This document shows positions 1-64,000 of a stretch of DNA of 64,000 nucleotides, piece by piece. The notes below the pieces were generated by a model. The model ran no database searches. It saw only the letters and a list, made by a program, of their open reading frames with translations, and was not told the origin of the DNA. Where the stretch lies: IMG/VR virus record IMGVR_UViG_3300041964_000099, positions 1-64,000 of that record; one strand, written 5' to 3'. The stretch comes from a virus. Position numbers and translations under genes: made by a program. How positions within the stretch are numbered: the stretch's first letter is position 1; each line of letters starts with the position of its first letter.

Positions 1-1053
1 TTGTCTGGAATCGTGGATTTGCGGCCTAACAAAGATCGTCCGATTTTCGGGGATAATTTACCGCCCAACACAACTAAAAAGCAAATCAGCGAGTTTCTGG
101 CCTTAAATTGGGATTCGCTCGCAGCTTTTAGCTATGAAGGCTATCTGCTTCAAGGTCGAGGTTTAATTCTTCTTGACTGGGATAACTCGCTGAATAAAGC
201 GCTCGATCTGATTGAGATTAATAACTCATTGACAGTTGAGCTGCAATGCTTTTACAGTCCGTCAATCTATCTTGGTGAGCGCTCAGAGCTGACGCAGGCA
301 ATGCGCCAAGACGAAGGGTTTGCAAAGCTGTTTGATTACTTTATTAATCGATATGTGCCAGAAACATCAGTAACTTTTGTGCTGGTGTGGGGAGTTACAT
401 CCGATCGCAGCGGGGGTGAGTATGAGCCTTTTACCGTGGCAATATACAATGCCGAAACACCTGTTGAACTTTATAAAAGACAGCGATCGCGACAATCAGA
501 GTTTGAGGTAGGGCCATCCAGGTCAGAAGCTCGCCAAGAAACCTACGATGAATTTGTCAAGAAATACATGCTCTGGAACAGGGAAAACCACGATGTTCTA
601 GAGCCACCGGAATCAAACGCGGATCAGCATCGGTTTTTGGCAGATCATCAATTTCAATTGATGATCTCCTACACCTACTATTACAATCACCACTCAGAGC
701 GTGGCGTTGTTCTAGTGCTGAGAATGCCTGACGGCCATTGGGGAACTTACTATCTGCCCGAACGTGACTTCGACATGGTGTTAGACGGCTGGCAGTCTCC
801 TGAGACGCAGATTGCTGAGTTTCTAAATAGTTTTGACCGGGAGCATGGGTTTGTCTGTGTTCTCTACTATGCCGATAGCGGCGTCTATCGAAGCTTTTCA
901 TTTGAAATACTAGGTGGGGTCAATGCTGGGCCGCCGATGCCCAAAGAGTTTGATATCGACCGACATCTGCCTGTCCAACCCAGCCTGGACGTGCTGCACA
1001 TGCGGCGGCTGTTGGCTGAGCAGTGCAAGAAACATCGCAAGACGAATGTTTAA
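1..1053 (+). CDS. hypothetical protein, probably 5'-truncated by the window edge
   Basis: 350-aa ORF from base 1 (TTG); no family recognised. Confidence 0.6.
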   Translation: MSGIVDLRPNKDRPIFGDNLPPNTTKKQISEFLALNWDSLAAFSYEGYLLQGRGLILLDWDNSLNKALDLIEINNSLTVELQCFYSPSIYLGERSELTQAMRQDEGFAKLFDYFINRYVPETSVTFVLVWGVTSDRSGGEYEPFTVAIYNAETPVELYKRQRSRQSEFEVGPSRSEARQETYDEFVKKYMLWNRENHDVLEPPESNADQHRFLADHQFQLMISYTYYYNHHSERGVVLVLRMPDGHWGTYYLPERDFDMVLDGWQSPETQIAEFLNSFDREHGFVCVLYYADSGVYRSFSFEILGGVNAGPPMPKEFDIDRHLPVQPSLDVLHMRRLLAEQCKKHRKTNV

Positions 1054-1072
1054 TGCGGCAGTTATTCTTTTG

Positions 1073-1198
1073 ATGAGCATCTGGCTGATACTGCCGGGGG
1101 GAAGCTGGCTGGCTCGATCGGCTGTAGCGATCGCGCTGCTGGTTACGGTCTGGACAGTTTGGCGAGCGCGATCGCGTAGGTCGCCTCCCAAAATTTAG
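1073..1198 (+). CDS. small putative membrane peptide (41 aa)
   Basis: ATG 1073; MSIWLILPGGSWLARSAVAIALLVTVWTVWRARSRRSPPKI has a hydrophobic stretch and a basic tail. Confidence 0.35.
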   Translation: MSIWLILPGGSWLARSAVAIALLVTVWTVWRARSRRSPPKI

Positions 1199-1321
1199 GG
1201 TGCGCCTTTTAAGCCAAAATGGTGCACCTTGCACCCTAAGTTTTTGCAGAGGGCGATCGAAGCCGCTGCCCAGCACGCCAGCAGATGATATGATGAAATC
1301 TGCACTTCGGGCGCTAAATCT

Positions 1322-1359
1322 GACAAAAGGGGCAGCCAATTTTGGTTGCCCCTTTTGTC
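1322..1359. terminator. bidirectional terminator-like hairpin between convergent genes
   Basis: GACAAAAGGGGCA ... TGCCCCTTTTGTC 13-bp arms plus inner CCAA/TTGG pairing. Confidence 0.65.
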
Positions 1360-1442
1360 GTGAATCGCTTATCCTACAAGAACAGGAAACGGTTCTTTTC
1401 CAACGCAAAAAGTGGGTGCAGTCATTTGATTGCGCCCGCTTT

Positions 1443-2003
1443 TTATGTGAATCGCCATTGCTCAGCAGTCATGAACGGCACACCAGCCGCGATCGCTGCC
1501 GCATTGTCTTCTGGGCGATCGCCCACCATTAATGCTTTCACCTGTGGAATAGGGTTGTAGCTTGCCTGATTGTGCGCGATCGCCAGCATCAGCATTCCAG
1601 CGTTCGGCTTCCGATAGTGGCCTGCAAATTTCTCGTACTGCGGCCATTGCTCGTGAACTGCAATGTTTTGCACTCCACTAACACGCCAGCAGAGTAACCC
1701 AGAGAAGTCAGGACAGAAGTACGCTTCACTCACCTTGCCATTGAAAAACTCCAGGCAAAATAGCATCTCTGCGATCGTGGATTCAAGCGTCTTGTGTCCG
1801 GCTTCAACTCCGCCCTGGTTCGAGACAATCGCAGGCTGCCAGCCATCGGCAACATAGCGATCGATCGCGGCTGCAACCCCTGGCAGCAGCTCTTGATCAT
1901 TAAAATCTTGCACGTATCGCTGGCCGGACGCAGGTTTAACTAGCGTGCCATCTTTATCTAGCAGCAGCAGCTTCAGAATCTGGCCCGTATCATTCCGTGT
2001 CAT
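1443..2003 (-). CDS. HAD-IIIA family phosphatase (polynucleotide 3'-phosphatase/GmhB-like)
   Basis: Motifs LLDKDGTLV (DxDGT), IVSNQGG, RKPNAGML, MVGDRPED. Confidence 0.85.
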   Translation of the reverse strand: MTRNDTGQILKLLLLDKDGTLVKPASGQRYVQDFNDQELLPGVAAAIDRYVADGWQPAIVSNQGGVEAGHKTLESTIAEMLFCLEFFNGKVSEAYFCPDFSGLLCWRVSGVQNIAVHEQWPQYEKFAGHYRKPNAGMLMLAIAHNQASYNPIPQVKALMVGDRPEDNAAAIAAGVPFMTAEQWRFT

Positions 2004-2305
2004 TTCGTGTCATTCCGTGTTATCAGCTCGTCAGTTTCTTGTCTTCCTCTATTGCACAACTGAATTGCGCCTTGGACTGCTGTGGCAGCAACTTGAATAA
2101 GTTCAAAAGGATCGGGGTCATTTTCTTTGACGCTATCCCAGAACTCGTCTAGTTCCTCTAGCAATACCGCATAAAGCTCATGTGAGCTATTGAATCTGCC
2201 ATGTTCAGCAGCAGCGGCAACCATTTCATCTTGAACCGCATCAAAGATGGTTGTTGATGTAATTTGCAATGCTTTGTTTGTATGTCGCTTCATTTTAGAT
2301 GCCAA
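2000..2305 (-). CDS. small MazG-like/NTP pyrophosphohydrolase-type protein
   Basis: HGRFNSSHELYAVLLEELDEFW...ELIQVAATA resembles the EExxE and ELIQVAA helices of all-alpha NTP-PPases. Confidence 0.5.
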   Translation of the reverse strand: MASKMKRHTNKALQITSTTIFDAVQDEMVAAAAEHGRFNSSHELYAVLLEELDEFWDSVKENDPDPFELIQVAATAVQGAIQLCNRGRQETDELITRNDTK

Positions 2306-3281
2306 GTTTCAAAGCCTGAACTGCCTCATGCTTCTTGTCTTCCTGCCGCTGGTCATACTTTGCCGTCGTTGCCGGATCGGAGTGCCCGACCAGGCGCTGC
2401 ACAAGAATGATATCGACCCCGGCCTTAAGTAAGTATGTGATAAAAGTTCGGCGAAAGTCATGCGGTGAACAGTCTGGAATGCCAGCTTGTTGCACCCGCT
2501 TTTTGAGCATCACAAGCACCGCTTGAGACTGAAGCGGATTAGGAGAATAGATTAAATTGTCTCCCCGGTTAATCGGGCAGAACAATGGCCCCGGTCTATC
2601 ACCCCGGCGATCGAGCCAGCGCTGTACAGGTGGGATAGCATAGGTCGGCAGGTAAGTAATGCGCGACTTGCGCCCTTTACCATTTAGCACTTTGACGCTG
2701 CCAGTGGTGAGATCAACTTCTTCGCGCATCAGATTCACGACTTCCGATCGCCGCAGGCCCGCGCACAAAATGCCGAGCATTCCAGCATCGCGATCGCCCG
2801 CTGCGGTGGCTTCAGCCTCGCAAACTGCAAACAATTTGCCCAGCTCCGCTTCAGTCAGGGCACGGCCAGACTGAAACTCTTCGGCTTTGATGTCAGCAAT
2901 GTTTGCCGCGCGATGGAAAGTTTCTGTCTCCATCTGCCCCAGCTCCCAGGCTGCACGCAGCGTCTTGCGCAACGCGCAGAGCATTCGATTTGCAGTCTTC
3001 GGAGCATAAAGCGTCATCAGCACCGATCGCAGCGCGACCGTGTGCTGATAGCGCAGTTGTGCCCAGTCGAAGGAGACTGCATCATGCTGCCCGCTCGTGA
3101 GTAGCCCTGCCATCTTATTGAGAGCGCCCAGCATGGTCGGGCGCGAAGATGCCCCTAACTGTGCCAAATAAAGCAGTGCAGGCCGCTCATCTGAAGGGCG
3201 CGGGGAGACCCAGCCCAGCTCGCCAGAGGGAGAGTGAACAAGGGTAGCTGGGATAGGTAGAGGAGCGACACGAGCAGTCAT
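2295..3281 (-). CDS. tyrosine recombinase (XerC/integrase family)
   Basis: AGLRRSE (R), GKGRK (K), HDFRRTF (HxxR), LVGH, TTAKY (Y); probable start MTARV at 3281 (ORF track extends to 3344). Confidence 0.93.
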   Translation of the reverse strand: MTARVAPLPIPATLVHSPSGELGWVSPRPSDERPALLYLAQLGASSRPTMLGALNKMAGLLTSGQHDAVSFDWAQLRYQHTVALRSVLMTLYAPKTANRMLCALRKTLRAAWELGQMETETFHRAANIADIKAEEFQSGRALTEAELGKLFAVCEAEATAAGDRDAGMLGILCAGLRRSEVVNLMREEVDLTTGSVKVLNGKGRKSRITYLPTYAIPPVQRWLDRRGDRPGPLFCPINRGDNLIYSPNPLQSQAVLVMLKKRVQQAGIPDCSPHDFRRTFITYLLKAGVDIILVQRLVGHSDPATTAKYDQRQEDKKHEAVQALKLGI

Positions 3282-3321
3282 GAGAAGTGAAAGTGAGAAG
3301 TTAAACCTAGTGTTCCCAGCG

Positions 3322-3669
3322 TCAGAGACTGCCCTGAACGACATGATCGCGCAGCTCTAAACCCAAGAAGCCGCGAGAAATGTAAGGGGTGTCTTTCCCA
3401 ACCAAAATTTTGAGTTTGAGATCGGGTCGGTTGAGTTTGGCGATCGCATCGTCTCGCCAGTTCTCCATCACTGAAACCATCTCCTCGCTGTGCATCACCA
3501 GCAGCACTGAGGAACCACGGCTCGCTGTTGCGATCGCATCCACGAGCATTGCAGTGGTGCGGCCTGAGCGCCGGGGATATTCAGGATTGACCCGTGCTTT
3601 CTCTTGAAAAAATTCGATCGGTTGCAGGCTGAGCTGCTTGAGAATTTCATCTTGGTTCAGGCTAGTCAT
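3322..3669 (-). CDS. hypothetical protein with a P-loop-like segment
   Basis: RRSGRTTAML resembles a degenerate Walker A; co-oriented with the recombinase operon. Confidence 0.55.
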   Translation of the reverse strand: MTSLNQDEILKQLSLQPIEFFQEKARVNPEYPRRSGRTTAMLVDAIATASRGSSVLLVMHSEEMVSVMENWRDDAIAKLNRPDLKLKILVGKDTPYISRGFLGLELRDHVVQGSL

Positions 3670-3690
3670 GGTGGAAAGGAAAAGTAAAGG

Positions 3691-4062
3691 TCATGAGGAT
3701 GTTTGCTCATCCTTCCCTAATTCTGATTGCTGGAGCGCGGCCACGATCGTCCGATGCCCTTGCAGTGCAGCATCCCAGCTTTCATAGCGCCACTGGACTT
3801 TTGGCAGTTTCGCTTCTATCTCCTCATCTTCTGCAAACAGCATCGTTTCAAATAAAATTGCCTCACCGCCTGGTCGATACTGCAAGTTCATGGGTGTGAA
3901 GACGGTACAGACCCGAACTCCCTTTACCCTGTCTGCTCCAACGATGCAGCTCGCTTCATTTTCCGCGTGCCAGATGGCGGCAGACAGAAAATCGGTAGGA
4001 ATCGGCTGGCGATCGCTGCCCAAGATATAGAACGAAAACCGTTTTTTAAGGTCTGGCCGCAT
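3691..4062 (-). CDS. phage/plasmid-type hypothetical protein
   Basis: TVF...LFETMLF...WRYESWDAALQGH pattern is typical of small phage proteins; first gene of the minus-strand operon. Confidence 0.6.
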   Translation of the reverse strand: MRPDLKKRFSFYILGSDRQPIPTDFLSAAIWHAENEASCIVGADRVKGVRVCTVFTPMNLQYRPGGEAILFETMLFAEDEEIEAKLPKVQWRYESWDAALQGHRTIVAALQQSELGKDEQTSS

Positions 4063-4226
4063 AAATGTATTTTGCCCTGAAACACTGATTATAGGAAGCT
4101 AAAATGTACCTTTTAGTTGTCTATTCCCTGTCAAGGGTGTTGCACCTCTGATTGCAGGCTGATTACAGCTCTAGACCCCCACACCCGATCGTGGGAATCC
4201 TAAACTTATTCTCCCTGAGCAAAATC

Positions 4227-4631
4227 ATGACCTCAACTGAATCGCCAACGCCGACCCGTCGCCGCAGGCAAACCAAAAAAACGATCGCGCAGCCCGCGCA
4301 GCCTGCGCCTTCATCAGAAATTGCAACAGGACTATCGATCGACACACTAATTTCACGAATTGAGGGGTCACAGCCCCTTGACGAAAATACCCCTACTCTG
4401 CTGCAAGGTGAAATTGTCGCTGTACTATTTACCGCTGAATCAGCACAGAAGAAATCAATCAATCTTTCAGCTCGAATCTCGACAAGTTCAGACAGGTTGA
4501 AAAAAGATTTGTCATCACTTTGTTATCAACTATCGTTAGGGTTGATAGATGCTGTCTGGTTGTCAGACGCCATCGGTGCAACAGTTCTAGTTCGTTCGAG
4601 TCTTGCATTTGAAGCGGAAAAATCCGCTTAA
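4227..4631 (+). CDS. hypothetical protein
   Basis: ORF 4152-4631; probable ATG at 4227 (MTSTES). Confidence 0.55.
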   Translation: MTSTESPTPTRRRRQTKKTIAQPAQPAPSSEIATGLSIDTLISRIEGSQPLDENTPTLLQGEIVAVLFTAESAQKKSINLSARISTSSDRLKKDLSSLCYQLSLGLIDAVWLSDAIGATVLVRSSLAFEAEKSA

Positions 4632-4766
4632 AGATAGAGCAAAACTCGCTACGGATAACGCCTTTGAGTGCTGGCTGTTACACTTAAACTTGACAGAAAA
4701 TACTTAATTCATTCACTCATGAAGCGTATTTTGACTGTAGAAAAAGTGGCAGAAACTTCAATCTTC

Positions 4767-5426
4767 ATGCCTCAAAGTGGCAATCGCGCCCGACAGAAAG
4801 AACAGAGACCTCGTTACACTCTCTATGTTCCTGCAACGCTAGCGAAAGAAATTGAAGCAACACGCTTGCCAGGAGATTTGCAGACCGAACCGCTTTCCCG
4901 CTTGCTGCGGCGGCTGGTGGTTGCAATTCGCGAGCGAAAAGCGCCCAAACCGCCAAATCGCTTCGATATACCAGCGCTGGAGACGCGAACAGAGCTGTAT
5001 TCGTTTCGGCCTGAGATGTGCGGCAATCGCCTGATCGAGAACTGGCTGAGGCGCTGGGAGCGAGAGCATGGTAAACGCAACAAGCAAGCTGTGCTGAACT
5101 ATCTATTTGAGTGGGCCGTACAATTGCCCAGTTGCCCGCCGATCGAGTCAGCAGTTGAGGCAGCCTTCTGGCTGCCTCAAGATGAGCGCTTCTCGGTTCT
5201 CACTGCACTGTTACATCTGCGGCTGCGGTGCAGTGACAGTCATGCTCGGCAGTTTCTCAGCGAACTGGAACAGCTCGATCACATCAAATTAATCCATTGC
5301 CACAACCTACCCCGATCGATGCCCTCGCTGGTCGTGGGCGGACGGCAAGTAAATGTAGTTCTTCGCCATGACTCACTCAAAGGGGCCATCCAAGGGGCGA
5401 TCGGGATACCGCAAGCCCAACGCTAA
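4767..5426 (+). CDS. putative DNA-binding protein, paralog A
   Basis: N-terminal RYTLYVPATLAKEI (RHH-like strand-helix); similar to the next ORF; start uncertain (4668-4767). Confidence 0.6.
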   Translation: MPQSGNRARQKEQRPRYTLYVPATLAKEIEATRLPGDLQTEPLSRLLRRLVVAIRERKAPKPPNRFDIPALETRTELYSFRPEMCGNRLIENWLRRWEREHGKRNKQAVLNYLFEWAVQLPSCPPIESAVEAAFWLPQDERFSVLTALLHLRLRCSDSHARQFLSELEQLDHIKLIHCHNLPRSMPSLVVGGRQVNVVLRHDSLKGAIQGAIGIPQAQR

Positions 5427-5967
5427 ACGGCAGAAGTATTCCTGGTCAACGACGCTGACTCAGCAGGACAGAATCAGACTGCATCGCTTTGAAGGTGAGG
5501 ATTTACAACCTTGCCTTAATCGCCTGCTCAGACGGCTGGCGATCGCCATTGAGAACAATTCAGCGCCACCGGAACCAGCCGCACTGAATGAGCCGAATGA
5601 AGCAGTTTATTCACTGCGGCCTGAGCCAATTGTTGCAGCACTGATAGAGCAGCGGCTTCAGAAAGAGGAGGGTCGCGGCAGAGTGCAGCGAGCCTTGTTT
5701 AGCCTGGTAAATTGGGCGCTGGAGTTGCCAGTTACAGGGCAGCTCGCTTCGGCTGAGGAAGCAATGGGAGTGCTGCGGCAGTTTCGCGGCCAGCGGCTGA
5801 AGGCTGAAGACGTGAAGGATTTGCTGACGAACCAATGCACCGATGCCCAGGCCCGATCGTGGCTGTGGGAGCTGCACAGCGCTGGCAAAATCCGCCTAGT
5901 TACTTCGCCCAGCAAAGGCATTCAGATAGGCTCAAAAAACAACTACTACTACATTGATTTCTTCTGA
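5368..5967 (+). CDS. putative DNA-binding protein, paralog B
   Basis: LNRLLRRLAIAI / YSLRPE / WALELP match LSRLLRRLVVAI / YSFRPE / WAVQLP of paralog A. Confidence 0.6.
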   Translation: MTHSKGPSKGRSGYRKPNAKRQKYSWSTTLTQQDRIRLHRFEGEDLQPCLNRLLRRLAIAIENNSAPPEPAALNEPNEAVYSLRPEPIVAALIEQRLQKEEGRGRVQRALFSLVNWALELPVTGQLASAEEAMGVLRQFRGQRLKAEDVKDLLTNQCTDAQARSWLWELHSAGKIRLVTSPSKGIQIGSKNNYYYIDFF

Positions 5968-6222
5968 TTTTAGGCGTTCGTTTTTAGACATCTATGCAAT
6001 CTGGCTGACAAAAATTGCTGCAACAATAGCGCGTGGATCGCTCGATCGAGTTGAGGCAAAATCGTCAGCGATCCACGCATTCGTGATCCACAAGGCGAAC
6101 GATCCAGCGATCCACTGATCCCCTAGAAAACCAGTATTCGGGAGCGCTGTATTCTTTGCTATGAGAGAGTTTCAACCTGTATGCCAAAGTTGCGGCTTCA
6201 TGAAAAATTTGCTAAAATGGTC

Positions 6223-6251
6223 TTGACAACGAATCGCGAATAAGGTATAAG
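6223..6251 (+). promoter_or_regulatory. sigma70-type promoter
   Basis: TTGACA (6223-6228), 17-nt spacer, TATAAG (6246-6251). Confidence 0.65.
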
Positions 6252-6547
6252 GAAACCTCGCTGTTTGGCGTCTCTTCATGTTTGTAAAGTTTGTGTAAAG
6301 TCTGAGCGCTTTTGGACAACTACCGAAGTTTGTATGCAATATTGAATTCACGGCGCAAGTCACTCACTCACCGCCAACAAAGTTAGAAGTTGATAGTACG
6401 CTTACAGCCGATCGCGACTGTACAGCCGATCTCGATTTCTCAAGACTTTTACCCCGCTAGCGATAGCAATTGTGCATTCTGATAGGTTGCACTTCTGCTA
6501 TCGGTAATCGGTAGCAATTCACCCTAAATTTTGGAGATCTTCAAGTC

Positions 6548-7240
6548 ATGCGTATTCAACTAAGCAACCTAGATCGCTCGGTATCCCAAGAAATCAAGGT
6601 AGCCAAAACAGCGAAATCCTTCACAACCTATCGCCTAACAAATCGAGGTGAATCAGGCGCAATCTGGCAAATTTACAATGAAAAATCACCTCAGCCGATC
6701 GTTCTAATTCAGTTGGATGTTGACTTTGGCATCAAATGGGCGATCGTTGGAACGATTAGCGCTGTAGAAGTTGAGAAGTTGTTTAACGTCCTACTTCTTG
6801 AAGCGTTCGATCACTTGCCGAATCAAGATTTTAATCTGTCCACTGCAACCGGATCGATCCTGTTGGCGGTAGCGCTGCAAGTGATGGATGTAGCAGGAAT
6901 TGATTTTTCAACTGCTGGAATCAATGCTTCACCTAGCCTTAACATGGCAACGGCTGAGGATTGGTTAGAGGCTTATCAAACTGTCAGCACTCGCGCTAAC
7001 CTCGATCCTCGATTCTTTGCCGAATTCGTTTCGATCATGTCCGATCACAACGTCACGATCAAAACTTCGATCCCTATCACTGAGGCAGAAGCCACACCGC
7101 AAACTGAGGCAGAAGCCACACCGCAAACTGAGGCAGAAGCCACACCGCAAACTGAGGCAGAAGCCACACCGCAAACCACATCTAAGCCTAGAAATAAGCG
7201 CAAAGCGGAGGAAGTGCAAACCGTAGCAGTATCAGTCTAG
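6548..7240 (+). CDS. hypothetical protein with C-terminal TEAEATPQ x4 repeat
   Basis: 230-aa ORF, GGAG RBS upstream. Confidence 0.7.
   Translation: MRIQLSNLDRSVSQEIKVAKTAKSFTTYRLTNRGESGAIWQIYNEKSPQPIVLIQLDVDFGIKWAIVGTISAVEVEKLFNVLLLEAFDHLPNQDFNLSTATGSILLAVALQVMDVAGIDFSTAGINASPSLNMATAEDWLEAYQTVSTRANLDPRFFAEFVSIMSDHNVTIKTSIPITEAEATPQTEAEATPQTEAEATPQTEAEATPQTTSKPRNKRKAEEVQTVAVSV
7079..7174 (+). repeat. 24-bp tandem repeat x4 (ACTGAGGCAGAAGCCACACCGCAA)
   Basis: Four exact in-frame copies. Confidence 0.95.
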
Positions 7241-7304
7241 ATCTCTCGCTTGGGGAGAGGCTACCTCTCCCCAAAAAATCAACCTTACCCAAACTTTAAG
7301 CATT

Positions 7305-8810
7305 ATGAAAGGCTTAAGCGAATCCCCGATCGATCGTAAAAAATCTCTAGACTCTCGCATTGTTCGCGTTGTGCAAGTCATGCCAACCGAACCGATCGAG
7401 ATTGACTGGAATAGGGCAGGAATTCAAAAAACTGATGATTATGATTGCCGTGCGCAAAATTCCGCCAAAGTAGCAGAATCGGCAGAAGTGCGATCGCTAC
7501 CTCACCACACTACCGATCGGCAGATTAAGCATTATGGCCTAGATCGATCGCGTCAAAAATTGGTGAATGGTCGCATCATTCAGGATTCCAAGGTAGGTAC
7601 ATCTGCCGATCCTTTTACAGGTTGGCAAGCGCAAACCGTGCCTAGCTTTTTCGAGTTGATGTGCTGTCTTTCTCTTCAGGTATCCCACGAATCCCTAGCA
7701 CTGCTGGAAACACTAGGCTATGAGAAAACTTTTTTAGATACTCTCTCAATTGGTGATCTAGTCACAGCCAGAAAACTACTTAAAAAACATCCGTTTGCCT
7801 ATACCGAACGCGGATCGTTATGGGAACAATTGCCCACGTCGATCCGTATTACTCCCAAAATTTGCCTAACTACTGCGATCGTTTGTTCTATGCTTCTGCC
7901 CAAACAGGGCGATCCGCTAGTTTCTAAATTCTTGCGATCGCTCGTTTGGAACAAACAGCCATCAAACAAAGTACGGATCGAAGTTGATATTTATCACACT
8001 GAAACTAGCGCTAGGTTTGCGATCGGACGGGTTAAGCCAATCGCAAGAAATCGAGTAGTCGGGGAAGTCAAAAAAATTGCAGCATCGTCTAAAACTCGCT
8101 TCACTGAAGCAACAAACGAAACCGCCAAACAACTGAATGAGGCTAGGCTAAATTACGATACTCGCTACATTCACGGCACTATTGAGATCGTTTTGTCGCC
8201 ATCTAACAATCGAGGGAAGCATATTTGCGCGGTGACAGCGATCGATCTCAATAGCGGGCGCATTATCCCGCTAGGCACAATCCGCCACAAAGATGGCAAG
8301 CTGTTCTATGTGTTCAAAGATATTTTGGCTGGAGATGGCGATCGTCAAGCGCTAGAAGGCGCATTAAAAAAACGATCGATCGCGCCCGGTAAAATGGCCG
8401 CAGAAATTGCCGACACTAAAGCAAAAATTTCGGCTAAAAATAGAGAGATTGAGGAGATGAAAGGCAAGATCAAGACGGTTAGGGATCTAGCACTCACCAA
8501 GAAACTAGAAGCGCTACGGATTGAGTTAAAACAGCTACACGCGGATCTAGCTTCCCTCTCATCTCCCAATAATGCGGATCACATCCGCCAAAACTTGCAG
8601 AAGTTTGATCAATCGCTACTCTTTCCGATCGTGTCTGCCCTATCTTCTCTAGGCTTGCAGTTTAATCACTGGGTTCGCTGTATTCCCTCACAATCGCCCC
8701 TATCCTCTCCCCGATACTGGGCAGACAAATTTGGCGTACTGGTTTGCTATGACGATGATCAGATCAAGGCTAATAAACCGATCGAGTTCGTGAAAGACTT
8801 ACGCAAGTAA
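7305..8810 (+). CDS. large orphan protein with C-terminal coiled coil
   Basis: 501-aa ORF; coiled-coil-like IADTKAKISAKNREIEEMK...LKQLHADL; no family recognised. Confidence 0.7.
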   Translation: MKGLSESPIDRKKSLDSRIVRVVQVMPTEPIEIDWNRAGIQKTDDYDCRAQNSAKVAESAEVRSLPHHTTDRQIKHYGLDRSRQKLVNGRIIQDSKVGTSADPFTGWQAQTVPSFFELMCCLSLQVSHESLALLETLGYEKTFLDTLSIGDLVTARKLLKKHPFAYTERGSLWEQLPTSIRITPKICLTTAIVCSMLLPKQGDPLVSKFLRSLVWNKQPSNKVRIEVDIYHTETSARFAIGRVKPIARNRVVGEVKKIAASSKTRFTEATNETAKQLNEARLNYDTRYIHGTIEIVLSPSNNRGKHICAVTAIDLNSGRIIPLGTIRHKDGKLFYVFKDILAGDGDRQALEGALKKRSIAPGKMAAEIADTKAKISAKNREIEEMKGKIKTVRDLALTKKLEALRIELKQLHADLASLSSPNNADHIRQNLQKFDQSLLFPIVSALSSLGLQFNHWVRCIPSQSPLSSPRYWADKFGVLVCYDDDQIKANKPIEFVKDLRK

Positions 8811-8826
8811 ATTTTCACTAGAAACC

Positions 8827-8868
8827 AATCAACCCCGCTTCGGCTACCAGGTCGAAGCGGGGTTGATT
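8827..8868. terminator. intrinsic terminator between convergent genes
   Basis: AATCAACCCCGCTTCG / CGAAGCGGGGTTGATT 16-bp perfect arms. Confidence 0.8.
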
Positions 8869-8934
8869 TTCGTTCTGAGGATAAATCCGTTGACGCCGAT
8901 AAACTCTCTGCTGGCAGGTCATTTTGGGTCGGGA

Positions 8935-9273
8935 TCATCGGGATCGGCATCTAGCAGCATAGTAGCCCTGCCAATAGGCATCGCTGCGATCGCAGTCAGG
9001 CTTGGCAGCTCGCTGGGTCAAATCCTCATGTTTGGGTGTTGTTTTGCGGCCACGCTTGCGCTTGCCATCAGTCAAGCGCTCAAGGTTGTCTGGGTCGTTC
9101 TCATTGCGATCGCCGCTGATGTGATGAACAACGCTTCCATCATTCGGCTCTGCGCCAGCAATGCGGCGATAGGATCGCCGACCATCCTTGTAGGCTGGGT
9201 TGTTCTCGCCTTCAAGAGCTTTGGATCGCTTGCGCTTATGTTCTGCTGATTGGGTGTATCCGGGTTTAGGCAT
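8935..9273 (-). CDS. HNH endonuclease-like protein
   Basis: GENNPAYKDG and VVHHISGDRNENDPDNL (HNH_3-like); probable start MPKPG at 9273. Confidence 0.75.
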   Translation of the reverse strand: MPKPGYTQSAEHKRKRSKALEGENNPAYKDGRRSYRRIAGAEPNDGSVVHHISGDRNENDPDNLERLTDGKRKRGRKTTPKHEDLTQRAAKPDCDRSDAYWQGYYAARCRSR

Positions 9274-9302
9274 GGGATTAGTGTGCCCGACTGGAGCGCG
9301 GT

Positions 9303-9590
9303 TGATCAAACGATCAGCTCTGATGATCAAACGATCAGTGTCATTGATCAAACGATCATTGGTGCTGATCGTTTGATCAATGAGGCATACCTCAAACCCT
9401 TGCCAGAAGGCAGTTTGGGCGTTTCCCCCAATTATTTATCAATTATCTATCAATTTCTTTTCAAATAGAGAGAGAGAAAGGGCAGCCGACTTGCTTAAAA
9501 AACAGCTTCAACCCGCTTCGTTGCCAGAACTGACAGGTTTAATTACGGCAGTGAGAGACACGGGTAAGGATCGCTTTTCCGCCGCGCAAA
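9303..9590 (+). pseudogene. frameshifted internal fragment of the replication initiator gene, including iterons
   Basis: Colinear DNA and protein similarity to 59213-59500: DQTI repeats, CCCCCAATT, AGAGAGAGAGAAAG, GCTTCGTTGCC, ACACGGGT, TTCCGCCGCGC; split over two frames. Confidence 0.8.
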
Positions 9591-9661
9591 TTTTGTGTAA
9601 AACCAGCCTTCGATCACTTTCGAGTCTACGAAGGCTGGATGCCCATTAAGTCAAAACAAGC

Positions 9662-10216
9662 ATGAACAATATACACGAGACGATCGCCACACTGCGGGCT
9701 GAAATCACGGCACTACGCAGAGAAAATGCACTACTCAAAGACATGGCGCTTCGTGATGCGCTGACCGGAATCTACAACCGTCGCATGTTTGACGTGCGGC
9801 TGGAAGCAGAATGGTCGCGAGCGCAGCGCCAAGCTACACAGATATCGATCTTGATGATCGATATCGATCACTTCAAGCGCTTTAACGATCAGCACGGGCA
9901 TGTTGCGGGCGATCGACTGCTGCATCAACTGGCAGCCGCGTGGAGCTGCATCAAAATGCGCGGGAATGATCTGCTGACTCGCTACGGCGGAGAAGAATTT
10001 GCAGTGATTTTGCCTGATACGACTCTTGTAGGAGCGACAAAGCTGGCCGATCGCCTGCGAATGGTGGCTGAGGCGCAAGGAATAACAGTATCCATTGGGA
10101 TCGCAGCGATCAAGCCGACCGTGAACAATGACCCGCGAATTTTGCTGGCACAAGCTGACCAAGCGCTGTACACGGCAAAGCAGTCTGGGCGCAATCGAGC
10201 CGTCTGCTACAGTTGA
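9662..10216 (+). CDS. stand-alone diguanylate cyclase (GGDEF domain) with N-terminal coiled coil
   Basis: DALTGIYNRR, MIDIDHFKRFND, HVAGD, RYGGEEF, TVSIG, ADQALYTAKQSGRN; RxxD I-site (RGND). Confidence 0.95.
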   Translation: MNNIHETIATLRAEITALRRENALLKDMALRDALTGIYNRRMFDVRLEAEWSRAQRQATQISILMIDIDHFKRFNDQHGHVAGDRLLHQLAAAWSCIKMRGNDLLTRYGGEEFAVILPDTTLVGATKLADRLRMVAEAQGITVSIGIAAIKPTVNNDPRILLAQADQALYTAKQSGRNRAVCYS

Positions 10217-10378
10217 CGATCGCCCGTCAGCATAAGTACAAATGAACTATCAATAAAAATTCAACCCGTTGAATCAAAAGGTAGTAATCCCCTGAAGAAC
10301 AAACGCGATCGACAACGCGAGAACTCCCGCTGGCACATCGACTGGCCTCGATCGCCTGCTCATTAGAGCAATCAACAC

Positions 10379-10410
10379 ACCCACTGCACTTCCGCAGTGG
10401 GTTCTTTTTT
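10379..10410 (+). terminator. hairpin plus T-tract directly upstream of the RGSGR peptide gene
   Basis: ACCCACTGC-ACTTCC-GCAGTGGGT followed by TCTTTTTT. Confidence 0.55.
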
Positions 10411-10424
10411 ATGGAGACCCCAAA

Positions 10425-10568
10425 ATGCGTTCCACAACAACCCTAATTGTCTCAGTTGCATTTGGCCTCTCTAGCCTATTCGGGCTTCCAAGTAGCGCTA
10501 ATGCTGAGACTCAACCCCCTCAACAGCAGACCGAGACCCCTTCGTTGTATCGAGGTAGCGGTCGCTAA
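10425..10568 (+). CDS. 47-aa secreted PatX/PatS-like peptide ending in RGSGR (not in the ORF track)
   Basis: GGAG RBS 8 nt upstream; MRSTTTLIVSVAFGLSSLFGLPSSANA-ETQPPQQQTETPSLYRGSGR*; hydrophobic signal, A-N-A cleavage motif, terminal RGSGR. Confidence 0.8.
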   Translation: MRSTTTLIVSVAFGLSSLFGLPSSANAETQPPQQQTETPSLYRGSGR

Positions 10569-10656
10569 TTCACGATGAAAATCAGTGCTGTCGGCTGTCA
10601 AAGCTGATGGCACTGATTAATGCCAGTCGATCGAAAATAGCAGCGAAACAAGCTTT

Positions 10657-11331
10657 ATGCTAAACACTGTCAACATTATTGGGGGGGAAGCTGGCTATCA
10701 AACTGATCCTTTCCCCCAGACTTCCTATTGGAAAAGCGACGCTGAATCACATGATGGAATTTTTTGTCTCACGGATGTGACAAAAAAGAAAGATGCTGCG
10801 AAAGAGCGTTATCAACTTATCCGTCTACAGCCTGCCTGGTCAGACATGGCTTGGAATGAAGACTACGTGATTGGATCAGAAGCACTCAACTTGGCTACAA
10901 AAGTCACAAGGCTATCACTTTCCTTCAACGCTGTTTTTCTTCAGCCTGATAGTCGAAGGTTCGACGGCTACAAAGCAAATGTGCGTGTCAGATTAAATAT
11001 TCCAGATGTAACCCAGCTCGATCGATATGAGCTGAGTAGCAATGAATCTGGGCATCAGCTTTGGGAGCCTGATGCGATGCTGAAGGCACAGCAGTTAATC
11101 GACTGGTACAGGCGCGAGCGCGAGCGATCGAAGCTGCCAGATGCCGTGGGGCCAGCCGCCGCCACCAGCGTTATTGATGCTTCCAGCCTGTTGCAGTCGC
11201 GCTTTTACCACGGCAATCCGATGGCTAAGCAGCCGATCGAGAAACAATGCTGGCTAGTCTTTGACTCCAGCAAAAGCCTAGAAGATATGGAGCTAATTCC
11301 ATATCTTGATTACGTCTACGATCAAATCTAA
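10657..11331 (+). CDS. hypothetical protein
   Basis: 224-aa ORF. Confidence 0.7.
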   Translation: MLNTVNIIGGEAGYQTDPFPQTSYWKSDAESHDGIFCLTDVTKKKDAAKERYQLIRLQPAWSDMAWNEDYVIGSEALNLATKVTRLSLSFNAVFLQPDSRRFDGYKANVRVRLNIPDVTQLDRYELSSNESGHQLWEPDAMLKAQQLIDWYRRERERSKLPDAVGPAAATSVIDASSLLQSRFYHGNPMAKQPIEKQCWLVFDSSKSLEDMELIPYLDYVYDQI

Positions 11332-11378
11332 TCCTGCTTAACCCGCCACGCGATCGCACTCTAACTCAACAACTGTTC

Positions 11379-11413
11379 ATCCCCGCTGCACTACCGCAGC
11401 GGGGATATTTTTT
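11379..11413 (+). terminator. hairpin plus T-tract abutting the next RBS
   Basis: ATCCCCGCTGC-ACTACC-GCAGCGGGGAT, then ATTTTTT GGAGG. Confidence 0.55.
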
Positions 11414-11422
11414 GGAGGTTCT

Positions 11423-11959
11423 ATGAGCTTGAGAGATTATCCAGAAGCCGTGTTTTGGTCAAATGACCAGATCGCCGCATGGCGGCAAGAAATGTGGGAA
11501 GCCTTGCAGCCTGAAGCCTTTCGAGCGTGGCTGCAACAATTTCCACCAGAAACAGTGATTGGCAGCGCTCATCACGTCGATCAGTGCCCCATTCATAACT
11601 ATCTAAATTCAGTTGTGCCCCATCTAGATCCTTGGGTTGGGCAAAACGCAATTTCTTGCCGATTCAGTCGGCCTTTCGTCCCGAACTGCAACATCATGAT
11701 GAACGGCCAAGATAGTCTTTATTACCTGGGCAAAATTACGCTCGGACGTTTAGGGGGTCGTGATGTGCCGCCTTGGGTTTCTGAGTTCATCCGGCTCATA
11801 GACGACAAATTCATGAACCACACCGAAGACTACAAACGGTGGTGCGCTAATACGCTGGCGATCGACATCACAAAACATTTCTGGCCTGTGACAGCGGCCA
11901 ACGCGATCGAAGCGCTGGATGAAGTGCTGGCCCGCAGAAAGGAGTCTGTCAATGTCTGA
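11423..11959 (+). CDS. hypothetical protein
   Basis: GGAGG RBS; 178 aa. Confidence 0.7.
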   Translation: MSLRDYPEAVFWSNDQIAAWRQEMWEALQPEAFRAWLQQFPPETVIGSAHHVDQCPIHNYLNSVVPHLDPWVGQNAISCRFSRPFVPNCNIMMNGQDSLYYLGKITLGRLGGRDVPPWVSEFIRLIDDKFMNHTEDYKRWCANTLAIDITKHFWPVTAANAIEALDEVLARRKESVNV

Positions 11960-12680
11960 GACAGCTACCGAAGCTCGCTTCGCTGTTGATATTGTCAGCG
12001 TGCTGGCTCTGGCATCCGTCAGCCTGCACGAGTGGGCAGGATTTGATGACTACGATCCAACCAGCAAATCGCTCAGGCTTCTAAACATTGATCCCGTTCG
12101 ACGTAGCAACCCGATCGATGCCATTCTCAGATTTCCTGAAGATGTCTACTTCATCTTTGTCGAAAATTTAGGCGGCATTGGCGCAGTAGGCCAGTCAAAC
12201 CGCCAAGTTTTTCTAGAAGCGTATGAGTGCCCTGGCGTTCATACAGTACGCTGCGACAATGGAGATTGCGATATCGCGATTCGCTTAGAAGCCATCACAC
12301 AAGAGATGGTTGAGACGATCGTTGCGCTCGAAGACTGTTCAATCCTGGATGAATCTGTGTGGAGCGACTTTGAGGCCGAAGCTCGCGACAACAGTTGGGA
12401 TAGCTGGGTCAGATGGAATTTTGAGCGCGATCTTTGCTCTCGCCTGTCTACTGATGACATCGCAGTAGAAGTAGAAGGCGAACTGCAACCCTTGTTTGAA
12501 CAGTTGCGCGAGCAGGCTGGCGAACAGTGGGAGTATAACGAGCAAGACAATTCTTGCTCAATCAATATCAGCGCCATCGTCAAAATCGCGACGATCGATC
12601 GATTGCTGGACTATCGCGGCATTGATGCCACACTTGATGATGGGATGGTCACTTTCACTTTTCCAGAAGTAGAAGGCTGA
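11952..12680 (+). CDS. acidic hypothetical protein
   Basis: Probable ATG 11952 after GGAG; ORF from 11919. Confidence 0.7.
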   Translation: MSETATEARFAVDIVSVLALASVSLHEWAGFDDYDPTSKSLRLLNIDPVRRSNPIDAILRFPEDVYFIFVENLGGIGAVGQSNRQVFLEAYECPGVHTVRCDNGDCDIAIRLEAITQEMVETIVALEDCSILDESVWSDFEAEARDNSWDSWVRWNFERDLCSRLSTDDIAVEVEGELQPLFEQLREQAGEQWEYNEQDNSCSINISAIVKIATIDRLLDYRGIDATLDDGMVTFTFPEVEG

Positions 12681-12784
12681 TCTTCTTCACATCTCCTGCG
12701 GACAAGCGCGGGAGGGCTACATTTCGATCTCCAATTTCAGAGCCAGCAGCTTGCCCACTGCTGGTTTTTTTATGGTCAAAATTC

Positions 12785-13099
12785 ATGAAAGAGAAACTAG
12801 AACAGCGATACCCGCATACATGCGAATTGGATTACGAATTGGTGCTGTACGACGGTATGGGACGTTTGACGATTGAAACTGGCTCATACCTGCAATTGCG
12901 CCTCATAGCGGCTGTGTTCATCCAGCAGCATCGGAAACCTCGTCAGCCCACAATCAAAAATCGCGGCTGGGAATGGAATTTGCCCAAAGGCATCCTTGAA
13001 ATCCACTGCATTACGCCAGCAGAGCCGATCGACTGGGATGTACTGCTGGATTTTGTCGATGATGCCGCCTTGGAGCTGTTTGACGTTGTTTATCCATAG
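12785..13099 (+). CDS. hypothetical protein
   Basis: 104-aa co-oriented ORF. Confidence 0.6.
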   Translation: MKEKLEQRYPHTCELDYELVLYDGMGRLTIETGSYLQLRLIAAVFIQQHRKPRQPTIKNRGWEWNLPKGILEIHCITPAEPIDWDVLLDFVDDAALELFDVVYP

Positions 13100-13111
13100 G
13101 GAGAGAGCGTT

Positions 13112-13582
13112 ATGTCCGATCGCAAAGGTGCGCAAAAAGCCGCGCAGGAAGTTGCAAACCTGTACATCGAAATGCGGCATCAAGCAGTATCCCCTTCAGA
13201 AATTTGCGACTGTCTGCGGCGAGCGCAAATGCTGTATGAGCGCTACAGCAGCTCTGCCAGCGAGTATGACTTCTCAGTAGCAGAGATGAAAATTGACGCG
13301 CTGTGGTGGGAGCTGCGCGTTATTCCGTGGCCCACCGATCCAATCTGGAAGCGGCGAAACTCCCCTTACTTTGGCAGACAAGGCGAATTCAAACGCATAG
13401 AAGATCTGAACGAAGGGGAGATGTTTCGTGCAGAGGATACAAACCAACTGTCGATCGTCACTCACACAACAGCCTCTCGATTGACCGTGTGTGATATCGG
13501 AACGAACGGCCCCAAAGCTAAAGCAACCGTGCTGGCTTATCGAGACTTCTACTATATCCGGGTCTTGGCGCATAAGCCCTAG
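13112..13582 (+). CDS. hypothetical protein
   Basis: GGGAGAG RBS; 156 aa. Confidence 0.6.
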   Translation: MSDRKGAQKAAQEVANLYIEMRHQAVSPSEICDCLRRAQMLYERYSSSASEYDFSVAEMKIDALWWELRVIPWPTDPIWKRRNSPYFGRQGEFKRIEDLNEGEMFRAEDTNQLSIVTHTTASRLTVCDIGTNGPKAKATVLAYRDFYYIRVLAHKP

Positions 13583-13640
13583 CCGTCTGAACAATGCCCT
13601 TTTCTAGGGGCCAACAAACCTTCTAATTACTAACAACAAC

Positions 13641-14519
13641 ATGGAACGTTCTCTCATGGAGCGTGATCTTGCGATCACGCTCATTTCCGAGTCTCTATCC
13701 TCAGAAATCGAGCAAAGTTTTCAGAGTAGCACCTCTGCTTACTCTGAACTTCTCAGCAGAGAAGAAAATTCAGCGCTCTCGCGCTACTTCAGCCAGCAAG
13801 ACTTGACAGAATCAATGCCTCGGATGCTAGCCGACTTCAAAATAGACATCGAACCAGTCATGATTGATGCGATCAAACTGGTTAAAAAAATCACCGAGCA
13901 ATTCGATAGTGCATGGCGCAAAAAATTCACTTTTGAACAGCTCTATGAGCTTGACAGGTATGCAGCGCACAGTGCATTACTCGGTGCGCTCGGCCACGGA
14001 GTTTGCGCAAGCGATCGACCACACATTAGCGCTTATTTTGCGGCATTCGGCATTGAAGAACCACGATGCAACTTCGAGAGCCTAGAGACCTTTGAAATCG
14101 CGGCTGAAGTGGTCTGCCGTCTAATGCTGGAGACGCGATCGACTAAGGTTTTATCCACGGGGCCATACACGACCCTGGCGATCGATGCAGATGGCGATTT
14201 GGTCATTGTGGTCAGGCCAGACGTTCTGGTAGAAATCGAATCCCTACTGGCAAAACCAGAGGCCGAAGCGATCGGCGAGCTGCTGGAATATCACATCAGC
14301 AATGGTTGGGAGTCGCTTAACCCCGACGACATCAACGCCTTAGTGGGTGAAACAGCGGTAATCCTCTCCGACGAGGTTGAGCGGGACGATCGCGGCGATT
14401 TGGTCAAGGTGGGTCGCATCTTCTGGCACACCAATTACCAGTTTGAATCGTTTGTGAAAAAACTTCTGATTGACGGCAGCGTGTGGCTTTTCGCGCCTGA
14501 AGAAGTAAAAGCAGCATAA
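13641..14519 (+). CDS. hypothetical protein
   Basis: 292-aa co-oriented ORF. Confidence 0.7.
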   Translation: MERSLMERDLAITLISESLSSEIEQSFQSSTSAYSELLSREENSALSRYFSQQDLTESMPRMLADFKIDIEPVMIDAIKLVKKITEQFDSAWRKKFTFEQLYELDRYAAHSALLGALGHGVCASDRPHISAYFAAFGIEEPRCNFESLETFEIAAEVVCRLMLETRSTKVLSTGPYTTLAIDADGDLVIVVRPDVLVEIESLLAKPEAEAIGELLEYHISNGWESLNPDDINALVGETAVILSDEVERDDRGDLVKVGRIFWHTNYQFESFVKKLLIDGSVWLFAPEEVKAA

Positions 14520-14557
14520 CTCTAAAATCTGTAAAGCCTTCTCAACCCACAAACCTC

Positions 14558-15079
14558 ATGGCTGACTATGCAATTTGTGATGGTGCTGGCATCACCATCA
14601 CAATCGATCACCAAAAGGATCAAATTGTTGTGAACCTGCCCAAGAAGCCAAAACGCTTTATGCAGGACAATCTGCACAGCACCGGCCTTGTGCGCAGGAA
14701 CGGCTCAGACTCTCGCGAGTGGTACGCCAAGTACAACTTCGAGCATTTTGTTCGCGTTCATGCGGTGCTGGGCGTGCCTCTTGTGCCACCGCACGCCATC
14801 CAGGTCGCCGACATGCTGCGACAAAAAAGAGGCGCTTCCAAGCGACCTATGCTATTTGTCCTGGTGCTAGAGCGGCGCTGGGCCTTCGTCAAGAACGACC
14901 TCCCACCGGAAGAAAGGCTAAAGCTGGAAATTTTCAATGAAGGCTTCGTTGAGCCACGGATTCGCAACAAACCAGCCAGCGGCGATCGCTGGTTCGCCCG
15001 TACTAGCCGACTGCTCAAAACTGTGCAGCTTGGCAGAAGTCACTACGACATTTTCGAGTTGAGCAAACTACCACTATGA
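14558..15079 (+). CDS. hypothetical protein
   Basis: 173 aa; overlaps next start (ATGA). Confidence 0.65.
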   Translation: MADYAICDGAGITITIDHQKDQIVVNLPKKPKRFMQDNLHSTGLVRRNGSDSREWYAKYNFEHFVRVHAVLGVPLVPPHAIQVADMLRQKRGASKRPMLFVLVLERRWAFVKNDLPPEERLKLEIFNEGFVEPRIRNKPASGDRWFARTSRLLKTVQLGRSHYDIFELSKLPL

Positions 15080-15510
15080 GCCAAAAACATCAGAAACAAA
15101 TTGCTTCCTTTCTGGGGTATCAGGTAGAGCCGCTGGGCTGGATCTTTGACCAGTGCGATACGTTAGTCGGCACGATCGATGAAACGCCTGATGCGACGAT
15201 CAGCGCTGCTGCGACTCATGATCTAATGGTCGAACTGCATCCTGAAATTGAACCGGCCCCCGGAGAAAGAGGCAGTTTCGGAACGTACTACCGCATGGCC
15301 CTGGCCCTGGCCGCCAAGGGATATCGCGTCATTGACGCAGAAGGCTGGCGGCGCAAAGAAAACAGCAGCTACTCGATTTTAGATCTGCCCCCATCAACAG
15401 CAGAAACGATCGAGCTGCGGTTTGAAGACGGCAGAACGATGACAGCTTTGCTGCTGCCACAGGTAAAAGTTGCCGCGTTACCGGCGTACAACGCCTCCGT
15501 TGAAAACTAG
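15076..15510 (+). CDS. hypothetical protein
   Basis: 144 aa; translationally coupled. Confidence 0.65.
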   Translation: MSQKHQKQIASFLGYQVEPLGWIFDQCDTLVGTIDETPDATISAAATHDLMVELHPEIEPAPGERGSFGTYYRMALALAAKGYRVIDAEGWRRKENSSYSILDLPPSTAETIELRFEDGRTMTALLLPQVKVAALPAYNASVEN

Positions 15511-15549
15511 AACAGGCGTTCTATACTTGACAGGAAAATCACAAAATTT

Positions 15550-16116
15550 ATGCCGAAACTAACTGACCTTTCCCCAGAGCAGCGGCTTGCACTGTATGAC
15601 TATCGGGCTGAATGGCTCAAGCTTGAGTTAAAGCCTGACCCTGAGATTCGCACTTGGAAAGCTCAGCTTCTTGCCGACTGGCTAGAGGCCAAATATTTCT
15701 GGACGCACTGGCAAGAAGGCCCGCGCAACTATCTATTGCAGCGCATTCGCAACCAGTACGGCCCAACGTGGCTAGACAAGCTGAAAGAATCAGAGTTCGA
15801 TCAGCCGCTTTTCAGTTTTGATGAAATCGTAGCTGAGCTGAGCAAGTACAGCTACGAAGATTTGGATGAAATGGAAACGCTCAAAAGCGGGCAGTACAGC
15901 AACCTAAAAATCAAAACGCCGCATTATGCAGTGTGGCTCGATCGCTCCTCAATCACCGCGTACTTTGATGCTCTTGGGGATGATGCCCCAACACGAGTAG
16001 TCATTGTTGTAGCCCCTACAGGAGCGCGTCTAGGCTGCTATCTCGCATCAGGAGAGAACGACGGCTACAACTCTTATCGTCACAACATTCTTCAACAAGA
16101 AAACCAAAGGAGTTAA
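15550..16116 (+). CDS. two-module hypothetical protein
   Basis: 188 aa; N-terminal EQRLAL..TWK..L..W..RNQYGPTWL module. Confidence 0.65.
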   Translation: MPKLTDLSPEQRLALYDYRAEWLKLELKPDPEIRTWKAQLLADWLEAKYFWTHWQEGPRNYLLQRIRNQYGPTWLDKLKESEFDQPLFSFDEIVAELSKYSYEDLDEMETLKSGQYSNLKIKTPHYAVWLDRSSITAYFDALGDDAPTRVVIVVAPTGARLGCYLASGENDGYNSYRHNILQQENQRS

Positions 16117-16121
16117 TCATC

Positions 16122-17447
16122 ATGGCAATGTCACTAATAAACATTCTGGACAAGATTAACAGTGATGACTGGGAACAGCTAAGCATCTATGAGCTTGAAA
16201 ACGTTCAAGAGTGGGTGAATTTTGCAGCGCTTCTAACAAACGAAGAATGGATCGATCGCGTTGAAGCATTACTGGTTCAGTCAAGACAATGCACTTCAGC
16301 GCAATTTAGAGCAATGCTTCCAAAGCAGCAACCCAGTCTTGAGCAACTGATTGAAGCTGCTCGTGCCACTGCCGAGATAATTCAGGCGCAGAATTTGCTG
16401 AAACAGCAGCAAGAGGAGATGGAAGCTCAAGAGCAATTCGAGGCTGTCAAAACTGCGGCGATCGAGAAATTTAAGCTAAAGCTTCAAGCCGATGTTGCCC
16501 CTCATATTCTCGAAGCCATTGGAGTGCGCTACCAAGCAGAGCCAACCCTCGTTCATGGCAGCTATCAACCTGTTGCCCGTTTTCCACTAATTGACGAAGC
16601 CGGAACAGAGTGGAACGCAAAGCTAGTTTACGACGACTCAGATCTGCGGATACAGTGCCCAGACCTCAAGCAACCGCTATCGACGCGAAACGTAAACGAA
16701 TATTTGTGGAAAACCCTTCAACCGGCTGAAGGTTATTCCTGGAATCTATTTCTGCCGCTCCTGATCGATGAATGGAACCAACAGGTTAATGAGCTTAAGG
16801 CCAAGGCCGAACAGAAACGGCAACAGCAGGAAGAAAATCGCTTGCGCAAAGAGCAGCAAGCTGAAGAACAGGCAAAGCTTCACGCAATGGTTCGCGAGCA
16901 AGATGCGGAGATCGACGCAGTGGTAGACCCCCTGCTAGAGCAGGCTGAATGGAATCCAGCGATCGGCTCACCGCTAAAAGTGTATCTCTGGAAGTGGTGC
17001 AAGGGCGGTTTTTCCCATCAGCACGATGATGGGGAAAGCTTTGATTACGACCACGCATACACCGTCAGAGACACATTAGACGCACAAGGATATCTGCATG
17101 ATATCCAAACCGATCGCCACATCAAGCTTGATCCGCTGGTTCACAAGCCAGTGGTTGAGCGGCTAACTTTTGCCGATGCCCGATCGCTGCTGGCGAGATG
17201 GGAACGAACTTACAAGCTCAAGATCTATGGCATCCGAATCTGGCGGATTACAAGTAGGCCAGATGATTATCACTGGGTCTGGGCGAGTCCCGATTCCTAT
17301 GTTGAGGTTGATATCTGCGCTCCTCCCGACTGGCTACTCAAAGCGTTCATCCTGCCTCGGCCACAAGAGCGCATCGACCTGACGCCACCTCCCAACATAG
17401 AGCTAATTCCAAGGTCGGATCAGGAGTTTGACGACATTAACTTTTAG
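16122..17447 (+). CDS. hypothetical protein with coiled-coil segments
   Basis: 441 aa; GGAG RBS. Confidence 0.75.
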   Translation: MAMSLINILDKINSDDWEQLSIYELENVQEWVNFAALLTNEEWIDRVEALLVQSRQCTSAQFRAMLPKQQPSLEQLIEAARATAEIIQAQNLLKQQQEEMEAQEQFEAVKTAAIEKFKLKLQADVAPHILEAIGVRYQAEPTLVHGSYQPVARFPLIDEAGTEWNAKLVYDDSDLRIQCPDLKQPLSTRNVNEYLWKTLQPAEGYSWNLFLPLLIDEWNQQVNELKAKAEQKRQQQEENRLRKEQQAEEQAKLHAMVREQDAEIDAVVDPLLEQAEWNPAIGSPLKVYLWKWCKGGFSHQHDDGESFDYDHAYTVRDTLDAQGYLHDIQTDRHIKLDPLVHKPVVERLTFADARSLLARWERTYKLKIYGIRIWRITSRPDDYHWVWASPDSYVEVDICAPPDWLLKAFILPRPQERIDLTPPPNIELIPRSDQEFDDINF

Positions 17448-17449
17448 GT

Positions 17450-17481
17450 TGCAGTAGGGGCGATCGATCGCCCCTACTGCA
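17450..17481. repeat. perfect 32-bp palindrome centred on CGATCGATCG
   Basis: TGCAGTAGGGGCGATCGATCGCCCCTACTGCA. Confidence 0.9.
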
Positions 17482-17513
17482 CTCACAGTTAGAACACTCG
17501 AAGGATAGTCAGC

Positions 17514-17900
17514 ATGAGCAGCATTACTTTTCATCTAACAATCGAGCCAGAAACCGAACCAATTTCCTTTGACTCAGGCGACGCTAAGCGCGATCGTGCG
17601 CTTAAAACAAGACTTGAGAAAAGACTAGACGATGGCGATTTGTGGGCTTGGTGTGTGGTTGTGGTTACGGCTCGCTGCGGTGAGCTAGAAGGCTTCACCA
17701 CGTTAGGAGCTTGTTCTTATCGCGATGCAGAACAATTCAAAAAGGGTGGCTATCTCCAAAGCATGAAAGCGGATGCACTTACGGAGCTAAAGGCAAACGC
17801 TGATCGCATGAGATTGTCGCTGAGTGACTTCGACAGCGCCTATCCTGCCTTGCAATCACAAAAACCTGATGACTCGATCGAAGTCGAAGCAGGTATTTAG
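17514..17900 (+). CDS. phage/plasmid-type hypothetical protein
   Basis: 128 aa; WAWCVVVVTA...LGACSY. Confidence 0.65.
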   Translation: MSSITFHLTIEPETEPISFDSGDAKRDRALKTRLEKRLDDGDLWAWCVVVVTARCGELEGFTTLGACSYRDAEQFKKGGYLQSMKADALTELKANADRMRLSLSDFDSAYPALQSQKPDDSIEVEAGI

Positions 17901-17958
17901 CTGGCGATCGCCCCTAAATTCCTATTCCCACAACAGCAAAAAACCAGATAAACAAAAG

Positions 17959-18333
17959 ATGCTGCGACTTCAACTATCGTGCTGGTCAATCTACCAGGCT
18001 GACTGCCTGCGCCAAGGATTAGGAGCGATCGGTATTGAGCTTGATCAGCCGGAAAACTGGCAAAAGCTAGAGTCTCGGTTGCTTGACTCGCCTGATTTGG
18101 CAGATGAGAAATCGCCAGAAATCCATTATTGGATTGACAAGTTGAATCTATCCCAAATTGAGCAAGTCAAAAAAGCTGCCAGGGATTGCCATCTCAGCCT
18201 AAAAATAAAGCTTGGCGAATTGGAGTGGGTTGTGTGTTCACATCCGATCTATTTCCACGTCTGCGACCCTTCGCAGCCATCAAGTGAAAACACTTTAGAA
18301 GAAGGAGAACTACGAAATGAAAATCATCGCTAA
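17959..18333 (+). CDS. hypothetical protein
   Basis: Probable ATG 17959; ORF from 17824. Confidence 0.55.
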   Translation: MLRLQLSCWSIYQADCLRQGLGAIGIELDQPENWQKLESRLLDSPDLADEKSPEIHYWIDKLNLSQIEQVKKAARDCHLSLKIKLGELEWVVCSHPIYFHVCDPSQPSSENTLEEGELRNENHR

Positions 18334-19225
18334 AGTGGGCTGGAACAACCAGCACAGTGCCGTAGAAGTCAAATATATTCGCTACAGTGCCGTAGAAGTC
18401 AAATATCCTCGCTCTGATCGAGAGCATCAAGATTCCTATCTGCGATTTCTCGACCTTCCCCCGCAAATCAAAAATACGCTGTGGCTAGAGTACACAGCAG
18501 ACGGTTATGTGTTGAGCGGTAAGGGTCTCGCTACCAGTCTGGAGAGTTGGCAAGCTAAAGCAGTCGAAGAGAAAAAAGCCATACTGCTGCCAAACAATCA
18601 GTTTTTATTTGATGTTGAAATGCCTCAAGAAAACAGTCAGATTAGACGGTCTGACAGCTTGACATCTTGGGACTGTTCTTTTAACGGCCAACAGTTTGAC
18701 GGGTTTGAAACTCGGCTGCAAGCTGAGCGCTTTTTGGCACGGCTGTGGCAGCGATCGAAAGGGTTATACTTCATCGACTTAGACGATGACGATCGCCTCA
18801 AAAAATTGCAGGCCGAATACCAAAATCCTAACTTGGGGCGCAGTCGCCAAGCCTATTGTGACTTGCAAAAATACTGCATCTCTGTTGGCTTTGAAGCTGT
18901 GCCGTGGTGCATCCGCGCCGAAGCAAATGATGTGACGGAAAAGGGCGATTCCATCTGGTTTGATTTTCAAGCACTGCCAAAATGGACAGGCAATTACTAT
19001 GCTGTGCAGGCAGCAATAGACGGCACAGAAGACTTTGGCGCTGCAATTGTTAAAGCTGATGTTGTCAGCTTTACGCTCCACACCCTGATCGATGCAGCCG
19101 TAGGGTGGTTTGCAGATAACGAGACCGGCAACATGCAAAGCATTAAGATGCAAGCCGAAAAAGTGCAGCAGGCGATCGCCGCAGCCGTAAAAGCAGAAAT
19201 TGTAGGAGCTGCCGATAGCGATTGA
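18317..19225 (+). CDS. hypothetical protein
   Basis: 302 aa; AGGAG RBS; carries a 30-bp-period internal duplication. Confidence 0.7.
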   Translation: MKIIAKVGWNNQHSAVEVKYIRYSAVEVKYPRSDREHQDSYLRFLDLPPQIKNTLWLEYTADGYVLSGKGLATSLESWQAKAVEEKKAILLPNNQFLFDVEMPQENSQIRRSDSLTSWDCSFNGQQFDGFETRLQAERFLARLWQRSKGLYFIDLDDDDRLKKLQAEYQNPNLGRSRQAYCDLQKYCISVGFEAVPWCIRAEANDVTEKGDSIWFDFQALPKWTGNYYAVQAAIDGTEDFGAAIVKADVVSFTLHTLIDAAVGWFADNETGNMQSIKMQAEKVQQAIAAAVKAEIVGAADSD

Positions 19226-19272
19226 CTGGAGCAATGGAGACTTCGATCGAGTAGAGGAACAGCTAAAAAACC

Positions 19273-19563
19273 ATGTTGAGCAAAGCAATTCCGTTTGAGC
19301 AGGCGATCGAATACGTCGGCTATGTGGTCGATGATGCCTTAAATGGCCGCAGAGTTGAAGATGACCAGCACGCCGTTGTTACAGACAATAGCGTGTTGGT
19401 CGGCTGGCAGTGCGGTTTCGAGCCGATGTTTGTTGCCGTCAATTCTGCCTGTGGCGGCAAGCTGGGAACAGGAGATGCTGAGCAGATCGCGACCGACTAT
19501 CTCCTAGAAATCGGCTGGCTCACAGAAGAGAGATATCCCGAACACATTCTTGTAAAGGAGTAA
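19273..19563 (+). CDS. hypothetical protein
   Basis: 96 aa, co-oriented. Confidence 0.6.
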   Translation: MLSKAIPFEQAIEYVGYVVDDALNGRRVEDDQHAVVTDNSVLVGWQCGFEPMFVAVNSACGGKLGTGDAEQIATDYLLEIGWLTEERYPEHILVKE

Positions 19564-19566
19564 AAA

Positions 19567-20544
19567 ATGTCTTTTCACAATGCAACCTACGATGCAACCC
19601 AGCCCCTAGAAAATTGTGAATTTAAGCACTTAAACAACCAAATTGGGGTGACGGTCAGCGAACTCTTGAAAGAACATGCTGGCGTTGGTGGGCCAGCAGT
19701 TGAAATCACCACAGAAAATGCCACCATCTCAACCATAACCACTGCTGACTGGGTTCGAGTTGAGAACTGGCCCCAAGCAGCAGCCAGCAACCTAGAGGCA
19801 GCAGTCAACAAGTTGGACGTATTAATCAAGGAGCTGACGCGGCATCGCGATCGCCTGCGAAAGGAACAGGAAAAGCTGCATTCAGATCATGATTTGGGCT
19901 ATCTGCCCCCTCGAATCAGCACCAGGCTAACGCTGCCAGAACTAATTGCTGTGTTTGGCAGTCGCGACCAAAAGAAAACCGACTACGGCACAACAATTCA
20001 CAGCGGCCACCTGTTTGCAGGTACAAGCGATCGGGCTGTGTCTATCCTTCGCAAACTGCTGCCGAGCAGCTTTTATTTAATTAGCGGCTGGTCAAACCGT
20101 GATTTTCGCGGGATTTGGCTTTCAGACGAGCTGAAGGCCGAATTTACCTATGCTGAAGGCGATACTTCAATCGAAGTTGCTAAAACAGCAGAACAATACA
20201 CTGCTCTTGTGCAGAGTTCGCATGAATTCTACACGATTCAAGAACGGACTGGGCACAGCATAATCACAAACAAGCTGCCGCTGGCCCAGGCAGCGATCGC
20301 TTTACTGAGCGACGACTGGCGAAGGTTCAAGCTGCTCCGGTGCGAAGAACTGATTACCAGCAGCTTAGATATTAAAGAGCTGTGGGAGCGGGCAGAACTG
20401 GAACTAAAGACCAACCCCGCAATGCTAGGGATTGAAGATCCCACGGGCTGCCGCGTCAACTTTGATGCCCAATCGATCGAGACTGCCAAAGCGGAAGATA
20501 GTTGGATATTACAGACCTTCCCAAAGCCTTTAGACCTGGCGTGA
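19567..20544 (+). CDS. multi-module hypothetical protein (WLSDELKA module)
   Basis: 325 aa; shares a module with 23713-24357. Confidence 0.7.
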   Translation: MSFHNATYDATQPLENCEFKHLNNQIGVTVSELLKEHAGVGGPAVEITTENATISTITTADWVRVENWPQAAASNLEAAVNKLDVLIKELTRHRDRLRKEQEKLHSDHDLGYLPPRISTRLTLPELIAVFGSRDQKKTDYGTTIHSGHLFAGTSDRAVSILRKLLPSSFYLISGWSNRDFRGIWLSDELKAEFTYAEGDTSIEVAKTAEQYTALVQSSHEFYTIQERTGHSIITNKLPLAQAAIALLSDDWRRFKLLRCEELITSSLDIKELWERAELELKTNPAMLGIEDPTGCRVNFDAQSIETAKAEDSWILQTFPKPLDLA

Positions 20545-20658
20545 AACTGAATGAACCGGAAAAGTACAGGCGATCGATTTCATTGCGAAGTCGATCGCTT
20601 TTGCTAAGGAGCCAAATTTCTAGACACCGTTGAACTTTTAATTTTCTAGGGGGTTATT

Positions 20659-21144
20659 GTGAAGCGATTCTATCAACTGAATGAGTCGGAACAGCAGGCA
20701 GCAATCGATCTCTGTCTGTCCAGCTTTTTGGAGCGTGTTTGTAATGGAGACATGCGCCTTGATGACACAGATCTGCAATCTCGAATCGATCAACTAGCGG
20801 CAGAACTGAGGCAAAAGAATCAAGCTTGGCGCTTGCTCGACCATTTGAAGCAAGATGAAACCGTTGTAGCAGCAGTGCGATCAATGGCAGAAGCAATGGC
20901 TAAAAAGGCCCGCTACACTGAGCCTGGAGAAGTCGCGATCGCTAACATCGCTTCTGAGTCAAATGCCGCTGAAGAAACGATCACCTGCCCTAAATGTCAA
21001 GGAATTGCAGGTGACACAGAGTTTGGCAGCGAAGCCTTTGTTGAACATGGCGAGTGGGAAGGAAAGCGATACGAAGTTGAAGGCAATTGCTCAGCCTGGG
21101 ATTGCACAGAATGCGCTACGACTTTCTACATTCTTGAGGATTAG
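20659..21144 (+). CDS. hypothetical protein with C-terminal zinc-ribbon-like CxxC...CxxC
   Basis: CPKC and CTEC; GTG start. Confidence 0.65.
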   Translation: MKRFYQLNESEQQAAIDLCLSSFLERVCNGDMRLDDTDLQSRIDQLAAELRQKNQAWRLLDHLKQDETVVAAVRSMAEAMAKKARYTEPGEVAIANIASESNAAEETITCPKCQGIAGDTEFGSEAFVEHGEWEGKRYEVEGNCSAWDCTECATTFYILED

Positions 21145-21201
21145 CGCTGTTCTGTAGCCCTACCACGACAGTTTTTTACTACTCTACAAACCAGAAACAT
21201 C

Positions 21202-22410
21202 ATGAAATTCATTGCAAACATATCCCGCGAGCTGCGGGCGATCGCCGCCTGCGTTGCCGCCAAGCCTTCAGACCTTCTTCGCTACGTCAAAATAACAGCA
21301 ACCAACACAACGAATACAGTCTTTCTAACCGCATCCACCGAGAATGAAGTCATTCACTTCTCAACCAAGGCAGAGGTAATGCAGCCTGGAGAAGATTGCT
21401 ATCGACTCAGTGACCTGGCTGCACTCTTCAAAGAAGCAAAGGTACGCGGCAGCGCTGAAATGGAATTTGATAATGAAAATGTTGCTGTTTGCGAAGTCAA
21501 CAAAGTCATTAGCACCAAGCCAGTCAGCAAATTCCCCAAATTAGACTATACGATCGCCAATCCAGACCAGATGATAGAGATACCCCGCTTTGACCTTGGC
21601 AATATTGCCGATCGGGTTGCCTATGCCTGTAGCAATGACCCGACAAAACCAAATCTTACAGGGGTTCACTTCCAGGGTAATTATGCTGCTGCAACAAACG
21701 GGCATCGCATAGCCCAGCTCAGGTTGAATTTCTGGGTTAAAGAGCCTTTCATGTTTCCAGTGTCTTCGCTCAAGCGTGTCAGTCTATTGCTTAACAAAAC
21801 TGACGAAGAAGGGCGAACTGTGCAGATTGGACTTCATAGCCCCAGCGAAATTCTTGTGAAAGCCGATGGCGAGGGCAATACTACGCTAACAGTTCAGATC
21901 AAGACAGCCAAGGCCGCACACCCCCACTATCAAAACTTGATTCAGCATCACTTCAGCAAGCAAATTGGCGTCTCAAGAAAACAATGGTGCAATGCGATTA
22001 AAGAGCTGATTCCCTTCAGCGAGCCGAGTGAAGTTGTGAAGGGATCGGCGATCGTCACGCTGTCACAGTTTGACAACGATGGCGGATGCACAATTACAGG
22101 CCGATCGCAGCCGATTGCTGGCCTGCGGTTAGACTGTGAAATCATCAATGACGACCCAAAGAATCCTTTGGTGGACAACAACGGCGATGGCTATCACATC
22201 AACGTTGAAGGTCGATATTTGCGAGAGGCGATCGCTGCTTGCTCAGGTGAAAAAGTGATTGTTTCCTTCAATGGAAACACCTCACCGTTTGTCGTGAGGT
22301 GCAGCAACGATGAAACTCATTTGCTCATGCCAGTCACCGGCTCTACAGATCGAAACAGCGGTCAGCTAAGACTCGCAAAACACTGCAAACCATTGTTTAG
22401 AAAGGCTTAG
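21202..22410 (+). CDS. dnaN: DNA polymerase III beta (sliding clamp) homolog
   Basis: DPTKPNLTGVHF, AATNGHRIA, HPHYQNLI, GRYLREAI...FNGNTSPFVV...LLMPV match DnaN conserved blocks; about 400 aa. Confidence 0.8.
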   Translation: MKFIANISRELRAIAACVAAKPSDLLRYVKITATNTTNTVFLTASTENEVIHFSTKAEVMQPGEDCYRLSDLAALFKEAKVRGSAEMEFDNENVAVCEVNKVISTKPVSKFPKLDYTIANPDQMIEIPRFDLGNIADRVAYACSNDPTKPNLTGVHFQGNYAAATNGHRIAQLRLNFWVKEPFMFPVSSLKRVSLLLNKTDEEGRTVQIGLHSPSEILVKADGEGNTTLTVQIKTAKAAHPHYQNLIQHHFSKQIGVSRKQWCNAIKELIPFSEPSEVVKGSAIVTLSQFDNDGGCTITGRSQPIAGLRLDCEIINDDPKNPLVDNNGDGYHINVEGRYLREAIAACSGEKVIVSFNGNTSPFVVRCSNDETHLLMPVTGSTDRNSGQLRLAKHCKPLFRKA

Positions 22411-22417
22411 AAAAACA

Positions 22418-22783
22418 ATGACAAATCTAATTGAAGCCTGCGAGAACACAATCCAGCGTAAAGACGGCTGGCTCGACGAATTGACGCGAGCGATCGCTAT
22501 TTCCGAAAAGTCAGATTGGCACAGCTTGTATGAGCGAGGGGTTGAGCTGCTAGCCGACCCAGCCAATCCCCAGCGGCTCGATCGACTTAATGACGCCTGG
22601 ATATACTTTCTCCGCTGGAAATGTTCTGGTTGTAATGACCACGGACAAGAGCGTTACTCCTGCGGCTGTTATGCAGGCCGCTATTGCGATATCCACTGGG
22701 ACAGCAGCGGGTATCGCGACGAGGGCGATCGCATCGACTATTTAGATGCTGGGGAGTATGAAACAGAGATAGATGCCTACTGA
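22418..22783 (+). CDS. Cys-rich hypothetical protein
   Basis: 121 aa; CSGC, CGC..C..H. Confidence 0.6.
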   Translation: MTNLIEACENTIQRKDGWLDELTRAIAISEKSDWHSLYERGVELLADPANPQRLDRLNDAWIYFLRWKCSGCNDHGQERYSCGCYAGRYCDIHWDSSGYRDEGDRIDYLDAGEYETEIDAY

Positions 22784-22807
22784 CGCAGACCAGCTTTTCA
22801 TGCCTGC

Positions 22808-22836
22808 CGATCGCCCGTAATTACGGGCGATTTTTT
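22808..22836 (+). repeat. CGATCGCCCG hairpin repeat, copy 1 (loop collapsed)
   Basis: ATCGCCCGTAATTACGGGCGAT perfect palindrome plus T-tract. Confidence 0.8.
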
Positions 22837-22868
22837 ATGCTGGCAATGCCAAATTTGAGAGCAGTTCT

Positions 22869-23348
22869 ATGGACAAGATTTTAGGGGGTCATACCTCATT
22901 CGAGACCGCTTTCATTCAAGATGACTATCCTTATGGTCAAACATTATTGCGCTGCCAGAGAGCTGTCTGGGTGGAAACAGCGACCAAAGGAAAATGCAAC
23001 AATGACATGCGATTCTGCTATCGCATGACAAACCCTCGACAGAATGATCGCTGGAACAATCGTCAGGCCGAACTCTATTACCCGTTCGTGATGATGTACA
23101 TCAACGATACGACCGAGGGCGCGATCAATCAAATCAAGCGCATTGAACTTCGCTGGAAAACATCAGCAAAAGAGCTTGATGATTTTAAGGCGAAATGGAT
23201 GAATCAAATTCAAGAGCAGCCCTACATCCTCAAGCGTTTTGAAATGTATGAAAAATGGTGGCAATACATTCAAGAAAGAGTAATCAACTCAGCCCGACTG
23301 CAAGGTATTGACGAAGCGACAGCTCTGTACAGCTTTTCTAACCTCTAG
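22869..23348 (+). CDS. hypothetical protein
   Basis: 159 aa. Confidence 0.65.
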   Translation: MDKILGGHTSFETAFIQDDYPYGQTLLRCQRAVWVETATKGKCNNDMRFCYRMTNPRQNDRWNNRQAELYYPFVMMYINDTTEGAINQIKRIELRWKTSAKELDDFKAKWMNQIQEQPYILKRFEMYEKWWQYIQERVINSARLQGIDEATALYSFSNL

Positions 23349-23390
23349 CACTGCTCACAATTTCACTCGATCGCCTGCAAGGAAGGGGAT

Positions 23391-23654
23391 ATGTCCAAAT
23401 CTAAAAGCACCAAGCGTCATGTGACGCTGAGAGTTTGCAATGGAGAGTATGGGCATACTCTCCACATTTTGATTGAAGGCGGAGGCTTGCGGTACGCCAC
23501 AACTGTGGCCCGAAATTACTACGACCATCTCAACCGCAGAGATGGGAATGTGTTTTATTTCAACCTTGATGAAGTGTCTGTACAAGTTCAAACCTGTGAA
23601 CCCATCACAGAAGAAGAGTTTGAGACACTTGCAAAGTTCTTGCCTGTTATGTAG
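23391..23654 (+). CDS. hypothetical protein
   Basis: 87 aa; AAGGAAGGGG RBS. Confidence 0.6.
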   Translation: MSKSKSTKRHVTLRVCNGEYGHTLHILIEGGGLRYATTVARNYYDHLNRRDGNVFYFNLDEVSVQVQTCEPITEEEFETLAKFLPVM

Positions 23655-23674
23655 CTCTGCACTGTAATTTCATT

Positions 23675-23717
23675 CACTCGATCGCCCGTAATGTCTTGCG
23701 GGCGATTTTTTCATGTC
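23675..23717 (+). repeat. CGATCGCCCG hairpin repeat, copy 2
   Basis: CACTCGATCGCCCGTA-ATGTCT-TGCGGGCGAT-TTTTT-CATGTC. Confidence 0.85.
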
Positions 23718-24357
23718 TAAAATTCATTCAGGTAACACCATGACATACCCAACCCGTGCCGAATTAGAAGCGCAAGGATTGAAACTGCGCGGAACCTATA
23801 CAGGCCCATTGACGCTGGAATATGCGAAGGGAATTCTTGCTGATTTTCAGGCAAAGACTTTTGCCGATGGATCGCCGACTTTTCCCAATGTGCAGATTGT
23901 CAGTCAAGACACCGGCTACAACGTGGTCTACACCGAGGAATCGGCCCCAGAGTGGCATCCGACTGGAAATGCAAGACTCGATCCCCTAATCAATTGCTTT
24001 GGCAACAAAGAGATTGACACCAGCGATCGCGGCACAACCATTTACAGAGGCTTCACGCTGAGCGAATTCCTCAACATCTCTAACCTGGAAAGCTCCTTTC
24101 ATGAAGTCGATAGCTGGGCAGATGGCTTCTATCGCCGCGTTTGGCTCTCCGATGAACTGAAAGCCTGTTTCAGCTACTGCGAAGGCGATACTTCGATCGA
24201 GATTGCGGCTGATGATTCGCAGTATCGAAAAATGATTTGGAGCGCTCACAGCTTCTACTGCGGTCGCGAAGGTAAAGATACCGAATTGCCGCAGGCATTG
24301 ACGATCGCCGCTGAAGCGCTGGGCCTGTACTCTAATCCCAGCCCAGCTAACAACTAA
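23713..24357 (+). CDS. multi-module hypothetical protein (WLSDELKA module)
   Basis: 214-aa ORF; true start possibly the downstream MTYP. Confidence 0.65.
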   Translation: MSKIHSGNTMTYPTRAELEAQGLKLRGTYTGPLTLEYAKGILADFQAKTFADGSPTFPNVQIVSQDTGYNVVYTEESAPEWHPTGNARLDPLINCFGNKEIDTSDRGTTIYRGFTLSEFLNISNLESSFHEVDSWADGFYRRVWLSDELKACFSYCEGDTSIEIAADDSQYRKMIWSAHSFYCGREGKDTELPQALTIAAEALGLYSNPSPANN

Positions 24358-24362
24358 ACCCT

Positions 24363-24404
24363 CACTCGATCGCCCGTAATGTCTTGCGGGCGATTTTTCA
24401 TGTC
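24363..24404 (+). repeat. CGATCGCCCG hairpin repeat, copy 3
   Basis: Identical to copy 2 apart from one fewer T. Confidence 0.85.
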
Positions 24405-24428
24405 CAAAACACCTATAGAAGGCTTGAT

Positions 24429-25580
24429 ATGACTGAAGAAACCCGATCGCTGGAGGAAAAGCGCGAAGCCATTCGCAAATTTGGTCTGACCATCACCCAA
24501 ACCAAAACCCAGCCGACTCGTGCAAGCAAAAAGCCTCGCGACGTTTGGGAAATCGATGGCGTCAACAAGCGCAAATATGAATACATCTTGCGCGACCAAC
24601 TGGGCTTAAAAATGTGGCGCGGCAAATTCACAGCATGGTCAGACCCAACCGATGCACTGCTGGCAGCGCTGGAAGAAGGTGAAGCGCTGACTGTAGCAGA
24701 GATTCAGGAATATGCTGCCGATCGATCGCTGACCAGGGCGCAACGGTTCAGCCAGCGCAGCAGCAAAGCAGTACAGGAGCGCAACCGCCGCCGTCAAGCC
24801 TCCAGTCAAATTGCTGAACAATTCTATGGTGGTCAGCCGATTCTAGTCGGGCATCACTCCGAACGTCGGGCGCGACGCGCTCAGGCTCGAATGTGGAACC
24901 ACATGACAAAAAGCGTCGCGGCTGACAAAAAAGCAAAAGCGCTTGACAGACGTGCAGCAGGCGCAGAGAGCCGCGCCGAAATGAAAACTGACTACACGCT
25001 CGAATATGCAGGCAACCGGCTCAAAGAGGCCAAAGCCGAATTTAATACGGCTGTGCGCAACGTTACGGTTCAGCGTCTCAACTATGTCTGGTATCGCGGC
25101 GATAATGCCGACTTCAAAGACCAGCAGGCTGAGGTGCTGGAGGTCTCCAAAGATCGCAAAACTGTCAACCTCTGCTTCGAGCAGAAGAATGCGGATGGAG
25201 AGACTGACTGGCCGACACTGATGGATGTGCCAATGAAACAGGTAGAGCTAGTGGCAAGCGAAGCCTACCTGCACGACCAGGCGCTACGCCGCAAGAATGC
25301 AGAAGAAGCGATCGCCCACTGGACAGCCGAAGTCGTGCGGCTGGGAGGCGATCGCTACAGCAAAGACACCATTAAGGTCGGTGATTTTGTTTGTTCGGGG
25401 TGTGGGCTGAGCGAAGTGGTGCGCGTCAATGCGAAGTCAGTCACGGTCAAAACTGAATATTCCTGGACGGAACCCGTGCCCTATCACAAAATCAAGCAGC
25501 ATTTTACAGCCGCTCAAGTGAAAGAAGCGCAGGCAAAGAAAGCCGCCAAAGCCGCAGCAAAAGCCGCTGCCGCAGAGTAA
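24429..25580 (+). CDS. DUF3560 domain-containing protein
   Basis: GGQPILVGHHSERRARR..RM...M.KSV signature; probable ATG 24429. Confidence 0.8.
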   Translation: MTEETRSLEEKREAIRKFGLTITQTKTQPTRASKKPRDVWEIDGVNKRKYEYILRDQLGLKMWRGKFTAWSDPTDALLAALEEGEALTVAEIQEYAADRSLTRAQRFSQRSSKAVQERNRRRQASSQIAEQFYGGQPILVGHHSERRARRAQARMWNHMTKSVAADKKAKALDRRAAGAESRAEMKTDYTLEYAGNRLKEAKAEFNTAVRNVTVQRLNYVWYRGDNADFKDQQAEVLEVSKDRKTVNLCFEQKNADGETDWPTLMDVPMKQVELVASEAYLHDQALRRKNAEEAIAHWTAEVVRLGGDRYSKDTIKVGDFVCSGCGLSEVVRVNAKSVTVKTEYSWTEPVPYHKIKQHFTAAQVKEAQAKKAAKAAAKAAAAE

Positions 25581-25598
25581 TTCAACCTCTCTTAACGT

Positions 25599-25632
25599 TC
25601 GATCGCCCGTACTGTCTCGCGGGCGATTTTTT
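25599..25632 (+). repeat. CGATCGCCCG hairpin repeat, copy 4
   Basis: TCGATCGCCCGTA-CTGTCT-CGCGGGCGAT-TTTTT. Confidence 0.85.
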
Positions 25633-25660
25633 GTTGCCAATTTCACTCTAGGAAAAAGTT

Positions 25661-26986
25661 ATGAAGCTTGCAGAACTGAATGCTTTCCGTGTCAAAATCC
25701 GCAAACTGGAAGCCACACCGCAGGAAATCAAAGACAAATGGGTTGAGTTTAAGGCTAGCCAAAACGCGATCACAGCCGAACTCAAGCAGCTCCAAAAGAA
25801 GCAATTGCTGAGAATGTGCGGCTATGGTTGCAGCACCGCTTTCAGAAAAGATCGCCTGGTCAGCATCGCTTTGAAAAACATGATGCAATCATTCGCCCCT
25901 GGCGATACGTTTACTTATGAGCCACACAATCAAACGGTTGAACAAGCCGTTGATGAACAGGTAGAGACCTGGACAGATGAGCTGATTGCAGCGTTGAAAA
26001 ATCCGAAACCGCAACCGGCCTACACACCCCCACCCCCCAGCCCGAAAGAACTTCAACGCCGTGAGGAAGAAGCTAAAGGTGAGGAATGGCTGAAGCTGCA
26101 CAAGCCGAGCTGGGCTGAAGCTGTGATCGTGGCAGAACTGCATCGCGACACATCAGACACACTATCTGACTATCACGGCAGCGAAGTTGAAAAATTTGTG
26201 GTGCTGGCCTGGAGCAAACACACTCGCGATTTGTTCTCTGAAATGAGGCAAGCTGCCGATCGATATCCAGAAACACAGCATTTAGGCACAGACAAGGGGA
26301 TTTTCCGAATTTACAAAAACCCCAACCCTGACTATCCCGATGAACGCAATCGCCGATTATTTGAGTACAACGGGAAAGACTGGTGGCCCACGCTCGAAGA
26401 AGCTGAAGCCGTTGCCCAGGAAGTTGAGCGGCGGGATGCTGAACATATTGCCAAGCGTAAAGCTGGAGTCATTGACCATTCCTACGTCACTCAACTGCCG
26501 TTTGGCTACTTCATTAAAGGCAGTGAAGACAAGATCGAAAATCGAGAAAAATACGCGATGGGGCATGGCTATTATCTGGGCCATGATCGATATAGAGGCT
26601 GGCAAGTTTTCAAGCGGCAGTTTAGTTCTGGAATGGCAGAGGTGGCCGCAGCAATCGGGCGCGGCGACCACATACTTGAGGTTAATCCACCGCAGCAGGC
26701 TCAGCGCTCATCAAAGCGATCGACTAGCCCAGTTCAGCCCAAAGACATCAAGCCACTGACGTTGCCAGAAGGCGTGGAATTGACAATTATCGAATCCCAG
26801 CACACCCAAACAAAAGAAAAGCTGTGGTGTGTGAAAATTTCGCAAAAAGTGGAACGCTCACTTTACAACGAACTCAATAATCGCGCTAAGCAGCTAGGGG
26901 GATACTATTCCAGCTTTAGGCGAGATGGCGCGATTCCTGGCTTCTTATTTAAGGAAGAAGCCAAAGCCAAGCTGTTCATTAGCTAA
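25661..26986 (+). CDS. multi-module (polyvalent-type) hypothetical protein
   Basis: 441 aa; LAWSKHTRDLFSEMR, ENREKYAMGHGYYL and RAKQLGGYYSSF..GFLF blocks resemble conjugative-element proteins. Confidence 0.7.
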   Translation: MKLAELNAFRVKIRKLEATPQEIKDKWVEFKASQNAITAELKQLQKKQLLRMCGYGCSTAFRKDRLVSIALKNMMQSFAPGDTFTYEPHNQTVEQAVDEQVETWTDELIAALKNPKPQPAYTPPPPSPKELQRREEEAKGEEWLKLHKPSWAEAVIVAELHRDTSDTLSDYHGSEVEKFVVLAWSKHTRDLFSEMRQAADRYPETQHLGTDKGIFRIYKNPNPDYPDERNRRLFEYNGKDWWPTLEEAEAVAQEVERRDAEHIAKRKAGVIDHSYVTQLPFGYFIKGSEDKIENREKYAMGHGYYLGHDRYRGWQVFKRQFSSGMAEVAAAIGRGDHILEVNPPQQAQRSSKRSTSPVQPKDIKPLTLPEGVELTIIESQHTQTKEKLWCVKISQKVERSLYNELNNRAKQLGGYYSSFRRDGAIPGFLFKEEAKAKLFIS

Positions 26987-27465
26987 TGACTATAAACTGG
27001 CAGCAGCGGCCTTGCTGCTGCCAAACTTTTCGGAGATTTTTCATGGGGTCAGCAGCATACAGACGGGGTAGCAAACTTGTTCGCGAACAAATCGACGTAG
27101 ACCAAGCTGCCAATCAGCCGTCAGCATTAAAAGTCGCGATCGAAGCTCAGTCCCAGCAGTTCGCAGAAGCAAAAGCAAAAGTTGAAAAGCTAGAAACAGA
27201 TTTGCTAACTGTTAGAAATGCTTATGCGCGTCGTAATGCAGAAGCTAAAGCTCTGAAACTTGAAATTCAAGAGCTACGAGCTGAAGTGAAGCGGCTGCAA
27301 GAAGTTGATGCCAACCAATCTAAACGGCTAAAAGAAATGCGACGGCGCTGGCTTGTAGCTAGCGGAGTCTTGAGAAATCAATTCTCTTCAGAGGACATCG
27401 ATCGCATGAAAGAAGAAGTTTATCAGCAGCATCCAGAGCTGCGGCGCAATGACTCAACCACTTGA
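26986..27465 (+). CDS. coiled-coil hypothetical protein
   Basis: 159 aa; TAATG coupling. Confidence 0.6.
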   Translation: MTINWQQRPCCCQTFRRFFMGSAAYRRGSKLVREQIDVDQAANQPSALKVAIEAQSQQFAEAKAKVEKLETDLLTVRNAYARRNAEAKALKLEIQELRAEVKRLQEVDANQSKRLKEMRRRWLVASGVLRNQFSSEDIDRMKEEVYQQHPELRRNDSTT

Positions 27466-27895
27466 ACAAACGGCCCCGGCCCCGATCGCCTGCAACTGCG
27501 GCTTAGGCGTTTTGATGTGCAAAACCTGCCCTTGCACCGTCACTCCTGATGAAGCTCGCTGGCTGTACAACCGAGGCTATGGCGATCGCCTTATGCTCAA
27601 CTGGATTGGCGATCAGCAGCAACCCGATGCCGTGTTCCTAATGTGCGCAGTCAAAGGGTTCTGTGGGCAAATCGCCCCAGAGCAGTTTCACTCAAGCTGC
27701 ACATTCTTGGATGGGCGCGATCGCTGTGAGCTGCACAGCAAAGGACTCAAACCACTTGAAGGGGCAACGGCCTGCTGCCAGCGGCCCAATGCAGCGGCAT
27801 CAGAACTGCATGATCGGATTACTCAGCTTTGGATGCAGCCGGAAAATCAAGCCTTTCTTGAGCGTTGGAAGACTAAGTATTTAGATATCCGCTAA
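27449..27895 (+). CDS. Cys-rich metal-binding protein (YkgJ-like)
   Basis: CNC..CKTCPC...CTFLD..RCELH..KP..G..AC. Confidence 0.6.
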   Translation: MTQPLEQTAPAPIACNCGLGVLMCKTCPCTVTPDEARWLYNRGYGDRLMLNWIGDQQQPDAVFLMCAVKGFCGQIAPEQFHSSCTFLDGRDRCELHSKGLKPLEGATACCQRPNAAASELHDRITQLWMQPENQAFLERWKTKYLDIR

Positions 27896-27916
27896 ACCGA
27901 AATCAACCAGTCAACC

Positions 27917-27950
27917 TCGATCGCCCATGCTGTCTTGCGGGCGATTTTTT
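27917..27950 (+). repeat. CGATCGCCCG hairpin repeat, copy 5
   Basis: TCGATCGCCCATG-CTGTCT-TGCGGGCGAT-TTTTT. Confidence 0.8.
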
Positions 27951-27981
27951 ATTGCCAAATTCACCATAGGAGCATTGCATC

Positions 27982-28701
27982 ATGAATCAGATGAATCTAA
28001 TGAATCGCACTTGGCATCTCACCGATGCTTTAGCAATGAGCTTGAACGAATACAGCTTATTCTGCAAAATCAAACCCCTGCCAGCGGAAGGGTCTGAAGA
28101 ATTGCTAAAAGCGATCGCGGCCAAAGAACACTTCAGCGACTTTGAACACACGACTGAAGAAGAAGAGAAATACCCTGAACCTGGTGACACTATCTTTGTG
28201 CCTACCAAGTGCCCGATCGAAGGGGGCAACTGGAAATGTGAATCCATCAGCCCCAAGCTTTATGAAAACTTGGGCATTGAACTTGCGCACGCGCCCAAAG
28301 AAGTTGCTTCCAGCTTCTTCAAATATGGGGAGATAGTTGCGATCAACCCTGAGAAGAAAATGACTTTTGAGCATGATTTTCGAGAAGCAGTTTTGGCAAT
28401 GCACCAGATGCCAGATGTGCCGATCGAAGTAGATGCAGAGCTGTATGAATACTTCTTGAATGTGCTGCCGCCGTTCGCCTGCCACGTTCGATTGGAATAT
28501 CCTGAAATCATTCGCAAGCTTTTGCCAGACTGCCCGCAATATCGAGCGGTTGAGTACATCACAGGTGAAGGAGATCATAAAGGCGGCTTTCGATCTGGCG
28601 AGCAATACTACATGCTTGGCATCTCCAAAAATGTGATCGTCAAAAGACCAGGTGATAAAGACAAAACAGCCGATCAGCTATATTTCTCCCACACCCTCTA
28701 A
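27982..28701 (+). CDS. hypothetical protein
   Basis: 239 aa; AGGAG RBS. Confidence 0.7.
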   Translation: MNQMNLMNRTWHLTDALAMSLNEYSLFCKIKPLPAEGSEELLKAIAAKEHFSDFEHTTEEEEKYPEPGDTIFVPTKCPIEGGNWKCESISPKLYENLGIELAHAPKEVASSFFKYGEIVAINPEKKMTFEHDFREAVLAMHQMPDVPIEVDAELYEYFLNVLPPFACHVRLEYPEIIRKLLPDCPQYRAVEYITGEGDHKGGFRSGEQYYMLGISKNVIVKRPGDKDKTADQLYFSHTL

Positions 28702-28779
28702 GGCAACTGCCCGATCGCTTCTTCCCCGTGCCTGCGCTGAACTCAGTGCAGGCATTTTTCTAACTGAATTCTTCAATTT

Positions 28780-30246
28780 ATGTTCTGGGAATACGAGCTA
28801 TATCCAACAAATTACCCAATCATCCACCAAATGATTAGGGAGCTGAAAGTGTCTGTGCATAATCGCCGCCGCATTTGCGACCCATCGGCAGGCGATGGAC
28901 GTATTTTAAGCGTCCTGAACAAAACGCACGGCATTTCTAAACGATCGCTATTTGCCTGCGAAATTCAAGATGACCTCGTGACCTTGCTGCAAAGCAAGGG
29001 TTATAAAGTGCTGGAACGTGATTTCCTCCAGTACAACGAGCCGATTCAGTTTGATTTAATTCTGGCAAATCCGCCATTCAGCATGGGTGTGCGTCACGCT
29101 CTGAAGATGTGGAACTGCTTAGAACCTGATGGCGAGATGGTGATTTTGCTCAATTGGCTGTCAATCAGCTTTTTAGAAGAAATCACAGAGAAGACAATCA
29201 ATACCTATCAAGAGCATCTAGGCAATCTGATTAAACAGCATGGCCGATTTAAGCGGCTGGGCCAATGCTTCCGCCAGTCAGAACGTCCTACTGACGTTGA
29301 AGTAGTGATGATCTATCTGCGAAAGCCCAAAGCTAAGCACACCGGCCCCGACTTTGATGGGATCAACGTCACTGAGGATGAAGCAGCAGCAGTAGATGCT
29401 GCATTTACAGAGAATGCGCTAGCCTCAGCCGACATGATCAAATCGATCGTGGCCCAATATCAGTATGCAGTCGAAGGTCTGAAGCTTCGGGCTAAAGGTC
29501 AGACAATGCTTGACTTCTCCAGACGTGGCCTACCTCGCAGAATTGAAGGGGCAACAACGACAGAAGAAGACAACTCATTAATCCAGCGAGTTCCGTTCGA
29601 TCGCCAGGTGTTTGCCCTCAAAGCAGAATTTTGGGCCTTAATCTTTGAGAAAACCTCGGTTGGAAAGCGAGCAACCAGCGACTTTAGGAAGAAGGTTGAA
29701 ACGTATGCCCTAGAAAATGCAAGCATGTCCTTCTCAGAGGACAACATTCGCATCGTCTTGGGCGTGTTCATGTCCAAAATTGGGAGATACATGCAAGATG
29801 CGATCGTTCGCATTTTTGATCAAGCAACGGCTTATCACAAAAACAATACAGTTCACTATCAAGGCTGGGTGACAAATAAGGCTTGGAAAATTAATGACCG
29901 CATCATTATCCCTGACGGCGTGATTTTCAATAATTTCATTAGCGACTTTAGCGCTCACACCACAGTTCTAGACTTTCTCAGGGACTTCGATCGCTGCCTC
30001 TGCTGGATTTCCAATACCGACATCACAGATCCAAGCTTTTTTAGTGGCGCTGAAGCCTTATCCGATAAATGCTACCAAGCAAACAAGGGTGAGGATTACA
30101 AGCCAGAATTTTTCAGCACATTCTTTCGGCTGAAGATGCACAAAACAGGAACGTTGCACATTGATGTGCAAGACCCGCTGCTGCTTGCAGAATTCAACCG
30201 CTGTGCGGCAGAAGGCAAGAACTGGATTGGTGGCAAAGGTTTTTAA
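28780..30246 (+). CDS. N6-adenine DNA methyltransferase with DUF4942-like C-terminus
   Basis: ICDPSAGDG (motif I), FDLILANPPF (motif IV), C-terminal F..K.HKTGTLHI. Confidence 0.85.
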   Translation: MFWEYELYPTNYPIIHQMIRELKVSVHNRRRICDPSAGDGRILSVLNKTHGISKRSLFACEIQDDLVTLLQSKGYKVLERDFLQYNEPIQFDLILANPPFSMGVRHALKMWNCLEPDGEMVILLNWLSISFLEEITEKTINTYQEHLGNLIKQHGRFKRLGQCFRQSERPTDVEVVMIYLRKPKAKHTGPDFDGINVTEDEAAAVDAAFTENALASADMIKSIVAQYQYAVEGLKLRAKGQTMLDFSRRGLPRRIEGATTTEEDNSLIQRVPFDRQVFALKAEFWALIFEKTSVGKRATSDFRKKVETYALENASMSFSEDNIRIVLGVFMSKIGRYMQDAIVRIFDQATAYHKNNTVHYQGWVTNKAWKINDRIIIPDGVIFNNFISDFSAHTTVLDFLRDFDRCLCWISNTDITDPSFFSGAEALSDKCYQANKGEDYKPEFFSTFFRLKMHKTGTLHIDVQDPLLLAEFNRCAAEGKNWIGGKGF

Positions 30247-30390
30247 TTTGATATTGCCACTAGGAACAAACTTTTCAAAGTTTCAAACTCACCTTATCGC
30301 TTCTGAAATCGACCGCAGCTCGATCGCGTTTCAGTCCTGCGCTGGGGCGTTTCTTGTTGTCCACCCTAACACCAATACCTACTAACGATC

Positions 30391-30798
30391 ATGCAAAGAG
30401 ATTTTTCTCAGTTTCAACAAATCGCTGATGAATTGGGGATTGCCTCAGACAAAGCGCTACAAGAATGTGCCGCACGGGAAGCAATCAACAAACTATGCTC
30501 TCTATGGAGCGAATGGCTTTCAGATTCGGATCTGACAGACGATCTTCTTCTCTCAGATATCAACGAAGTGATCCTAAATCTCAGCAAATGGAAAAATGCG
30601 ATCGCTGCAAAACTGATGACAGAACCTCACAGCGACTCAAAAGGTAAAGGTACTTACGTTGTTGATGTGCCATGCCTTGATAAGCAGTGGGAAGAGGTAG
30701 ACACTTTTGATTCGTGGGAAGAAGCCGTTGCGTTTTGCGAGAACAATTTCGGGGCCGACGAAAATGGGTGCGTCTCGCTCATCACCGAAGTTGAATGA
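30391..30798 (+). CDS. hypothetical protein
   Basis: 135 aa. Confidence 0.6.
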   Translation: MQRDFSQFQQIADELGIASDKALQECAAREAINKLCSLWSEWLSDSDLTDDLLLSDINEVILNLSKWKNAIAAKLMTEPHSDSKGKGTYVVDVPCLDKQWEEVDTFDSWEEAVAFCENNFGADENGCVSLITEVE

Positions 30799-30899
30799 AG
30801 CAAATGAGGTAGAAAAAGTCAGCAACGAATTTTCTCACAAAGCAAGCCCGATCGCGCCTCAGACAAACCTTTCAAATTCAACTTATTAGGAGATTCATC

Positions 30900-31373
30900 A
30901 TGTCCAACAACGCAGCTCAACCGATCGTCGTTCAGCATCAAGAGCGCCCAGATTCAAACATCGATGCTCGGATAGAAAACTTGCCGCCCGACTTGTTCGC
31001 CGCGATCGCCAAGCTAATTCAAGATTTCAAGCCGCTGCCACCTGGCTGCAAGCCTTACAAAGCCACGATTAGAATCATGCAGGATGGCTTTCAATATGAT
31101 TTTGACGAGCTGTTTGTAGCCTCGGCTGAAGAAGACTACAACGACATTGCAGACACAATTGGCCTGTTCTGGCTGCATACGCCGGACGGCTTAGAGCCAG
31201 ATGAAGACGATTACGAAGACGCCGCCGAACAAAACGAAAACGACGAGCGCAGTGTTGAAGTGTTTCGCGAGGAGATTTCACCTGTAGATTACTACTTGAA
31301 GCGCGGCCATCTTCGCGGGGGAAATCCTTCAGACACGGAACTTCAAGTTTATCTGAAACGGAAAGAGCAATAG
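30900..31373 (+). CDS. acidic hypothetical protein
   Basis: 157 aa; AGGAG RBS. Confidence 0.65.
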   Translation: MSNNAAQPIVVQHQERPDSNIDARIENLPPDLFAAIAKLIQDFKPLPPGCKPYKATIRIMQDGFQYDFDELFVASAEEDYNDIADTIGLFWLHTPDGLEPDEDDYEDAAEQNENDERSVEVFREEISPVDYYLKRGHLRGGNPSDTELQVYLKRKEQ

Positions 31374-31951
31374 CGATCGCTTGCCGCTAGCTTGGGCGAT
31401 CGTCTCATCTTCAGTCAGCTTGCGAGTCAGAATGAAGTGCGGCTGGAGATGGATGACGATCGTTCAACGCCGCAGCAACTTCGTTAATCCGTTTTATGAT
31501 AAATAGTTTCTGAATCTAGATTCTAGGGAGTGATTTGTGAACGTTTTTGCAACAGGTTTGACCTATCGAGGCTGGAATATTGAGATAGGAGAGGATAAAG
31601 GGTATCACTATCGCATGTTTGAGCCAGAGATCAACTATGGTGGCTGGGTGAAGAAACATTTAGCCGATCCTGTGGCAGTGATCATTGCTGCCAAGCAAGA
31701 TATCGACGTGACTGTAGATGGGCGCGATCGCCAGCACAATCGACTTTCATGTGCGATCGAGCTGGCTTGCCATTGGCAAGTTACTCCAATTGTTGTAGAG
31801 GTTTAATCAACGCCTCCTGATTGGGCATTGAATGCAGTGAGCAATCCTCAACAATGACAAAAATTCCAGGCTGGCAAAAGATTATTACTTAAAGCGCGGC
31901 CATCTTCGCGGGGAAAATCCCTCAGAAACGGAAAGAGCGATAGCGATCGCT
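31286..31951 (+). repeat. direct repeat pair (31286-31381 and 31879-31951) ending at HIP1
   Basis: AGATTA(C/T)TACTT(G/A)AAGCGCGGCCATCTTCGCGGGG...AACGGAAAGAGC(A/G)ATAGCGATCGCT; second copy lacks about 24 bp. Confidence 0.85.
31537..31806 (+). CDS. hypothetical protein
   Basis: 89 aa; GTG start after GGGAG. Confidence 0.55.
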   Translation: MNVFATGLTYRGWNIEIGEDKGYHYRMFEPEINYGGWVKKHLADPVAVIIAAKQDIDVTVDGRDRQHNRLSCAIELACHWQVTPIVVEV

Positions 31952-32032
31952 CATCCCTAAATCGAATTCGACAAACGCCTTTGCACATTGCAGAGGCGTT
32001 TGTTTTTTGCGCCAACTCATTCATTTAGCAAC

Positions 32033-33109
32033 ATGCTGACATTTTCATCAACGCCACTCCCTACAGCGGTGTTAGAGGCGATCGTCCAGAGTCCAGTGCG
32101 CAAACTGGGCGATCGCAGCTATGCCCTCGAATTGCCGCCCATGAGCCACGAGGATTATCAAGCCTGCAAGAAAGTCATGGTGGCTCTGCGGGGAATGTGG
32201 AGCAGTTCAAAGCAGGCCCACCTGTTTAGCTATGACCCGACTGCGGCGATCGCCAGCCTGATTCAAGCTGGAACGTTCCCCAAAACCAATCCGCATCAGT
32301 TTCACCCAACACCAGAAATTGAAATTGAAGACTTGCTGGATTTCATCGGCCTCTGTGATTGGCCCTGGCAGGAAGACATCACAGGATTAGAGCCGAGCGC
32401 TGGAGATGGCCGATTGGCTCTAGCTGCTCAAAAACGCAGTCCCAGAGCGAAGCTCGATGTCGTTGAGATTGACCCATTCAATCGCGAAATTCTCGCGGGC
32501 CTGGGCCTGCATCTAGTGGGCAGTGACTGGCTTAAAACCACGCTTGAGAAAGAATACGATTTTGTCGTCCTCAACCCGCCATTTAAGGGAACCCAGTACG
32601 TTGACCACACTTTGAAGGCGTTCGACGCTCTAAAAATGTTTCGGCAGCTTGGGGCGATCGTGCCAGAAATAATGCTGTCAGACTCATCTCCAAAAGTGCG
32701 ACGCTTTCGCAACCTCATTGCGGAGTGCGGCTGGTGGGAGCCAATCGGCGCTCCGTTTAAAACAACCAAAACGCGCTGCCTGATGATCCGGCTCGATCGC
32801 CTCAGTCAGGCCGAGCGCGATCGCGGCTGGCAGCAGATGGGCGCATACGAATCGCGATACCACTGCGATATCGAGCAGGCACTCGAAACCGATGGGCAAT
32901 GGTATGAATTCATGCAGTCGCTGGCTAAAGAGGAGTCTAAGGCCCACGTCAAAGCAATGCTGCCCGTCCGCCTGACTCAAGCCGTAGAGCGAATGATTCG
33001 CGAAGAATACTGCTGTTTTCTCTACAACGATCGCGTGAAGGCGCAACTGATGCGATCGCTACTGCGCGAGCTGGGCCTTGAGCCTGATCAACGCTGGCAA
33101 GCTGCTTAG
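32033..33109 (+). CDS. N6-adenine DNA methyltransferase (orphan)
   Basis: QFHPTP, LEPSAGDG, VEID, YDFVVLNPPF; probable ATG 32033. Confidence 0.85.
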   Translation: MLTFSSTPLPTAVLEAIVQSPVRKLGDRSYALELPPMSHEDYQACKKVMVALRGMWSSSKQAHLFSYDPTAAIASLIQAGTFPKTNPHQFHPTPEIEIEDLLDFIGLCDWPWQEDITGLEPSAGDGRLALAAQKRSPRAKLDVVEIDPFNREILAGLGLHLVGSDWLKTTLEKEYDFVVLNPPFKGTQYVDHTLKAFDALKMFRQLGAIVPEIMLSDSSPKVRRFRNLIAECGWWEPIGAPFKTTKTRCLMIRLDRLSQAERDRGWQQMGAYESRYHCDIEQALETDGQWYEFMQSLAKEESKAHVKAMLPVRLTQAVERMIREEYCCFLYNDRVKAQLMRSLLRELGLEPDQRWQAA

Positions 33110-33118
33110 GAAAAAACT

Positions 33119-33610
33119 ATGGGACTACGACAGCTCAATTGGGAAGAAGCGATCGGGCAGAAGGTGCGAATTTATCGCAACCTGAACAACGGCACGATGT
33201 CGATTCAGCAAAAAATTGAGAAAAGCTGGAAAGTCACCGGCCACATCACTGAAGCTGTGTTGAAAGATGTGCGCTTCGTCGTTTCAGAGGCAAGCCGTCA
33301 GCGAGTGATTCGTGAACGTTGCAAAAATGTTCACGCTTATGGTGAAGGAATTTTGGTCGGGATGCGTGATGAAACGATTTATGCGCCCTATCGCCTAGCG
33401 TACAACCCTTACACCGATTGTAAGTTCCTCGATCGCGAGTCACGCCAGACGATCGAGCGCTGCGCGTTTCTCGTGGTGCGCAACAACTTGGTCTTCGTCA
33501 GTGCGGATGCACTGCCCGCGAATGATCGATCGCCCGCTGCTCGCCGTAGTCCCAAGCTGCCGCAGTTCAACTTGATTCAGTTCCAGCAGTTTGCGATCGC
33601 TGCGGCTTAA
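33119..33610 (+). CDS. phage-type hypothetical protein
   Basis: VRIYRNL...SIQ...FVVSEASRQRVIRE..KNVHAY..G...YNPY pattern seen in phage proteins. Confidence 0.7.
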   Translation: MGLRQLNWEEAIGQKVRIYRNLNNGTMSIQQKIEKSWKVTGHITEAVLKDVRFVVSEASRQRVIRERCKNVHAYGEGILVGMRDETIYAPYRLAYNPYTDCKFLDRESRQTIERCAFLVVRNNLVFVSADALPANDRSPAARRSPKLPQFNLIQFQQFAIAAA

Positions 33611-33665
33611 GCCAGATCACGATCGCCAACAGCACGTAAAAAAATCCACTTACAACGTCAACCCT

Positions 33666-33965
33666 ATGCTGACGCATTTATCCTATTGCGGCTCTGATCA
33701 TGGCGTGCAGCTATACGATCGTTTCCGCTTTCCACTAAATTTCTCACGCCCTGACGAAATCTACCCTTACACCTGGAGGGCGATCGCCTTTGGTGGCCCT
33801 GGCCGCCCAGAAACCGTGCTGGTAGAGCGGCTGCACGACGGCTGCCAGCGCTGGCTTTCGACGCGGCTGGCGTCACATTATCTGCTGTATGACTATCACC
33901 GTGCGCAGCGGTTTAATGAACTTTGGGGGGAAAGACTGCGCAAATATCGAGCAAAAACTCGGTAA
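33666..33965 (+). CDS. hypothetical protein
   Basis: Probable ATG 33666. Confidence 0.5.
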   Translation: MLTHLSYCGSDHGVQLYDRFRFPLNFSRPDEIYPYTWRAIAFGGPGRPETVLVERLHDGCQRWLSTRLASHYLLYDYHRAQRFNELWGERLRKYRAKTR

Positions 33966-34096
33966 AACTCGATCGAGTTGTTCACGTTTACGGTGAGCTT
34001 GAATCAAATCACGATCGCCAACATCAAACAAGCAAAACTGCTGTTAGCGATTGGTACGCTTGTTCTACTATTGACATTAAATCAAGGAGTTGAATC

Positions 34097-34423
34097 ATGC
34101 AGATCATGGCAGAGAAAGACGGATTTCATTATGGAGACGTTAAAATTCAGCGGCTTAGCCTGCGCACTAAAGAATCGCCGCACAACCTTGCCGATCGCGC
34201 AGTGTTCGGCGATCGTCCCGCTAGCGGAACACTAACTTACACCAAAGGCTTGCAGCATTGGACTGTGACGGCGAGCGGCAATACCCTAACCAATGTCCTT
34301 CATGCCAGCTTGCACCGCGCCAAGGACATTGCGAACAAAGTTGCGCTTGGAGCATCTGATCCTGTGGATATTGCCGCTGATCTAGAAGCAGCAGGCTGGG
34401 AAGTTTACCCGGAGTTGCCATGA
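34097..34423 (+). CDS. hypothetical protein
   Basis: 108 aa; AGGAG upstream. Confidence 0.6.
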   Translation: MQIMAEKDGFHYGDVKIQRLSLRTKESPHNLADRAVFGDRPASGTLTYTKGLQHWTVTASGNTLTNVLHASLHRAKDIANKVALGASDPVDIAADLEAAGWEVYPELP

Positions 34424-34626
34424 GCCTAATGCAAGATTTAGAGCAATCGCTGAGTTTTTTGGGGCTGAGCTTAGTCGATATCAGCGATCGCCCTCCGTAC
34501 AACGAGCGCAAAGGTAAAACCTACGGTGTGTTCCAAGGAGCGCAAATGCTTTGCTCTTATGCCACACCTCGGCAGATCCGAGATTGGATGACTAGAAAAA
34601 TCAGCAGCAAAAAAAGCCATGAGTAA
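34420..34626 (+). CDS. hypothetical protein
   Basis: 68 aa; ATGA coupling. Confidence 0.55.
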   Translation: MSLMQDLEQSLSFLGLSLVDISDRPPYNERKGKTYGVFQGAQMLCSYATPRQIRDWMTRKISSKKSHE

Positions 34627-34945
34627 AGCACCAAAACTATCTGAATACCAGCGCGACATCCTAGCTGCCATGCGGAGATGGTTTGACCAGAATCCTGCTC
34701 CAGTGAAAATTGGGGCGCTGGTTCGCCTCAAAGCAAATAGCGGTCTGTTGGCAAATCCTGAATGCGATGCGGTCATCATTGGAGCCACGACAGAATGCGC
34801 CCTTGATTTAGATGATGATCGCGAATACCTCAGCGATCGAATTTGGGTCTATTATGTGCAGCCGCTGCTGCGCGACAAAGACGGGGATGACTGGCAAGAC
34901 GGCAAGGCTGAGCCAGAAGACATTCTGTTTGTCTATTCGGAATGA
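34619..34945 (+). CDS. hypothetical protein
   Basis: 108 aa; overlaps previous stop. Confidence 0.6.
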   Translation: MSKAPKLSEYQRDILAAMRRWFDQNPAPVKIGALVRLKANSGLLANPECDAVIIGATTECALDLDDDREYLSDRIWVYYVQPLLRDKDGDDWQDGKAEPEDILFVYSE

Positions 34946-35020
34946 TTTTGCGGGCCGCAGCCGCCGTAGGTTGTGGCTGCGATCGTTGACACTATCAACA
35001 TTCAATTTTGAGGAGTAGCC

Positions 35021-35533
35021 ATGTCCAGCGGATATAACGAGGAAATTGATGCAGCGATTATTGCCAAAAATTTAGAATCTGAGCTGATTGACGATTTGGT
35101 TAATGCCTATTTTGAGCTGTCTTCGTTTCCAGAAAGTCTGTCAGAATTTCCTGACTGGTTTCAAGAGAAGGTCGCAACAGAAGTACAGGAGTTTGACAAC
35201 AACACAGACTATGCCGAAAGCGGCGACGCGCAAGAAATCTTGAAGCGATACCCACAGTACGATTCCAACTTAAGCATTGAATCTTCCACAATCGAATGCA
35301 GCGTAGACCTTAAGGGGCTGCTGAGTTCAGTAGCCGCTGCTGTCCTTGAAAAAGCTGTTTACGCAGCACTTGATCAGCGGTTTTACACGATCTCCCAACT
35401 TGACTGGGATGAAATCGTTCAAGACTATCGCGATGGAGGCATGGAGATCGAATGGTCTCCAGACGATTCACCTTGGCCGGATTCGGAAGAACTTCGAGAA
35501 ATTATCACTGAAACTGTCACTGTAGAAGGATAA
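35021..35533 (+). CDS. acidic hypothetical protein
   Basis: 170 aa; GAGGAG RBS. Confidence 0.7.
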   Translation: MSSGYNEEIDAAIIAKNLESELIDDLVNAYFELSSFPESLSEFPDWFQEKVATEVQEFDNNTDYAESGDAQEILKRYPQYDSNLSIESSTIECSVDLKGLLSSVAAAVLEKAVYAALDQRFYTISQLDWDEIVQDYRDGGMEIEWSPDDSPWPDSEELREIITETVTVEG

Positions 35534-35538
35534 AGCCG

Positions 35539-36468
35539 ATGTCTTCAATTCAACCTCCAAATCAACATTTAGTTGGCAAAAAGTTCATCGACCCCGACGA
35601 CAGCCAAGGGCTGTTGGAAGTCGTTGAAGTGTGCAGCGCAGAGCCTGAATATGTGCTAGTCAGATTTATAGGCACTGAAACAGTCTGGCAGCAATCAACA
35701 GAGTCTGTTGAAGCATTGCTGCACAGTGTTGTAGCAGATCTTTCAAAACACGGAACGTTTGAAACTTTCGACAATCCCGATCGGTCTGCCAAACTTCATT
35801 ATTATTCTGAATATCTGTGCAATGGGTATCGATTTGAAATTGCTGAAGAAGAGGGAACCGATACCACCCCTTCCCTTTTCTCAGTTACTGCTATTGGCTC
35901 AACTCCTAGTGCTTCAAACCAACCAGGTTTACGCACGAAGATAAAAATCAATTGCAAAGAGCGTTGGGAGGCAAAAAGCTGGGGCGAAGCTGAAATGATA
36001 GCTTTCCCAAGGATTTACCGTCATGCGTTTCTGGCAGACGGAATTACTTACTCTCAGCTTGAGAAGCTGTATCAGCAAGGGCAAGCTCAGTTTGCCGTCG
36101 ATCACATCAACCATCGTGAAATTGTGTGGCGAGGCACACGCTATTACTGCGGCTGGTCTTCCGAAAAAACCGATACTACTCCAGGCTGGATCGTTTACGA
36201 CGCAGCCAAAGAAATCAATCTGTCGCTTATTGATGTGGCCGTTGTGCCGATGGCTAAAGCTGAGCGAGTGAAGTCATTCAGTCAGTATGAACAAGAAATT
36301 TCAGCACTGATTAAGTCTGCTACTCCTAGCGATTATCTTGTAGACCTTGATAAGCAAGATCTAGACGAAATCAAAGGTCAAATCTTGACTCATTTAATGC
36401 AAAATAATGGCCGAGTTTCTGACTCAGATGTTTGCGCCATTGTCCGTGAAATACTTGCCAAGCTCTAG
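35539..36468 (+). CDS. multi-module hypothetical protein
   Basis: 309 aa. Confidence 0.7.
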   Translation: MSSIQPPNQHLVGKKFIDPDDSQGLLEVVEVCSAEPEYVLVRFIGTETVWQQSTESVEALLHSVVADLSKHGTFETFDNPDRSAKLHYYSEYLCNGYRFEIAEEEGTDTTPSLFSVTAIGSTPSASNQPGLRTKIKINCKERWEAKSWGEAEMIAFPRIYRHAFLADGITYSQLEKLYQQGQAQFAVDHINHREIVWRGTRYYCGWSSEKTDTTPGWIVYDAAKEINLSLIDVAVVPMAKAERVKSFSQYEQEISALIKSATPSDYLVDLDKQDLDEIKGQILTHLMQNNGRVSDSDVCAIVREILAKL

Positions 36469-36488
36469 AAGCAACAAGGAGAGAACCC

Positions 36489-37370
36489 ATGCCGATTAAA
36501 TTTATGTCCTACCTCAATACAGATGAAATATCGATCGAGGAGCTTCAAGCGCTCGCCAAAGAAGAAGAGATTGTTGCCCGTGCAGAATTTTCTGGCTCAG
36601 AAGGCTGCTTCGTTGAAGTGTGTCGCTGGAACCCAGCCACACAATGCTTTGAAAGATACTGCTTTGAAAAGTTTCTAGGGGGTGAGCTGGGTAATGATGC
36701 AAATGCACTTGATACCGCGATCGCCGTCGCCGCACAAATTGCGCCGCTGACGCCCGATCATCGACTCTTCAGGTCTATGTCTAGGTGGTCTGGCCTGCAA
36801 ATCAAAAGTGAATCATCTCCTGCTCCAATTCAACCTTCAAGAAAATTAAGCTTTATTCAATCGAGTAGAGCTGGATACTTTGAAGCTGCTCGAAGCAAAA
36901 TGCGAGGGCAAGGCATCGTAGACGATGTAATCCTCTTCGTTGAAGACGAAGAAAGCAGAATCGAAGCGATCATGACTTGGTATGTGCTTCCTAATCAAAA
37001 CTGGCCTTCTCCTGTTCTGGAACTGTTTGATGAAGCATGGAGAATGTTCAACGTGCTTCCAGACCTGTTTCAAAATCTCGCTGAAATCAGCAAAGCTCAA
37101 TCAGAACGAAGTATTCAACCTGCCGAATTTTGCAAGCTGCTGAAACAGCTTGGATTTGTAGATGAAACCATACAAGGCCCAACGGTCAAAGAATACGATG
37201 CCTTAAAAGCGGCTGCACATCATTATGGTGTGCAGTGGAAAGGATTCTTAAAAGACTGCTGGAGAACAGGTAAGTTTCCACAGGCGCTTGCAGGGCAGGT
37301 AGACGAGTTGCGGGCATTGCATCGTCGGCTGGGGGAATCCTGGCTGAATCCGTTTGAGCTGCGTCTGTAG
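36489..37370 (+). CDS. multi-module hypothetical protein
   Basis: 293 aa; AGGAG RBS. Confidence 0.7.
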   Translation: MPIKFMSYLNTDEISIEELQALAKEEEIVARAEFSGSEGCFVEVCRWNPATQCFERYCFEKFLGGELGNDANALDTAIAVAAQIAPLTPDHRLFRSMSRWSGLQIKSESSPAPIQPSRKLSFIQSSRAGYFEAARSKMRGQGIVDDVILFVEDEESRIEAIMTWYVLPNQNWPSPVLELFDEAWRMFNVLPDLFQNLAEISKAQSERSIQPAEFCKLLKQLGFVDETIQGPTVKEYDALKAAAHHYGVQWKGFLKDCWRTGKFPQALAGQVDELRALHRRLGESWLNPFELRL

Positions 37371-37455
37371 CTATCAATCTCATCCATGCCCGACTTGATG
37401 CGATCGAAAAACGGCTAGACAAAGATTAACAATTTCACTTATCAGGAGAACGCCC

Positions 37456-38367
37456 GTGCCTAGAAAACCCAAACTAACCAATGAGCAATTTTTAGCGCTG
37501 GTTAATTCAGTGCTTGAAGCACTGAATAAGCTTGACACCGATCGCACCTGGTCGATCTCCAGCGAAAGCGGCGCTCAAATCAGATTTGGAGCTAATGGTT
37601 CGCTTCTTACAAACATTTGGTATCGAGCGCAATCACACCAGTTGGTTATAGGTGAAGCTTCAAAGTTTACAGTTTCTGCCAACAAGCCGATCGATGAAAT
37701 TGCTCGCACCATTCACGTCAAATATGTCATTCCTGCCGTAGAACGCAGCAAGCAGTATTGGGCAAAACGACAGGAAGAGAAGGAGCTTGAGGACGCCAAA
37801 CACAAATTGGCCGCTGAGCTAGCGGCCTTGATTGGAGATGTGGTTACAGAACACCGTCCATACCATTTCAGTCATTTTTTGGGTGAGGGCTACCAAGGGA
37901 TTTATGTTTCAGGGAAAGTCAACTCGCTAGATTCGATCGAGTTGAACATCGTTCAACTCAAATCCAAAGAGCAGGCGATCGCCCTGCTGGAGTTTCTGAA
38001 AGAGTTGAACTCAGCCGATCGATCGGCCACCAAACAGCAGCAGCTCCAACGACAATTAAGAGATGGCAATATGAACGAAGGTATTGACAAAGCAGTAGAG
38101 GCAGCATCAGCAAGCGATCGCTTCAAGCAGAAAATTGCGACTATTCCGGTCGAGCAGCTTCGATCGGTACAGTTCGCGGTTGAAAGCCTGCCTGAGATGC
38201 CGCATCAAATCCTGGGCAGCGATCTGATAGAGCAAAAGGCAATAGACGCCAATTTAATCCGCTGGCTGATTCAGCGTGAGCTTGACACCAGAAAAGCAGG
38301 TGAACTGCCATATTCTTACGGGGAAATGTATTTGGCAATGGGCATTCCCAAAGAGTTTTTACGTTGA
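37456..38367 (+). CDS. hypothetical protein
   Basis: 303 aa; GTG start after AGGAG. Confidence 0.7.
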   Translation: MPRKPKLTNEQFLALVNSVLEALNKLDTDRTWSISSESGAQIRFGANGSLLTNIWYRAQSHQLVIGEASKFTVSANKPIDEIARTIHVKYVIPAVERSKQYWAKRQEEKELEDAKHKLAAELAALIGDVVTEHRPYHFSHFLGEGYQGIYVSGKVNSLDSIELNIVQLKSKEQAIALLEFLKELNSADRSATKQQQLQRQLRDGNMNEGIDKAVEAASASDRFKQKIATIPVEQLRSVQFAVESLPEMPHQILGSDLIEQKAIDANLIRWLIQRELDTRKAGELPYSYGEMYLAMGIPKEFLR

Positions 38368-38609
38368 TTCCCGGCAGCCTTACACACTCGATCGATTCCA
38401 CCATGATTTACGAATTCAGAAATCTAAACACAATTGAAGACCGGAAGTTTGAAGCAGACAGTTTCATCGAGGCTCTAAGTTTGGTCAGTAAAGAATGGTT
38501 TGACGGTTCACCTGTTATTGATTTTGTCCGAGATGACAGTTCTAGGGTCACGCTTCTGAGCAACAACCCACACGCAAACGTGATCGGCAGAGTTTACTTT
38601 TGGGATTAA
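38364..38609 (+). CDS. hypothetical protein
   Basis: 81-aa ORF; start uncertain. Confidence 0.5.
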   Translation: MIPGSLTHSIDSTMIYEFRNLNTIEDRKFEADSFIEALSLVSKEWFDGSPVIDFVRDDSSRVTLLSNNPHANVIGRVYFWD

Positions 38610-38664
38610 AGCGATCGACAGCGATCGATGTGATAACAGCTAGCTAACTCAAAAGGACAATCTT

Positions 38665-38973
38665 ATGAGCATTCAAACAGAAACTGTACAGCATCAAATG
38701 CCATATGCTTTTTCTGACCGAGCAGGATACGAAACAATTCAGCCAATAGTTTGTCCAGGCGATCAAATCACAATCACGAACTTCTGGGCTGATCCAGTCG
38801 TGGGCACGGTGCTACAAGTTTCGGAGGCTGGCTTGCTGTGGGTCGATGTGCCTGTTGCCACGAATGGAGGAGGCCCAGCGGTAGTAGTGTCGCGAAGCTA
38901 CGTGACTCGCATTGAAAGAGGCGAGTGCATCTGGGAGCGAAATCCAGCGATCGCCTGCGATAACAACGGCTAA
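38665..38973 (+). CDS. hypothetical protein
   Basis: 102 aa; AAGGA RBS. Confidence 0.6.
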   Translation: MSIQTETVQHQMPYAFSDRAGYETIQPIVCPGDQITITNFWADPVVGTVLQVSEAGLLWVDVPVATNGGGPAVVVSRSYVTRIERGECIWERNPAIACDNNG

Positions 38974-38996
38974 ATCAAGAGAACAATCTTATTACT

Positions 38997-39593
38997 GTGC
39001 AGACCATGACAACCTCCTTACGCCTATTTGACACTGGCAACCAAACCGAAATTCTCGTTTTTCAAACCGATCGGCATGAGTTTAGATCTATTCCTGTTGC
39101 CGAGCAAAATCATCGGTTTTACAAGCGAAATCTGCAACAAACCTTTCAAACCTGCGTTGTCGATGAAGCGGACTTGTCCATCCAAGAAAAGCGTCTCAGA
39201 GATAACGCAAAGCGTCTGCCAGTCTACTTCACACAGGATTACGAAGTCTCTGCTAGCGTTCAGATAATTGAAGCAGACAAAGCGATTTTGACGTTCGAGC
39301 CGCTGGCACATCCCATCTGGCTGGAGAACGACGCAAGGCATCGAGCTTACAATCTGCCTGAGACGGCAGAAGTGTCGATGCCTGTGTCTAGTCTGCTCGC
39401 AGCAACAATTCGCGAATGGCGCATAGGCAAGCAAAAGCCCAGCGATACAGACGCACCCACGAAAATCACAGGCTACGTTTATAGCCTCATCAACACGAGG
39501 GTAGGGCTACAGGTTTCGTCAGTTAGCTGGCAAAGCGGAGCGTTTGGGGCAGGAATCACTTTTTGCCATGTTACGATTCGCCTCCCGTCCTAA
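38997..39593 (+). CDS. hypothetical protein
   Basis: 198 aa. Confidence 0.6.
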   Translation: MQTMTTSLRLFDTGNQTEILVFQTDRHEFRSIPVAEQNHRFYKRNLQQTFQTCVVDEADLSIQEKRLRDNAKRLPVYFTQDYEVSASVQIIEADKAILTFEPLAHPIWLENDARHRAYNLPETAEVSMPVSSLLAATIREWRIGKQKPSDTDAPTKITGYVYSLINTRVGLQVSSVSWQSGAFGAGITFCHVTIRLPS

Positions 39594-39628
39594 AAAAAAT
39601 ATTATCTATCACCTGCCAAGGAGTTTGC

Positions 39629-39862
39629 ATGTCAACCAATTCAGAAACGACCGTCATTAAAACACCCGAAGGAGATGGGGAGCTAACCAACGAAGGTAAG
39701 GGGGGATGGCTTGTCAATCTTCCTTTTGCGAGCTTCAGATATGTTGGAACACGCGCCCAGGTTCGGCAGCTAATCAAGAGAAGTATTGACCAATATCAAG
39801 AGGAAGCAAAAAACAATGACGACGCAACAAAACTGGAACGCCATTCACTATCAACCCGATGA
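39629..39862 (+). CDS. hypothetical protein
   Basis: ATG 39629 after AAGGAG. Confidence 0.5.
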   Translation: MSTNSETTVIKTPEGDGELTNEGKGGWLVNLPFASFRYVGTRAQVRQLIKRSIDQYQEEAKNNDDATKLERHSLSTR

Positions 39863-40229
39863 CAACTCAACCATCGACAAATACGCTCGCATCCATTCGA
39901 TGCAAGATGTCTGGTACAAGTTAAAAAACTTGTTTCCAATCATTCAAGAACACTGGCTAGGAACGTTTGAAGCGCGTCGCTATGGGCACATTGCTGGCCT
40001 GATCGAACACGACGATCGATTTGCTGCAATTCGTGACCCAATGGGGCCGAAAAATAAAGAAGAATGGGTTCTTTTGGCTCAAGCAGTGATGGAAGCGATG
40101 TATGGCGTTCAGCTAACAGAGCAGGAACTGTATGAGCAAAAATCTTTTGGGCCTTATGACCCCTACAAGCTGCACAACCAGAGAGTTCAGCAGCAGATTG
40201 AAAACCGCTGTTCAAACAAAGAAAAGTAA
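39786..40229 (+). CDS. hypothetical protein
   Basis: 147-aa ORF; start may be MTTQQ. Confidence 0.6.
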   Translation: MTNIKRKQKTMTTQQNWNAIHYQPDDNSTIDKYARIHSMQDVWYKLKNLFPIIQEHWLGTFEARRYGHIAGLIEHDDRFAAIRDPMGPKNKEEWVLLAQAVMEAMYGVQLTEQELYEQKSFGPYDPYKLHNQRVQQQIENRCSNKEK

Positions 40230-40231
40230 CC

Positions 40232-40729
40232 ATGAATCCCAACGATCACCCCACTATGATCACGCTGATCGGCCAAGTCCGCAAAATTTGGGACGATCAC
40301 TATGCCGCCAACAGGCGCAAATTTGGAGAGCCGGAAGAAGAAGAGTGTTATTTTCATTTGACGCCTTGTTACCGATGCTCAGCTCCTTCCTGGCAGGAAC
40401 CCTGTCCGTGGTGTCACTTTTACCATATGGGCCGTGCTGATGCGAACGAAGCCGAGCAGAATCGCGAGAAAAATCGCCTTCCATTTGAACGATTCAAAAG
40501 CGCCGTAGACACGCATGGCAATTTTGCTGCGCTCTACTTCCGTTGCCACCACAACCCCAAACAATCGGCGATCGATGCGGCTGCGGCGCTGACTGACTGC
40601 CCCACTCCCGAACAAATTTGGGAAGCCGTCACAGGCTTAAACCCTGAGCAGCCGCGATCGGTTTACCCCATCCCCGTAGACCAGCGGGAGGCTCTGTTAA
40701 AACAGCGGTTAGAAGACGACAATTTCTGA
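40232..40729 (+). CDS. hypothetical protein with CxxC...CxxC
   Basis: PCYRC and PCPWC. Confidence 0.65.
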   Translation: MNPNDHPTMITLIGQVRKIWDDHYAANRRKFGEPEEEECYFHLTPCYRCSAPSWQEPCPWCHFYHMGRADANEAEQNREKNRLPFERFKSAVDTHGNFAALYFRCHHNPKQSAIDAAAALTDCPTPEQIWEAVTGLNPEQPRSVYPIPVDQREALLKQRLEDDNF

Positions 40730-41109
40730 TGAACAATTCCCCAAAAGCTCTGTTTCCCTCAATCAACGGTGAAGTCAACCCTGACAATCTAATCTGCTCT
40801 GGCCTGATTCCAGCGGAATTGAAGGGCAAACCCTGCCCCTACTCAATCAACGGACGGTTGCCCGACCTTGTTCCACTTGATGAAACCGATCCCAATTACA
40901 GCTCTGACAAAGGCAAGCCTGGAGACCTTTGCCCACCCTGCGCAAAACAACAGCTTGCTCATTTGGGCCACTGGCAAGGGCATCAACAGCAAGCGTTTCC
41001 TGAAGACCTCTTGCCCCTACGGTTGTTCAAGTGCCGCATGTGGTTTTGGCTGGTTATTCCTGGGCTGCATGATGCAGAGCCAACAAAGCTAAGCGAAAAC
41101 AACTCTTAA
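40729..41109 (+). CDS. Cys-containing hypothetical protein
   Basis: 126 aa; TGATG coupling; CPYS, LCPPC, FKCR. Confidence 0.65.
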   Translation: MNNSPKALFPSINGEVNPDNLICSGLIPAELKGKPCPYSINGRLPDLVPLDETDPNYSSDKGKPGDLCPPCAKQQLAHLGHWQGHQQQAFPEDLLPLRLFKCRMWFWLVIPGLHDAEPTKLSENNS

Positions 41110-41127
41110 AAAGGAAAGTGACCTAAC

Positions 41128-41607
41128 ATGGAACCGAGCAAAGTAACAATTTTCACGCCCTCGGAAGAGATCATTTTTGAGAAGACCCTACAAGATGGCC
41201 GGGTTGTAACGGTTCATCCAGCCTATGAAAACGCCAAAGTATTTAGGGTCAAATGTGGAGACAAATTCACCCGCGACTCTTATCAAAAACTCGCTGGCGT
41301 CAGAGGGGGAGGGTTTTGCCTTCCCTTTGGCAAAGATGCGGCGTTTGCAATGTCGCCCGAAGAGATCGATCAATTTAATCAGCAATGGCAATCATACCTT
41401 GACCGATTAGATGCACAGCATTTAGCGCAATCTGCTGCTCGCCGCGCTGCATTGGATCAAGTTCATCCCCGACTTAATTGGGCGATCGATACCTACGGCA
41501 CTTATGAAGAGGCCCAGCGCCAAGAAGATACGTTTGCCGCTGATTTGTTGCTGCAATTTGAATCAGGCACAATCGGACTCCCTTTGAACGATTCAGAGGG
41601 AGATTGA
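41128..41607 (+). CDS. hypothetical protein
   Basis: 159 aa; AAGGA RBS. Confidence 0.65.
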   Translation: MEPSKVTIFTPSEEIIFEKTLQDGRVVTVHPAYENAKVFRVKCGDKFTRDSYQKLAGVRGGGFCLPFGKDAAFAMSPEEIDQFNQQWQSYLDRLDAQHLAQSAARRAALDQVHPRLNWAIDTYGTYEEAQRQEDTFAADLLLQFESGTIGLPLNDSEGD

Positions 41608-41666
41608 ACAGTGCTAGAAGCTAGATCATTGATAGCTGCGATTGCGATTCTTTATCGTCAATAACC

Positions 41667-42725
41667 ATGCAATCGTCACAACTACGACTCAATCTCTTCT
41701 CAGCTTCCTGGGAGGAGTTTTTTTTAGATGCGATCGATTTATCCTCCTACGATCGCATCGTTATTTTTCTCTCCGGCGGTAAAGACTCAGTTTGCTGCTT
41801 GCTGATTGTCAGATATCTATTAGAGAAGCAAGGACTGCAAGACAAAATTGAAGTCGAAGCATGGCATCACTGCGTAGATGGGCGCGAAGAAGGCTTAAAT
41901 CTGATGGATTGGGCCTATACAGAGTCCTACTGCCAGAAGCTCTGTGATGCCTTCAATATCAAGCTCTACTTCTCGTGGCTTGAAGGAGGCATGGCGCGAG
42001 AACTGGTCAGGGAAAACCAAGCCAAATCGCGCACCTGGTTTGAAACGCCAGACGGTCTTATGTGTGCCGGTGGTAACTCAAAAGACCTGACTACTCGCCT
42101 GAATTTTCCGCAAACCAGCAATGATCTTAATGTGCGCTGGTGTAGCCCTTACTTAAAAATTGATGTAGGCCGCATCGCTGTTCGCAATCAAAAACGGTTC
42201 AAAGGCAGCCGGACGCTGCTAGTTTCAGGCGAGCGAGCAGAAGAAAGCCCAAAACGAGCCAAGTATTTGCAAATTGAGCCGGATGAAACGCATTGTGCCA
42301 GCCGCTATGTCGATCGCTGGCGACCCGTGCATCACATCGACCAGGTGATAGTTTGGCAGATTATTCAATATTTTGGCGTCAATCCAGCGCCGTCGTATCT
42401 GCTGGGTTTTGGCCGCAAAAGCTGCCGCAACTGCATTTTCAACGGAGATGACGAATGGGCCACGCTGCGGCAAATTGACCCAGAAGGCTTTGCCCGCATT
42501 CTCGCGTTCGAGTTGCTATTCCAAAAAACCATCTTCAACAGCAAGTTGCCGTTTGAGGAGCGCACGATCGAGGCCCGCGCCAATCGCGGCACACCGTTCC
42601 CAAACATGCAGCCCGACGACATTCGCGCTGCCCTCAGCTCCACATTCGATCGTCCAATCCTGCTACCTCCTGACAAATGGAAGTTGCCCGCAGGCGCGTT
42701 TGGCCGTAACTGTGGCCCCACTTAA
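41667..42725 (+). CDS. phosphoadenosine phosphosulfate (PAPS) reductase family protein
   Basis: PP-loop FLSGGKDS, RWCSPYLK, GERAEESPKR, WRPV, SCRNCIF. Confidence 0.85.
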   Translation: MQSSQLRLNLFSASWEEFFLDAIDLSSYDRIVIFLSGGKDSVCCLLIVRYLLEKQGLQDKIEVEAWHHCVDGREEGLNLMDWAYTESYCQKLCDAFNIKLYFSWLEGGMARELVRENQAKSRTWFETPDGLMCAGGNSKDLTTRLNFPQTSNDLNVRWCSPYLKIDVGRIAVRNQKRFKGSRTLLVSGERAEESPKRAKYLQIEPDETHCASRYVDRWRPVHHIDQVIVWQIIQYFGVNPAPSYLLGFGRKSCRNCIFNGDDEWATLRQIDPEGFARILAFELLFQKTIFNSKLPFEERTIEARANRGTPFPNMQPDDIRAALSSTFDRPILLPPDKWKLPAGAFGRNCGPT

Positions 42726-42730
42726 ACACT

Positions 42731-43000
42731 ATGGGAAAAAGAATACCGATCGAAATCAAGTTTGACAAGCTGCAAGCCCTGACCAGAGAAACAATTTGCC
42801 GTGAAGCTCAAAAGCTAGATTACGACGGCAAAGTAGACATCTATCGAAATCGAATTGTCACTCTCAAAACAACAGCGAAACAAATCATTTCTAAAGTTTT
42901 GGAAGAGTACAAACAAGCCTCGATCGAGCTGTTTGGAGAGGAAGATTACACAGATCAAGAGCTGGCTGACTTTAACTACCTCAAGTCGTTAGTTAAATAA
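42731..43000 (+). CDS. hypothetical protein
   Basis: 89 aa. Confidence 0.55.
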   Translation: MGKRIPIEIKFDKLQALTRETICREAQKLDYDGKVDIYRNRIVTLKTTAKQIISKVLEEYKQASIELFGEEDYTDQELADFNYLKSLVK

Positions 43001-43127
43001 CCAGCGCATTCGATCGCAACTGTGGCCCCAGCCAGCTTTCAAACAGCAAATCAACTCGATCGAGGCAGTGTCAACCGGCGCTGCCTCGATTTTGTTCAAG
43101 TTCAAGTCAACCGCATTGGAGGTTTAT

Positions 43128-43859
43128 ATGTGTTTGCAATCTGATCAACTGAAAAGCCCATTACTCGCCATCAGCTACAGCAAGCCGGAAACGCACCACG
43201 GCTACACTTCCGCAAAAATGTCGGCCTGTCCTGCATGGCGAGACGAGAGCAACGATATTCGCTGCTTCAGCAAATACCGACAATACCCCGATCGTTTCTA
43301 TCAGTCTCTGCGGCTGCAAACCTATGTGTCAGCGGACTCAAAGAGACAGTATGCCGATTCTAAAATCGCATACTTCGATCCCTACTCAGTCAATGCCGAG
43401 GAAGCGGAAATGATGCACAAAACATTGCAGCGGATTCGGCGGCAAATGTCGAAGTTCAATGACAAATTTGCCTACCCCGAAACCTTTGGAGGCGAAATAA
43501 ACCGACTTGCTTGGATAGTTGGGGCAAAAGAAATTTGGATTTGGCGAACAGAAAAAACGGGCGTATCACTGAAGCCAGCCGACGCGATCGAGGTCATAGA
43601 CCAGGACTGGATGCACCTTCAGACTGAATGCCAAATCAAGGCCGGAACCTATGACGGCGTAGTGAAATGCTTCACAACGGCCCCAGTTGAATACGACGGG
43701 TTTGGCACAGTAGCGCCGGAGACCCGCGAGATCAAAGGGCAGACCGTCCGGCTAGTTGAGATTGAAGGCCGCTACTATCGCTGGCAAGTCGATCGCTATC
43801 GCAGCGGACTGTACCTCACGACTCGCACCGAAGCAGAGATGACGCGCTATCTCAAGTAG
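43128..43859 (+). CDS. hypothetical protein, tandem paralog 1
   Basis: ATG 43128 after GGAGG; strongly similar to 43998-44723. Confidence 0.75.
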   Translation: MCLQSDQLKSPLLAISYSKPETHHGYTSAKMSACPAWRDESNDIRCFSKYRQYPDRFYQSLRLQTYVSADSKRQYADSKIAYFDPYSVNAEEAEMMHKTLQRIRRQMSKFNDKFAYPETFGGEINRLAWIVGAKEIWIWRTEKTGVSLKPADAIEVIDQDWMHLQTECQIKAGTYDGVVKCFTTAPVEYDGFGTVAPETREIKGQTVRLVEIEGRYYRWQVDRYRSGLYLTTRTEAEMTRYLK

Positions 43860-43997
43860 TGCTGGAAGCCGATGGCGATCGGCTTCCAGCACAAGGCACA
43901 CCCCTACCGGCTGGAGCTGCATCAGTTTCACTTCCGCAGCGCATTCGATCGCAACCGTGGCCCCAAGTTTTTCATTCAATCAACTAGGAGATTAACT

Positions 43998-44723
43998 ATG
44001 TCAGACGACAAAAAGCATCTAAAACCAATAATCGCTATTTCCAAAGGCCAGCCAGAATCGCATTACGGTTCAGTCCATGCAAAGATTGTGGCCTATCCTG
44101 CTTGCCAAGAAGAAGATGGAGTTGTTTATGGCTTGGGCAATAATTATCGATACCCTGATCGAGCTTATCAATCATTGGGAATGCACACATGGGTGTTTTC
44201 AGATACAAAGTCCTGTGGAGAATGCAAAATTGCTTATCGCGATGTCTATGAAATAGATTTTGACGACATGGAACGAATGAGCAAGACGATGCGCCGCATT
44301 CGCCGCCGTATTACTCAATATGTCGATAAAAACGGCTATGTTGAGACTTTTGGGCATCGTGTAGCGCGATTTGCTTGGGTTTTGAATGCCACACAAGTTT
44401 GGATTTGGCAGACAGAAAAAACCGGCATTTTGCTCAAGGTCGATGATGCGATCGATATCCTTAACCAAACTTGGGAGAATTTGCATATCGACTGCCAAAT
44501 CAAAGCTGGAACCTATGACGGCGTAGTGAAATGCTACACAACTGCGCCTGCGGACTATGACGCCTTTGAAAGCAAAACGATCGAACATTACAAAATTAAA
44601 GACAAGACAGTTCGCGTCGTTGAGATTGAAGGTCGGCATTACAATTGGCACGTCAGCCGCTATCAAAGCGGAATGCACATCACGACGCGCACTAAAGAGG
44701 AAATGGCTCTCTGTGTTGGATGA
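43998..44723 (+). CDS. hypothetical protein, tandem paralog 2
   Basis: ATG 43998 after AGGAG; shares CQIKAGTYDGVVKC and VEIEGR with paralog 1. Confidence 0.75.
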   Translation: MSDDKKHLKPIIAISKGQPESHYGSVHAKIVAYPACQEEDGVVYGLGNNYRYPDRAYQSLGMHTWVFSDTKSCGECKIAYRDVYEIDFDDMERMSKTMRRIRRRITQYVDKNGYVETFGHRVARFAWVLNATQVWIWQTEKTGILLKVDDAIDILNQTWENLHIDCQIKAGTYDGVVKCYTTAPADYDAFESKTIEHYKIKDKTVRVVEIEGRHYNWHVSRYQSGMHITTRTKEEMALCVG

Positions 44724-45043
44724 AAACTATCACTATCGAATTCCAGTACGAGGGCCACCCCTATCGCCTGGATCTGCATCAGTATCATTATCACTTCTAC
44801 GAAAAGCGAGCGCTCACCGTCTGGGAGGGCGCTTTATTTTTGGCAGCCGTTACAGACCCGACCACGTTTGAGCGCATCAACCCCAGCCGCGAGCTGGCCG
44901 TTGCTGCGCTGCAAGCCATCAAAGTGTTGCCCGCTGCTCAGCGGCGCAGGATTGCACGACGGGCGATCGATCGCGTCGTTGCTCTCCTCACTGAGGACTA
45001 TGTGAAAAATCTGCAAATCTGCCAATCGATCGGCGTACTTTGA
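44720..45043 (+). CDS. hypothetical protein
   Basis: 107 aa; a truncated copy of its 5' end lies at about 43872-43935. Confidence 0.6.
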   Translation: MKTITIEFQYEGHPYRLDLHQYHYHFYEKRALTVWEGALFLAAVTDPTTFERINPSRELAVAALQAIKVLPAAQRRRIARRAIDRVVALLTEDYVKNLQICQSIGVL

Positions 45044-45071
45044 CCACTAATTCATTCAAGGAGTTCATTCA

Positions 45072-46196
45072 ATGGCAACAACACGACGAACAAAACGCGC
45101 GACTCGCGAAGAATTGCCAGATGAGCTGGCAAACAGCTTTTACGAGTTTGAATGCGTCCAGTTTCTCCAGTCAAAGCACAATGCTTGGGTTGCTACTATT
45201 CCCGCTAGACAAATTCACAGCTTATTTGCTCTGCGCGAGGCTCGCGCTAGTAATCCGCTGGAATGGTGGCAACGTGGTATCAATTTCAGTCGAGTCAAGA
45301 AACTGGTTAAGTATGTGATCGATGCGATGCTGTCTAACCGCCAGAAACGTTACATTCTGCCTTGTGTCACAGTCGCCATCAATGGCGATGTGGACTTTGA
45401 AGAGTATTTTCAAGATCGCAACGATCGGCACAGCGGCATTCTAAAAGTTCAATATGGCGCAGTGTTTTGCTGCGTTGATGGACAGCATAGGCTGTGCGGG
45501 CTGGGAGATTCCTTTAGCGCTCAGCCTGACCTGATGCAGTGTGAATCAATTGCCGTGATGTTTTTTGTTGACTTGGGAGGGCACTTCAAGGAACAAGCTT
45601 TTCTCGATATCAACACAAATGCTGTCCGGCCCAGTCCGTCAATTTTTGCATTATTCAACCACAATGACCCGATCGCAGAAGCGGCGCGGCAGGTGGCGAC
45701 GACAATTCACGCTTTCAAATTAGTGACCGACATGGAAAACACGAACATCCGGCCACGCGACACTTTGAACATTTTCACCCTCAATGCAATCAACGCCGCT
45801 TGCAAGGAATTGTGGAAAGGCATTGAGCTTGAAGAAAATGTTGATCTAGTGGCCGAGACCTTACAATTTTGGTCGATCGTAGAAAAGCACATGGGTGCAT
45901 GGAAAATCATCAGAAGTCTTAACGTCAACAAGTCATTATTTCTATCTGACTACATTGCCTGCAATGCCTTGACTTTGATGGCATTGGGAATGCTGGGCAA
46001 TGTGCTGCGAAAGGAAGGAACCGATTGGGAGTCGGTTCTTCCGCGCCTCGCAACTGTTGACTGGGGGCGGCACAACCCTGAATGGAGAGATCTATTTATC
46101 TTCAACGGCAATCTGGTTAAAACTCAGCAAACATGCCGTGCCTTCGCGACCTGGCTCTACGGCCACGTCAAGACCAGCGATAAACCCGCTGAATAA
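45072..46196 (+). CDS. dndB: DGQHR-domain DNA sulfur modification protein DndB homolog
   Basis: RGINFSRVKKL..Y, YILP, VDGQHR, QAFLDINTNAVRPSPSI..LFNHND. Confidence 0.85.
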   Translation: MATTRRTKRATREELPDELANSFYEFECVQFLQSKHNAWVATIPARQIHSLFALREARASNPLEWWQRGINFSRVKKLVKYVIDAMLSNRQKRYILPCVTVAINGDVDFEEYFQDRNDRHSGILKVQYGAVFCCVDGQHRLCGLGDSFSAQPDLMQCESIAVMFFVDLGGHFKEQAFLDINTNAVRPSPSIFALFNHNDPIAEAARQVATTIHAFKLVTDMENTNIRPRDTLNIFTLNAINAACKELWKGIELEENVDLVAETLQFWSIVEKHMGAWKIIRSLNVNKSLFLSDYIACNALTLMALGMLGNVLRKEGTDWESVLPRLATVDWGRHNPEWRDLFIFNGNLVKTQQTCRAFATWLYGHVKTSDKPAE

Positions 46197-46257
46197 GCAG
46201 AACATCAGAACATCTATCTGATTTTCAAAAAGTTCTGAAAATTGTAGTCTAGTACCC

Positions 46258-46295
46258 TTGTTTTGATTGTATGCAACTGCATACAATCAAAACAA
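46258..46295. promoter_or_regulatory. perfect 18-bp inverted repeat (operator/promoter-like)
   Basis: TTGTTTTGATTGTATGCA-AC-TGCATACAATCAAAACAA. Confidence 0.8.
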
Positions 46296-46372
46296 TTCAC
46301 TCAAGTTGTTCGCAATTCACAACCTGTAACGATGCAAGGAAGCGCGATCGCGCTCCTTCTGAACCTAAATTT

Positions 46373-46840
46373 ATGACTGACTGGACAAAACGCAACGAAG
46401 CATCTTCAGTTTCATTCCGTGATGCTAAAGTCAAAAGCTCGCTGGTCAATCGTGGTCGGCCTGGAGCGATTGCCAAGCGAGACCTGACCCGCTTCTACCT
46501 GCTGCTAAATCACGCACTTGAGACAGTTGAGCTAACCCCTGAAGAAGCGATGCTGCTCTGTGACGCGCTCAATGGCTTGCGGTTTGACTTCAACATCGAT
46601 CCAAGTCGATCGCTATTTTCTGAAATTCAAGATGCGATTGAGACCGATGATCTTGCTAATAAATGGCAAGTTGATGGCAGCGGCCTGCTGATGAAGATCA
46701 AAAGCTGTTCCACATTACAGGCTGTTGCGATTATTGACGCGATCGAGCGATTTTGGAGTGCTCCGAAGCAACCCTTGAAAGGACACGATGAAAGACTTAA
46801 GTGTGTTCGACTCATCCGAGGAAATTCCACCTCGAACTGA
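46373..46840 (+). CDS. hypothetical protein, possible RHH-type N-terminus
   Basis: SVSFRD..., AKRDLTRFY, EEAMLLCDALNG, KWQVDG, DAIERFW; probable ATG 46373. Confidence 0.7.
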   Translation: MTDWTKRNEASSVSFRDAKVKSSLVNRGRPGAIAKRDLTRFYLLLNHALETVELTPEEAMLLCDALNGLRFDFNIDPSRSLFSEIQDAIETDDLANKWQVDGSGLLMKIKSCSTLQAVAIIDAIERFWSAPKQPLKGHDERLKCVRLIRGNSTSN

Positions 46841-46933
46841 GGTTGCATTGCTGCGATTTCGTGGCGACGATCCTTACTGGGTTCGGGGCTATGAAATTTT
46901 CGACCCCAGCCTAGAGCATTCAACCAACAAAGG

Positions 46934-47194
46934 TTGTATGTCGTTAAAGTTCCAACGATTCGATCGAATTTGGTCTATCTAGTTCGTCAAGGGCAACAGG
47001 GGAAGCCGATCGCTTACCCACTTTCGCAAATCAGAAAAATTCAGCCAGGGAAACACTACTGGACTCACGCTGAAGTTTTTGGGACTGTAAGCGAGACGCA
47101 AGGGGTCTCGATCACAGTCACAGCTCACGAAGCGGAGCCAGAGGATTTATCGCTAGCTGACGACTTAAACAACAACGAAAATGAAGAATTCTGA
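46934..47194 (+). CDS. hypothetical protein
   Basis: 86 aa. Confidence 0.45.
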   Translation: MYVVKVPTIRSNLVYLVRQGQQGKPIAYPLSQIRKIQPGKHYWTHAEVFGTVSETQGVSITVTAHEAEPEDLSLADDLNNNENEEF

Positions 47195-47591
47195 GGCAAC
47201 TGATATGGAAAAGAGCTGTAATACTTGCTATTGGGGAGCGGTTATCTGCGGAACCCGCACGGTCACAGGTCAAGAGCGGCTGGACTGCTACAACGAAGAC
47301 TCAGATGCAGTGTTTGAGTTCCTTGAGCAGCATGGCTGCGAAGATGGCAGCAACGTTACGCCTGAATGGGGCGCAGAATGTCCAGGCTGGATTGAAAAAA
47401 TAATCGAACCTGACCCAGAGCCAGAGCCAGAGCTGACGCCGGAGGAACAAGAGAAGCTGCGGCTATCTGCCGAAGTGTCCGATCGCGCCTACCTGATTTC
47501 GATCGGCCACATGACTGAAGAAGGAGAGCTGACAGATAGTTATTATCACGCTGCTGATTTTGCATATGACGCTGCCAGAGAGCGGCGATAA
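47181..47591 (+). CDS. hypothetical protein with Cys motif
   Basis: CNTC...C...CP.W; 136 aa. Confidence 0.6.
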   Translation: MKNSEATDMEKSCNTCYWGAVICGTRTVTGQERLDCYNEDSDAVFEFLEQHGCEDGSNVTPEWGAECPGWIEKIIEPDPEPEPELTPEEQEKLRLSAEVSDRAYLISIGHMTEEGELTDSYYHAADFAYDAARERR

Positions 47592-47611
47592 CGCAGTGAG
47601 GAGCAAAATTT

Positions 47612-47794
47612 ATGATTGAAGGTGTTCAACCATTTTTTGTGGGCGATCGGGTTGAGTGGATATCGGAAAGTCGTCTTGCAGGCAAAAAAGGCAAGATTAC
47701 AAATTCCGGCAGTATTTGGAGTTTCGTAAAAATTGACGGTTCGGAACAGGAAGAGTACACCAGAACCGCCCTACTTAAGCTGGTGGAAACGTAA
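47612..47794 (+). CDS. small SH3/KOW-like hypothetical protein
   Basis: VGDRVEW...GKKGKIT...VKIDG; GAGGAG RBS. Confidence 0.55.
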   Translation: MIEGVQPFFVGDRVEWISESRLAGKKGKITNSGSIWSFVKIDGSEQEEYTRTALLKLVET

Positions 47795-48026
47795 TCGCGT
47801 CTTCACTTCCGTCAATTTCCTCCACATCCAATACCGCCAGCGCAGTTGCTAAGCAGTTTGTCTCAAGCAACTTGCGCTGTTGTTTGCCATACGGTTTTTC
47901 AAAAACTTGCCAGCAGCCTTGATGCACTAACCAGCGATCACCGCAGGTTAGATAAGCTGCTTTGGTTTTGAGAAGGCGGGCGATCGCCTCCTCAGATAAA
48001 GTTTCAGGGTGCGATGAACAAGACAT
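47775..48026 (-). CDS. hypothetical protein
   Basis: 83-aa minus-strand ORF filling an otherwise empty gap. Confidence 0.35.
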   Translation of the reverse strand: MSCSSHPETLSEEAIARLLKTKAAYLTCGDRWLVHQGCWQVFEKPYGKQQRKLLETNCLATALAVLDVEEIDGSEDAITFPPA

Positions 48027-48205
48027 ATCAATTAGCTAGGAGGATTATGACTCGCACAACACGCAAAAAGCGCTATCGCAAAATTGAACGCAACCAGCGC
48101 CGCTTAAACCCAGCCCCAAAAGAAACGCCAGTGGAGGAAGCATCTAGAGTCGGCGAAGAGTTCGTATTTGGGGTTGTCAGGTTGATCAATTGGTTCAGAA
48201 GCTAA
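48014..48205 (+). CDS. small basic hypothetical protein
   Basis: 63 aa; AGGAGG before an internal ATG. Confidence 0.45.
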   Translation: MNKTYQLARRIMTRTTRKKRYRKIERNQRRLNPAPKETPVEEASRVGEEFVFGVVRLINWFRS

Positions 48206-48212
48206 AACGATC

Positions 48213-48239
48213 GCGCCCCACCTATTTCAGGTGGGGCGC
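48213..48239. terminator. terminator hairpin ending the plus-strand run
   Basis: GCGCCCCACCT / AGGTGGGGCGC 11-bp arms between convergent genes. Confidence 0.7.
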
Positions 48240-48254
48240 TGCTGAAAATGAACA

Positions 48255-49055
48255 TTAGCCGACGATCGAGGCTGGATTTACATCTTCAATTGCAATGTTT
48301 TTTGCAACCTCAAAAAGATTGCCAAACGCATCGGTCACACGACGATATTGATTCACAAACCTGCGATAGTTTGTGTGGTTGATATCAGCCAGAAAACGCG
48401 CTTCAACAATGCTGTCTGGATTATCTGGCTCTAAGGTATCAAGCAGCCGCAGCAAATCCGGCAATTCAGCAGGGCGCACATAGTCTTCCCGCCGAAAGGT
48501 TACAGCCTCCACAAGGTTTCGCCTTGGCGTCATGATTCGTGAGCTTTCAGTCATGGCGACTTGCTTTTGGTTGGAAACTCGTACCAGTCCTTGCCGCCAC
48601 TCTGGATGCTCTAAGAACTCTCCCAATACGTGATAAATAGGCAAAGATATGTACAGTTTGCCGAGCTGCAATCCTGGAACAGCTAAAATTTCGCTTGGAA
48701 ACGAATTGGTTTGCATAAGTCTCCTCTCAAATTGAATGTCTTGATAGTTCTTTATGTCGATCGTAATAGGTCTGCCGCATTGCGGCCATGCAAAGCGTAG
48801 CTGACTTACAGACCGGCCTGAAGCAATCATCTGCTGGGCAAAAAAATGATTGTGTTGATGCAGCAAGCGAGCATCAGTACGATCGCGGCAGTGAAAAGTA
48901 ATACTTTCCACGTTTGAAGTGGCTTCAGCGCAAAACAGCCTTGTAGCCAGGTCAGTTTCTCCCAGCTTCATCAAAACTGCAACACACTCCGCCTTAAATA
49001 GCTGGCCGTGATGTAGCGTTAAATCGCGTGGATACTCAAATTTCAACTGCTTCAT
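48255..49055 (-). CDS. hypothetical protein co-transcribed with the XRE regulator
   Basis: 266 aa; overlaps the XRE stop; C-terminal half may be PAS-like (unverified). Confidence 0.7.
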   Translation of the reverse strand: MKQLKFEYPRDLTLHHGQLFKAECVAVLMKLGETDLATRLFCAEATSNVESITFHCRDRTDARLLHQHNHFFAQQMIASGRSVSQLRFAWPQCGRPITIDIKNYQDIQFERRLMQTNSFPSEILAVPGLQLGKLYISLPIYHVLGEFLEHPEWRQGLVRVSNQKQVAMTESSRIMTPRRNLVEAVTFRREDYVRPAELPDLLRLLDTLEPDNPDSIVEARFLADINHTNYRRFVNQYRRVTDAFGNLFEVAKNIAIEDVNPASIVG

Positions 49056-49720
49056 ACTCGCTTCCCTTCTCTTCTACTTGATCCGTTTTTGCGCTTTCCA
49101 GCGCTCATCAGCTCAGCTACTGACCACTCCTGCCCACCTGGTTTGGTCAGAATTCTCGCCAAACATTCAGCCTGATGCAACGTAATTGACGCTCCGCCAA
49201 GCAAGCTATCAATTACGGCTGGCTCTAGCAGCACGTCCTCTGCAAACGCTTCGATCCGCTGCCTACCAGCAAGGTGACTCCAGGCGCGATCGGGCTTTGC
49301 CATCTCACCCACAATTAACTGGGCAATCGTCAGCTTTGACGAATCGATCTGCATTTGATCGATCAGCAGTTGCACCAGCTCAAATTTTTCTTCTTCTGAA
49401 AGAGTGGAAGCCCATGCCGCAACTCGCGACACGGTTAAAACTTCCCCCTGCGGCGACGCTCCGAAATTTTCCAGCAAAACTGCAAGTGTAATGTCGCCGT
49501 GCAAATAGAGTTCAATCTGGGCCACAGTTGTGCCCAAATAATCTGCCAGCTTGATGCGAGCGCCGCGCATTCGATCGCCTCTGGCCCAGCGTCGCAAAGT
49601 GTCGCGAGAAATTCCAATCAGCTTGGCAGCTTCCGCCTCACTGCGATTTCCGCGCAGACGTTTGATTAAATCAACTTGATTTTTGCGACGGGGATCGGCA
49701 GATGAATTCATGTCTTTCAT
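49052..49720 (-). CDS. XRE-family HTH transcriptional regulator
   Basis: LIKRLRGNRSEAEAAKLIGISRDTLRRWARG...KLADYLG. Confidence 0.85.
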   Translation of the reverse strand: MKDMNSSADPRRKNQVDLIKRLRGNRSEAEAAKLIGISRDTLRRWARGDRMRGARIKLADYLGTTVAQIELYLHGDITLAVLLENFGASPQGEVLTVSRVAAWASTLSEEEKFELVQLLIDQMQIDSSKLTIAQLIVGEMAKPDRAWSHLAGRQRIEAFAEDVLLEPAVIDSLLGGASITLHQAECLARILTKPGGQEWSVAELMSAGKRKNGSSRREGKRV

Positions 49721-49729
49721 TAAAGCAAC

Positions 49730-49821
49730 ATCGGCAGAAAATCTACACCCCTGGCCTGAAATTAATCGCTTGAAGTTGAGCTGTCAATCAAACAAGTCAA
49801 CCAATCGGCAGAAAATCTACA
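49730..49821 (+). promoter_or_regulatory. 18-bp direct repeat, operator-like
   Basis: ATCGGCAGAAAATCTACA at 49730-49747 and 49804-49821; partial ATCGGCAGA at 49694. Confidence 0.7.
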
Positions 49822-49839
49822 TATCCTGTCGAAAACCTG

Positions 49840-49869
49840 TTGACTTTGCCAGAAGCGCGTGCCTATACT
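49840..49869 (+). promoter_or_regulatory. sigma70-type promoter for the rightward operon
   Basis: TTGACT, 18-nt spacer, TATACT. Confidence 0.6.
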
Positions 49870-49905
49870 GACCTCAACCAGTCGAAATCCGTCAAACCCG
49901 TACCA

Positions 49906-49945
49906 CAGACAGGTTCAGACAGGTTCAGACAGGTTCAGACAAGTT
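49906..49945 (+). repeat. 10-bp tandem repeat x4 (CAGACAGGTT)
   Basis: Three exact copies plus CAGACAAGTT, non-coding. Confidence 0.9.
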
Positions 49946-49957
49946 GTTTAAGCTGCT

Positions 49958-50260
49958 GTGATGAAGACGATCGATGTGACTGCCGGTGCAACTTCTGTCC
50001 TGCCTCAAAGCTGGGCAGAAGTTGCACAACAATACAACGTCCACCCCAAAGCAATCGAGCGCGATCGCGCTGCACTCGGTCGCCACAACGACCCGATTAA
50101 TAGAGATTTACTGAAGGAAATTGGCCTGATGCGGCGCTGGCTAGCGTTAGGCAATGGAGGCCGGAGCCGATTTAATCGCCCAAATTTTATTGATTTGAAA
50201 AATAAGGGATTACTTGAAGCCCAACTACAGGCAGCAGAAGCCTGTCAAGCCAGCAAGTAA
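49958..50260 (+). CDS. small HTH-like DNA-binding protein
   Basis: SWAEVAQQYNVHPKAIERDR resembles an HTH. Confidence 0.6.
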   Translation: MMKTIDVTAGATSVLPQSWAEVAQQYNVHPKAIERDRAALGRHNDPINRDLLKEIGLMRRWLALGNGGRSRFNRPNFIDLKNKGLLEAQLQAAEACQASK

Positions 50261-50277
50261 TTTCAAGCTGTCCGATC

Positions 50278-50919
50278 ATGTCTGAAGGCGTCCTTCAGAC
50301 AGCTTCACCCCAGTTCACCCTAGTTCACAAGGAGTTTGATGAAATGATCACATCCTTACAAACCAGCGCTCAAAATGCTTGCGACTACCGTGAGCGTCTT
50401 GAAATGTTGACAACGGCGATCGAAGAAGACGGTCTATGGGACAACGCAGGCAAGCCAATTCGTTCCGAAGAAATTCGGGCGATCGCTCAAGTAGCCACGG
50501 ACATTACATCTGAGCTGACAAAATACTGCCCTGTGGAAGGCTGGATACCACTTGAGCCAGAAGAATTGAAAAGCCACATGATGAATGCCGCCCAAGAAGT
50601 TTTAGACGGTTATCGCTATTTCAACGGTCGATTACCAGACAGTCATGAGTCTCAAGTCCAAGAGCGAGTTTATTTTCTGCTTGGAAAGGTTAAGCCGCTT
50701 CATGTCCGACTGGCAGATTGGCTCAGCCGCATCAACCCCGCTGTTCTAAAAACACTGGCTGTACTTGTTTTGGCTGTTTTATGTCTCGCGCTTTTTCATC
50801 CTACTGGTCAACCCAGCCCTAGCAGCTTCTCCTCTCAAGTTCAACACCTTGGCAAAAACGCATTGAAAAAATTCTGCGTTACGCCAAATGATGTGCCCTT
50901 GAGCTTTGAACTGGACTAA
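50278..50919 (+). CDS. protein with a C-terminal transmembrane helix
   Basis: LKTLAVLVLAVLCLALFH; 213 aa. Confidence 0.7.
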   Translation: MSEGVLQTASPQFTLVHKEFDEMITSLQTSAQNACDYRERLEMLTTAIEEDGLWDNAGKPIRSEEIRAIAQVATDITSELTKYCPVEGWIPLEPEELKSHMMNAAQEVLDGYRYFNGRLPDSHESQVQERVYFLLGKVKPLHVRLADWLSRINPAVLKTLAVLVLAVLCLALFHPTGQPSPSSFSSQVQHLGKNALKKFCVTPNDVPLSFELD

Positions 50920-50989
50920 ACCAGTCTGAAGCTGTCCAAATCCTCTGATGTCACCCACTTCACTTCGTTCCACTATCTACCGTTAAGTC

Positions 50990-51655
50990 ATGACAGGTTT
51001 TCAAACATTTTCAGCTCAACAAATCTACGCTGCACATCGCATCCTCGCCAAGGATGTCGAAGCGATCGCCGAATACCTGGGATTTGCCGAATCTCGGTTT
51101 AGCAATCTGCAAGTAGAGCAAATTATCAAATTTGTAAAGGAGGCAAAGCAACACGGCAAAACGATCAACCAGTTCATCGCGAGTCTGAAGTCTGCACAGG
51201 CAGAACAGGCAGAACAGCCACAACAAGAAGTGACGCCGGACTTTGGCGGCGACCAGCCAGCCGTAAGCACTGAGTCAGCCCTTGCAAAAGTTCATTTGCA
51301 ATCGAGACAGGATGCACTGCTCGCAGGAGTTGGCGCACAGCTTCAGGAATTCAAAGATTTTGGCAAAGGCAAGCAACTGGTCGTAGAGCTGCTGAATGGC
51401 GATCGCGTTCCTGCCAGCGAATTAGAGCAAGCCATTCTCGATAATGCAAAAGCTTCACTGGCAGCAGCAGCTAAGGGTTTTAACTCTTTTTTGTCGCGCG
51501 ACGGGGGGAAGCTGCAATTTATGACAGCGGATACCCAGCCGCTGACGCTGACAGATGCGATTCAGGCGCACCTCGATCGAAACAACCTCAAGTTGGCAGC
51601 TCTACCAGCAGACCAAACAGTAGATGTCCAAAGCCTGCCCGCAGCAGCCCTATAA
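50990..51655 (+). CDS. hypothetical protein, possible N-terminal HTH
   Basis: DVEAIAEYLGF...QVEQI; 221 aa. Confidence 0.7.
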   Translation: MTGFQTFSAQQIYAAHRILAKDVEAIAEYLGFAESRFSNLQVEQIIKFVKEAKQHGKTINQFIASLKSAQAEQAEQPQQEVTPDFGGDQPAVSTESALAKVHLQSRQDALLAGVGAQLQEFKDFGKGKQLVVELLNGDRVPASELEQAILDNAKASLAAAAKGFNSFLSRDGGKLQFMTADTQPLTLTDAIQAHLDRNNLKLAALPADQTVDVQSLPAAAL

Positions 51656-51672
51656 GCAGAGAGACCGCCCCG

Positions 51673-52374
51673 ATGAAACCCAACTGGATAGGTTCTCTTC
51701 CCCCCTCAGTTTCACGCCCGTTGTGTGGCGTGGTTTTGGCCGTGGCCTGCATCGGTGGCGGCCTGGAACTTGCAAAGCAAGCCTTTGGGCTTGACGTTCC
51801 GCCGTTGAAGCAGACGGCAGTTCCAATTGCTGCAACCGGCCTGTTTGTAGGCATTTGGTTTTCGACCGAGAAAAATCCTTCAGAAGAATTCGTTTCTTCT
51901 GAAGAAGCTGCGGCTGCTCCACCCTCCCCAACCGGCTCGCCGGATGAAAATACTCGTGCGATCGATCTGTACGTGGGATGGGCCAACACGCTGCCAGAGG
52001 ATCGAGCCGTTCAAGCGATCGATCGACTGGCTCAAGTTGCTGCAATGCGTGAGGAAATTAAAAAGCAGCCGTTGCCGCAACAGACACGCCTGTATGGGGA
52101 AATGCCCTGGCAGACGGTCGATCGATTTGTCGTGCCACAGCAAGCCGAACTGCCACCGGCTTCAGCCCCAGCAATCACTTCCCCTGTACGTGAGGAAAAA
52201 ATCAATGAACCTGTTAATCGAAGTTCAGCAGCAGCGCCCACAAGTCCTCAGTCCTTCCGGCTCGAAGAACCTTGCGGCGCGGCCTCAAATGGTTCAACTC
52301 CAGCCTCAAGCGCACAAAAGTTTGAAGCCGTCTTCAACTCAGATACTTGGGCTGATGAGTCGATACCCGTCTAA
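51673..52374 (+). CDS. membrane protein with Pro/Ser-rich tail
   Basis: Hydrophobic GVVLAVACIGGGL and IAATGLFVGIWF. Confidence 0.65.
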   Translation: MKPNWIGSLPPSVSRPLCGVVLAVACIGGGLELAKQAFGLDVPPLKQTAVPIAATGLFVGIWFSTEKNPSEEFVSSEEAAAAPPSPTGSPDENTRAIDLYVGWANTLPEDRAVQAIDRLAQVAAMREEIKKQPLPQQTRLYGEMPWQTVDRFVVPQQAELPPASAPAITSPVREEKINEPVNRSSAAAPTSPQSFRLEEPCGAASNGSTPASSAQKFEAVFNSDTWADESIPV

Positions 52375-52504
52375 GCGATCATTCCACCGCTGGGGGTTTC
52401 GCATTGGAGCGCTGGCGATCGCCTTGTGTGCGATCATCCTGCCCAGCTTGAGCGGAACTCATGCAATGGCCGCTGAGCCAAATTCAACAAAACTCGTCAG
52501 TTGA
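52355..52504 (+). CDS. small signal-peptide/membrane peptide (49 aa)
   Basis: MSRYPSKRSFHRWGFRIGALAIALCAIILPSLSGTHAMAAEPNSTKLVS; basic N-terminus, hydrophobic core, AMA motif. Confidence 0.5.
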   Translation: MSRYPSKRSFHRWGFRIGALAIALCAIILPSLSGTHAMAAEPNSTKLVS

Positions 52505-52517
52505 GATCGAGGTAGGG

Positions 52518-53207
52518 ATGCAAATTGAACTAAGAAATGTAGGGAGCATTGTTTTCAACACGGGCGCAGAAAATCAAACTGTCTGGCCTGAAATGAGAGC
52601 GCAATTAGAGCCAGCGCCCTCACCATTGCCATCCCTACCCGCTGCATCTCAAAAGCAAATTGCTGCTTCAGACACATCGCCGCCATCAGCGGCGATCGTT
52701 CCCGCTCCTGCCGGGAAAATCGTTCAACCGCTGCCAACGCCGATTCCAACTCGGCCAGTCGTGCCGATGCAGCCGCCAACGCCACCACCGAGCGTTTTGG
52801 CGTTCCGCGCTGCCAAGCAGCGGCAGCAGATGCAAACTTTTTTGCCGCCACCACCGGCAAGTTTGCAGTTGCCGCCACCGCCCGCAAGCTTGGAGCAGTT
52901 GCAATTAGAACCAGAAAATGTAGAGGAAGAAAATAGCAATTCTTTCTGGTTTGGATTTCTGGATTCTTTTATTGACATTTCACTCATAGTTTTAACCATC
53001 TTGCTAGCTGGCGTAATGGCAATGCGATGGTATGAGGAAAGATCCCAGCCTGAATCGCAAACTCCGGCTCCAACTTCAACGCCACGACCCCAACGCCGAC
53101 CCCAACGCCGACGCCCAACGCCGACCCCAACTTCAACGCCAACCCCTGCGGCTGGCTCTCAGCCTGTTCCAGTTCCAGCAATCCCAATTCCGCAAGGAAG
53201 ACAATGA
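52518..53207 (+). CDS. proline-rich single-pass membrane protein
   Basis: PPPP tracts; ISLIVLTILLAGVMAM; probable ATG 52518. Confidence 0.7.
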   Translation: MQIELRNVGSIVFNTGAENQTVWPEMRAQLEPAPSPLPSLPAASQKQIAASDTSPPSAAIVPAPAGKIVQPLPTPIPTRPVVPMQPPTPPPSVLAFRAAKQRQQMQTFLPPPPASLQLPPPPASLEQLQLEPENVEEENSNSFWFGFLDSFIDISLIVLTILLAGVMAMRWYEERSQPESQTPAPTSTPRPQRRPQRRRPTPTPTSTPTPAAGSQPVPVPAIPIPQGRQ

Positions 53208-53680
53208 CCATCAATCCACCTGATGAATGGCGAGAGTGGACAAACACAGTGCATGTCTACAATGAGCCTGTCCCAGAAGAATCGCCAAATCCGCAGCAGA
53301 ACCCTGAAAATAACGCGAAGCCCATTGCGATCGCGATTACTACCTTTCAGTGGCGAGCGATTTTTATGGAAACGTTTTTCTATGCCACAACAGCTTTTGT
53401 CGCGTTCTGGGTGATAGAGAAATTTCTAGGTTTCCTGCTGACTGCTGCCATTGTCTTGATGTCCGTGGCGCTGGCCGCCGCGTTCCTAGTGTATTGCCAT
53501 CGCAGCGGGCCGCTGATTGTGCGAGCCGTGCGGCTTAGCCAGCTTTCTCAGACAGTGAACCTGCGCAGAGACTGGGATGAGTCTATCCATCTCCTGTACC
53601 AGGTCGCCGCGCAATTCGTTTTCCTGTGCGAATTGGCGATCGCCCTGGCAATTGCCTTAAGTTTGACAATTTTGTTGTGA
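53204..53680 (+). CDS. multi-pass membrane protein
   Basis: Three to four hydrophobic segments; ATGA coupling. Confidence 0.7.
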   Translation: MTINPPDEWREWTNTVHVYNEPVPEESPNPQQNPENNAKPIAIAITTFQWRAIFMETFFYATTAFVAFWVIEKFLGFLLTAAIVLMSVALAAAFLVYCHRSGPLIVRAVRLSQLSQTVNLRRDWDESIHLLYQVAAQFVFLCELAIALAIALSLTILL

Positions 53681-53686
53681 AGTGAA

Positions 53687-55240
53687 ATGCTGGCCCGATC
53701 GCTAAATGCAAGTGAGCAAAGATGGCTGTATGAAGCTGTTCAATATGCTTTGGCAACAAAGCAGACGCCAAAAAACTTTGAAGCGCTGTTAGTTGACAGC
53801 TTTCCAGAAGAGTTGCTGCCACAAGCCAAAGCGCTTTCAGTTCAGCATTATCAACACATTGTTAGCACTCAGCCGCAGTTAGTTGCTAATCCAGAGACTC
53901 CATATGAACCCCCCCTAGAAAATCAGCCGCCTGCACATAGCGCTTCTGATTCTGAACCTGTTTATGAACCAGTCTATGAGCCGCAGACTGAAGAAAGTTA
54001 TCAGCAGTACACCACAACTACAACGACAGCGCCCGCAGATGCAGCAGAACCCGATCCGCGTCCCTACTCAGAACCATTCCCGTTAGACCGCAATCCGACG
54101 CGAGAGGAACTTGAGGCAAAGGGGCAAGAACTGCTGTGGATTTGTCGCCGCCGTCGCGCTTCTTGTCTGCCGGTGAACCTTCTCAACAGCGCTCGGTTCT
54201 ATGAATTTCAGATTGTGCCAGACATAGAACAAAACGTTGCCGTTGACGCAGTTATGAAGCTGCAACAAGATTTTATTGTTCATGCTGGCCTTCCCCAATC
54301 GACCTTGCTAGAGCGGCAGTCTGGCTCAATCGGGATTCAAGTGCCAAAAGTGGAATGGGAGCCGCTGCGCTTCCTCAATCACTTTACGCCCAAAGTTATG
54401 CCGCCACAGCCAGAGCTGCCCCTCACGGCCTACATTGGCTTGGATAAAAGGCTGGAATGGATTAAGCAAAGAATTTTAGGAGTGGCGCTAGGTGGTGCGT
54501 TTGAAAGCGGCAAAAGCTGCTGGATCAAGCAAGTTGTTTTGTCGCTGATGGCAAGTCGCAACCCCAATGATTTCAAGGTCATCTTCGTTGATGTCAAGCC
54601 TGAAGGCTATGACATCTTCGATCGATCGCCCTGGTCGCTGGGATGCGACGATTTCTTGTCAACTGAGAGCAACAAATTAGATTGCTTGAGAGCAAAATGC
54701 TCAATTAAAGACCCAGGAGATTTTTACACTTTTCTGCAACTGGCCCTAATAGAAGGGGCTGAACGACAAACGTTGTTTCGCGCACACGGAACAAACAACC
54801 TCTTGGATTTCAACCAGGTGCAGCCGAACATGGCGCTGCCACAGATCCTCGTGATTGTTGATGAAACAGGAATGACGCTCGGCTCACCTGGCAGTAGTTG
54901 GCGCAAAAAAATTGGCCCGCTCTCGATCCAAGCTGTCAAAGCGCTGCGATCGTCAGGGTTCTGCTGGGTTTTTGGTGATCAGCGTCCGGCCAATCGGGTC
55001 ATCCCCGAAGACGTTGACACCAACCTGACGCTGCGAATTGGTTTTCAGGTTGGGGATAAAAATGACAGCGAAATTGTTTTAGGCCGGGGCTACCCCCAAG
55101 CCATGTATTTGCGAGGGCATGGTGATGGCTTTTGTCGCAGTGGCGGGGAATTGCAGCGCTTTCAATCTGCGCTAGTCAAGGACTCTGACATCCTCTCATT
55201 CCTGAGATGGAGCACTCAAAAATATCGAAATTTAGGCTAA
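53687..55240 (+). CDS. FtsK/SpoIIIE-family ATPase
   Basis: Walker A GAFESGKS, FVDVK, Walker B ILVIVDE, GDQRP, RIGFQV..S..VLG, LRGHGDG. Confidence 0.9.
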   Translation: MLARSLNASEQRWLYEAVQYALATKQTPKNFEALLVDSFPEELLPQAKALSVQHYQHIVSTQPQLVANPETPYEPPLENQPPAHSASDSEPVYEPVYEPQTEESYQQYTTTTTTAPADAAEPDPRPYSEPFPLDRNPTREELEAKGQELLWICRRRRASCLPVNLLNSARFYEFQIVPDIEQNVAVDAVMKLQQDFIVHAGLPQSTLLERQSGSIGIQVPKVEWEPLRFLNHFTPKVMPPQPELPLTAYIGLDKRLEWIKQRILGVALGGAFESGKSCWIKQVVLSLMASRNPNDFKVIFVDVKPEGYDIFDRSPWSLGCDDFLSTESNKLDCLRAKCSIKDPGDFYTFLQLALIEGAERQTLFRAHGTNNLLDFNQVQPNMALPQILVIVDETGMTLGSPGSSWRKKIGPLSIQAVKALRSSGFCWVFGDQRPANRVIPEDVDTNLTLRIGFQVGDKNDSEIVLGRGYPQAMYLRGHGDGFCRSGGELQRFQSALVKDSDILSFLRWSTQKYRNLG

Positions 55241-56181
55241 TGAACAAAGTATCGCGACGAAGATTTCTGCGTATTGGTGGCGCTTCAGTAATCGGGCTAA
55301 CAGCCTTCACTGAAGCTGAAACTTTGCAGCCGCAGGAAGAATCAATCAGCAGTTCTGTGCCGCTCGACGCGCACGAGCAATCGCTATTAGTCCCTCTAAA
55401 TCAACCTGTTGCTTCGCCTGCTGCGGCCAGGTCGCCCGCTGCCCCTGCGCCTGCGCCGCGATCGCCCACGACGCCACCCCCACCCCCACCAGGCAGTGAA
55501 TTTCGGCGACAAGGGAGGCGCGTTGTGCCTGTGGTCGATAACGATCGACCACAGGCGCGATCCTATACTCCGGCCAAAGGCATGACGCCAGAGATTGAAA
55601 GTCGGGTTTGGGCCGCCTTCCAGCGGGTAATTATGTTCGCCGAAGGAACCTGGTATCGGGGCAGCCCGCATAACGGTTACTTAATCATGTACACAGGCAA
55701 AAATATCAGAGATATCCTGCCGAACTTTCAATATGAAAAGCATCCCTATTTCCTAGTGCCAGCAAATCGCCGCAGCTCTGTAATACCCTGTGGCCTGATT
55801 AAAGGCAGGCGTGTGTGTAGCTGGGCCAGCGGTATTGGGCAGTTTATGCCCGATACGTGGACGGAGTTTTGGCACAAATATCCCAAAGTTTGGTTTCAGT
55901 CGATTCCAGAATTTGGAGCGCAAAATCAAGACCGCATGATCCAAATCCTCGCCGGAGAGTGCGGCGCGTATTGGGCGCTGATGCGCGGCGTGGCGATCGC
56001 TGCTGGCAAAGCAGAGGTGAACCGCGATAATTTGCGCACAGCCATTGTCAAGGCCAGTCCAACTTGGGCTGGTTTGCCAAATTGGTTAGACGAAAGTGCC
56101 CTTGATCAGAATGCTAAGCCGATGGCGGAGCTGGAGAGACTGTTTTATCGTGAACTCAATGATTTACAGCGAGCAGTTTGA
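55240..56181 (+). CDS. lambda-R-type lytic transglycosylase/muramidase with a twin-arginine signal
   Basis: MNKVSRRRFL; AFQRVIMFAEGT..GY, HP, ASGIGQF..TW, QD, WAGLP mirror lambda lysozyme blocks; TAATG coupling to FtsK. Confidence 0.75.
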   Translation: MNKVSRRRFLRIGGASVIGLTAFTEAETLQPQEESISSSVPLDAHEQSLLVPLNQPVASPAAARSPAAPAPAPRSPTTPPPPPPGSEFRRQGRRVVPVVDNDRPQARSYTPAKGMTPEIESRVWAAFQRVIMFAEGTWYRGSPHNGYLIMYTGKNIRDILPNFQYEKHPYFLVPANRRSSVIPCGLIKGRRVCSWASGIGQFMPDTWTEFWHKYPKVWFQSIPEFGAQNQDRMIQILAGECGAYWALMRGVAIAAGKAEVNRDNLRTAIVKASPTWAGLPNWLDESALDQNAKPMAELERLFYRELNDLQRAV

Positions 56182-56678
56182 TGTCTAGAGGCGTTGATGC
56201 GTTTTGGTATAACGCTAGAACAGTTGCACTAATCAGCGCCGCCTTTGCGACGATGGGCGCGACGATCGCGTTGACCTACCTGAGCTGGTGGCTTGCCCTT
56301 TCGACCGTCTTGTGGCTGTGGCTGGTTTGGGCGATCGGTGTTGGCTGCGGTTTGATGCTTGCAATTCGGCTGCATCATCTTCGCTCTAGAGCCTCACCAG
56401 CCTCGATCGCGCAACCTAAGCTGGTAACAGACGCTCAGCCAGTCCAAAGGGTCTCTGACTCGCTTCCGACCCCACCCAGGCACGTTTTACGCTCAGCGAT
56501 CGCAGAGCTGACTGAAAAAGCAATCAGCCTCGAAGGGTTCTGCGTCTATTGCCAAGCGTCGGCTCAAGACTTGCTCGATCGCCCCTACGATCCGAGCCTA
56601 CACGCTGAAGACTGCCCGATCCCAATCGCGCACAAGCTAGTGCAACTGGAGGCCCAAGCCACCCATAAACAAAACTAA
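56178..56678 (+). CDS. membrane protein with C-terminal CxxC...H..C motif
   Basis: Two hydrophobic helices; FCVYC...LHAEDCP. Confidence 0.65.
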   Translation: MMSRGVDAFWYNARTVALISAAFATMGATIALTYLSWWLALSTVLWLWLVWAIGVGCGLMLAIRLHHLRSRASPASIAQPKLVTDAQPVQRVSDSLPTPPRHVLRSAIAELTEKAISLEGFCVYCQASAQDLLDRPYDPSLHAEDCPIPIAHKLVQLEAQATHKQN

Positions 56679-56741
56679 GTGATTGATATTTGTTAGAAAG
56701 TATGTAAACCTTTGATCGATCCCGATTCCAGGATTCAGGCC

Positions 56742-56954
56742 ATGATTACTGCCTCCTCCCTCTTAGATCCTCCGCCCATCGAAGCTGACAACATCAGTGA
56801 TAACGAAAATAGCGAAACCAATGTTTCACTATCCGTCGATGTGCCACCAAATGTACGCACGCGAATTCGGATTCAAGCAGCTCTTAAAAATGAGCCAATA
56901 AGAAACGTTGTCATTCGATATTTAGAGCAAGGACTTTCAGCCGACGAAGGCTAG
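56742..56954 (+). CDS. ribbon-helix-helix (CopG/ParG-like) protein
   Basis: SLSVDVPPNVRTRIRIQAALKNEPIRNVVIRYLEQGL. Confidence 0.7.
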   Translation: MITASSLLDPPPIEADNISDNENSETNVSLSVDVPPNVRTRIRIQAALKNEPIRNVVIRYLEQGLSADEG

Positions 56955-57156
56955 ACAATAAAACCTCGCCGCCCGATCGCTGAAACCCAGACCAAGGGCG
57001 CTCTACCGATGTCACCCAGGTAGAAGCGCACACAGCAAAAAAACCGCTTTGTGGGCTTCTGCCCTTAAGCTCGAAAAACTCAAAAGTAAAAGACGGCCCT
57101 TCCCCTGATGTCACCCAGTCGCAAGGCCGCCTATCGGTTCCTTTCACTTTGAAACC

Positions 57157-57417
57157 ATGACTAACACCTTAGCCGATCCAAACGGAATCGAGCAAGGAAC
57201 GCAGCTACGCAAAATGGCTGAATTCCTTGCTGTACATAGAAAAAAAAATTTTTTCTATCGCAAAAACCTTCAAAGACCCTTGACACCGTATGTAGGTAGT
57301 CAGGGCTTGAAGGTTTCTTTTTTTAAGAATTCCTTTCGAGTGCTGCTGATACATTACGGCGTCAAGTGTTCTTCAGGAACATTATTGCAGCAAACGGCGT
57401 GCATTCGCGGGCCATAG
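57157..57417 (+). CDS. hypothetical protein
   Basis: 86-aa ORF; weak support. Confidence 0.3.
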   Translation: MTNTLADPNGIEQGTQLRKMAEFLAVHRKKNFFYRKNLQRPLTPYVGSQGLKVSFFKNSFRVLLIHYGVKCSSGTLLQQTACIRGP

Positions 57418-57514
57418 GACAGTAAAAGGCCACCGTTGTCATCACACAACGGTGGCCTTCGCTTTTCTTGTCTCAAGTCATTCAGTATCCAGTCATCACA
57501 GAAGGAGAACCAGC

Positions 57515-57910
57515 ATGGCTCATGCTGACGCTGCCACGTCTCATTGTCCAAATATAGCAACAGTTTGTAAACTCCCCCGCAAATCCAAAGGGCTTAGGGT
57601 GCAACAAGCGGCTGAACCGCCCAAAAAGCGCACCCTAAACGCTGCCGTACTGCTGAGAGATGCCGCCACACTGCCTGACGCCGAAATTGAATCTCTGATC
57701 GAAGCGCTGCACGGGCTGCTCGATGCTCGAAAGCTCGAAGCTGAACCAGAGCCTGAGTCCGGTGGCGATCGCCAAAGCACAGCCAGCAAGGGGCAAGGCG
57801 GTCACTTTGTTCGGAAAATGATCAACAACTGCGGCCCCTATCAATATCTGCGCTTCCGCAGTGGGGGAAAATACCGCTCTGTCTACCTTGGCAAAGCTAA
57901 GGAGGCGTGA
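57515..57910 (+). CDS. hypothetical protein with a basic C-terminal nucleic-acid-binding-like motif
   Basis: AGGAG RBS; KMINNCGPYQYLRF..GKYRSVYLGK. Confidence 0.7.
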   Translation: MAHADAATSHCPNIATVCKLPRKSKGLRVQQAAEPPKKRTLNAAVLLRDAATLPDAEIESLIEALHGLLDARKLEAEPEPESGGDRQSTASKGQGGHFVRKMINNCGPYQYLRFRSGGKYRSVYLGKAKEA

Positions 57911-58308
57911 TGGAGAAGCCAGAACGTGATGAAGTGCAAACGGCACTAGCAATTGTTAAGCTGCATCCCGGCATCACGCGAGAGTCGCTGGCCGTCCAGC
58001 TCGGCTATACCCCAACGATCGAGCGGGCTGGGCGCGATGGCCGAATTCCTCGCGCAAAGATCACCCGAATTGTTGAAATCCTGAAGCAAAAACATAAGGT
58101 TCAAATCGTTGAACCAAAATTCAAGGATTCTCACGCTCAGCTTCGGCTGTACGCCCACGGCGCAAAAATTCCGCAGCCCAAACCGATATTTCAAAGCAGG
58201 GTTGAACCTGCCTGCAATGTCTATGTTGACCCTGCAATTAAAGGGAGCTGGAAGCCGCCGAACTCCTCACGCCAACGCCAACAAATCAATCACAGGAGAC
58301 AAGCATAA
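57907..58308 (+). CDS. HTH-like hypothetical protein
   Basis: HPGITRESLAVQLGY; GTGA coupling. Confidence 0.6.
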   Translation: MMEKPERDEVQTALAIVKLHPGITRESLAVQLGYTPTIERAGRDGRIPRAKITRIVEILKQKHKVQIVEPKFKDSHAQLRLYAHGAKIPQPKPIFQSRVEPACNVYVDPAIKGSWKPPNSSRQRQQINHRRQA

Positions 58309-58769
58309 TGCGCGGAATTTTATGGGCTGTACTGGTTCAACCAGAGCAACTGGAAATCGATCGACGCTATCCTTGCGGCGATCCCCACCACATCACCCTG
58401 AAATATGATGTTGAGCTTGGCAGAATTGAGGCGCTGAATTGTCTGGGCACAGAGTTTGACGCGATCGTTTGGGCTGAAGCTGCTAACAATCGCATTCAAG
58501 CTTTGCAGGTAAAAGTGCCTGGTTTTATTCCTTCAGAGAATCCGTTCCCGCACATTACGGTGAGCTACATCGAAGGAGTTGAGCCATGCGAATCCAACCA
58601 AATGTTGGCGGACTATGCAAGTAATCCGGCGCTCAAAGCGATGGCTGAGGCTCGCGGCCAAATCCGCTTTTTTGACAAGTCGCGAATTGTGAAATGCCGA
58701 ATTGAGTTTCAGGAATTTCCTCCAACTGAAACTAATGCGATCGAATTTCAAACAGATATTTGCTCTTAA
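58308..58769 (+). CDS. 2H phosphoesterase family protein
   Basis: Two HxT motifs: PHHITLKY and PHITVSY. Confidence 0.75.
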   Translation: MRGILWAVLVQPEQLEIDRRYPCGDPHHITLKYDVELGRIEALNCLGTEFDAIVWAEAANNRIQALQVKVPGFIPSENPFPHITVSYIEGVEPCESNQMLADYASNPALKAMAEARGQIRFFDKSRIVKCRIEFQEFPPTETNAIEFQTDICS

Positions 58770-58886
58770 AGAAAAACCCCAGTAGTCCTGGCCGGGATTA
58801 CTGGGGCCACAGAACTATCAAATCAAGATCATGACACAAACCAGCTTGAAACTGCTTCCGCACAGCCTGACGGCGAGGAGCAGGAA

Positions 58887-60038
58887 ATGACACAAACCAC
58901 ACCTCAACCCAAAGACAAACCGCACTATCGGTTTTACCTTGAACAGATAAAAGAAGACTACGAACAAGGCAATTTAACCGCGAAAGGAGCGCTACTCATG
59001 GCTCTGCGGATCATGCGGAGACCGGGGCATCAGCTCAGAATCACGAACATGGATGACTTTGCCAAGATCATTGGCTGCAATGCCCGCACCTGCTACAGCT
59101 CAATTAACAGGCTGAAAGAAGAGAAGCTAATTGAGTGGAAAGATGTCGCGGGCATTGATATCTGGATTCCCGTCAGGAAAGAATCAGCCGTTGCTAAACG
59201 CAAAATTGGCATTGATCAAACGATCAGTGGCACTGATCAAACGATCAATCCTACTGATCAAACGATCAGTGGCACTGATCAAACGATCAATGACACCCCC
59301 TTAGAATCCTTGTCAGAGGCCGATTCTAGCGATCCCCCCAATTCTTTCTCAGATAATTCTTCAATTTTTTCTCAAAGAGAGAGAGAAAGCGCGGAAGATT
59401 TTGAAAAATTAGAACAGCCGTCTGCTTCGTTGCCGGAACAAAACGAACCCCCCACAATCCCAGACAACACGGGTGGAGACCAAAGTTCCGCCGCGCCTGC
59501 TGCGGCCCCGTTCGACTGGAAAACTTATCACTGGGCTGGATACGAAAAGGCTGGAGATGGTGGCAGCGATCCTAAGTTTTGGGATTGGGCCAGAGACTTT
59601 GTTGTTGGACTGGCTGAAAAACGCGCAAATTCAGATAGCCCGATCGGTGAAATTGATGCCTATACCCGCAAGTGCATCCAGACCCGTGCAGCAGCAGGGT
59701 ATGAAAAATATCTGATTTCGATCGGGGTTTTAGCACCTCCTCAAGCCCCACCCCAAGCTGCAAGTCAAACTGAATCGGTGAGAGGTCGCGGCATTCATTG
59801 GTCTGAATCAGGCAGTTGGGAAAATCCTCCCAGTGATTTGAGCGAGGAATTTGCCCTCTTTAAGATTCATTGGTCGCGTTTAGAGCTGGGCTGGAAGAAT
59901 CCGGCCTTCCTGGAATGGATTGAAAAAGCTCAGGCCCTGCAAGCTTTCCGTTGGGATAACTACAGCAGTCTGCACACCTTGCCGGACTGGGCTGTAGCGA
60001 AGCTAGCTCACGATCTTTCAAACACAAAATTCCTATGA
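58887..60038 (+). CDS. putative replication initiator (N-terminal winged HTH, intragenic iterons; lambda O-like organisation)
   Basis: DDFAKIIGCNARTCYSSINRLKEEKLI wHTH, then DQTIxxT x4 repeats and a low-complexity linker. Confidence 0.65.
   Translation: MTQTTPQPKDKPHYRFYLEQIKEDYEQGNLTAKGALLMALRIMRRPGHQLRITNMDDFAKIIGCNARTCYSSINRLKEEKLIEWKDVAGIDIWIPVRKESAVAKRKIGIDQTISGTDQTINPTDQTISGTDQTINDTPLESLSEADSSDPPNSFSDNSSIFSQRERESAEDFEKLEQPSASLPEQNEPPTIPDNTGGDQSSAAPAAAPFDWKTYHWAGYEKAGDGGSDPKFWDWARDFVVGLAEKRANSDSPIGEIDAYTRKCIQTRAAAGYEKYLISIGVLAPPQAPPQAASQTESVRGRGIHWSESGSWENPPSDLSEEFALFKIHWSRLELGWKNPAFLEWIEKAQALQAFRWDNYSSLHTLPDWAVAKLAHDLSNTKFL
59213..59289 (+). repeat. four iteron-like repeats TGATCAAACGATCA, period 21 bp
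   Basis: Cores start at 59213, 59234, 59255 and 59276. Confidence 0.9.
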
Positions 60039-60490
60039 GCATTCCAAAAATTCGCTTAAAGGCTGATTGCCCCTTGGCAAAGCTGAACGAAATTTTCCCC
60101 AAAGGTGTGCCGGTCGGCTCTACTGAGCCATTGCTTCTTGTGCAGAATCAGCCTTGCTTAGCGCTGTTCCTACGAACTCCGACCGCACGCTTACATGATG
60201 AGCTGATTGATCAAGTTCTAGCCGCACTTCAAGATGATGCCGTTCCTGTGAGCATCACGCTCACAGTAGCAGAGGCGGCGATCGTGCCAATTTTGCCTGA
60301 ATGGGTTGAGTCTCCTGAAGAAGAAGCCCACGGGTTAATTCAGCAGTTTGAAGCGTGGAACTCATTGACTGCCGAGCAGCGTACCAAAACAGTGCTGGCA
60401 GCCAATCGCCTCGTTGCGCTTGACTCAGGCCCAATCAGCTTTCCACTCTGGCTGAAATTGCTCAATTGGAGAGATTCTAAATGCCAATAA
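60035..60490 (+). CDS. hypothetical protein
   Basis: 151 aa; ATGA coupling to rep. Confidence 0.65.
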   Translation: MSIPKIRLKADCPLAKLNEIFPKGVPVGSTEPLLLVQNQPCLALFLRTPTARLHDELIDQVLAALQDDAVPVSITLTVAEAAIVPILPEWVESPEEEAHGLIQQFEAWNSLTAEQRTKTVLAANRLVALDSGPISFPLWLKLLNWRDSKCQ

Positions 60491-60786
60491 GAAGTTTGAT
60501 GCAAGTAGGCGCGGTCGCCCACCACATTCCAACACGGCTGCTGTTAATCGTTGCTGCAATTGAAACCTATGCCAAGAAGTGCTGGCTGTGGGATGCTCCC
60601 CGACCAGGAGGCAATCGCTATCCAGTCGAGGAGTGTGAATTGGCACGGCTGGAACATCTGACTGCGGCAGTTTTAGTCATGGGCCAAACCTTGATTTCAG
60701 TAGTGCGGCAAGGCGATCTGATTATTCTCAGCAACGACCATCGCCGCATTGGAGTGCGGCTCAACCATTCAGGCAGGAGGAACTAA
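60481..60786 (+). CDS. hypothetical protein
   Basis: 101 aa; coupled. Confidence 0.55.
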   Translation: MPIRSLMQVGAVAHHIPTRLLLIVAAIETYAKKCWLWDAPRPGGNRYPVEECELARLEHLTAAVLVMGQTLISVVRQGDLIILSNDHRRIGVRLNHSGRRN

Positions 60787-60962
60787 TGCGCTACTCAGAG
60801 CTTGAGCAACTGCTGAAACAAAACCTTGATCCTAAGTTGCGGATTGATCTGCAACTAACGATGAGGAAGCTATCAGAGCAGGACATGGCGGCGCTGAATG
60901 ACGCGATCGCCCTGCTGCGCGAATCAGCTTCAATGGAGCCGATACCGAAACAACCCCTATGA
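60786..60962 (+). CDS. small hypothetical protein (58 aa, not in the ORF track)
   Basis: AGGAGG RBS; TAATG coupling; MRYSELEQLLKQNLDPKLRIDL... Confidence 0.55.
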   Translation: MRYSELEQLLKQNLDPKLRIDLQLTMRKLSEQDMAALNDAIALLRESASMEPIPKQPL

Positions 60963-62213
60963 CTTTGGCTGATTGCGAGGCTATAAAGGAACAGATCAGG
61001 CTATTGTCACCCCAGCCTGACGAAAATCTCCATGCGCCATCGTCAAGACCTTGCCTGCACAGCGATCGGGCAGAAAATGCTGCGTCAACTGATGGCAGCA
61101 CCGCTCGGCCTAAGCACGAAGGCCATCGCCGATCACGCCGTCGAGACGGAAACCCTGACGCGCCGCCGTCTCTACCAGCTTGTCGGGACAGGCTGGGTAA
61201 AAGTGAAGGGCGACAATCCGCTGACCTGGCAGCCGTCTCAGAAGCTGATTGCCCAGCCACCGAGCTGTCCGAACCTGGCGACGGCCTAACCGCCCCAGCC
61301 GTACCGCCTTATCCGATCGGCAAAAAGCTGCAACGACATTCCAGCGGCCATGTGTATGAGATTCGTCACGCCTCCGCTACCCATGCAACCTTAAATTGTG
61401 AGCTGGGTGGCAGGGTTATCTCATCGCTGCTGACCTGGGCAGAAGTTGAAGCTGAATTCGATGTTTTGGCCGACCTGTTTCGATCGGCTGGTTTTGAATG
61501 CCTGCGAATCAAGAAAACGCTGCATGTCCTGATTGGCACTGCTCAGCAGATTGATGAACTGTTCAAGCACTGCTGCTCAACAAAAACGATTCAGGCAGGC
61601 CGGATCAAAGGCGTGCAGACCTTAGTAGGAAAGCGCTGGACATATTTAGGCGGCTGTTTTGCTGGCGAGAAAGGCCGAAAGTATGCCGATATTTATGAGC
61701 TGCTGCCAGAAGGCACGAAGCTGCGGCCTGTGCGCTACTCCTATCAAGGCCGAATGGTCAGCTACCGCAAGCAAAATTATGTGCTGGGGCAGAAAGTGGT
61801 GGCCTGCGCGAAATGGTGGTTCCGCGAGCTGGAGCGCGATCACATCACTTCGAGAGTTCCTGCCCCAAACAATCCTACAAGCGATCGCCTTCAGAAAATC
61901 GCACAACTTGAAGCTGAATGCGATCGCATTCAGGCTGAAGGCGAAATTGCACCTGCAAACTGCTGGCTAGAGCGCCCCCCCGTGCCACAGCAACAAAGAC
62001 AATCGGCAAGTCTTTTACCGCTCGAAGCAAGCGATTTTTAAGGCTGTCCGGCCTAAACCTGGCAGTCCCAAGATGGTCAAACGTCGCTACGTTGGCATGG
62101 CTGGCAGCGACGAAGACATCGCGGCCCAGGCCGCGATTAAGCGCCGCAATCAACTGCGGCAGCTCCGGCTTCAAATTCAACAGCTAGAAAAGGAGACCTC
62201 GATCGATGGGTGA
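60959..62213 (+). pseudogene. hypothetical gene interrupted by a frameshift at a C7 tract (61975-61981)
   Basis: Removing one C extends the ORF to RQVFYRSKQAIF...RRYVGMAGS..AAQAAIKRRNQLRQLRLQIQQLE, ending at TGA 62211-62213, which overlaps the next gene's start. Confidence 0.6.
61032..61289 (+). CDS. small winged-helix-like protein nested in another frame
   Basis: KMLRQLMAAPLGLSTKAIADHA....TRRRLYQLVGTGWVKV. Confidence 0.5.
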   Translation: MRHRQDLACTAIGQKMLRQLMAAPLGLSTKAIADHAVETETLTRRRLYQLVGTGWVKVKGDNPLTWQPSQKLIAQPPSCPNLATA

Positions 62214-62655
62214 TTCAAAACGACGCAAATTGACAGATCCCAACTATGGAAGGCCACAGTGGTTGTGGAAGTCGCCGCCGACAGAAGACGATTTGCGCCG
62301 ATGGGCGCGAATTGTTCCTGAAGCTTTATCAATTGAGATTGCCTACAAAATTCGCACGAAAGAACTTGTGCCGCCTGAAAATGCCAGGATGCCCGCTGAC
62401 TGGCCGTACTATATGCGCTGTTTGGAGGTTTATCCCCCTGCAAATGACTGGATTGAGCAAGAAATCTACAAGCTAATTCAGCAAAAGTTAGTGCCCGAAT
62501 TTCGATCGAGAGATCAGGCGTATGTGCGATTACTGCTGATTTTAGGAGCGGCCCAAGCATTTGCTGAGATCTGTGAAGTCGATGACCGCAAATTTTTAGG
62601 AAGCTTAAACAATGCCCCTAATTTCATATCAGCCCTGGAAAGCCGAAAAAGTTGA
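62206..62655 (+). CDS. hypothetical protein
   Basis: AAGGAG RBS; MGDSKRRK start. Confidence 0.65.
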   Translation: MGDSKRRKLTDPNYGRPQWLWKSPPTEDDLRRWARIVPEALSIEIAYKIRTKELVPPENARMPADWPYYMRCLEVYPPANDWIEQEIYKLIQQKLVPEFRSRDQAYVRLLLILGAAQAFAEICEVDDRKFLGSLNNAPNFISALESRKS

Positions 62656-62992
62656 ATTGGCCGAATGTTTTCAGACAATTCGCCAAATTCGCAAGTACCC
62701 AATCAAAGTGGGCGATCGCCTGCATCACTGGCAGCAGCAGCGTAGCCCAAAGCGCCGCAAGCTAGGCGAGTCAATCTGCACAGAGATAAAGCCAATTTCC
62801 ATTTCAACGGAAGGAACAATCTGCCTAGACAGCAAACCACTAGACATTTACGCCGCTCGCATCTTCGCGATCGCCGATGGTTTTGAAAATTTAGATACTT
62901 TTTTCAACTTTTTTCAACAAGGTTATAGCTTTCCTTTTAGCGGAGTTGTAATTTGTTGGAAAGAGTTTGAAAAGTGGCAGGAACAAAGCTAA
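62612..62992 (+). CDS. ASCH-like domain protein
   Basis: QTIR....IKVGDRLH.W...R.P..RKLG..IC..I..I....FAIADGF...F..FF. Confidence 0.6.
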   Translation: MPLISYQPWKAEKVELAECFQTIRQIRKYPIKVGDRLHHWQQQRSPKRRKLGESICTEIKPISISTEGTICLDSKPLDIYAARIFAIADGFENLDTFFNFFQQGYSFPFSGVVICWKEFEKWQEQS

Positions 62993-63023
62993 TTTTTGCC
63001 CCTAGAAAAAGACATAATATTCT

Positions 63024-63209
63024 ATGAGACTTACTGAAGACGCCAGACGAATGCTATCCACGATCGCGAATAGCGCTGAAACAAATCCGATCGAAATGAT
63101 CCATGCGTTAATTCATGAGGCGTACTATCGCCCTCACGGAGATTGGAACGAAATTTTAGCCAATTTCCGATCGCGATCGCAGTCAACCCCAACTGGAGAA
63201 TCAGAGTGA
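63024..63209 (+). CDS. small RHH-like hypothetical protein
   Basis: MRLTEDARRMLSTIA...EMIHALIHEAY. Confidence 0.5.
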   Translation: MRLTEDARRMLSTIANSAETNPIEMIHALIHEAYYRPHGDWNEILANFRSRSQSTPTGESE

Positions 63210-63514
63210 CAAATTTACCGATTGAACCTGAACAGAAAAATGAAATTCCGCTTGGAATTGCGGCTGAACGCCTCTTCTACGAGGCGCTAAACCAAGAGCG
63301 CACGGTTATCCTGCCGATGCTCCCTCCCGATAATGATAAGGGTCTTAAACCGGGAGAAACGGCTCCAGCGACCGGAGGTTTGCCCGCCAACTGTAGTGGT
63401 TTAGTGATTGCCGCTCACTGTTCAAGCGCTGATGCAAAAGAATTGATATCGATGGTTCTCTACTGGCAACAGAAACGCATCCACAGAGCAGAAGCTCAAG
63501 CACAAGCAAATTAA
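63143..63514 (+). CDS. hypothetical protein
   Basis: 123-aa ORF; start uncertain. Confidence 0.5.
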   Translation: MERNFSQFPIAIAVNPNWRIRVTNLPIEPEQKNEIPLGIAAERLFYEALNQERTVILPMLPPDNDKGLKPGETAPATGGLPANCSGLVIAAHCSSADAKELISMVLYWQQKRIHRAEAQAQAN

Positions 63515-63528
63515 GCGGGGCAATCGTT

Positions 63529-63966
63529 ATGCCAATGATTCGCAACCTTTATCCGAAAAATTGGGATACGATCGCCCGACGCATTAAGCGAGAAGCCAAT
63601 TGGCATTGCGAAAGTTGCCAGCGGCCCTGCTTAATGCCGGGAGAAGACCCCTGTGATTTCTGGATTGGGCTGAACTGGTCAATTGGCGCGATCGCCCAGG
63701 CTGTTTCTGACGAGCGAAATCAAATGCAGTTTGGCAAGCTGAAGCGGTTTGAATTGGGCGTGGCCCACCTCAACCACAACCCACCCGATTGCTCGCGAGA
63801 AAACTTGATTGCGCTCTGTACTGTTTGTCATACGCGCATGGACTTGCAGGCAATAGGCACAAAACGACGGCTCAAGCTAGAACGCAACGGGCAACTTAAC
63901 CTATTGACTCCGATGGTTGATAACGACCCTGCCAAAGTTCAACTGCCGATCGAGGGGGTTATTTAA
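63529..63966 (+). CDS. HNH-like zinc-binding protein
   Basis: YPKNW..I...CESC...VAHLNHNPPDC..ENL.ALC..CH..MD. Confidence 0.75.
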   Translation: MPMIRNLYPKNWDTIARRIKREANWHCESCQRPCLMPGEDPCDFWIGLNWSIGAIAQAVSDERNQMQFGKLKRFELGVAHLNHNPPDCSRENLIALCTVCHTRMDLQAIGTKRRLKLERNGQLNLLTPMVDNDPAKVQLPIEGVI

Positions 63967-64000
63967 TAGGGCATTGCCGATTTAATTGTGAGAGGTTGGC

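Follow-up and report, generated by a model that had tools for sequence, protein, structure and literature searches.

In cyanobacterial multicellularity, the oldest pair of activator and inhibitor is that of HetR and PatX, the latter acting as a diffusible peptide after export and processing. PatS of Anabaena PCC 7120 is a cytoplasmic peptide of 13-17 aa that has no signal peptide and carries ERGSGR at its C-terminus, and HetN is a large oxidoreductase-like protein in which RGSGR is internal. The promoters of patS and patX in the Nostocales contain the DIF1 motif, TCCGGA. PatX of Nostoc has a Sec signal and needs to be exported; it is cleaved by the conserved peptidase PatP, and the hexapeptide at its C-terminus binds HetR and inhibits it. 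RGSGR and related hexapeptides bind HetR directly (PMC12756182). PatX co-occurs with HetR in filamentous cyanobacteria, whether heterocyst-forming or not, and its function in the non-heterocystous filaments has been described as unknown (PMC7761841). In Leptolyngbya BL0902, which is non-heterocystous, deletion of patX affected gene expression in a way that was 'basically independent of HetR' (PMC11298460). No report of a viral patX, or of a link between phages and PatX or RGSGR, was found in the literature searched.

We analysed the first 64 kb (hereafter the window) of an IMG/VR virus record of 121,302 bp that is 98% complete according to CheckV. On the plus strand at 10425-10568, the window carries a patX-like gene of 47 codons followed by TAA, whose product we call P0001, and both the position and the translation are exactly those given by an earlier reading of this DNA made from the sequence alone (the sequence-only reading). 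The start is unambiguous, as no ATG, GTG or TTG comes between the preceding in-frame stop and the ATG at 10425, and a Shine-Dalgarno-like GGAG (10413-10416), identified from the sequence, lies 8 nt 5' of it. Residues 1-27 (10425-10505) are predicted to form a Sec-type signal peptide, on the basis of their hydropathy and of their alignment with the hydrophobic N-terminal segments of hetR-linked PatX. Arg2 is followed by a hydrophobic core at about residues 4-21, with hydropathy up to 2.66 (Kyte-Doolittle, 9-residue means), and then by P-S-S-A-N-A, in which A-N-A occupies residues 25-27; cleavage is predicted after Ala27 by the -3/-1 rule. The sequence beyond A-N-A is hydrophilic and Pro/Gln-rich and ends in PSLYRGSGR-stop, and the predicted exported pro-peptide would comprise 20 residues (10506-10565), a Pro/Gln-rich linker plus this tail. 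RGSGR is encoded by codons 43-47 (10551-10565), with the stop codon (10566-10568) immediately after. The statement in the sequence-only reading that the gene had been missed by the ORF track does not hold in general, since an identical 47-aa protein has already been called as a gene in a public protein collection. That copy is encoded on a 5.5-kb contig.

P0001 and PatX of Nostoc/Anabaena sp. PCC 7120 (Asl2332; NF047413) are alike in having a Sec signal and an RG(S/T)GR motif near the C-terminus. The PatX proteins of the Nostocales differ from P0001 in that they are longer (about 70-80 aa), carry HRG(T/S)GR and have a few residues past the motif. PatS contains the same RGSGR pentapeptide, likewise at the very C-terminus, but is far shorter and has no signal peptide, whereas P0001 has a signal-like N-terminus and a Tyr, where PatS has Glu, before the motif. 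HetN shares RGSGR with P0001, but as an internal motif of a large protein. Judged from these sequence features, the architecture of P0001 is that of PatX and not that of PatS or HetN. Unlike patX of the Nostocales, the phage gene is not accompanied by the DIF1 motif, as TCCGGA occurs zero times in the phage genome. DIF1 was rejected as a discriminator, with TCCGGA present within 300 nt in only 4 of 48 cellular candidates.

To relate P0001 to cellular genes, a HetR fragment validated against PDB 4hri and 3qod was used to retrieve 80 hetR loci; HetR was detected in 212 of the 401 Cyanobacteriia genomes sampled. A profile built from P0001 and the tail of its relative P0004 (profile A1, see below for P0004) was searched against the same 401 genomes in six frames. 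The top match, and the sole one that covered the tail, was an ORF in genome G101 that also encodes 47 aa and ends in SSLYRGSGR-stop (E 6.6e-6 per genome, 28.8 bits, profile positions 4-47). This ORF (L095:1498-1641, minus strand) shares its strand with a hetR of 299 aa, which it precedes by 207 bp, and BLASTP between the ORF and P0001 gave 64% identity across the last 22 residues (E 6e-7). A further profile (A3), searched in the 57 genomes of the order to which G101 belongs, revealed a second such locus, a 46-aa ORF in G418 (L193:1498-1638, minus strand) that is located directly upstream of hetR and has the same SSLYRGSGR tail. The order of G101 and G418 also contains the MAG Leptolyngbyaceae cyanobacterium RM1_406_9. 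We additionally collected 51 candidate RG[ST]GR ORFs with hydrophobic N-termini from the 80 hetR loci and from the regions upstream of 60 of the hetR genes detected in the 401 genomes, and of these candidates the one from G101 resembled the phage peptide most (BLOSUM62 local score 63, versus at most 54 for the others).

The PatX proteins of G101 and G418 resemble P0001 in length (47 and 46 aa), in a hydrophobic signal-like segment ending in A-x-A, in a short Pro/Gln/Ser-rich linker and in SLYRGSGR followed by the stop. Overall identity to P0001 is 45-48%, with the signal segment and the linker diverged. The gene contexts differ as well: patX adjoins hetR in G101 and G418, whereas the phage gene sits between a GGDEF gene and an ORFan in a record without hetR. 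Over the last eight codons (SLYRGSGR-stop), four codons differ between the phage and G101, and all four differences are synonymous, which indicates conservation at the protein level rather than a recent DNA copy. This pattern points to selection acting on the peptide.

A phmmer search over 1.84 billion representative proteins returned exactly one further relative, P0004 (E 4.5e-4), which is encoded on a 72.5-kb contig. Over its last 46 residues, P0004 aligns gap-free to P0001 with 57% identity; PPQQ...PSLYRGSGR-stop is kept, in contrast to the diverged hydrophobic segment. The first 112 residues of P0004 have no match in this phage and look like an upstream ORF fused to the gene by the gene caller. 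The known relatives of P0001 are thus three, namely P0004 and the ORFs of G101 and G418, and both the reading frame and RGSGR are conserved among them. P0004 itself was not found in scans of viral, metagenome and genome contigs, and profile A1 returned no relatives from viral or metagenome contigs. Neither P0001 nor A1 retrieved anything but P0001 itself in word-indexed protein searches, and tblastn of P0001 and of two cellular PatX proteins in 50,697 phage records yielded no match, or noise at E of at least 0.3.

P0001 therefore has several of the features by which PatX is recognised: it is a small protein (47 aa) with an N-terminal segment whose hydropathy is of the Sec type, it carries RG(S/T)GR at residues 43-47, and it is homologous to hetR-linked patX (G101, G418). 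HetR (PF03574) is absent from the 121-kb record; any HetR target would have to be that of the host, because the gene for P0001 sits in a virus. NF047413 (PatX) is the sole NCBIfam family that matches P0001, and a search of this model against the six frames of the phage matched the P0001 ORF only. The score, 17.0 bits (E 0.0075), is below the curated cut-off of 30 bits of this model, which is an equivalog model of the Nostocales. We calibrated the model on ten hetR-linked PatX proteins, and nine of them scored 0-27 bits, also below the cut-off, while the one from the Nostocales passed with 92 bits. A score of 17 bits is thus typical for the wider PatX family, and the cut-off does not delimit that family, because hetR-adjacent PatX proteins of other lineages fall below it too. 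In the ESM Atlas, the two clusters nearest to P0001 among 7.7 million were PatX clusters (score 0.80), which we treat as a lead only. Taken together, the sequence comparisons make it very probable that the ORF truly belongs to the PatX family, as a gene of the short type that ends at the motif. The PatX-like peptide proposed in the sequence-only reading is thereby borne out, through homology to chromosomal patX genes directly 5' of hetR and through relatives that keep the frame and RGSGR.

The gene content of the record identifies its source. PHROG matches include the major head protein (1.8e-63), the head protease (2.4e-65), the portal (8.2e-88) and the large terminase (9e-29), and tail-fibre genes are also present, with the structural genes located in the right half of the record. 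A tyrosine integrase gene is located near the left end (2295-3344, minus strand; Pfam PF00589, E 7.6e-27), from which the phage is probably temperate. The HIP1 octamer GCGATCGC, a cyanobacterial motif, occurs 120 times versus 1.9 expected and is the commonest octamer in the phage. The capsid protein is nearest to that of Planktothrix phage PaV-LD (41.7% identity), followed by Aphanizomenon phage vB_AphaS-CL131 (35%). By these genes and motifs, the element is a tailed phage (Caudoviricetes) of cyanobacteria, from soil crusts, and not a plasmid. Three metagenome runs of biocrust, belonging to two studies with sampling in 2017 and 2021, contained the same sequence, and the contigs from these runs were identical to the window, with no variation among them. 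PaV-LD and CL131, the nearest cultured relatives by capsid, are large tailed phages of filamentous cyanobacteria, and, unlike this phage, neither contains a PatX-like ORF or an ORF ending in RG[ST]GR-stop. Carriage of the patX-like gene is therefore not conserved in this phage group. Queries with the capsid protein and with P0002, the downstream neighbour of the patX-like gene, found no close relatives of the phage in IMG/VR. The possibility that the locus is simply the syntenic chromosomal patX of the host was checked and is ruled out, as the record is viral and has no hetR.

Hints to the host come from several sides. The phage is rich in HIP1, its capsid relatives infect filamentous cyanobacteria, and the order with the nearest patX genes has a Leptolyngbyaceae MAG among its members. 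An ORF of 126 aa is common to the phage and to this MAG, Leptolyngbyaceae cyanobacterium RM1_406_9 (G001), with 76% nucleotide identity. The capsid protein had distant matches only (at most 36% identity) in the 401 cyanobacterial genomes. When 60 kb of phage DNA was compared with nine genomes (G101, G418, G001, G002, G005, G216, G258, G338 and G341), no spacer-like or prophage-like match was obtained; apart from the 126-aa ORF of G001, this search matched only a short repeat and a conserved stretch of GGDEF. The GGDEF and methyltransferase genes were considered as host markers and proved uninformative, their best plasmid matches being proteobacterial or actinobacterial. The host is presumed to have HetR.

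Next we considered the immediate surroundings of the patX-like gene. Upstream is a gene for a stand-alone GGDEF diguanylate cyclase of 184 aa with GGEEF (9662-10216, plus strand; Pfam PF00990, E 6.4e-45), and downstream is P0002 (10657-11331, plus strand), an ORFan of 224 aa that belongs to no Pfam or PHROG family. Between the GGDEF and patX-like genes lies a terminator-like hairpin with a T-run (10379-10411, plus strand), which has a stem of 9-10 bp with 6 G-C pairs and the tail TCTTTTTTAT and ends 13 nt before the ATG; the 214-nt intergenic RNA upstream of the patX-like gene has a folding z of -3.2. A second terminator-like hairpin with a T-run, with a stem of 11 bp and 8 G-C pairs, is located past P0002 (11379-11415, plus strand), and both hairpins share the core CTGCAC-N4-GCAG. 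The patX-like gene and P0002 thus appear from the sequence to form a terminator-bounded two-gene unit, and accessory 'moron' genes are often found in such units. No sigma-70-type promoter was found for the patX-like gene, and its transcription would need read-through or an unrecognised promoter, because the hairpin ends so close to the ATG. Rfam gave nothing credible around the ORF, and no RNA runs containing the stretch were listed. P0002 was also considered as a member of a PatX pathway, which was unsupported: in addition to having no Pfam or PHROG family, it gave nothing usable in the ESM Atlas.

On the whole analysis, we think it probable that the gene encodes a virus-borne PatX precursor, carried as an accessory gene by a temperate-looking phage, that inhibits HetR in a HIP1-rich filamentous cyanobacterium. 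We infer in this proposal the expression of the gene, the export and processing of its product, its binding to HetR, the benefit to the phage and the identity of the host. The patX-like gene would be carried as a 'moron'-type accessory gene, and its 47-aa pre-peptide would be exported through Sec and cut after A-N-A27. The Pro/Gln-rich pro-peptide of about 20 aa would be trimmed in the periplasm, as is done by PatP in Nostoc, leaving a short peptide with (Y)RGSGR at its end, which would enter the cytoplasm of the producing and of neighbouring cells. There it would bind the hood domain of HetR and keep HetR from binding to DNA, so that infected or lysogenic filaments and their neighbours would be kept undifferentiated and vegetative. 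Heterocysts would be suppressed in heterocystous hosts, and possibly necridia- or fragmentation-type fates in non-heterocystous ones (necridia: PMC7761841), in either case independently of how the host regulates its own patX. The likely gain for the phage would be that filaments stay vegetative and connected. A complex prediction for the HetR hood domain of G101 (residues 216-299) with residues 18-47 of P0001 returned a score of 0.00, which speaks neither for nor against binding. A bolder form of the proposal, which we put forward tentatively as a possibility, is that the phage secretes a counterfeit of a diffusible morphogen of the host, with which one infected or lysogenic cell imposes a state of no differentiation on the whole filament through HetR.

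PatX itself is known, and new relative to the literature searched is a viral patX, here tied by homology to hetR-linked patX. In the proposed role, the phage patX would act as an auxiliary gene directed at host cell fate and cell-to-cell signalling and not at metabolism, and its exported product could act on uninfected neighbour cells too. If the bolder form is true, a virus would be manipulating the multicellular pattern of a bacterium, even in cells that it has not infected. The gene would also provide a natural minimal PatX, with a predicted mature part of 20 residues ending exactly at RGSGR, that is usable for studies of export, PatP and HetR. It further bears on the role that HetR and PatX have in filaments that are non-heterocystous, such as Leptolyngbya-like cyanobacteria of biocrusts.

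Other explanations of the locus were weighed against this proposal. An intergenic frame that combines a hydrophobic start with RGSGR-stop by chance is conceivable for an ORF this short, and the NCBIfam and ESM scores are each weak. From the 121-kb genome we generated 400 randomised versions with a first-order Markov model and applied a loose PatX-like rule (an ATG ORF of 25-140 aa with an N-terminal hydrophobic window and RG[ST]GR at most 12 aa from the stop), which was satisfied 0.0175 times per randomised genome; an ORF ending exactly at RG[ST]GR arose in none of the 400. In the actual 121-kb record, P0001 is the only RG[ST]GR-terminal ORF, and the one other RGSGR is internal to an Arg-rich antisense frame. 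The randomisation figure alone is too weak for a scan of about 250,000 windows, and it is the homology evidence that raises P0001 above chance. Two independent searches led to relatives that match P0001 in length, architecture and tail, the best match in 401 genomes fell 207 bp from hetR, which would be expected by chance about 1 in 10,000 times in a 5.8-Mb genome, and the second hetR-adjacent locus, that of G418, was found afterwards. A chance origin is accordingly extremely improbable. Hardly more credible is a reading in line with the sequence-only one, which would put a single module for host behaviour, made up of the RGSGR peptide and the diguanylate cyclase, on a plasmid or conjugative element; we regard it as very improbable. 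The GGDEF and patX-like genes are indeed adjacent and co-oriented, and the left arm contains, besides the GGDEF cyclase gene, clamp-like, several methyltransferase-like, DndB-like, PAPS-reductase-like and FtsK-like ATPase genes, a content that may have suggested a plasmid, as FtsK-like, methyltransferase and DndB-like genes can look plasmid-like. Against this, the element is classed as a virus and encodes a head, portal, terminase and tail-fibre set, and tblastn of P0001 against the 72,556 plasmid records of PLSDB found no relative. The supposed module likewise reduces to adjacency, since the terminator-like hairpin at 10379-10411 separates the two genes and P0004 has a different upstream neighbour, which is not a GGDEF gene.

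It is also possible that the gene is a silent passenger, a copy of patX captured from a host that is neither expressed nor beneficial and is decaying. The lack of a recognisable promoter, the hairpin just 5' of the gene, the absence of the gene from PaV-LD and CL131 and the lack of a listed RNA run for the stretch would all fit such a fate. However, the ORF is intact, with an SD-like GGAG at the right spacing, and at 45-48% identity to the nearest cellular copies its tail has been kept through synonymous changes. The diverged P0004, in another gene context, retains the frame, a hydrophobic segment and PSLYRGSGR-stop, and the sequence was identical across the runs of two studies from 2017 and 2021. 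We therefore judge a silent passenger to be improbable. Somewhat more weight, though it is still unlikely in our view, is given to an expressed and exported PatX-derived phage peptide with a target other than HetR, which could act as a HetR-independent signal or serve a use specific to phages, such as communication between lysogens or the control of superinfection. In favour of this are the largely HetR-independent expression effects of PatX in Leptolyngbya BL0902 (PMC11298460), the placement of G101 and G418, the nearest cellular relatives, in one order with a Leptolyngbyaceae MAG, and the description of the role of PatX in non-heterocystous filaments as unknown (PMC7761841). If the host resembles Leptolyngbya, a target other than HetR may accordingly be hit. 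Inhibition of HetR, the reading that we prefer, is favoured by the direct binding of RGSGR and related hexapeptides to HetR (PMC12756182). What phage and cell have kept in common is precisely the motif that binds HetR, with a free C-terminus, and the cellular relatives are located immediately 5' of hetR on the same strand.

Hexamer counts over the whole phage record, G000 (window 1-64000 together with the remaining stretches L001-L003), showed that 31 of the 64 palindromic hexamers had no copy at all, against an expectation of about 30 copies each, and that 38 of the 64 were present in three copies or fewer. Palindromes thereby made up 31 of the 60 hexamers missing from the record. In contrast to these avoided palindromes, CGATCG was found in 537 copies and the HIP1 sequence, GCGATCGC, in 120 copies. 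Such extreme avoidance looks like a sweeping anti-restriction adaptation. The phage also carries a DNA-modification gene cluster, located at window 25661-33109 and 41667-46196. Among its members are three ORFs that resemble methyltransferases, one of which has DUF4942; a protein similar to DndB (PF14072, E 1.3e-69) and another of the PAPS-reductase/DndC-like type are also encoded there. Taken together, the cluster and the palindrome avoidance suggest that the phage invests heavily against host restriction.

The patX-like gene and its downstream neighbour, which encodes the 224-aa ORFan P0002, were flanked by terminator-like hairpins at window 10379-10402 and 11379-11406, and the two hairpins have the core CTGCAC-N4-GCAG in common. 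A stand-alone GGDEF protein of 184 aa is encoded nearby (window 9662-10216), with a short coiled-coil-like segment at its N-terminus and an intact GGEEF motif. The RGND located five residues ahead of GGEEF may be an I-site. The closest plasmid-borne relatives of this protein were proteobacterial, at about 43-44% identity.

Among the cellular genes upstream of hetR, seven PatX genes (L124:1167-1532, L125:901-1236, L126:1012-1314, L170:1423-1758, L178:527-799, L174:616-963 and L177:649-960) were found to encode one signal peptide followed by 3 to 8 tandem (Y/H/E)RGSGR cassettes. Other small ORFs at this position had no clear signal peptide (L171:1042-1152, L175:827-910 and L182:992-1099; L164:885-1037, L165:1263-1415 and L176:1014-1166). 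Some of these were 27-36 aa long and PatS-like, with FNRGSGR or LNRGSGR immediately before the stop codon, and the remainder were 50 aa long and contained LHRGSGRR. These ORFs may represent a leaderless class of inhibitor precursors.

Sequences common to the phage and Leptolyngbya-like genomes were also observed. A 126-aa phage ORF with no assigned function (window 40729-41109, + strand) had a counterpart at L196:2254-2628 in the MAG titled Leptolyngbyaceae cyanobacterium RM1_406_9, with 76% DNA identity and 77% protein identity; the contig that carries this counterpart is 7.8 kb long and has no other gene in common with the phage. This ORF gives a weak hint of the host. In addition, a stretch of about 85 nt (window 53061-53147, within the ORF at 52461-53207) matched several places in G101 and G418, two cyanobacterial genomes with the closest patX, at 72-87% identity. 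This stretch may correspond to a short repeat, or to a coding motif of low complexity, that the phage has in common with Leptolyngbya-like genomes. The hetR gene of G418 (L193:392-1289, - strand) was broken into a 209-aa frame and a 91-aa frame that overlap, reflecting either a frameshift or an assembly error in the MAG.

Follow-up and report, generated by a model that had tools for sequence, protein, structure and literature searches.

A phage-borne operon joining an FtsK-type motor, an exported lambda-type wall hydrolase and small membrane proteins: a possible envelope DNA-translocation module of cyanobacterial mobile elements

In a 121-kb virus of a cyanobacterial host, an FtsK-type motor, an exported lambda-type wall cutter and five to six small membrane proteins are joined in one operon. 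Our best explanation, which we hold tentatively and at somewhat less than even confidence, is that the phage carries its own variant of an FtsK-driven module with which mobile elements of (filamentous) cyanobacteria would translocate DNA through the envelope; on the best reading the operon would work by analogy with the Streptomyces TraB/Spd system without membership in that family. This explanation starts from observed folds, motifs and gene coupling, and from a motor-hydrolase pair that recurs elsewhere. The window, the whole stretch of 64,000 nt that was analysed, is the first half of a tailed-phage genome (CheckV completeness 98%) that carries terminase, capsid, protease, tail-fibre, integrase and ParA genes and also encodes a sigma factor. 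An earlier sequence-only reading had missed this 98% complete phage with its structural genes. It had named phage structural and packaging proteins as the alternative identity of the products: the phage context is true, but the operon products are neither structural nor packaging proteins. Plasmid identity of the element was rejected, as terminase, capsid, protease and tail fibres are those of a tailed phage. The features of the locus are as follows.

49052..49720 (-): XRE/Cro-C1-type HTH protein, 222 aa (Pfam HTH_3 2.1e-5, and other HTH families)
49730..49938 (+): putative regulatory intergenic region with repeats and a promoter-like site
49958..50260 (+): ORF1, 100 aa, small basic soluble protein
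50278..50919 (+): ORF2, 213 aa, acidic N-terminal domain and C-terminal membrane helix (aa 155-173)
50990..51655 (+): ORF3, 221 aa, soluble, acidic, possible MerR-like N-terminus
51673..52374 (+): ORF4, 233 aa, N-terminal hydrophobic/lipoprotein-like segment, then an acidic Pro-rich region
52355..52504 (+): ORF4b, 49 aa, signal-peptide-like, in a different frame
52461..53207 (+): ORF5, 248 aa, membrane helix (aa 170-188) and basic Pro/Arg tail
53204..53680 (+): ORF6, 158 aa, three membrane helices, stop 6 nt before ORF7
53687..55240 (+): ORF7, 517 aa, soluble FtsK-type motor
55240..56181 (+): ORF8, GH104 lambda-R-type lytic transglycosylase with twin-arginine signal, Pro-rich linker and Cys...Cys insert
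56181..56678 (+): ORF9, about 165 aa, two membrane helices, C-terminal CxxC...H...C...H domain
56712-56954 and 57157-57417 (+): two small downstream ORFs
57426-57459 (+): terminator-like hairpin with a 14-bp stem, where transcription probably ends

The genes from 49958 to 56678 form a co-directional row on the plus strand, with neighbours -44 to +70 nt apart. ORF5 and ORF6 overlap by 4 nt, and stop and start codons are fused at ORF7/ORF8 (TAATG) and ORF8/ORF9 (TGATG), overlaps that suggest co-production. Two ATG codons could start ORF8: the likelier one, at 55240, overlaps the stop of ORF7, and the other is at 55207. Strong hydrophobic helices were found in ORF2, ORF4, ORF5, ORF6 and ORF9, that is, in 5 of 9 operon ORFs compared to 16 of 138 elsewhere in the genome (Fisher p = 0.003), and ORF4, ORF5 and ORF8 are Pro-rich. 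The transcription unit probably extends between a promoter-like site (TTGACT-18-TATACT, 49840-49869) and the hairpin. The same intergenic region holds two exact 18-bp direct repeats (49730-49747 and 49804-49821), an 18-mer absent elsewhere in the 121 kb even when 3 mismatches are allowed, and three tandem copies of the 10-bp repeat ACAGGTTCAG (49909-49938). By its HTH matches and its position divergent from the promoter, the XRE/Cro-C1-type protein is a candidate repressor of the operon. The XRE regulator, the repeat-rich promoter region and the distance from the late genes recall the traR-traB-spd layout of Streptomyces (PMC4447253).

In ORF7 an N-terminal three-helix domain (aa 8-67) is joined through a disordered Pro-rich linker (70-125) to an alpha-beta motor (126-517) with intact Walker A (GAFESGKS), Walker B (VDE) and QRP motifs. 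A Foldseek search with its AlphaFold model (pLDDT 87.3) returned FtsK bound to dsDNA (6t8b; E 1.1e-23, TM 0.77), with TcpA second-best (E 1e-17, TM 0.6) and EccC at 6e-13. That the structure is nearest to FtsK on dsDNA, and less near to TcpA or the protein-secreting EccC/EssC, is evidence for the translocation reading. Profile matches agreed (PHROG 1358, 1.8e-26; PDB profiles of FtsK, 3.8e-11, and TcpA, 6e-6). ORF7 lacks a membrane helix and a gamma domain, nothing following the beta domain, and the missing DNA-recognition domain and membrane segment weigh against translocation. So does the observation that 64 of 80 phage FtsK-like genes in IMG/VR are soluble and lack membrane or hydrolase neighbours, since phages can thus use such motors for other ends.

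It is very improbable that the operon is a type VII-like exporter of proteins or polymers, or a defence or exclusion device, instead of a DNA mover. The best NCBIfam match of ORF7 is the EccCa ATPase domain (6.5e-13), its PADLOC match is the C-terminal FtsK-like domain of SspH (2e-14), and a DndB-like gene lies 4 kb upstream; however, both matches span the generic ATPase core only and fall far below family cut-offs. Furthermore, Foldseek places FtsK-dsDNA far above EccC/EssC, the FtsK alpha domain is present, ORF7 has one ATPase domain as opposed to two or three in EssC/EccC, and searches for WXG100-like, other T7SS or Ssp partners found none.

ORF8 opens with a twin-arginine signal, MNKVSRRRFLRIGG..., which includes SRRRFLRIGG. 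The protein matched phrog_90 endolysin (4e-12), and its top PDB profiles were those of lambda lysozyme (3d3d/1am7), at a weak E of 0.16 with the E-G-T and WA.LP motifs aligned. The catalytic E-G-T, HP, S.A.G..Q, QD and WA.LP blocks of lambda R, a GH104 enzyme (1am7, 3d3d), align with ORF8; lambda R, in contrast, is holin-dependent and lacks the signal peptide, Pro-rich linker and Cys pair. The Cys...Cys insert is common to ORF8, its one homologue P0007 and plasmid lysozymes and is absent from proteobacterial phage GH104 enzymes, and hhalign related ORF8 to the GH104 family of Nostocales plasmids (95.3%, E 2e-8). Taken together, these results bear out much of the gene content read from the sequence alone: the tightly coupled plus-strand operon, the membrane or Pro-rich proteins, an FtsK ATPase with intact Walker motifs that ends without a gamma-wHTH, the Tat-signal lytic transglycosylase, and a membrane protein, ORF9, whose two helices precede a Cys/His-bearing tail.

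An FtsK gene and a Cys-pair GH104 lysozyme gene adjoin in a conserved, functionally undescribed module of Nostocales plasmids, including that of All7666 on pCC7120beta. Counterparts of the All7666-type module occur in Calothrix NIES-4105, Nostoc C052 and Brasilonema, with further matches on Tolypothrix, Scytonema and other plasmids. In this module a membrane-anchored GH104 lysozyme directly precedes a soluble FtsK, and a membrane-anchored M23 peptidase and about 8 small membrane proteins are also encoded. As in the phage, the motor adjoins a tethered or exported lysozyme with the Cys...Cys insert, the genes are tightly packed, small membrane proteins abound, and VirB4 is without a domain match (PF03135, searched on four module-bearing Nostocales plasmids). 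Profile comparison by hhalign linked ORF7 to the plasmid-module FtsK at 99.9%, although at 21% identity the two are not specifically close. Recurrence of the pair together with small membrane proteins on non-lytic plasmids favours an envelope-spanning machine over chance neighbourhood. A further point for the translocation reading comes from a review (PMC7766704), according to which Anabaena is the only cyanobacterium with an FtsK homologue identified so far; that homologue is the plasmid-borne All7666, which makes the ORF7 gene an unlikely pick-up from host housekeeping. The two loci also differ: gene order is reversed, the 725-aa plasmid motor differs at its N-terminus and is extended by 140 aa at its C-terminus, and the roughly 8 conserved small proteins are unmatched by ORF1-6 or ORF9. 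Only ORF7 and ORF8 match the module (the other operon proteins reached 16% or lower in hhalign) and its M23 peptidase is absent from the phage, both of which count against the translocation reading.

The main competing explanation, a serious one although we hold it less likely, is that the distal genes are a phage lysis cassette and the upstream FtsK-like gene an unrelated accessory. ORF8 would then be a GH104 endolysin exported by Tat or by signal-anchor-release, with ORF9, and perhaps ORF4/ORF5, acting as holin-, antiholin- or spanin-like proteins. GH104 is a classic endolysin family, ORF8 is the sole phrog_90 match in the genome, and no second wall hydrolase turned up in the 121 kb, where no Amidase_2, Phage_lysozyme, SLT, M23, M15 or NlpC/P60 domain was found. 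GH104 enzymes of proteobacterial phage-plasmids adjoin holins (e.g. H91, H99), the two helices of ORF9 are pinholin-like, and the Pro-rich envelope proteins resemble spanins. In addition, the Planktothrix phage PaV-LD carries an endolysin, an M23 endopeptidase and a holin (ORF122-124) three genes from an FtsK/SpoIIIE gene, and its ORF123 and ORF124 are bacteriolytic in E. coli and Synechocystis (PMC9096620); this lytic precedent, like the family and singularity of ORF8, weighs against translocation. The PaV-LD ORF122L-ORF129L operon resembles ours in combining an FtsK-superfamily ATPase, small membrane proteins and wall hydrolases in a cyanophage (PMC9096620), and its M23 is homologous to that of the plasmid module (1e-35). 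However, none of its proteins matched the present operon by phmmer, two membrane helices are present in its ATPase, and instead of GH104 it has M23 and GH108-like hydrolases. Several further observations argue against a lysis cassette: FtsK-GH104 adjacency is kept on plasmids for which host lysis would serve no purpose, the one-base stop/start overlap couples ORF8 to the motor, and an active endolysin exported constitutively through Tat would be dangerous unless it were controlled in some other way. The operon lies beside repressor-type and plasmid-maintenance genes, upstream of ParA and of a 383-aa ORF and at least 12 kb from the late block; a 93-aa membrane ORF occupies the end of the tail-fibre block, where lysis genes usually lie, and searches of holin and spanin families gave no match.

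It is also unlikely that ORF7 is a segregation or septum-clearing pump of an episomal prophage, docked at the closing septum by the hydrolase and membrane proteins. The premise is that cyanobacteria mostly lack FtsK, so that large low-copy elements would bring their own motor against DNA loss at division; in a variant, ORF7 would steer DNA towards certain cell types, a role that has been proposed for Bacillus phage/spore FtsK/SpoIIIE. The ParA-like gene, integrase and sigma factor of the phage are consistent with this, and Bacillus gamma-like phages that pair FtsK/SpoIIIE with a sigma factor have been discussed likewise (PMC4113786, PMC8597652). All7666 was used as the "putative FtsK" when divisome interactions were tested in Anabaena, and a ZipN-FtsK interaction in this genus is cited by a review (PMC7766704, PMC9426583). 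A phage of filamentous Cylindrospermopsis likewise has a soluble FtsK after small membrane proteins. On the other hand, without a gamma domain ORF7 would have neither KOPS-like guidance nor Xer activation, and an exported wall hydrolase and periplasm-spanning Pro-rich proteins would be superfluous for such a pump.

VirB4, VirD4 and relaxase domains had no match anywhere in the 121 kb, so that their absence, first noted in the window, holds across the whole genome, as does the non-T4SS nature of the operon. The earlier idea of a non-canonical machine agrees with the recurrence of the motor-lysozyme pair on non-lytic plasmids, but it had left lysis unconsidered; transfer of DNA, or its spreading across septa, is something we purely infer. 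The two families suggested for it did not hold. The Streptomyces TraB/clt/Spd systems (pSVH1, pIJ101; PMC4447253) are alike in having a single FtsK-like motor, no T4SS or relaxase, several small fast-evolving membrane genes with overlapping stops and starts, and an adjoining repressor gene, and the host here may be multicellular as well. TraB, however, has a membrane segment and a C-terminal wHTH that reads clt repeats, both missing in ORF7, to which its kinship is no closer than the FtsK superfamily; moreover, the Streptomyces systems have no dedicated lysozyme, and the present element is a tailed phage. TcpA/TcpG of pCW3 and Orf21/Orf14 of Tn916 (MPF_FA) similarly combine a gamma-less FtsK-like ATPase with a wall hydrolase, but they depend on a relaxase, a VirB4-like ATPase and VirB6/VirB8-like proteins, all of which the phage lacks, TcpA is membrane-anchored, and their hydrolases come from other families.

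Under the translocation reading, an ORF7 hexamer would pump double-strand DNA and, having no membrane helix of its own, would be tethered to the cytoplasmic membrane through partner proteins. Candidate anchors are the three-helix ORF6, for which no relatives were found among 5.8 billion proteins, and the tails of ORF2, ORF5 and ORF9, which would contact the N-terminal three-helix domain of ORF7. ORF8, exported via Tat and kept near the membrane by its Pro-rich linker, would open the peptidoglycan locally while the Pro-rich ORF4 and ORF5 cross the periplasm, and the element's DNA would be passed through the septum or cell envelope independently of virions. Complex formation, and the substrate, direction and site of transport, we likewise infer. 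ORF8 might double as a lysis enzyme late in infection.

Among the small proteins, ORF1 (Pfam, PHROG, NCBIfam) and ORF2 had no family match, homology searches with ORF5 were empty, and neither relatives nor fold neighbours of ORF9 were found; ORF9 might act as a holin-like protein or a scaffold. ORF1 and ORF3 had been called HTH-like, a label to which Pfam, PHROG and NCBIfam lend no support. The structural neighbours of ORF3 in the Atlas are mostly MerR-type and weak (TM 0.56 or lower), a lead for a possibly MerR-like N-terminus, and its nearest feature clusters are cyanobacterial hypotheticals (score 0.86). Pro makes up 11.6% of ORF4 and 19% of ORF5, and by composition ORF5 looks like a TonB/VirB10-style envelope-spanning rod. 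ORF4b, overlooked previously, sits between ORF4 and ORF5; a basic n-region, a hydrophobic core and a T-H-A motif give it its signal-peptide-like character. It would be a small membrane peptide in its own right or else the ORF5 signal peptide, split off by a frameshift. Finally, the homologues of ORF8 and ORF7, P0007 and P0010, are each recorded on two contigs (the longest of 28,408 bp), and may lie on the same contig as a third linked pair.

We found nine ORFs on the plus strand between window positions 49958 and 56678, separated by short gaps or overlapping, and the tightly coupled operon described in the sequence-only reading is therefore borne out. The stop codon of ORF7 overlaps the likely ATG of ORF8 in a TAATG (55238-55242), ORF8 and ORF9 share a TGATG (56179-56183), and ORF5 and ORF6 overlap by 4 nt. 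Clear membrane helices are present in five of the nine products, compared to 16 of the 138 other proteins of the genome (p = 0.003), which upholds the concentration of membrane and Pro-rich proteins claimed for this locus. The helix-turn-helix label given to ORF1 and ORF3 found no database support, and the ESM Atlas gave ORF3 only weak structural neighbours of the MerR type. No relative of ORF6, the three-helix membrane protein directly before ORF7, was detected in a search of 5.8 billion proteins, and ORF9, which has two membrane helices and a Cys/His tail, has no meaningful neighbour in the Atlas.

A divergent XRE-type gene and a good promoter-like site lie upstream of the operon, and the transcription unit probably finishes at a strong hairpin (57426-57459). 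Direct repeats in the upstream region are candidate operators or a candidate loading site; the 18-mer among them is unique in the 121 kb. These repeats, and a small ORF inside the operon, are as follows:

Window 49730-49938 region: two exact 18-bp direct repeats, ATCGGCAGAAAATCTACA, 74 bp apart, flanking the start of the divergent regulator region
Downstream of the promoter-like site, upstream of ORF1: three tandem 10-bp direct repeats, ACAGGTTCAG
Window 52355-52504, third frame: 49-aa ORF that overlaps ORF4 at its end and ORF5 at its start (features: basic n-region, hydrophobic core, T-H-A motif)

The 49-aa ORF may encode a small membrane peptide, or may be the signal peptide of ORF5, split off by a +1 frameshift that is either genuine or due to misassembly.

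ORF7 (517 aa) scored 23.3 against the Pfam family FtsK_SpoIIIE, just under the cut-off of 24, and matched PHROG 1358 at 1.8e-26. Its Walker A (GAFESGKS), Walker B (VDE) and QRP arginine-finger (DQRP) motifs are intact, and these motifs, an AlphaFold model and Foldseek together identify an alpha-beta RecA-type motor of the FtsK/SpoIIIE kind, as had been proposed. Placement relative to known motors was taken from the PDB sequence and fold rankings:

PDB sequence search with ORF7: FtsK motor 3.8e-11; TcpA 6e-6; EccC/EssC/YukB 9e-4
Foldseek with ORF7: FtsK on dsDNA, E 1.1e-23, TM 0.77-0.78; TcpA, E 1e-17, TM 0.6; EccC/EssC/YukB, E 6e-13 and weaker

Because the modelled fold is close to that of FtsK on dsDNA, DNA would be the likeliest substrate of ORF7. 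Assignments to a defence system (SspH in PADLOC) or to a T7SS (EccCa in NCBIfam) were rejected because these matches cover only the generic ATPase domain, and we regard a non-DNA or defence role of the operon as very improbable.

The AlphaFold model of ORF7, built from 68 sequences, is confident (pLDDT 87.3): residues 8-67 form a soluble three-helix N-terminal domain, residues 70-125 a disordered Pro-rich linker and residues 126-517 the alpha-beta motor. No hydrophobic window in ORF7 reaches the threshold for a membrane helix, and the four-helix N-terminal membrane domain that targets FtsK/SpoIIIE to the septum is absent, the N-terminus being soluble in the model. At the other end, the alignment with FtsK stops at residue 502 of 517 and the last helix of the beta domain (499-514) ends the model; since the chain stops directly after the beta domain, there is no gamma domain, the winged helix that in FtsK reads KOPS/SRS and activates XerD. 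The prediction that the motor would end in this way was thus correct. FtsK/SpoIIIE genes of Bacillus phages have been discussed as having a septum or segregation role (PMC4113786, PMC8597652); the alternative that the motor has such a role here, clearing septa of episomal DNA or segregating that DNA in a host that lacks FtsK, we judge decidedly unlikely.

Only three near relatives of ORF7 were found among 1.8 billion representative proteins: P0008 (38% identity), P0010 and P0012, all of which share its N-terminal domain and its absence of membrane helices. The A2 profile retrieved from IMG/VR 80 phage loci with distant FtsK-like genes; 64 of these motors are soluble, membrane neighbours are rare, and homologues of the other operon proteins were found at none of the 80.

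Across the 121 kb there was no match to VirB4 (PF03135), to VirD4 (PF02534) or to the two relaxase families searched (PF03432 and PF08751), which extends to the whole record what had been remarked for its first 64 kb. Tcp/Tn916 systems (MPF_FA) have a VirB4-family ATPase (TcpF/Orf16) together with a relaxase and oriT, whereas the phage has no match to PF03135, PF03432 or PF08751; furthermore, the TcpA-type coupling protein is membrane-anchored, unlike ORF7, and TcpA ranks below FtsK as a match to ORF7 in both sequence (6e-6 versus 4e-11) and structure (TM 0.6 versus 0.77). A transfer system of the Tcp/Tn916 type, one of the candidates put forward initially, is excluded because the VirB4-like ATPase and the tested relaxases are absent, as is a membrane-anchored TcpA-type protein.

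The other candidate was a TraB/Spd-like system. In Streptomyces, the C-terminal wHTH of TraB binds 8-bp direct repeats of the clt locus, and spd genes occur as three to seven small membrane genes with overlapping stops and starts that cannot be aligned between plasmids (PMC4447253). The layout of the operon fits the spd pattern, a pattern that is not sequence-based and cannot establish membership. Although TraB carries a C-terminal wHTH for the clt repeats, ORF7 lacks any C-terminal domain, and nothing ties the three 10-bp direct repeats upstream of ORF1 to ORF7. Streptomyces TraB/Spd is the nearest described system functionally, but the features that define TraB are missing (PMC4447253).

The adjoining gene, ORF8, encodes MNKVSRRRFLRIGG..., then a Pro-rich linker and then a lysozyme-type domain. 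Its twin-arginine motif reads SRRRFLRIGGASVIGLTAF, an S/T-R-R-x-F-L-K ahead of a hydrophobic core, and the protein is predicted to be Tat-exported; the ORF8 homologue P0007 has a plain signal anchor in place of the twin-arginine signal. Alignment with annotated GH104 enzymes and endolysins revealed all GH104 blocks in ORF8 (the catalytic Glu of E-G-T, HP, S.A.G..Q, QD and WA.LP), and the Tat-signal lytic transglycosylase of the sequence-only reading is confirmed at the level of these motifs. A two-sequence ORF8 profile gave lambda lysozyme (3d3d, 1am7) as its first PDB match, with a weak E-value of 0.16, and in this same weak match the catalytic E-G-T and WA.LP blocks align; the AlphaFold model, also from a two-sequence alignment, is unusable (pLDDT 43).

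The ORF8 domain is the sole match in the genome to the endolysin family PHROG 90 (phrog_90; 4e-12), and none of six other wall-hydrolase Pfam families was matched across the phage genome. That ORF8 falls in a classic endolysin family and is the only hydrolase found favours the main rival explanation, in which ORF8 and ORF9 are simply lysis genes; we hold this to be possible but rather unlikely. The topology of ORF9 is compatible with a holin, holin and spanin families gave no match, and the operon is located apart from the late-gene block. If the lysis explanation is true, ORF8 would be a rare case of an endolysin that takes the Tat route, and lysis regions of cyanophages would be marked by FtsK genes. 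The tail-fibre block closes, in the position where a holin usually lies, with the following ORF:

Contig 68809-69090 (L001:4809-5090), minus strand: 93-aa ORF with two hydrophobic segments, one strong and the other weak

No endolysin was found next to it, and ORFs of 191 aa and 474 aa at the end of the same block, considered as a second endolysin, were rejected as having no PDB relatives.

Megablast of the operon against plasmids gave no match, and Calothrix plasmids were among the tblastn matches of ORF7 to plasmids. On plasmid1 of Calothrix NIES-4105, an FtsK/SpoIIIE gene (722 aa, no membrane helix) is the last of a tightly coupled gene row that encodes small proteins with one or two membrane helices and a membrane-anchored M23 peptidase. 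Directly upstream of this motor is a 320-aa membrane-anchored protein that is matched by ORF8 and is a GH104 lysozyme (1e-17 to annotated GH104 proteins). Homologues of this lysozyme are found on plasmids of Nostoc PCC 7120 (pCC7120beta), Trichormus, Nostoc C052, Aulosira, Brasilonema, Scytonema, Tolypothrix and Microchaete. The module of FtsK, M23 and GH104 genes is alike on all four plasmids inspected, none of which has a match to PF03135 (VirB4):

L091:6268-19370, plasmid module of pCC7120beta
L092:7438-18217, plasmid module
L093:6094-18487, plasmid module
L089:18656-29400, plasmid module

Comparison by hhalign gave 99.9% for the ORF7 family against the plasmid FtsK and 95.3% (E 2e-8) for the ORF8 family against the plasmid lysozyme. 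In addition, ORF8, P0007 and the plasmid lysozymes share in alignment a Cys...Cys insert that proteobacterial GH104 endolysins lack. The operon thus contains the pair that marks the module, an FtsK motor adjoining a Cys-pair GH104 lysozyme. Its other proteins matched no plasmid-module family in hhalign (best 15%), about eight conserved small proteins of the module were not found, and the membrane-anchored M23 peptidase is absent, PF01551 having no match in the phage genome. For both P0007 (ORF8-like) and P0010 (ORF7-like) the records give two contigs, the longest being 28,408 bp, which suggests a possible third linked motor-hydrolase pair.

We tentatively interpret the operon as a phage-borne variant of an FtsK-driven envelope DNA-translocation module of cyanobacterial mobile elements. 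Motor and hydrolase would act jointly in an envelope-spanning assembly, because FtsK and Cys-pair GH104 recur on non-lytic plasmids, because stop and start codons overlap, because membrane and Pro-rich proteins are concentrated in the operon and because it lies beside regulator and maintenance genes. The operon is a distinct lineage, with a soluble true-FtsK motor carrying a private N-terminal domain, a Tat-signal GH104 enzyme replacing M23 and lysozyme, and accessory proteins without relatives; its proposed function is a variant of FtsK-driven DNA translocation. Transfer and lysis are compatible, as one exported hydrolase could serve both.

The motor of the pCC7120beta module is All7666, which has been taken as the putative divisome FtsK in Anabaena interaction studies, and the FtsK homologue has been reviewed as so far identified, among cyanobacteria, in Anabaena only (PMC7766704, PMC9426583). 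The plasmid module looks like an undescribed FtsK-driven envelope machine, not a housekeeping division gene; for Anabaena cell biology, this means that the "putative FtsK" of the divisome belongs to a mobile-element module.

Related arrangements are seen in other cyanophages. Cylindrospermopsis phage CrV-01T (MH636380; L005:5001-9440) encodes a soluble FtsK, gp053 (672 aa, no membrane helix), preceded by a Cro/C1-type gene and six small ORFs, three of them with membrane helices; the layout is similar to that of the operon, whereas sequence similarity is confined to the motor. In Planktothrix phage PaV-LD, ORF129L-ORF122L (L098:14776-19661) encode membrane proteins, an FtsK/SpoIIIE protein with two membrane helices, small proteins, a holin (ORF124), a membrane-anchored M23 endopeptidase (ORF123) and an endolysin. 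No phmmer match was found between PaV-LD proteins and the operon. The PaV-LD M23 (ORF123L) is homologous to the plasmid-module M23 (1e-35), a relationship that ties a published lysis cassette to the Nostocales plasmid module. ORF123 and ORF124 are bacteriolytic when expressed, and this lytic activity at the hydrolase end of a comparable gene row is a further point in favour of lysis (PMC9096620).

The source record is a single 121,302-bp IMG/VR virus genome, 98% complete (CheckV), with the window as its first 64 kb. Its second half contains a large terminase with about 40% identity to terminases of Burkholderia, Acinetobacter and Bordetella phages, as well as a DUF2213 head-maturation protease, a major head protein, a small terminase, a neck protein and tail fibres. 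A sigma factor gene is also present in the record, along with the following genes:

Window 2295-3344: tyrosine integrase
Contig 66894-67691: ParA-like ATPase gene

These phage genes, the integrase, the ParA-like gene and the sigma factor establish that the element is not a plasmid but a temperate tailed phage that carries maintenance genes of the plasmid type. It may be maintained as a plasmid-prophage, with the recombinase serving integration or dimer resolution. A small 122-aa ORF follows the ParA-like gene, the pair spanning contig 66894-68046, 64 kb away from the tyrosine integrase. The record has 120 HIP1 octamers, about one per kb, a cyanobacterial signature. Close relatives of ORF7, ORF8, P0007, P0008 and TerL were not found in IMG/VR, GTDB genomes or JGI metagenomes.

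A bolder extension of the translocation reading, which we consider unlikely, is that, once one cell is infected, phage dsDNA spreads virion-free to adjoining cells of the filament, septa being opened by the Tat-exported lysozyme and the FtsK motor driving the DNA, with a mobile-element machine that is also used on Nostocales plasmids. To our knowledge, FtsK-only dsDNA transfer is established for mycelial actinomycetes only, and we found no literature description of cyanobacterial FtsK-hydrolase modules as a transfer system. If the translocation reading is true, plasmids and phages of filamentous cyanobacteria would hold a second, independently assembled machine of FtsK and wall hydrolase, a sign that DNA may have a general route from cell to cell wherever the cells of multicellular bacteria are connected. 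The way in which large Nostocales plasmids without a VirB4 domain match might move would then be explained, and virion-free spread of a tailed phage would become a possibility.

Two further regions of the genome were noted. Before the operon there is a long plus-strand DNA-modification block (window 24384-25580, 28780-30246, 41667-42725 and 45072-46196) that includes DUF3560, DUF4942 with a methyltransferase, several other DNA methyltransferases and a PAPS-reductase-like gene, as well as a full DndB domain (1.3e-69); this set is reminiscent of the anti-restriction regions of conjugative plasmids. In or beside the head-gene region are two large proteins:

L003:16465-19011: 848-aa protein with a HipA-like / PI3-PI4-kinase domain
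L003:3540-7952: 1470-aa protein with lipase-like motifs and a DnaJ domain
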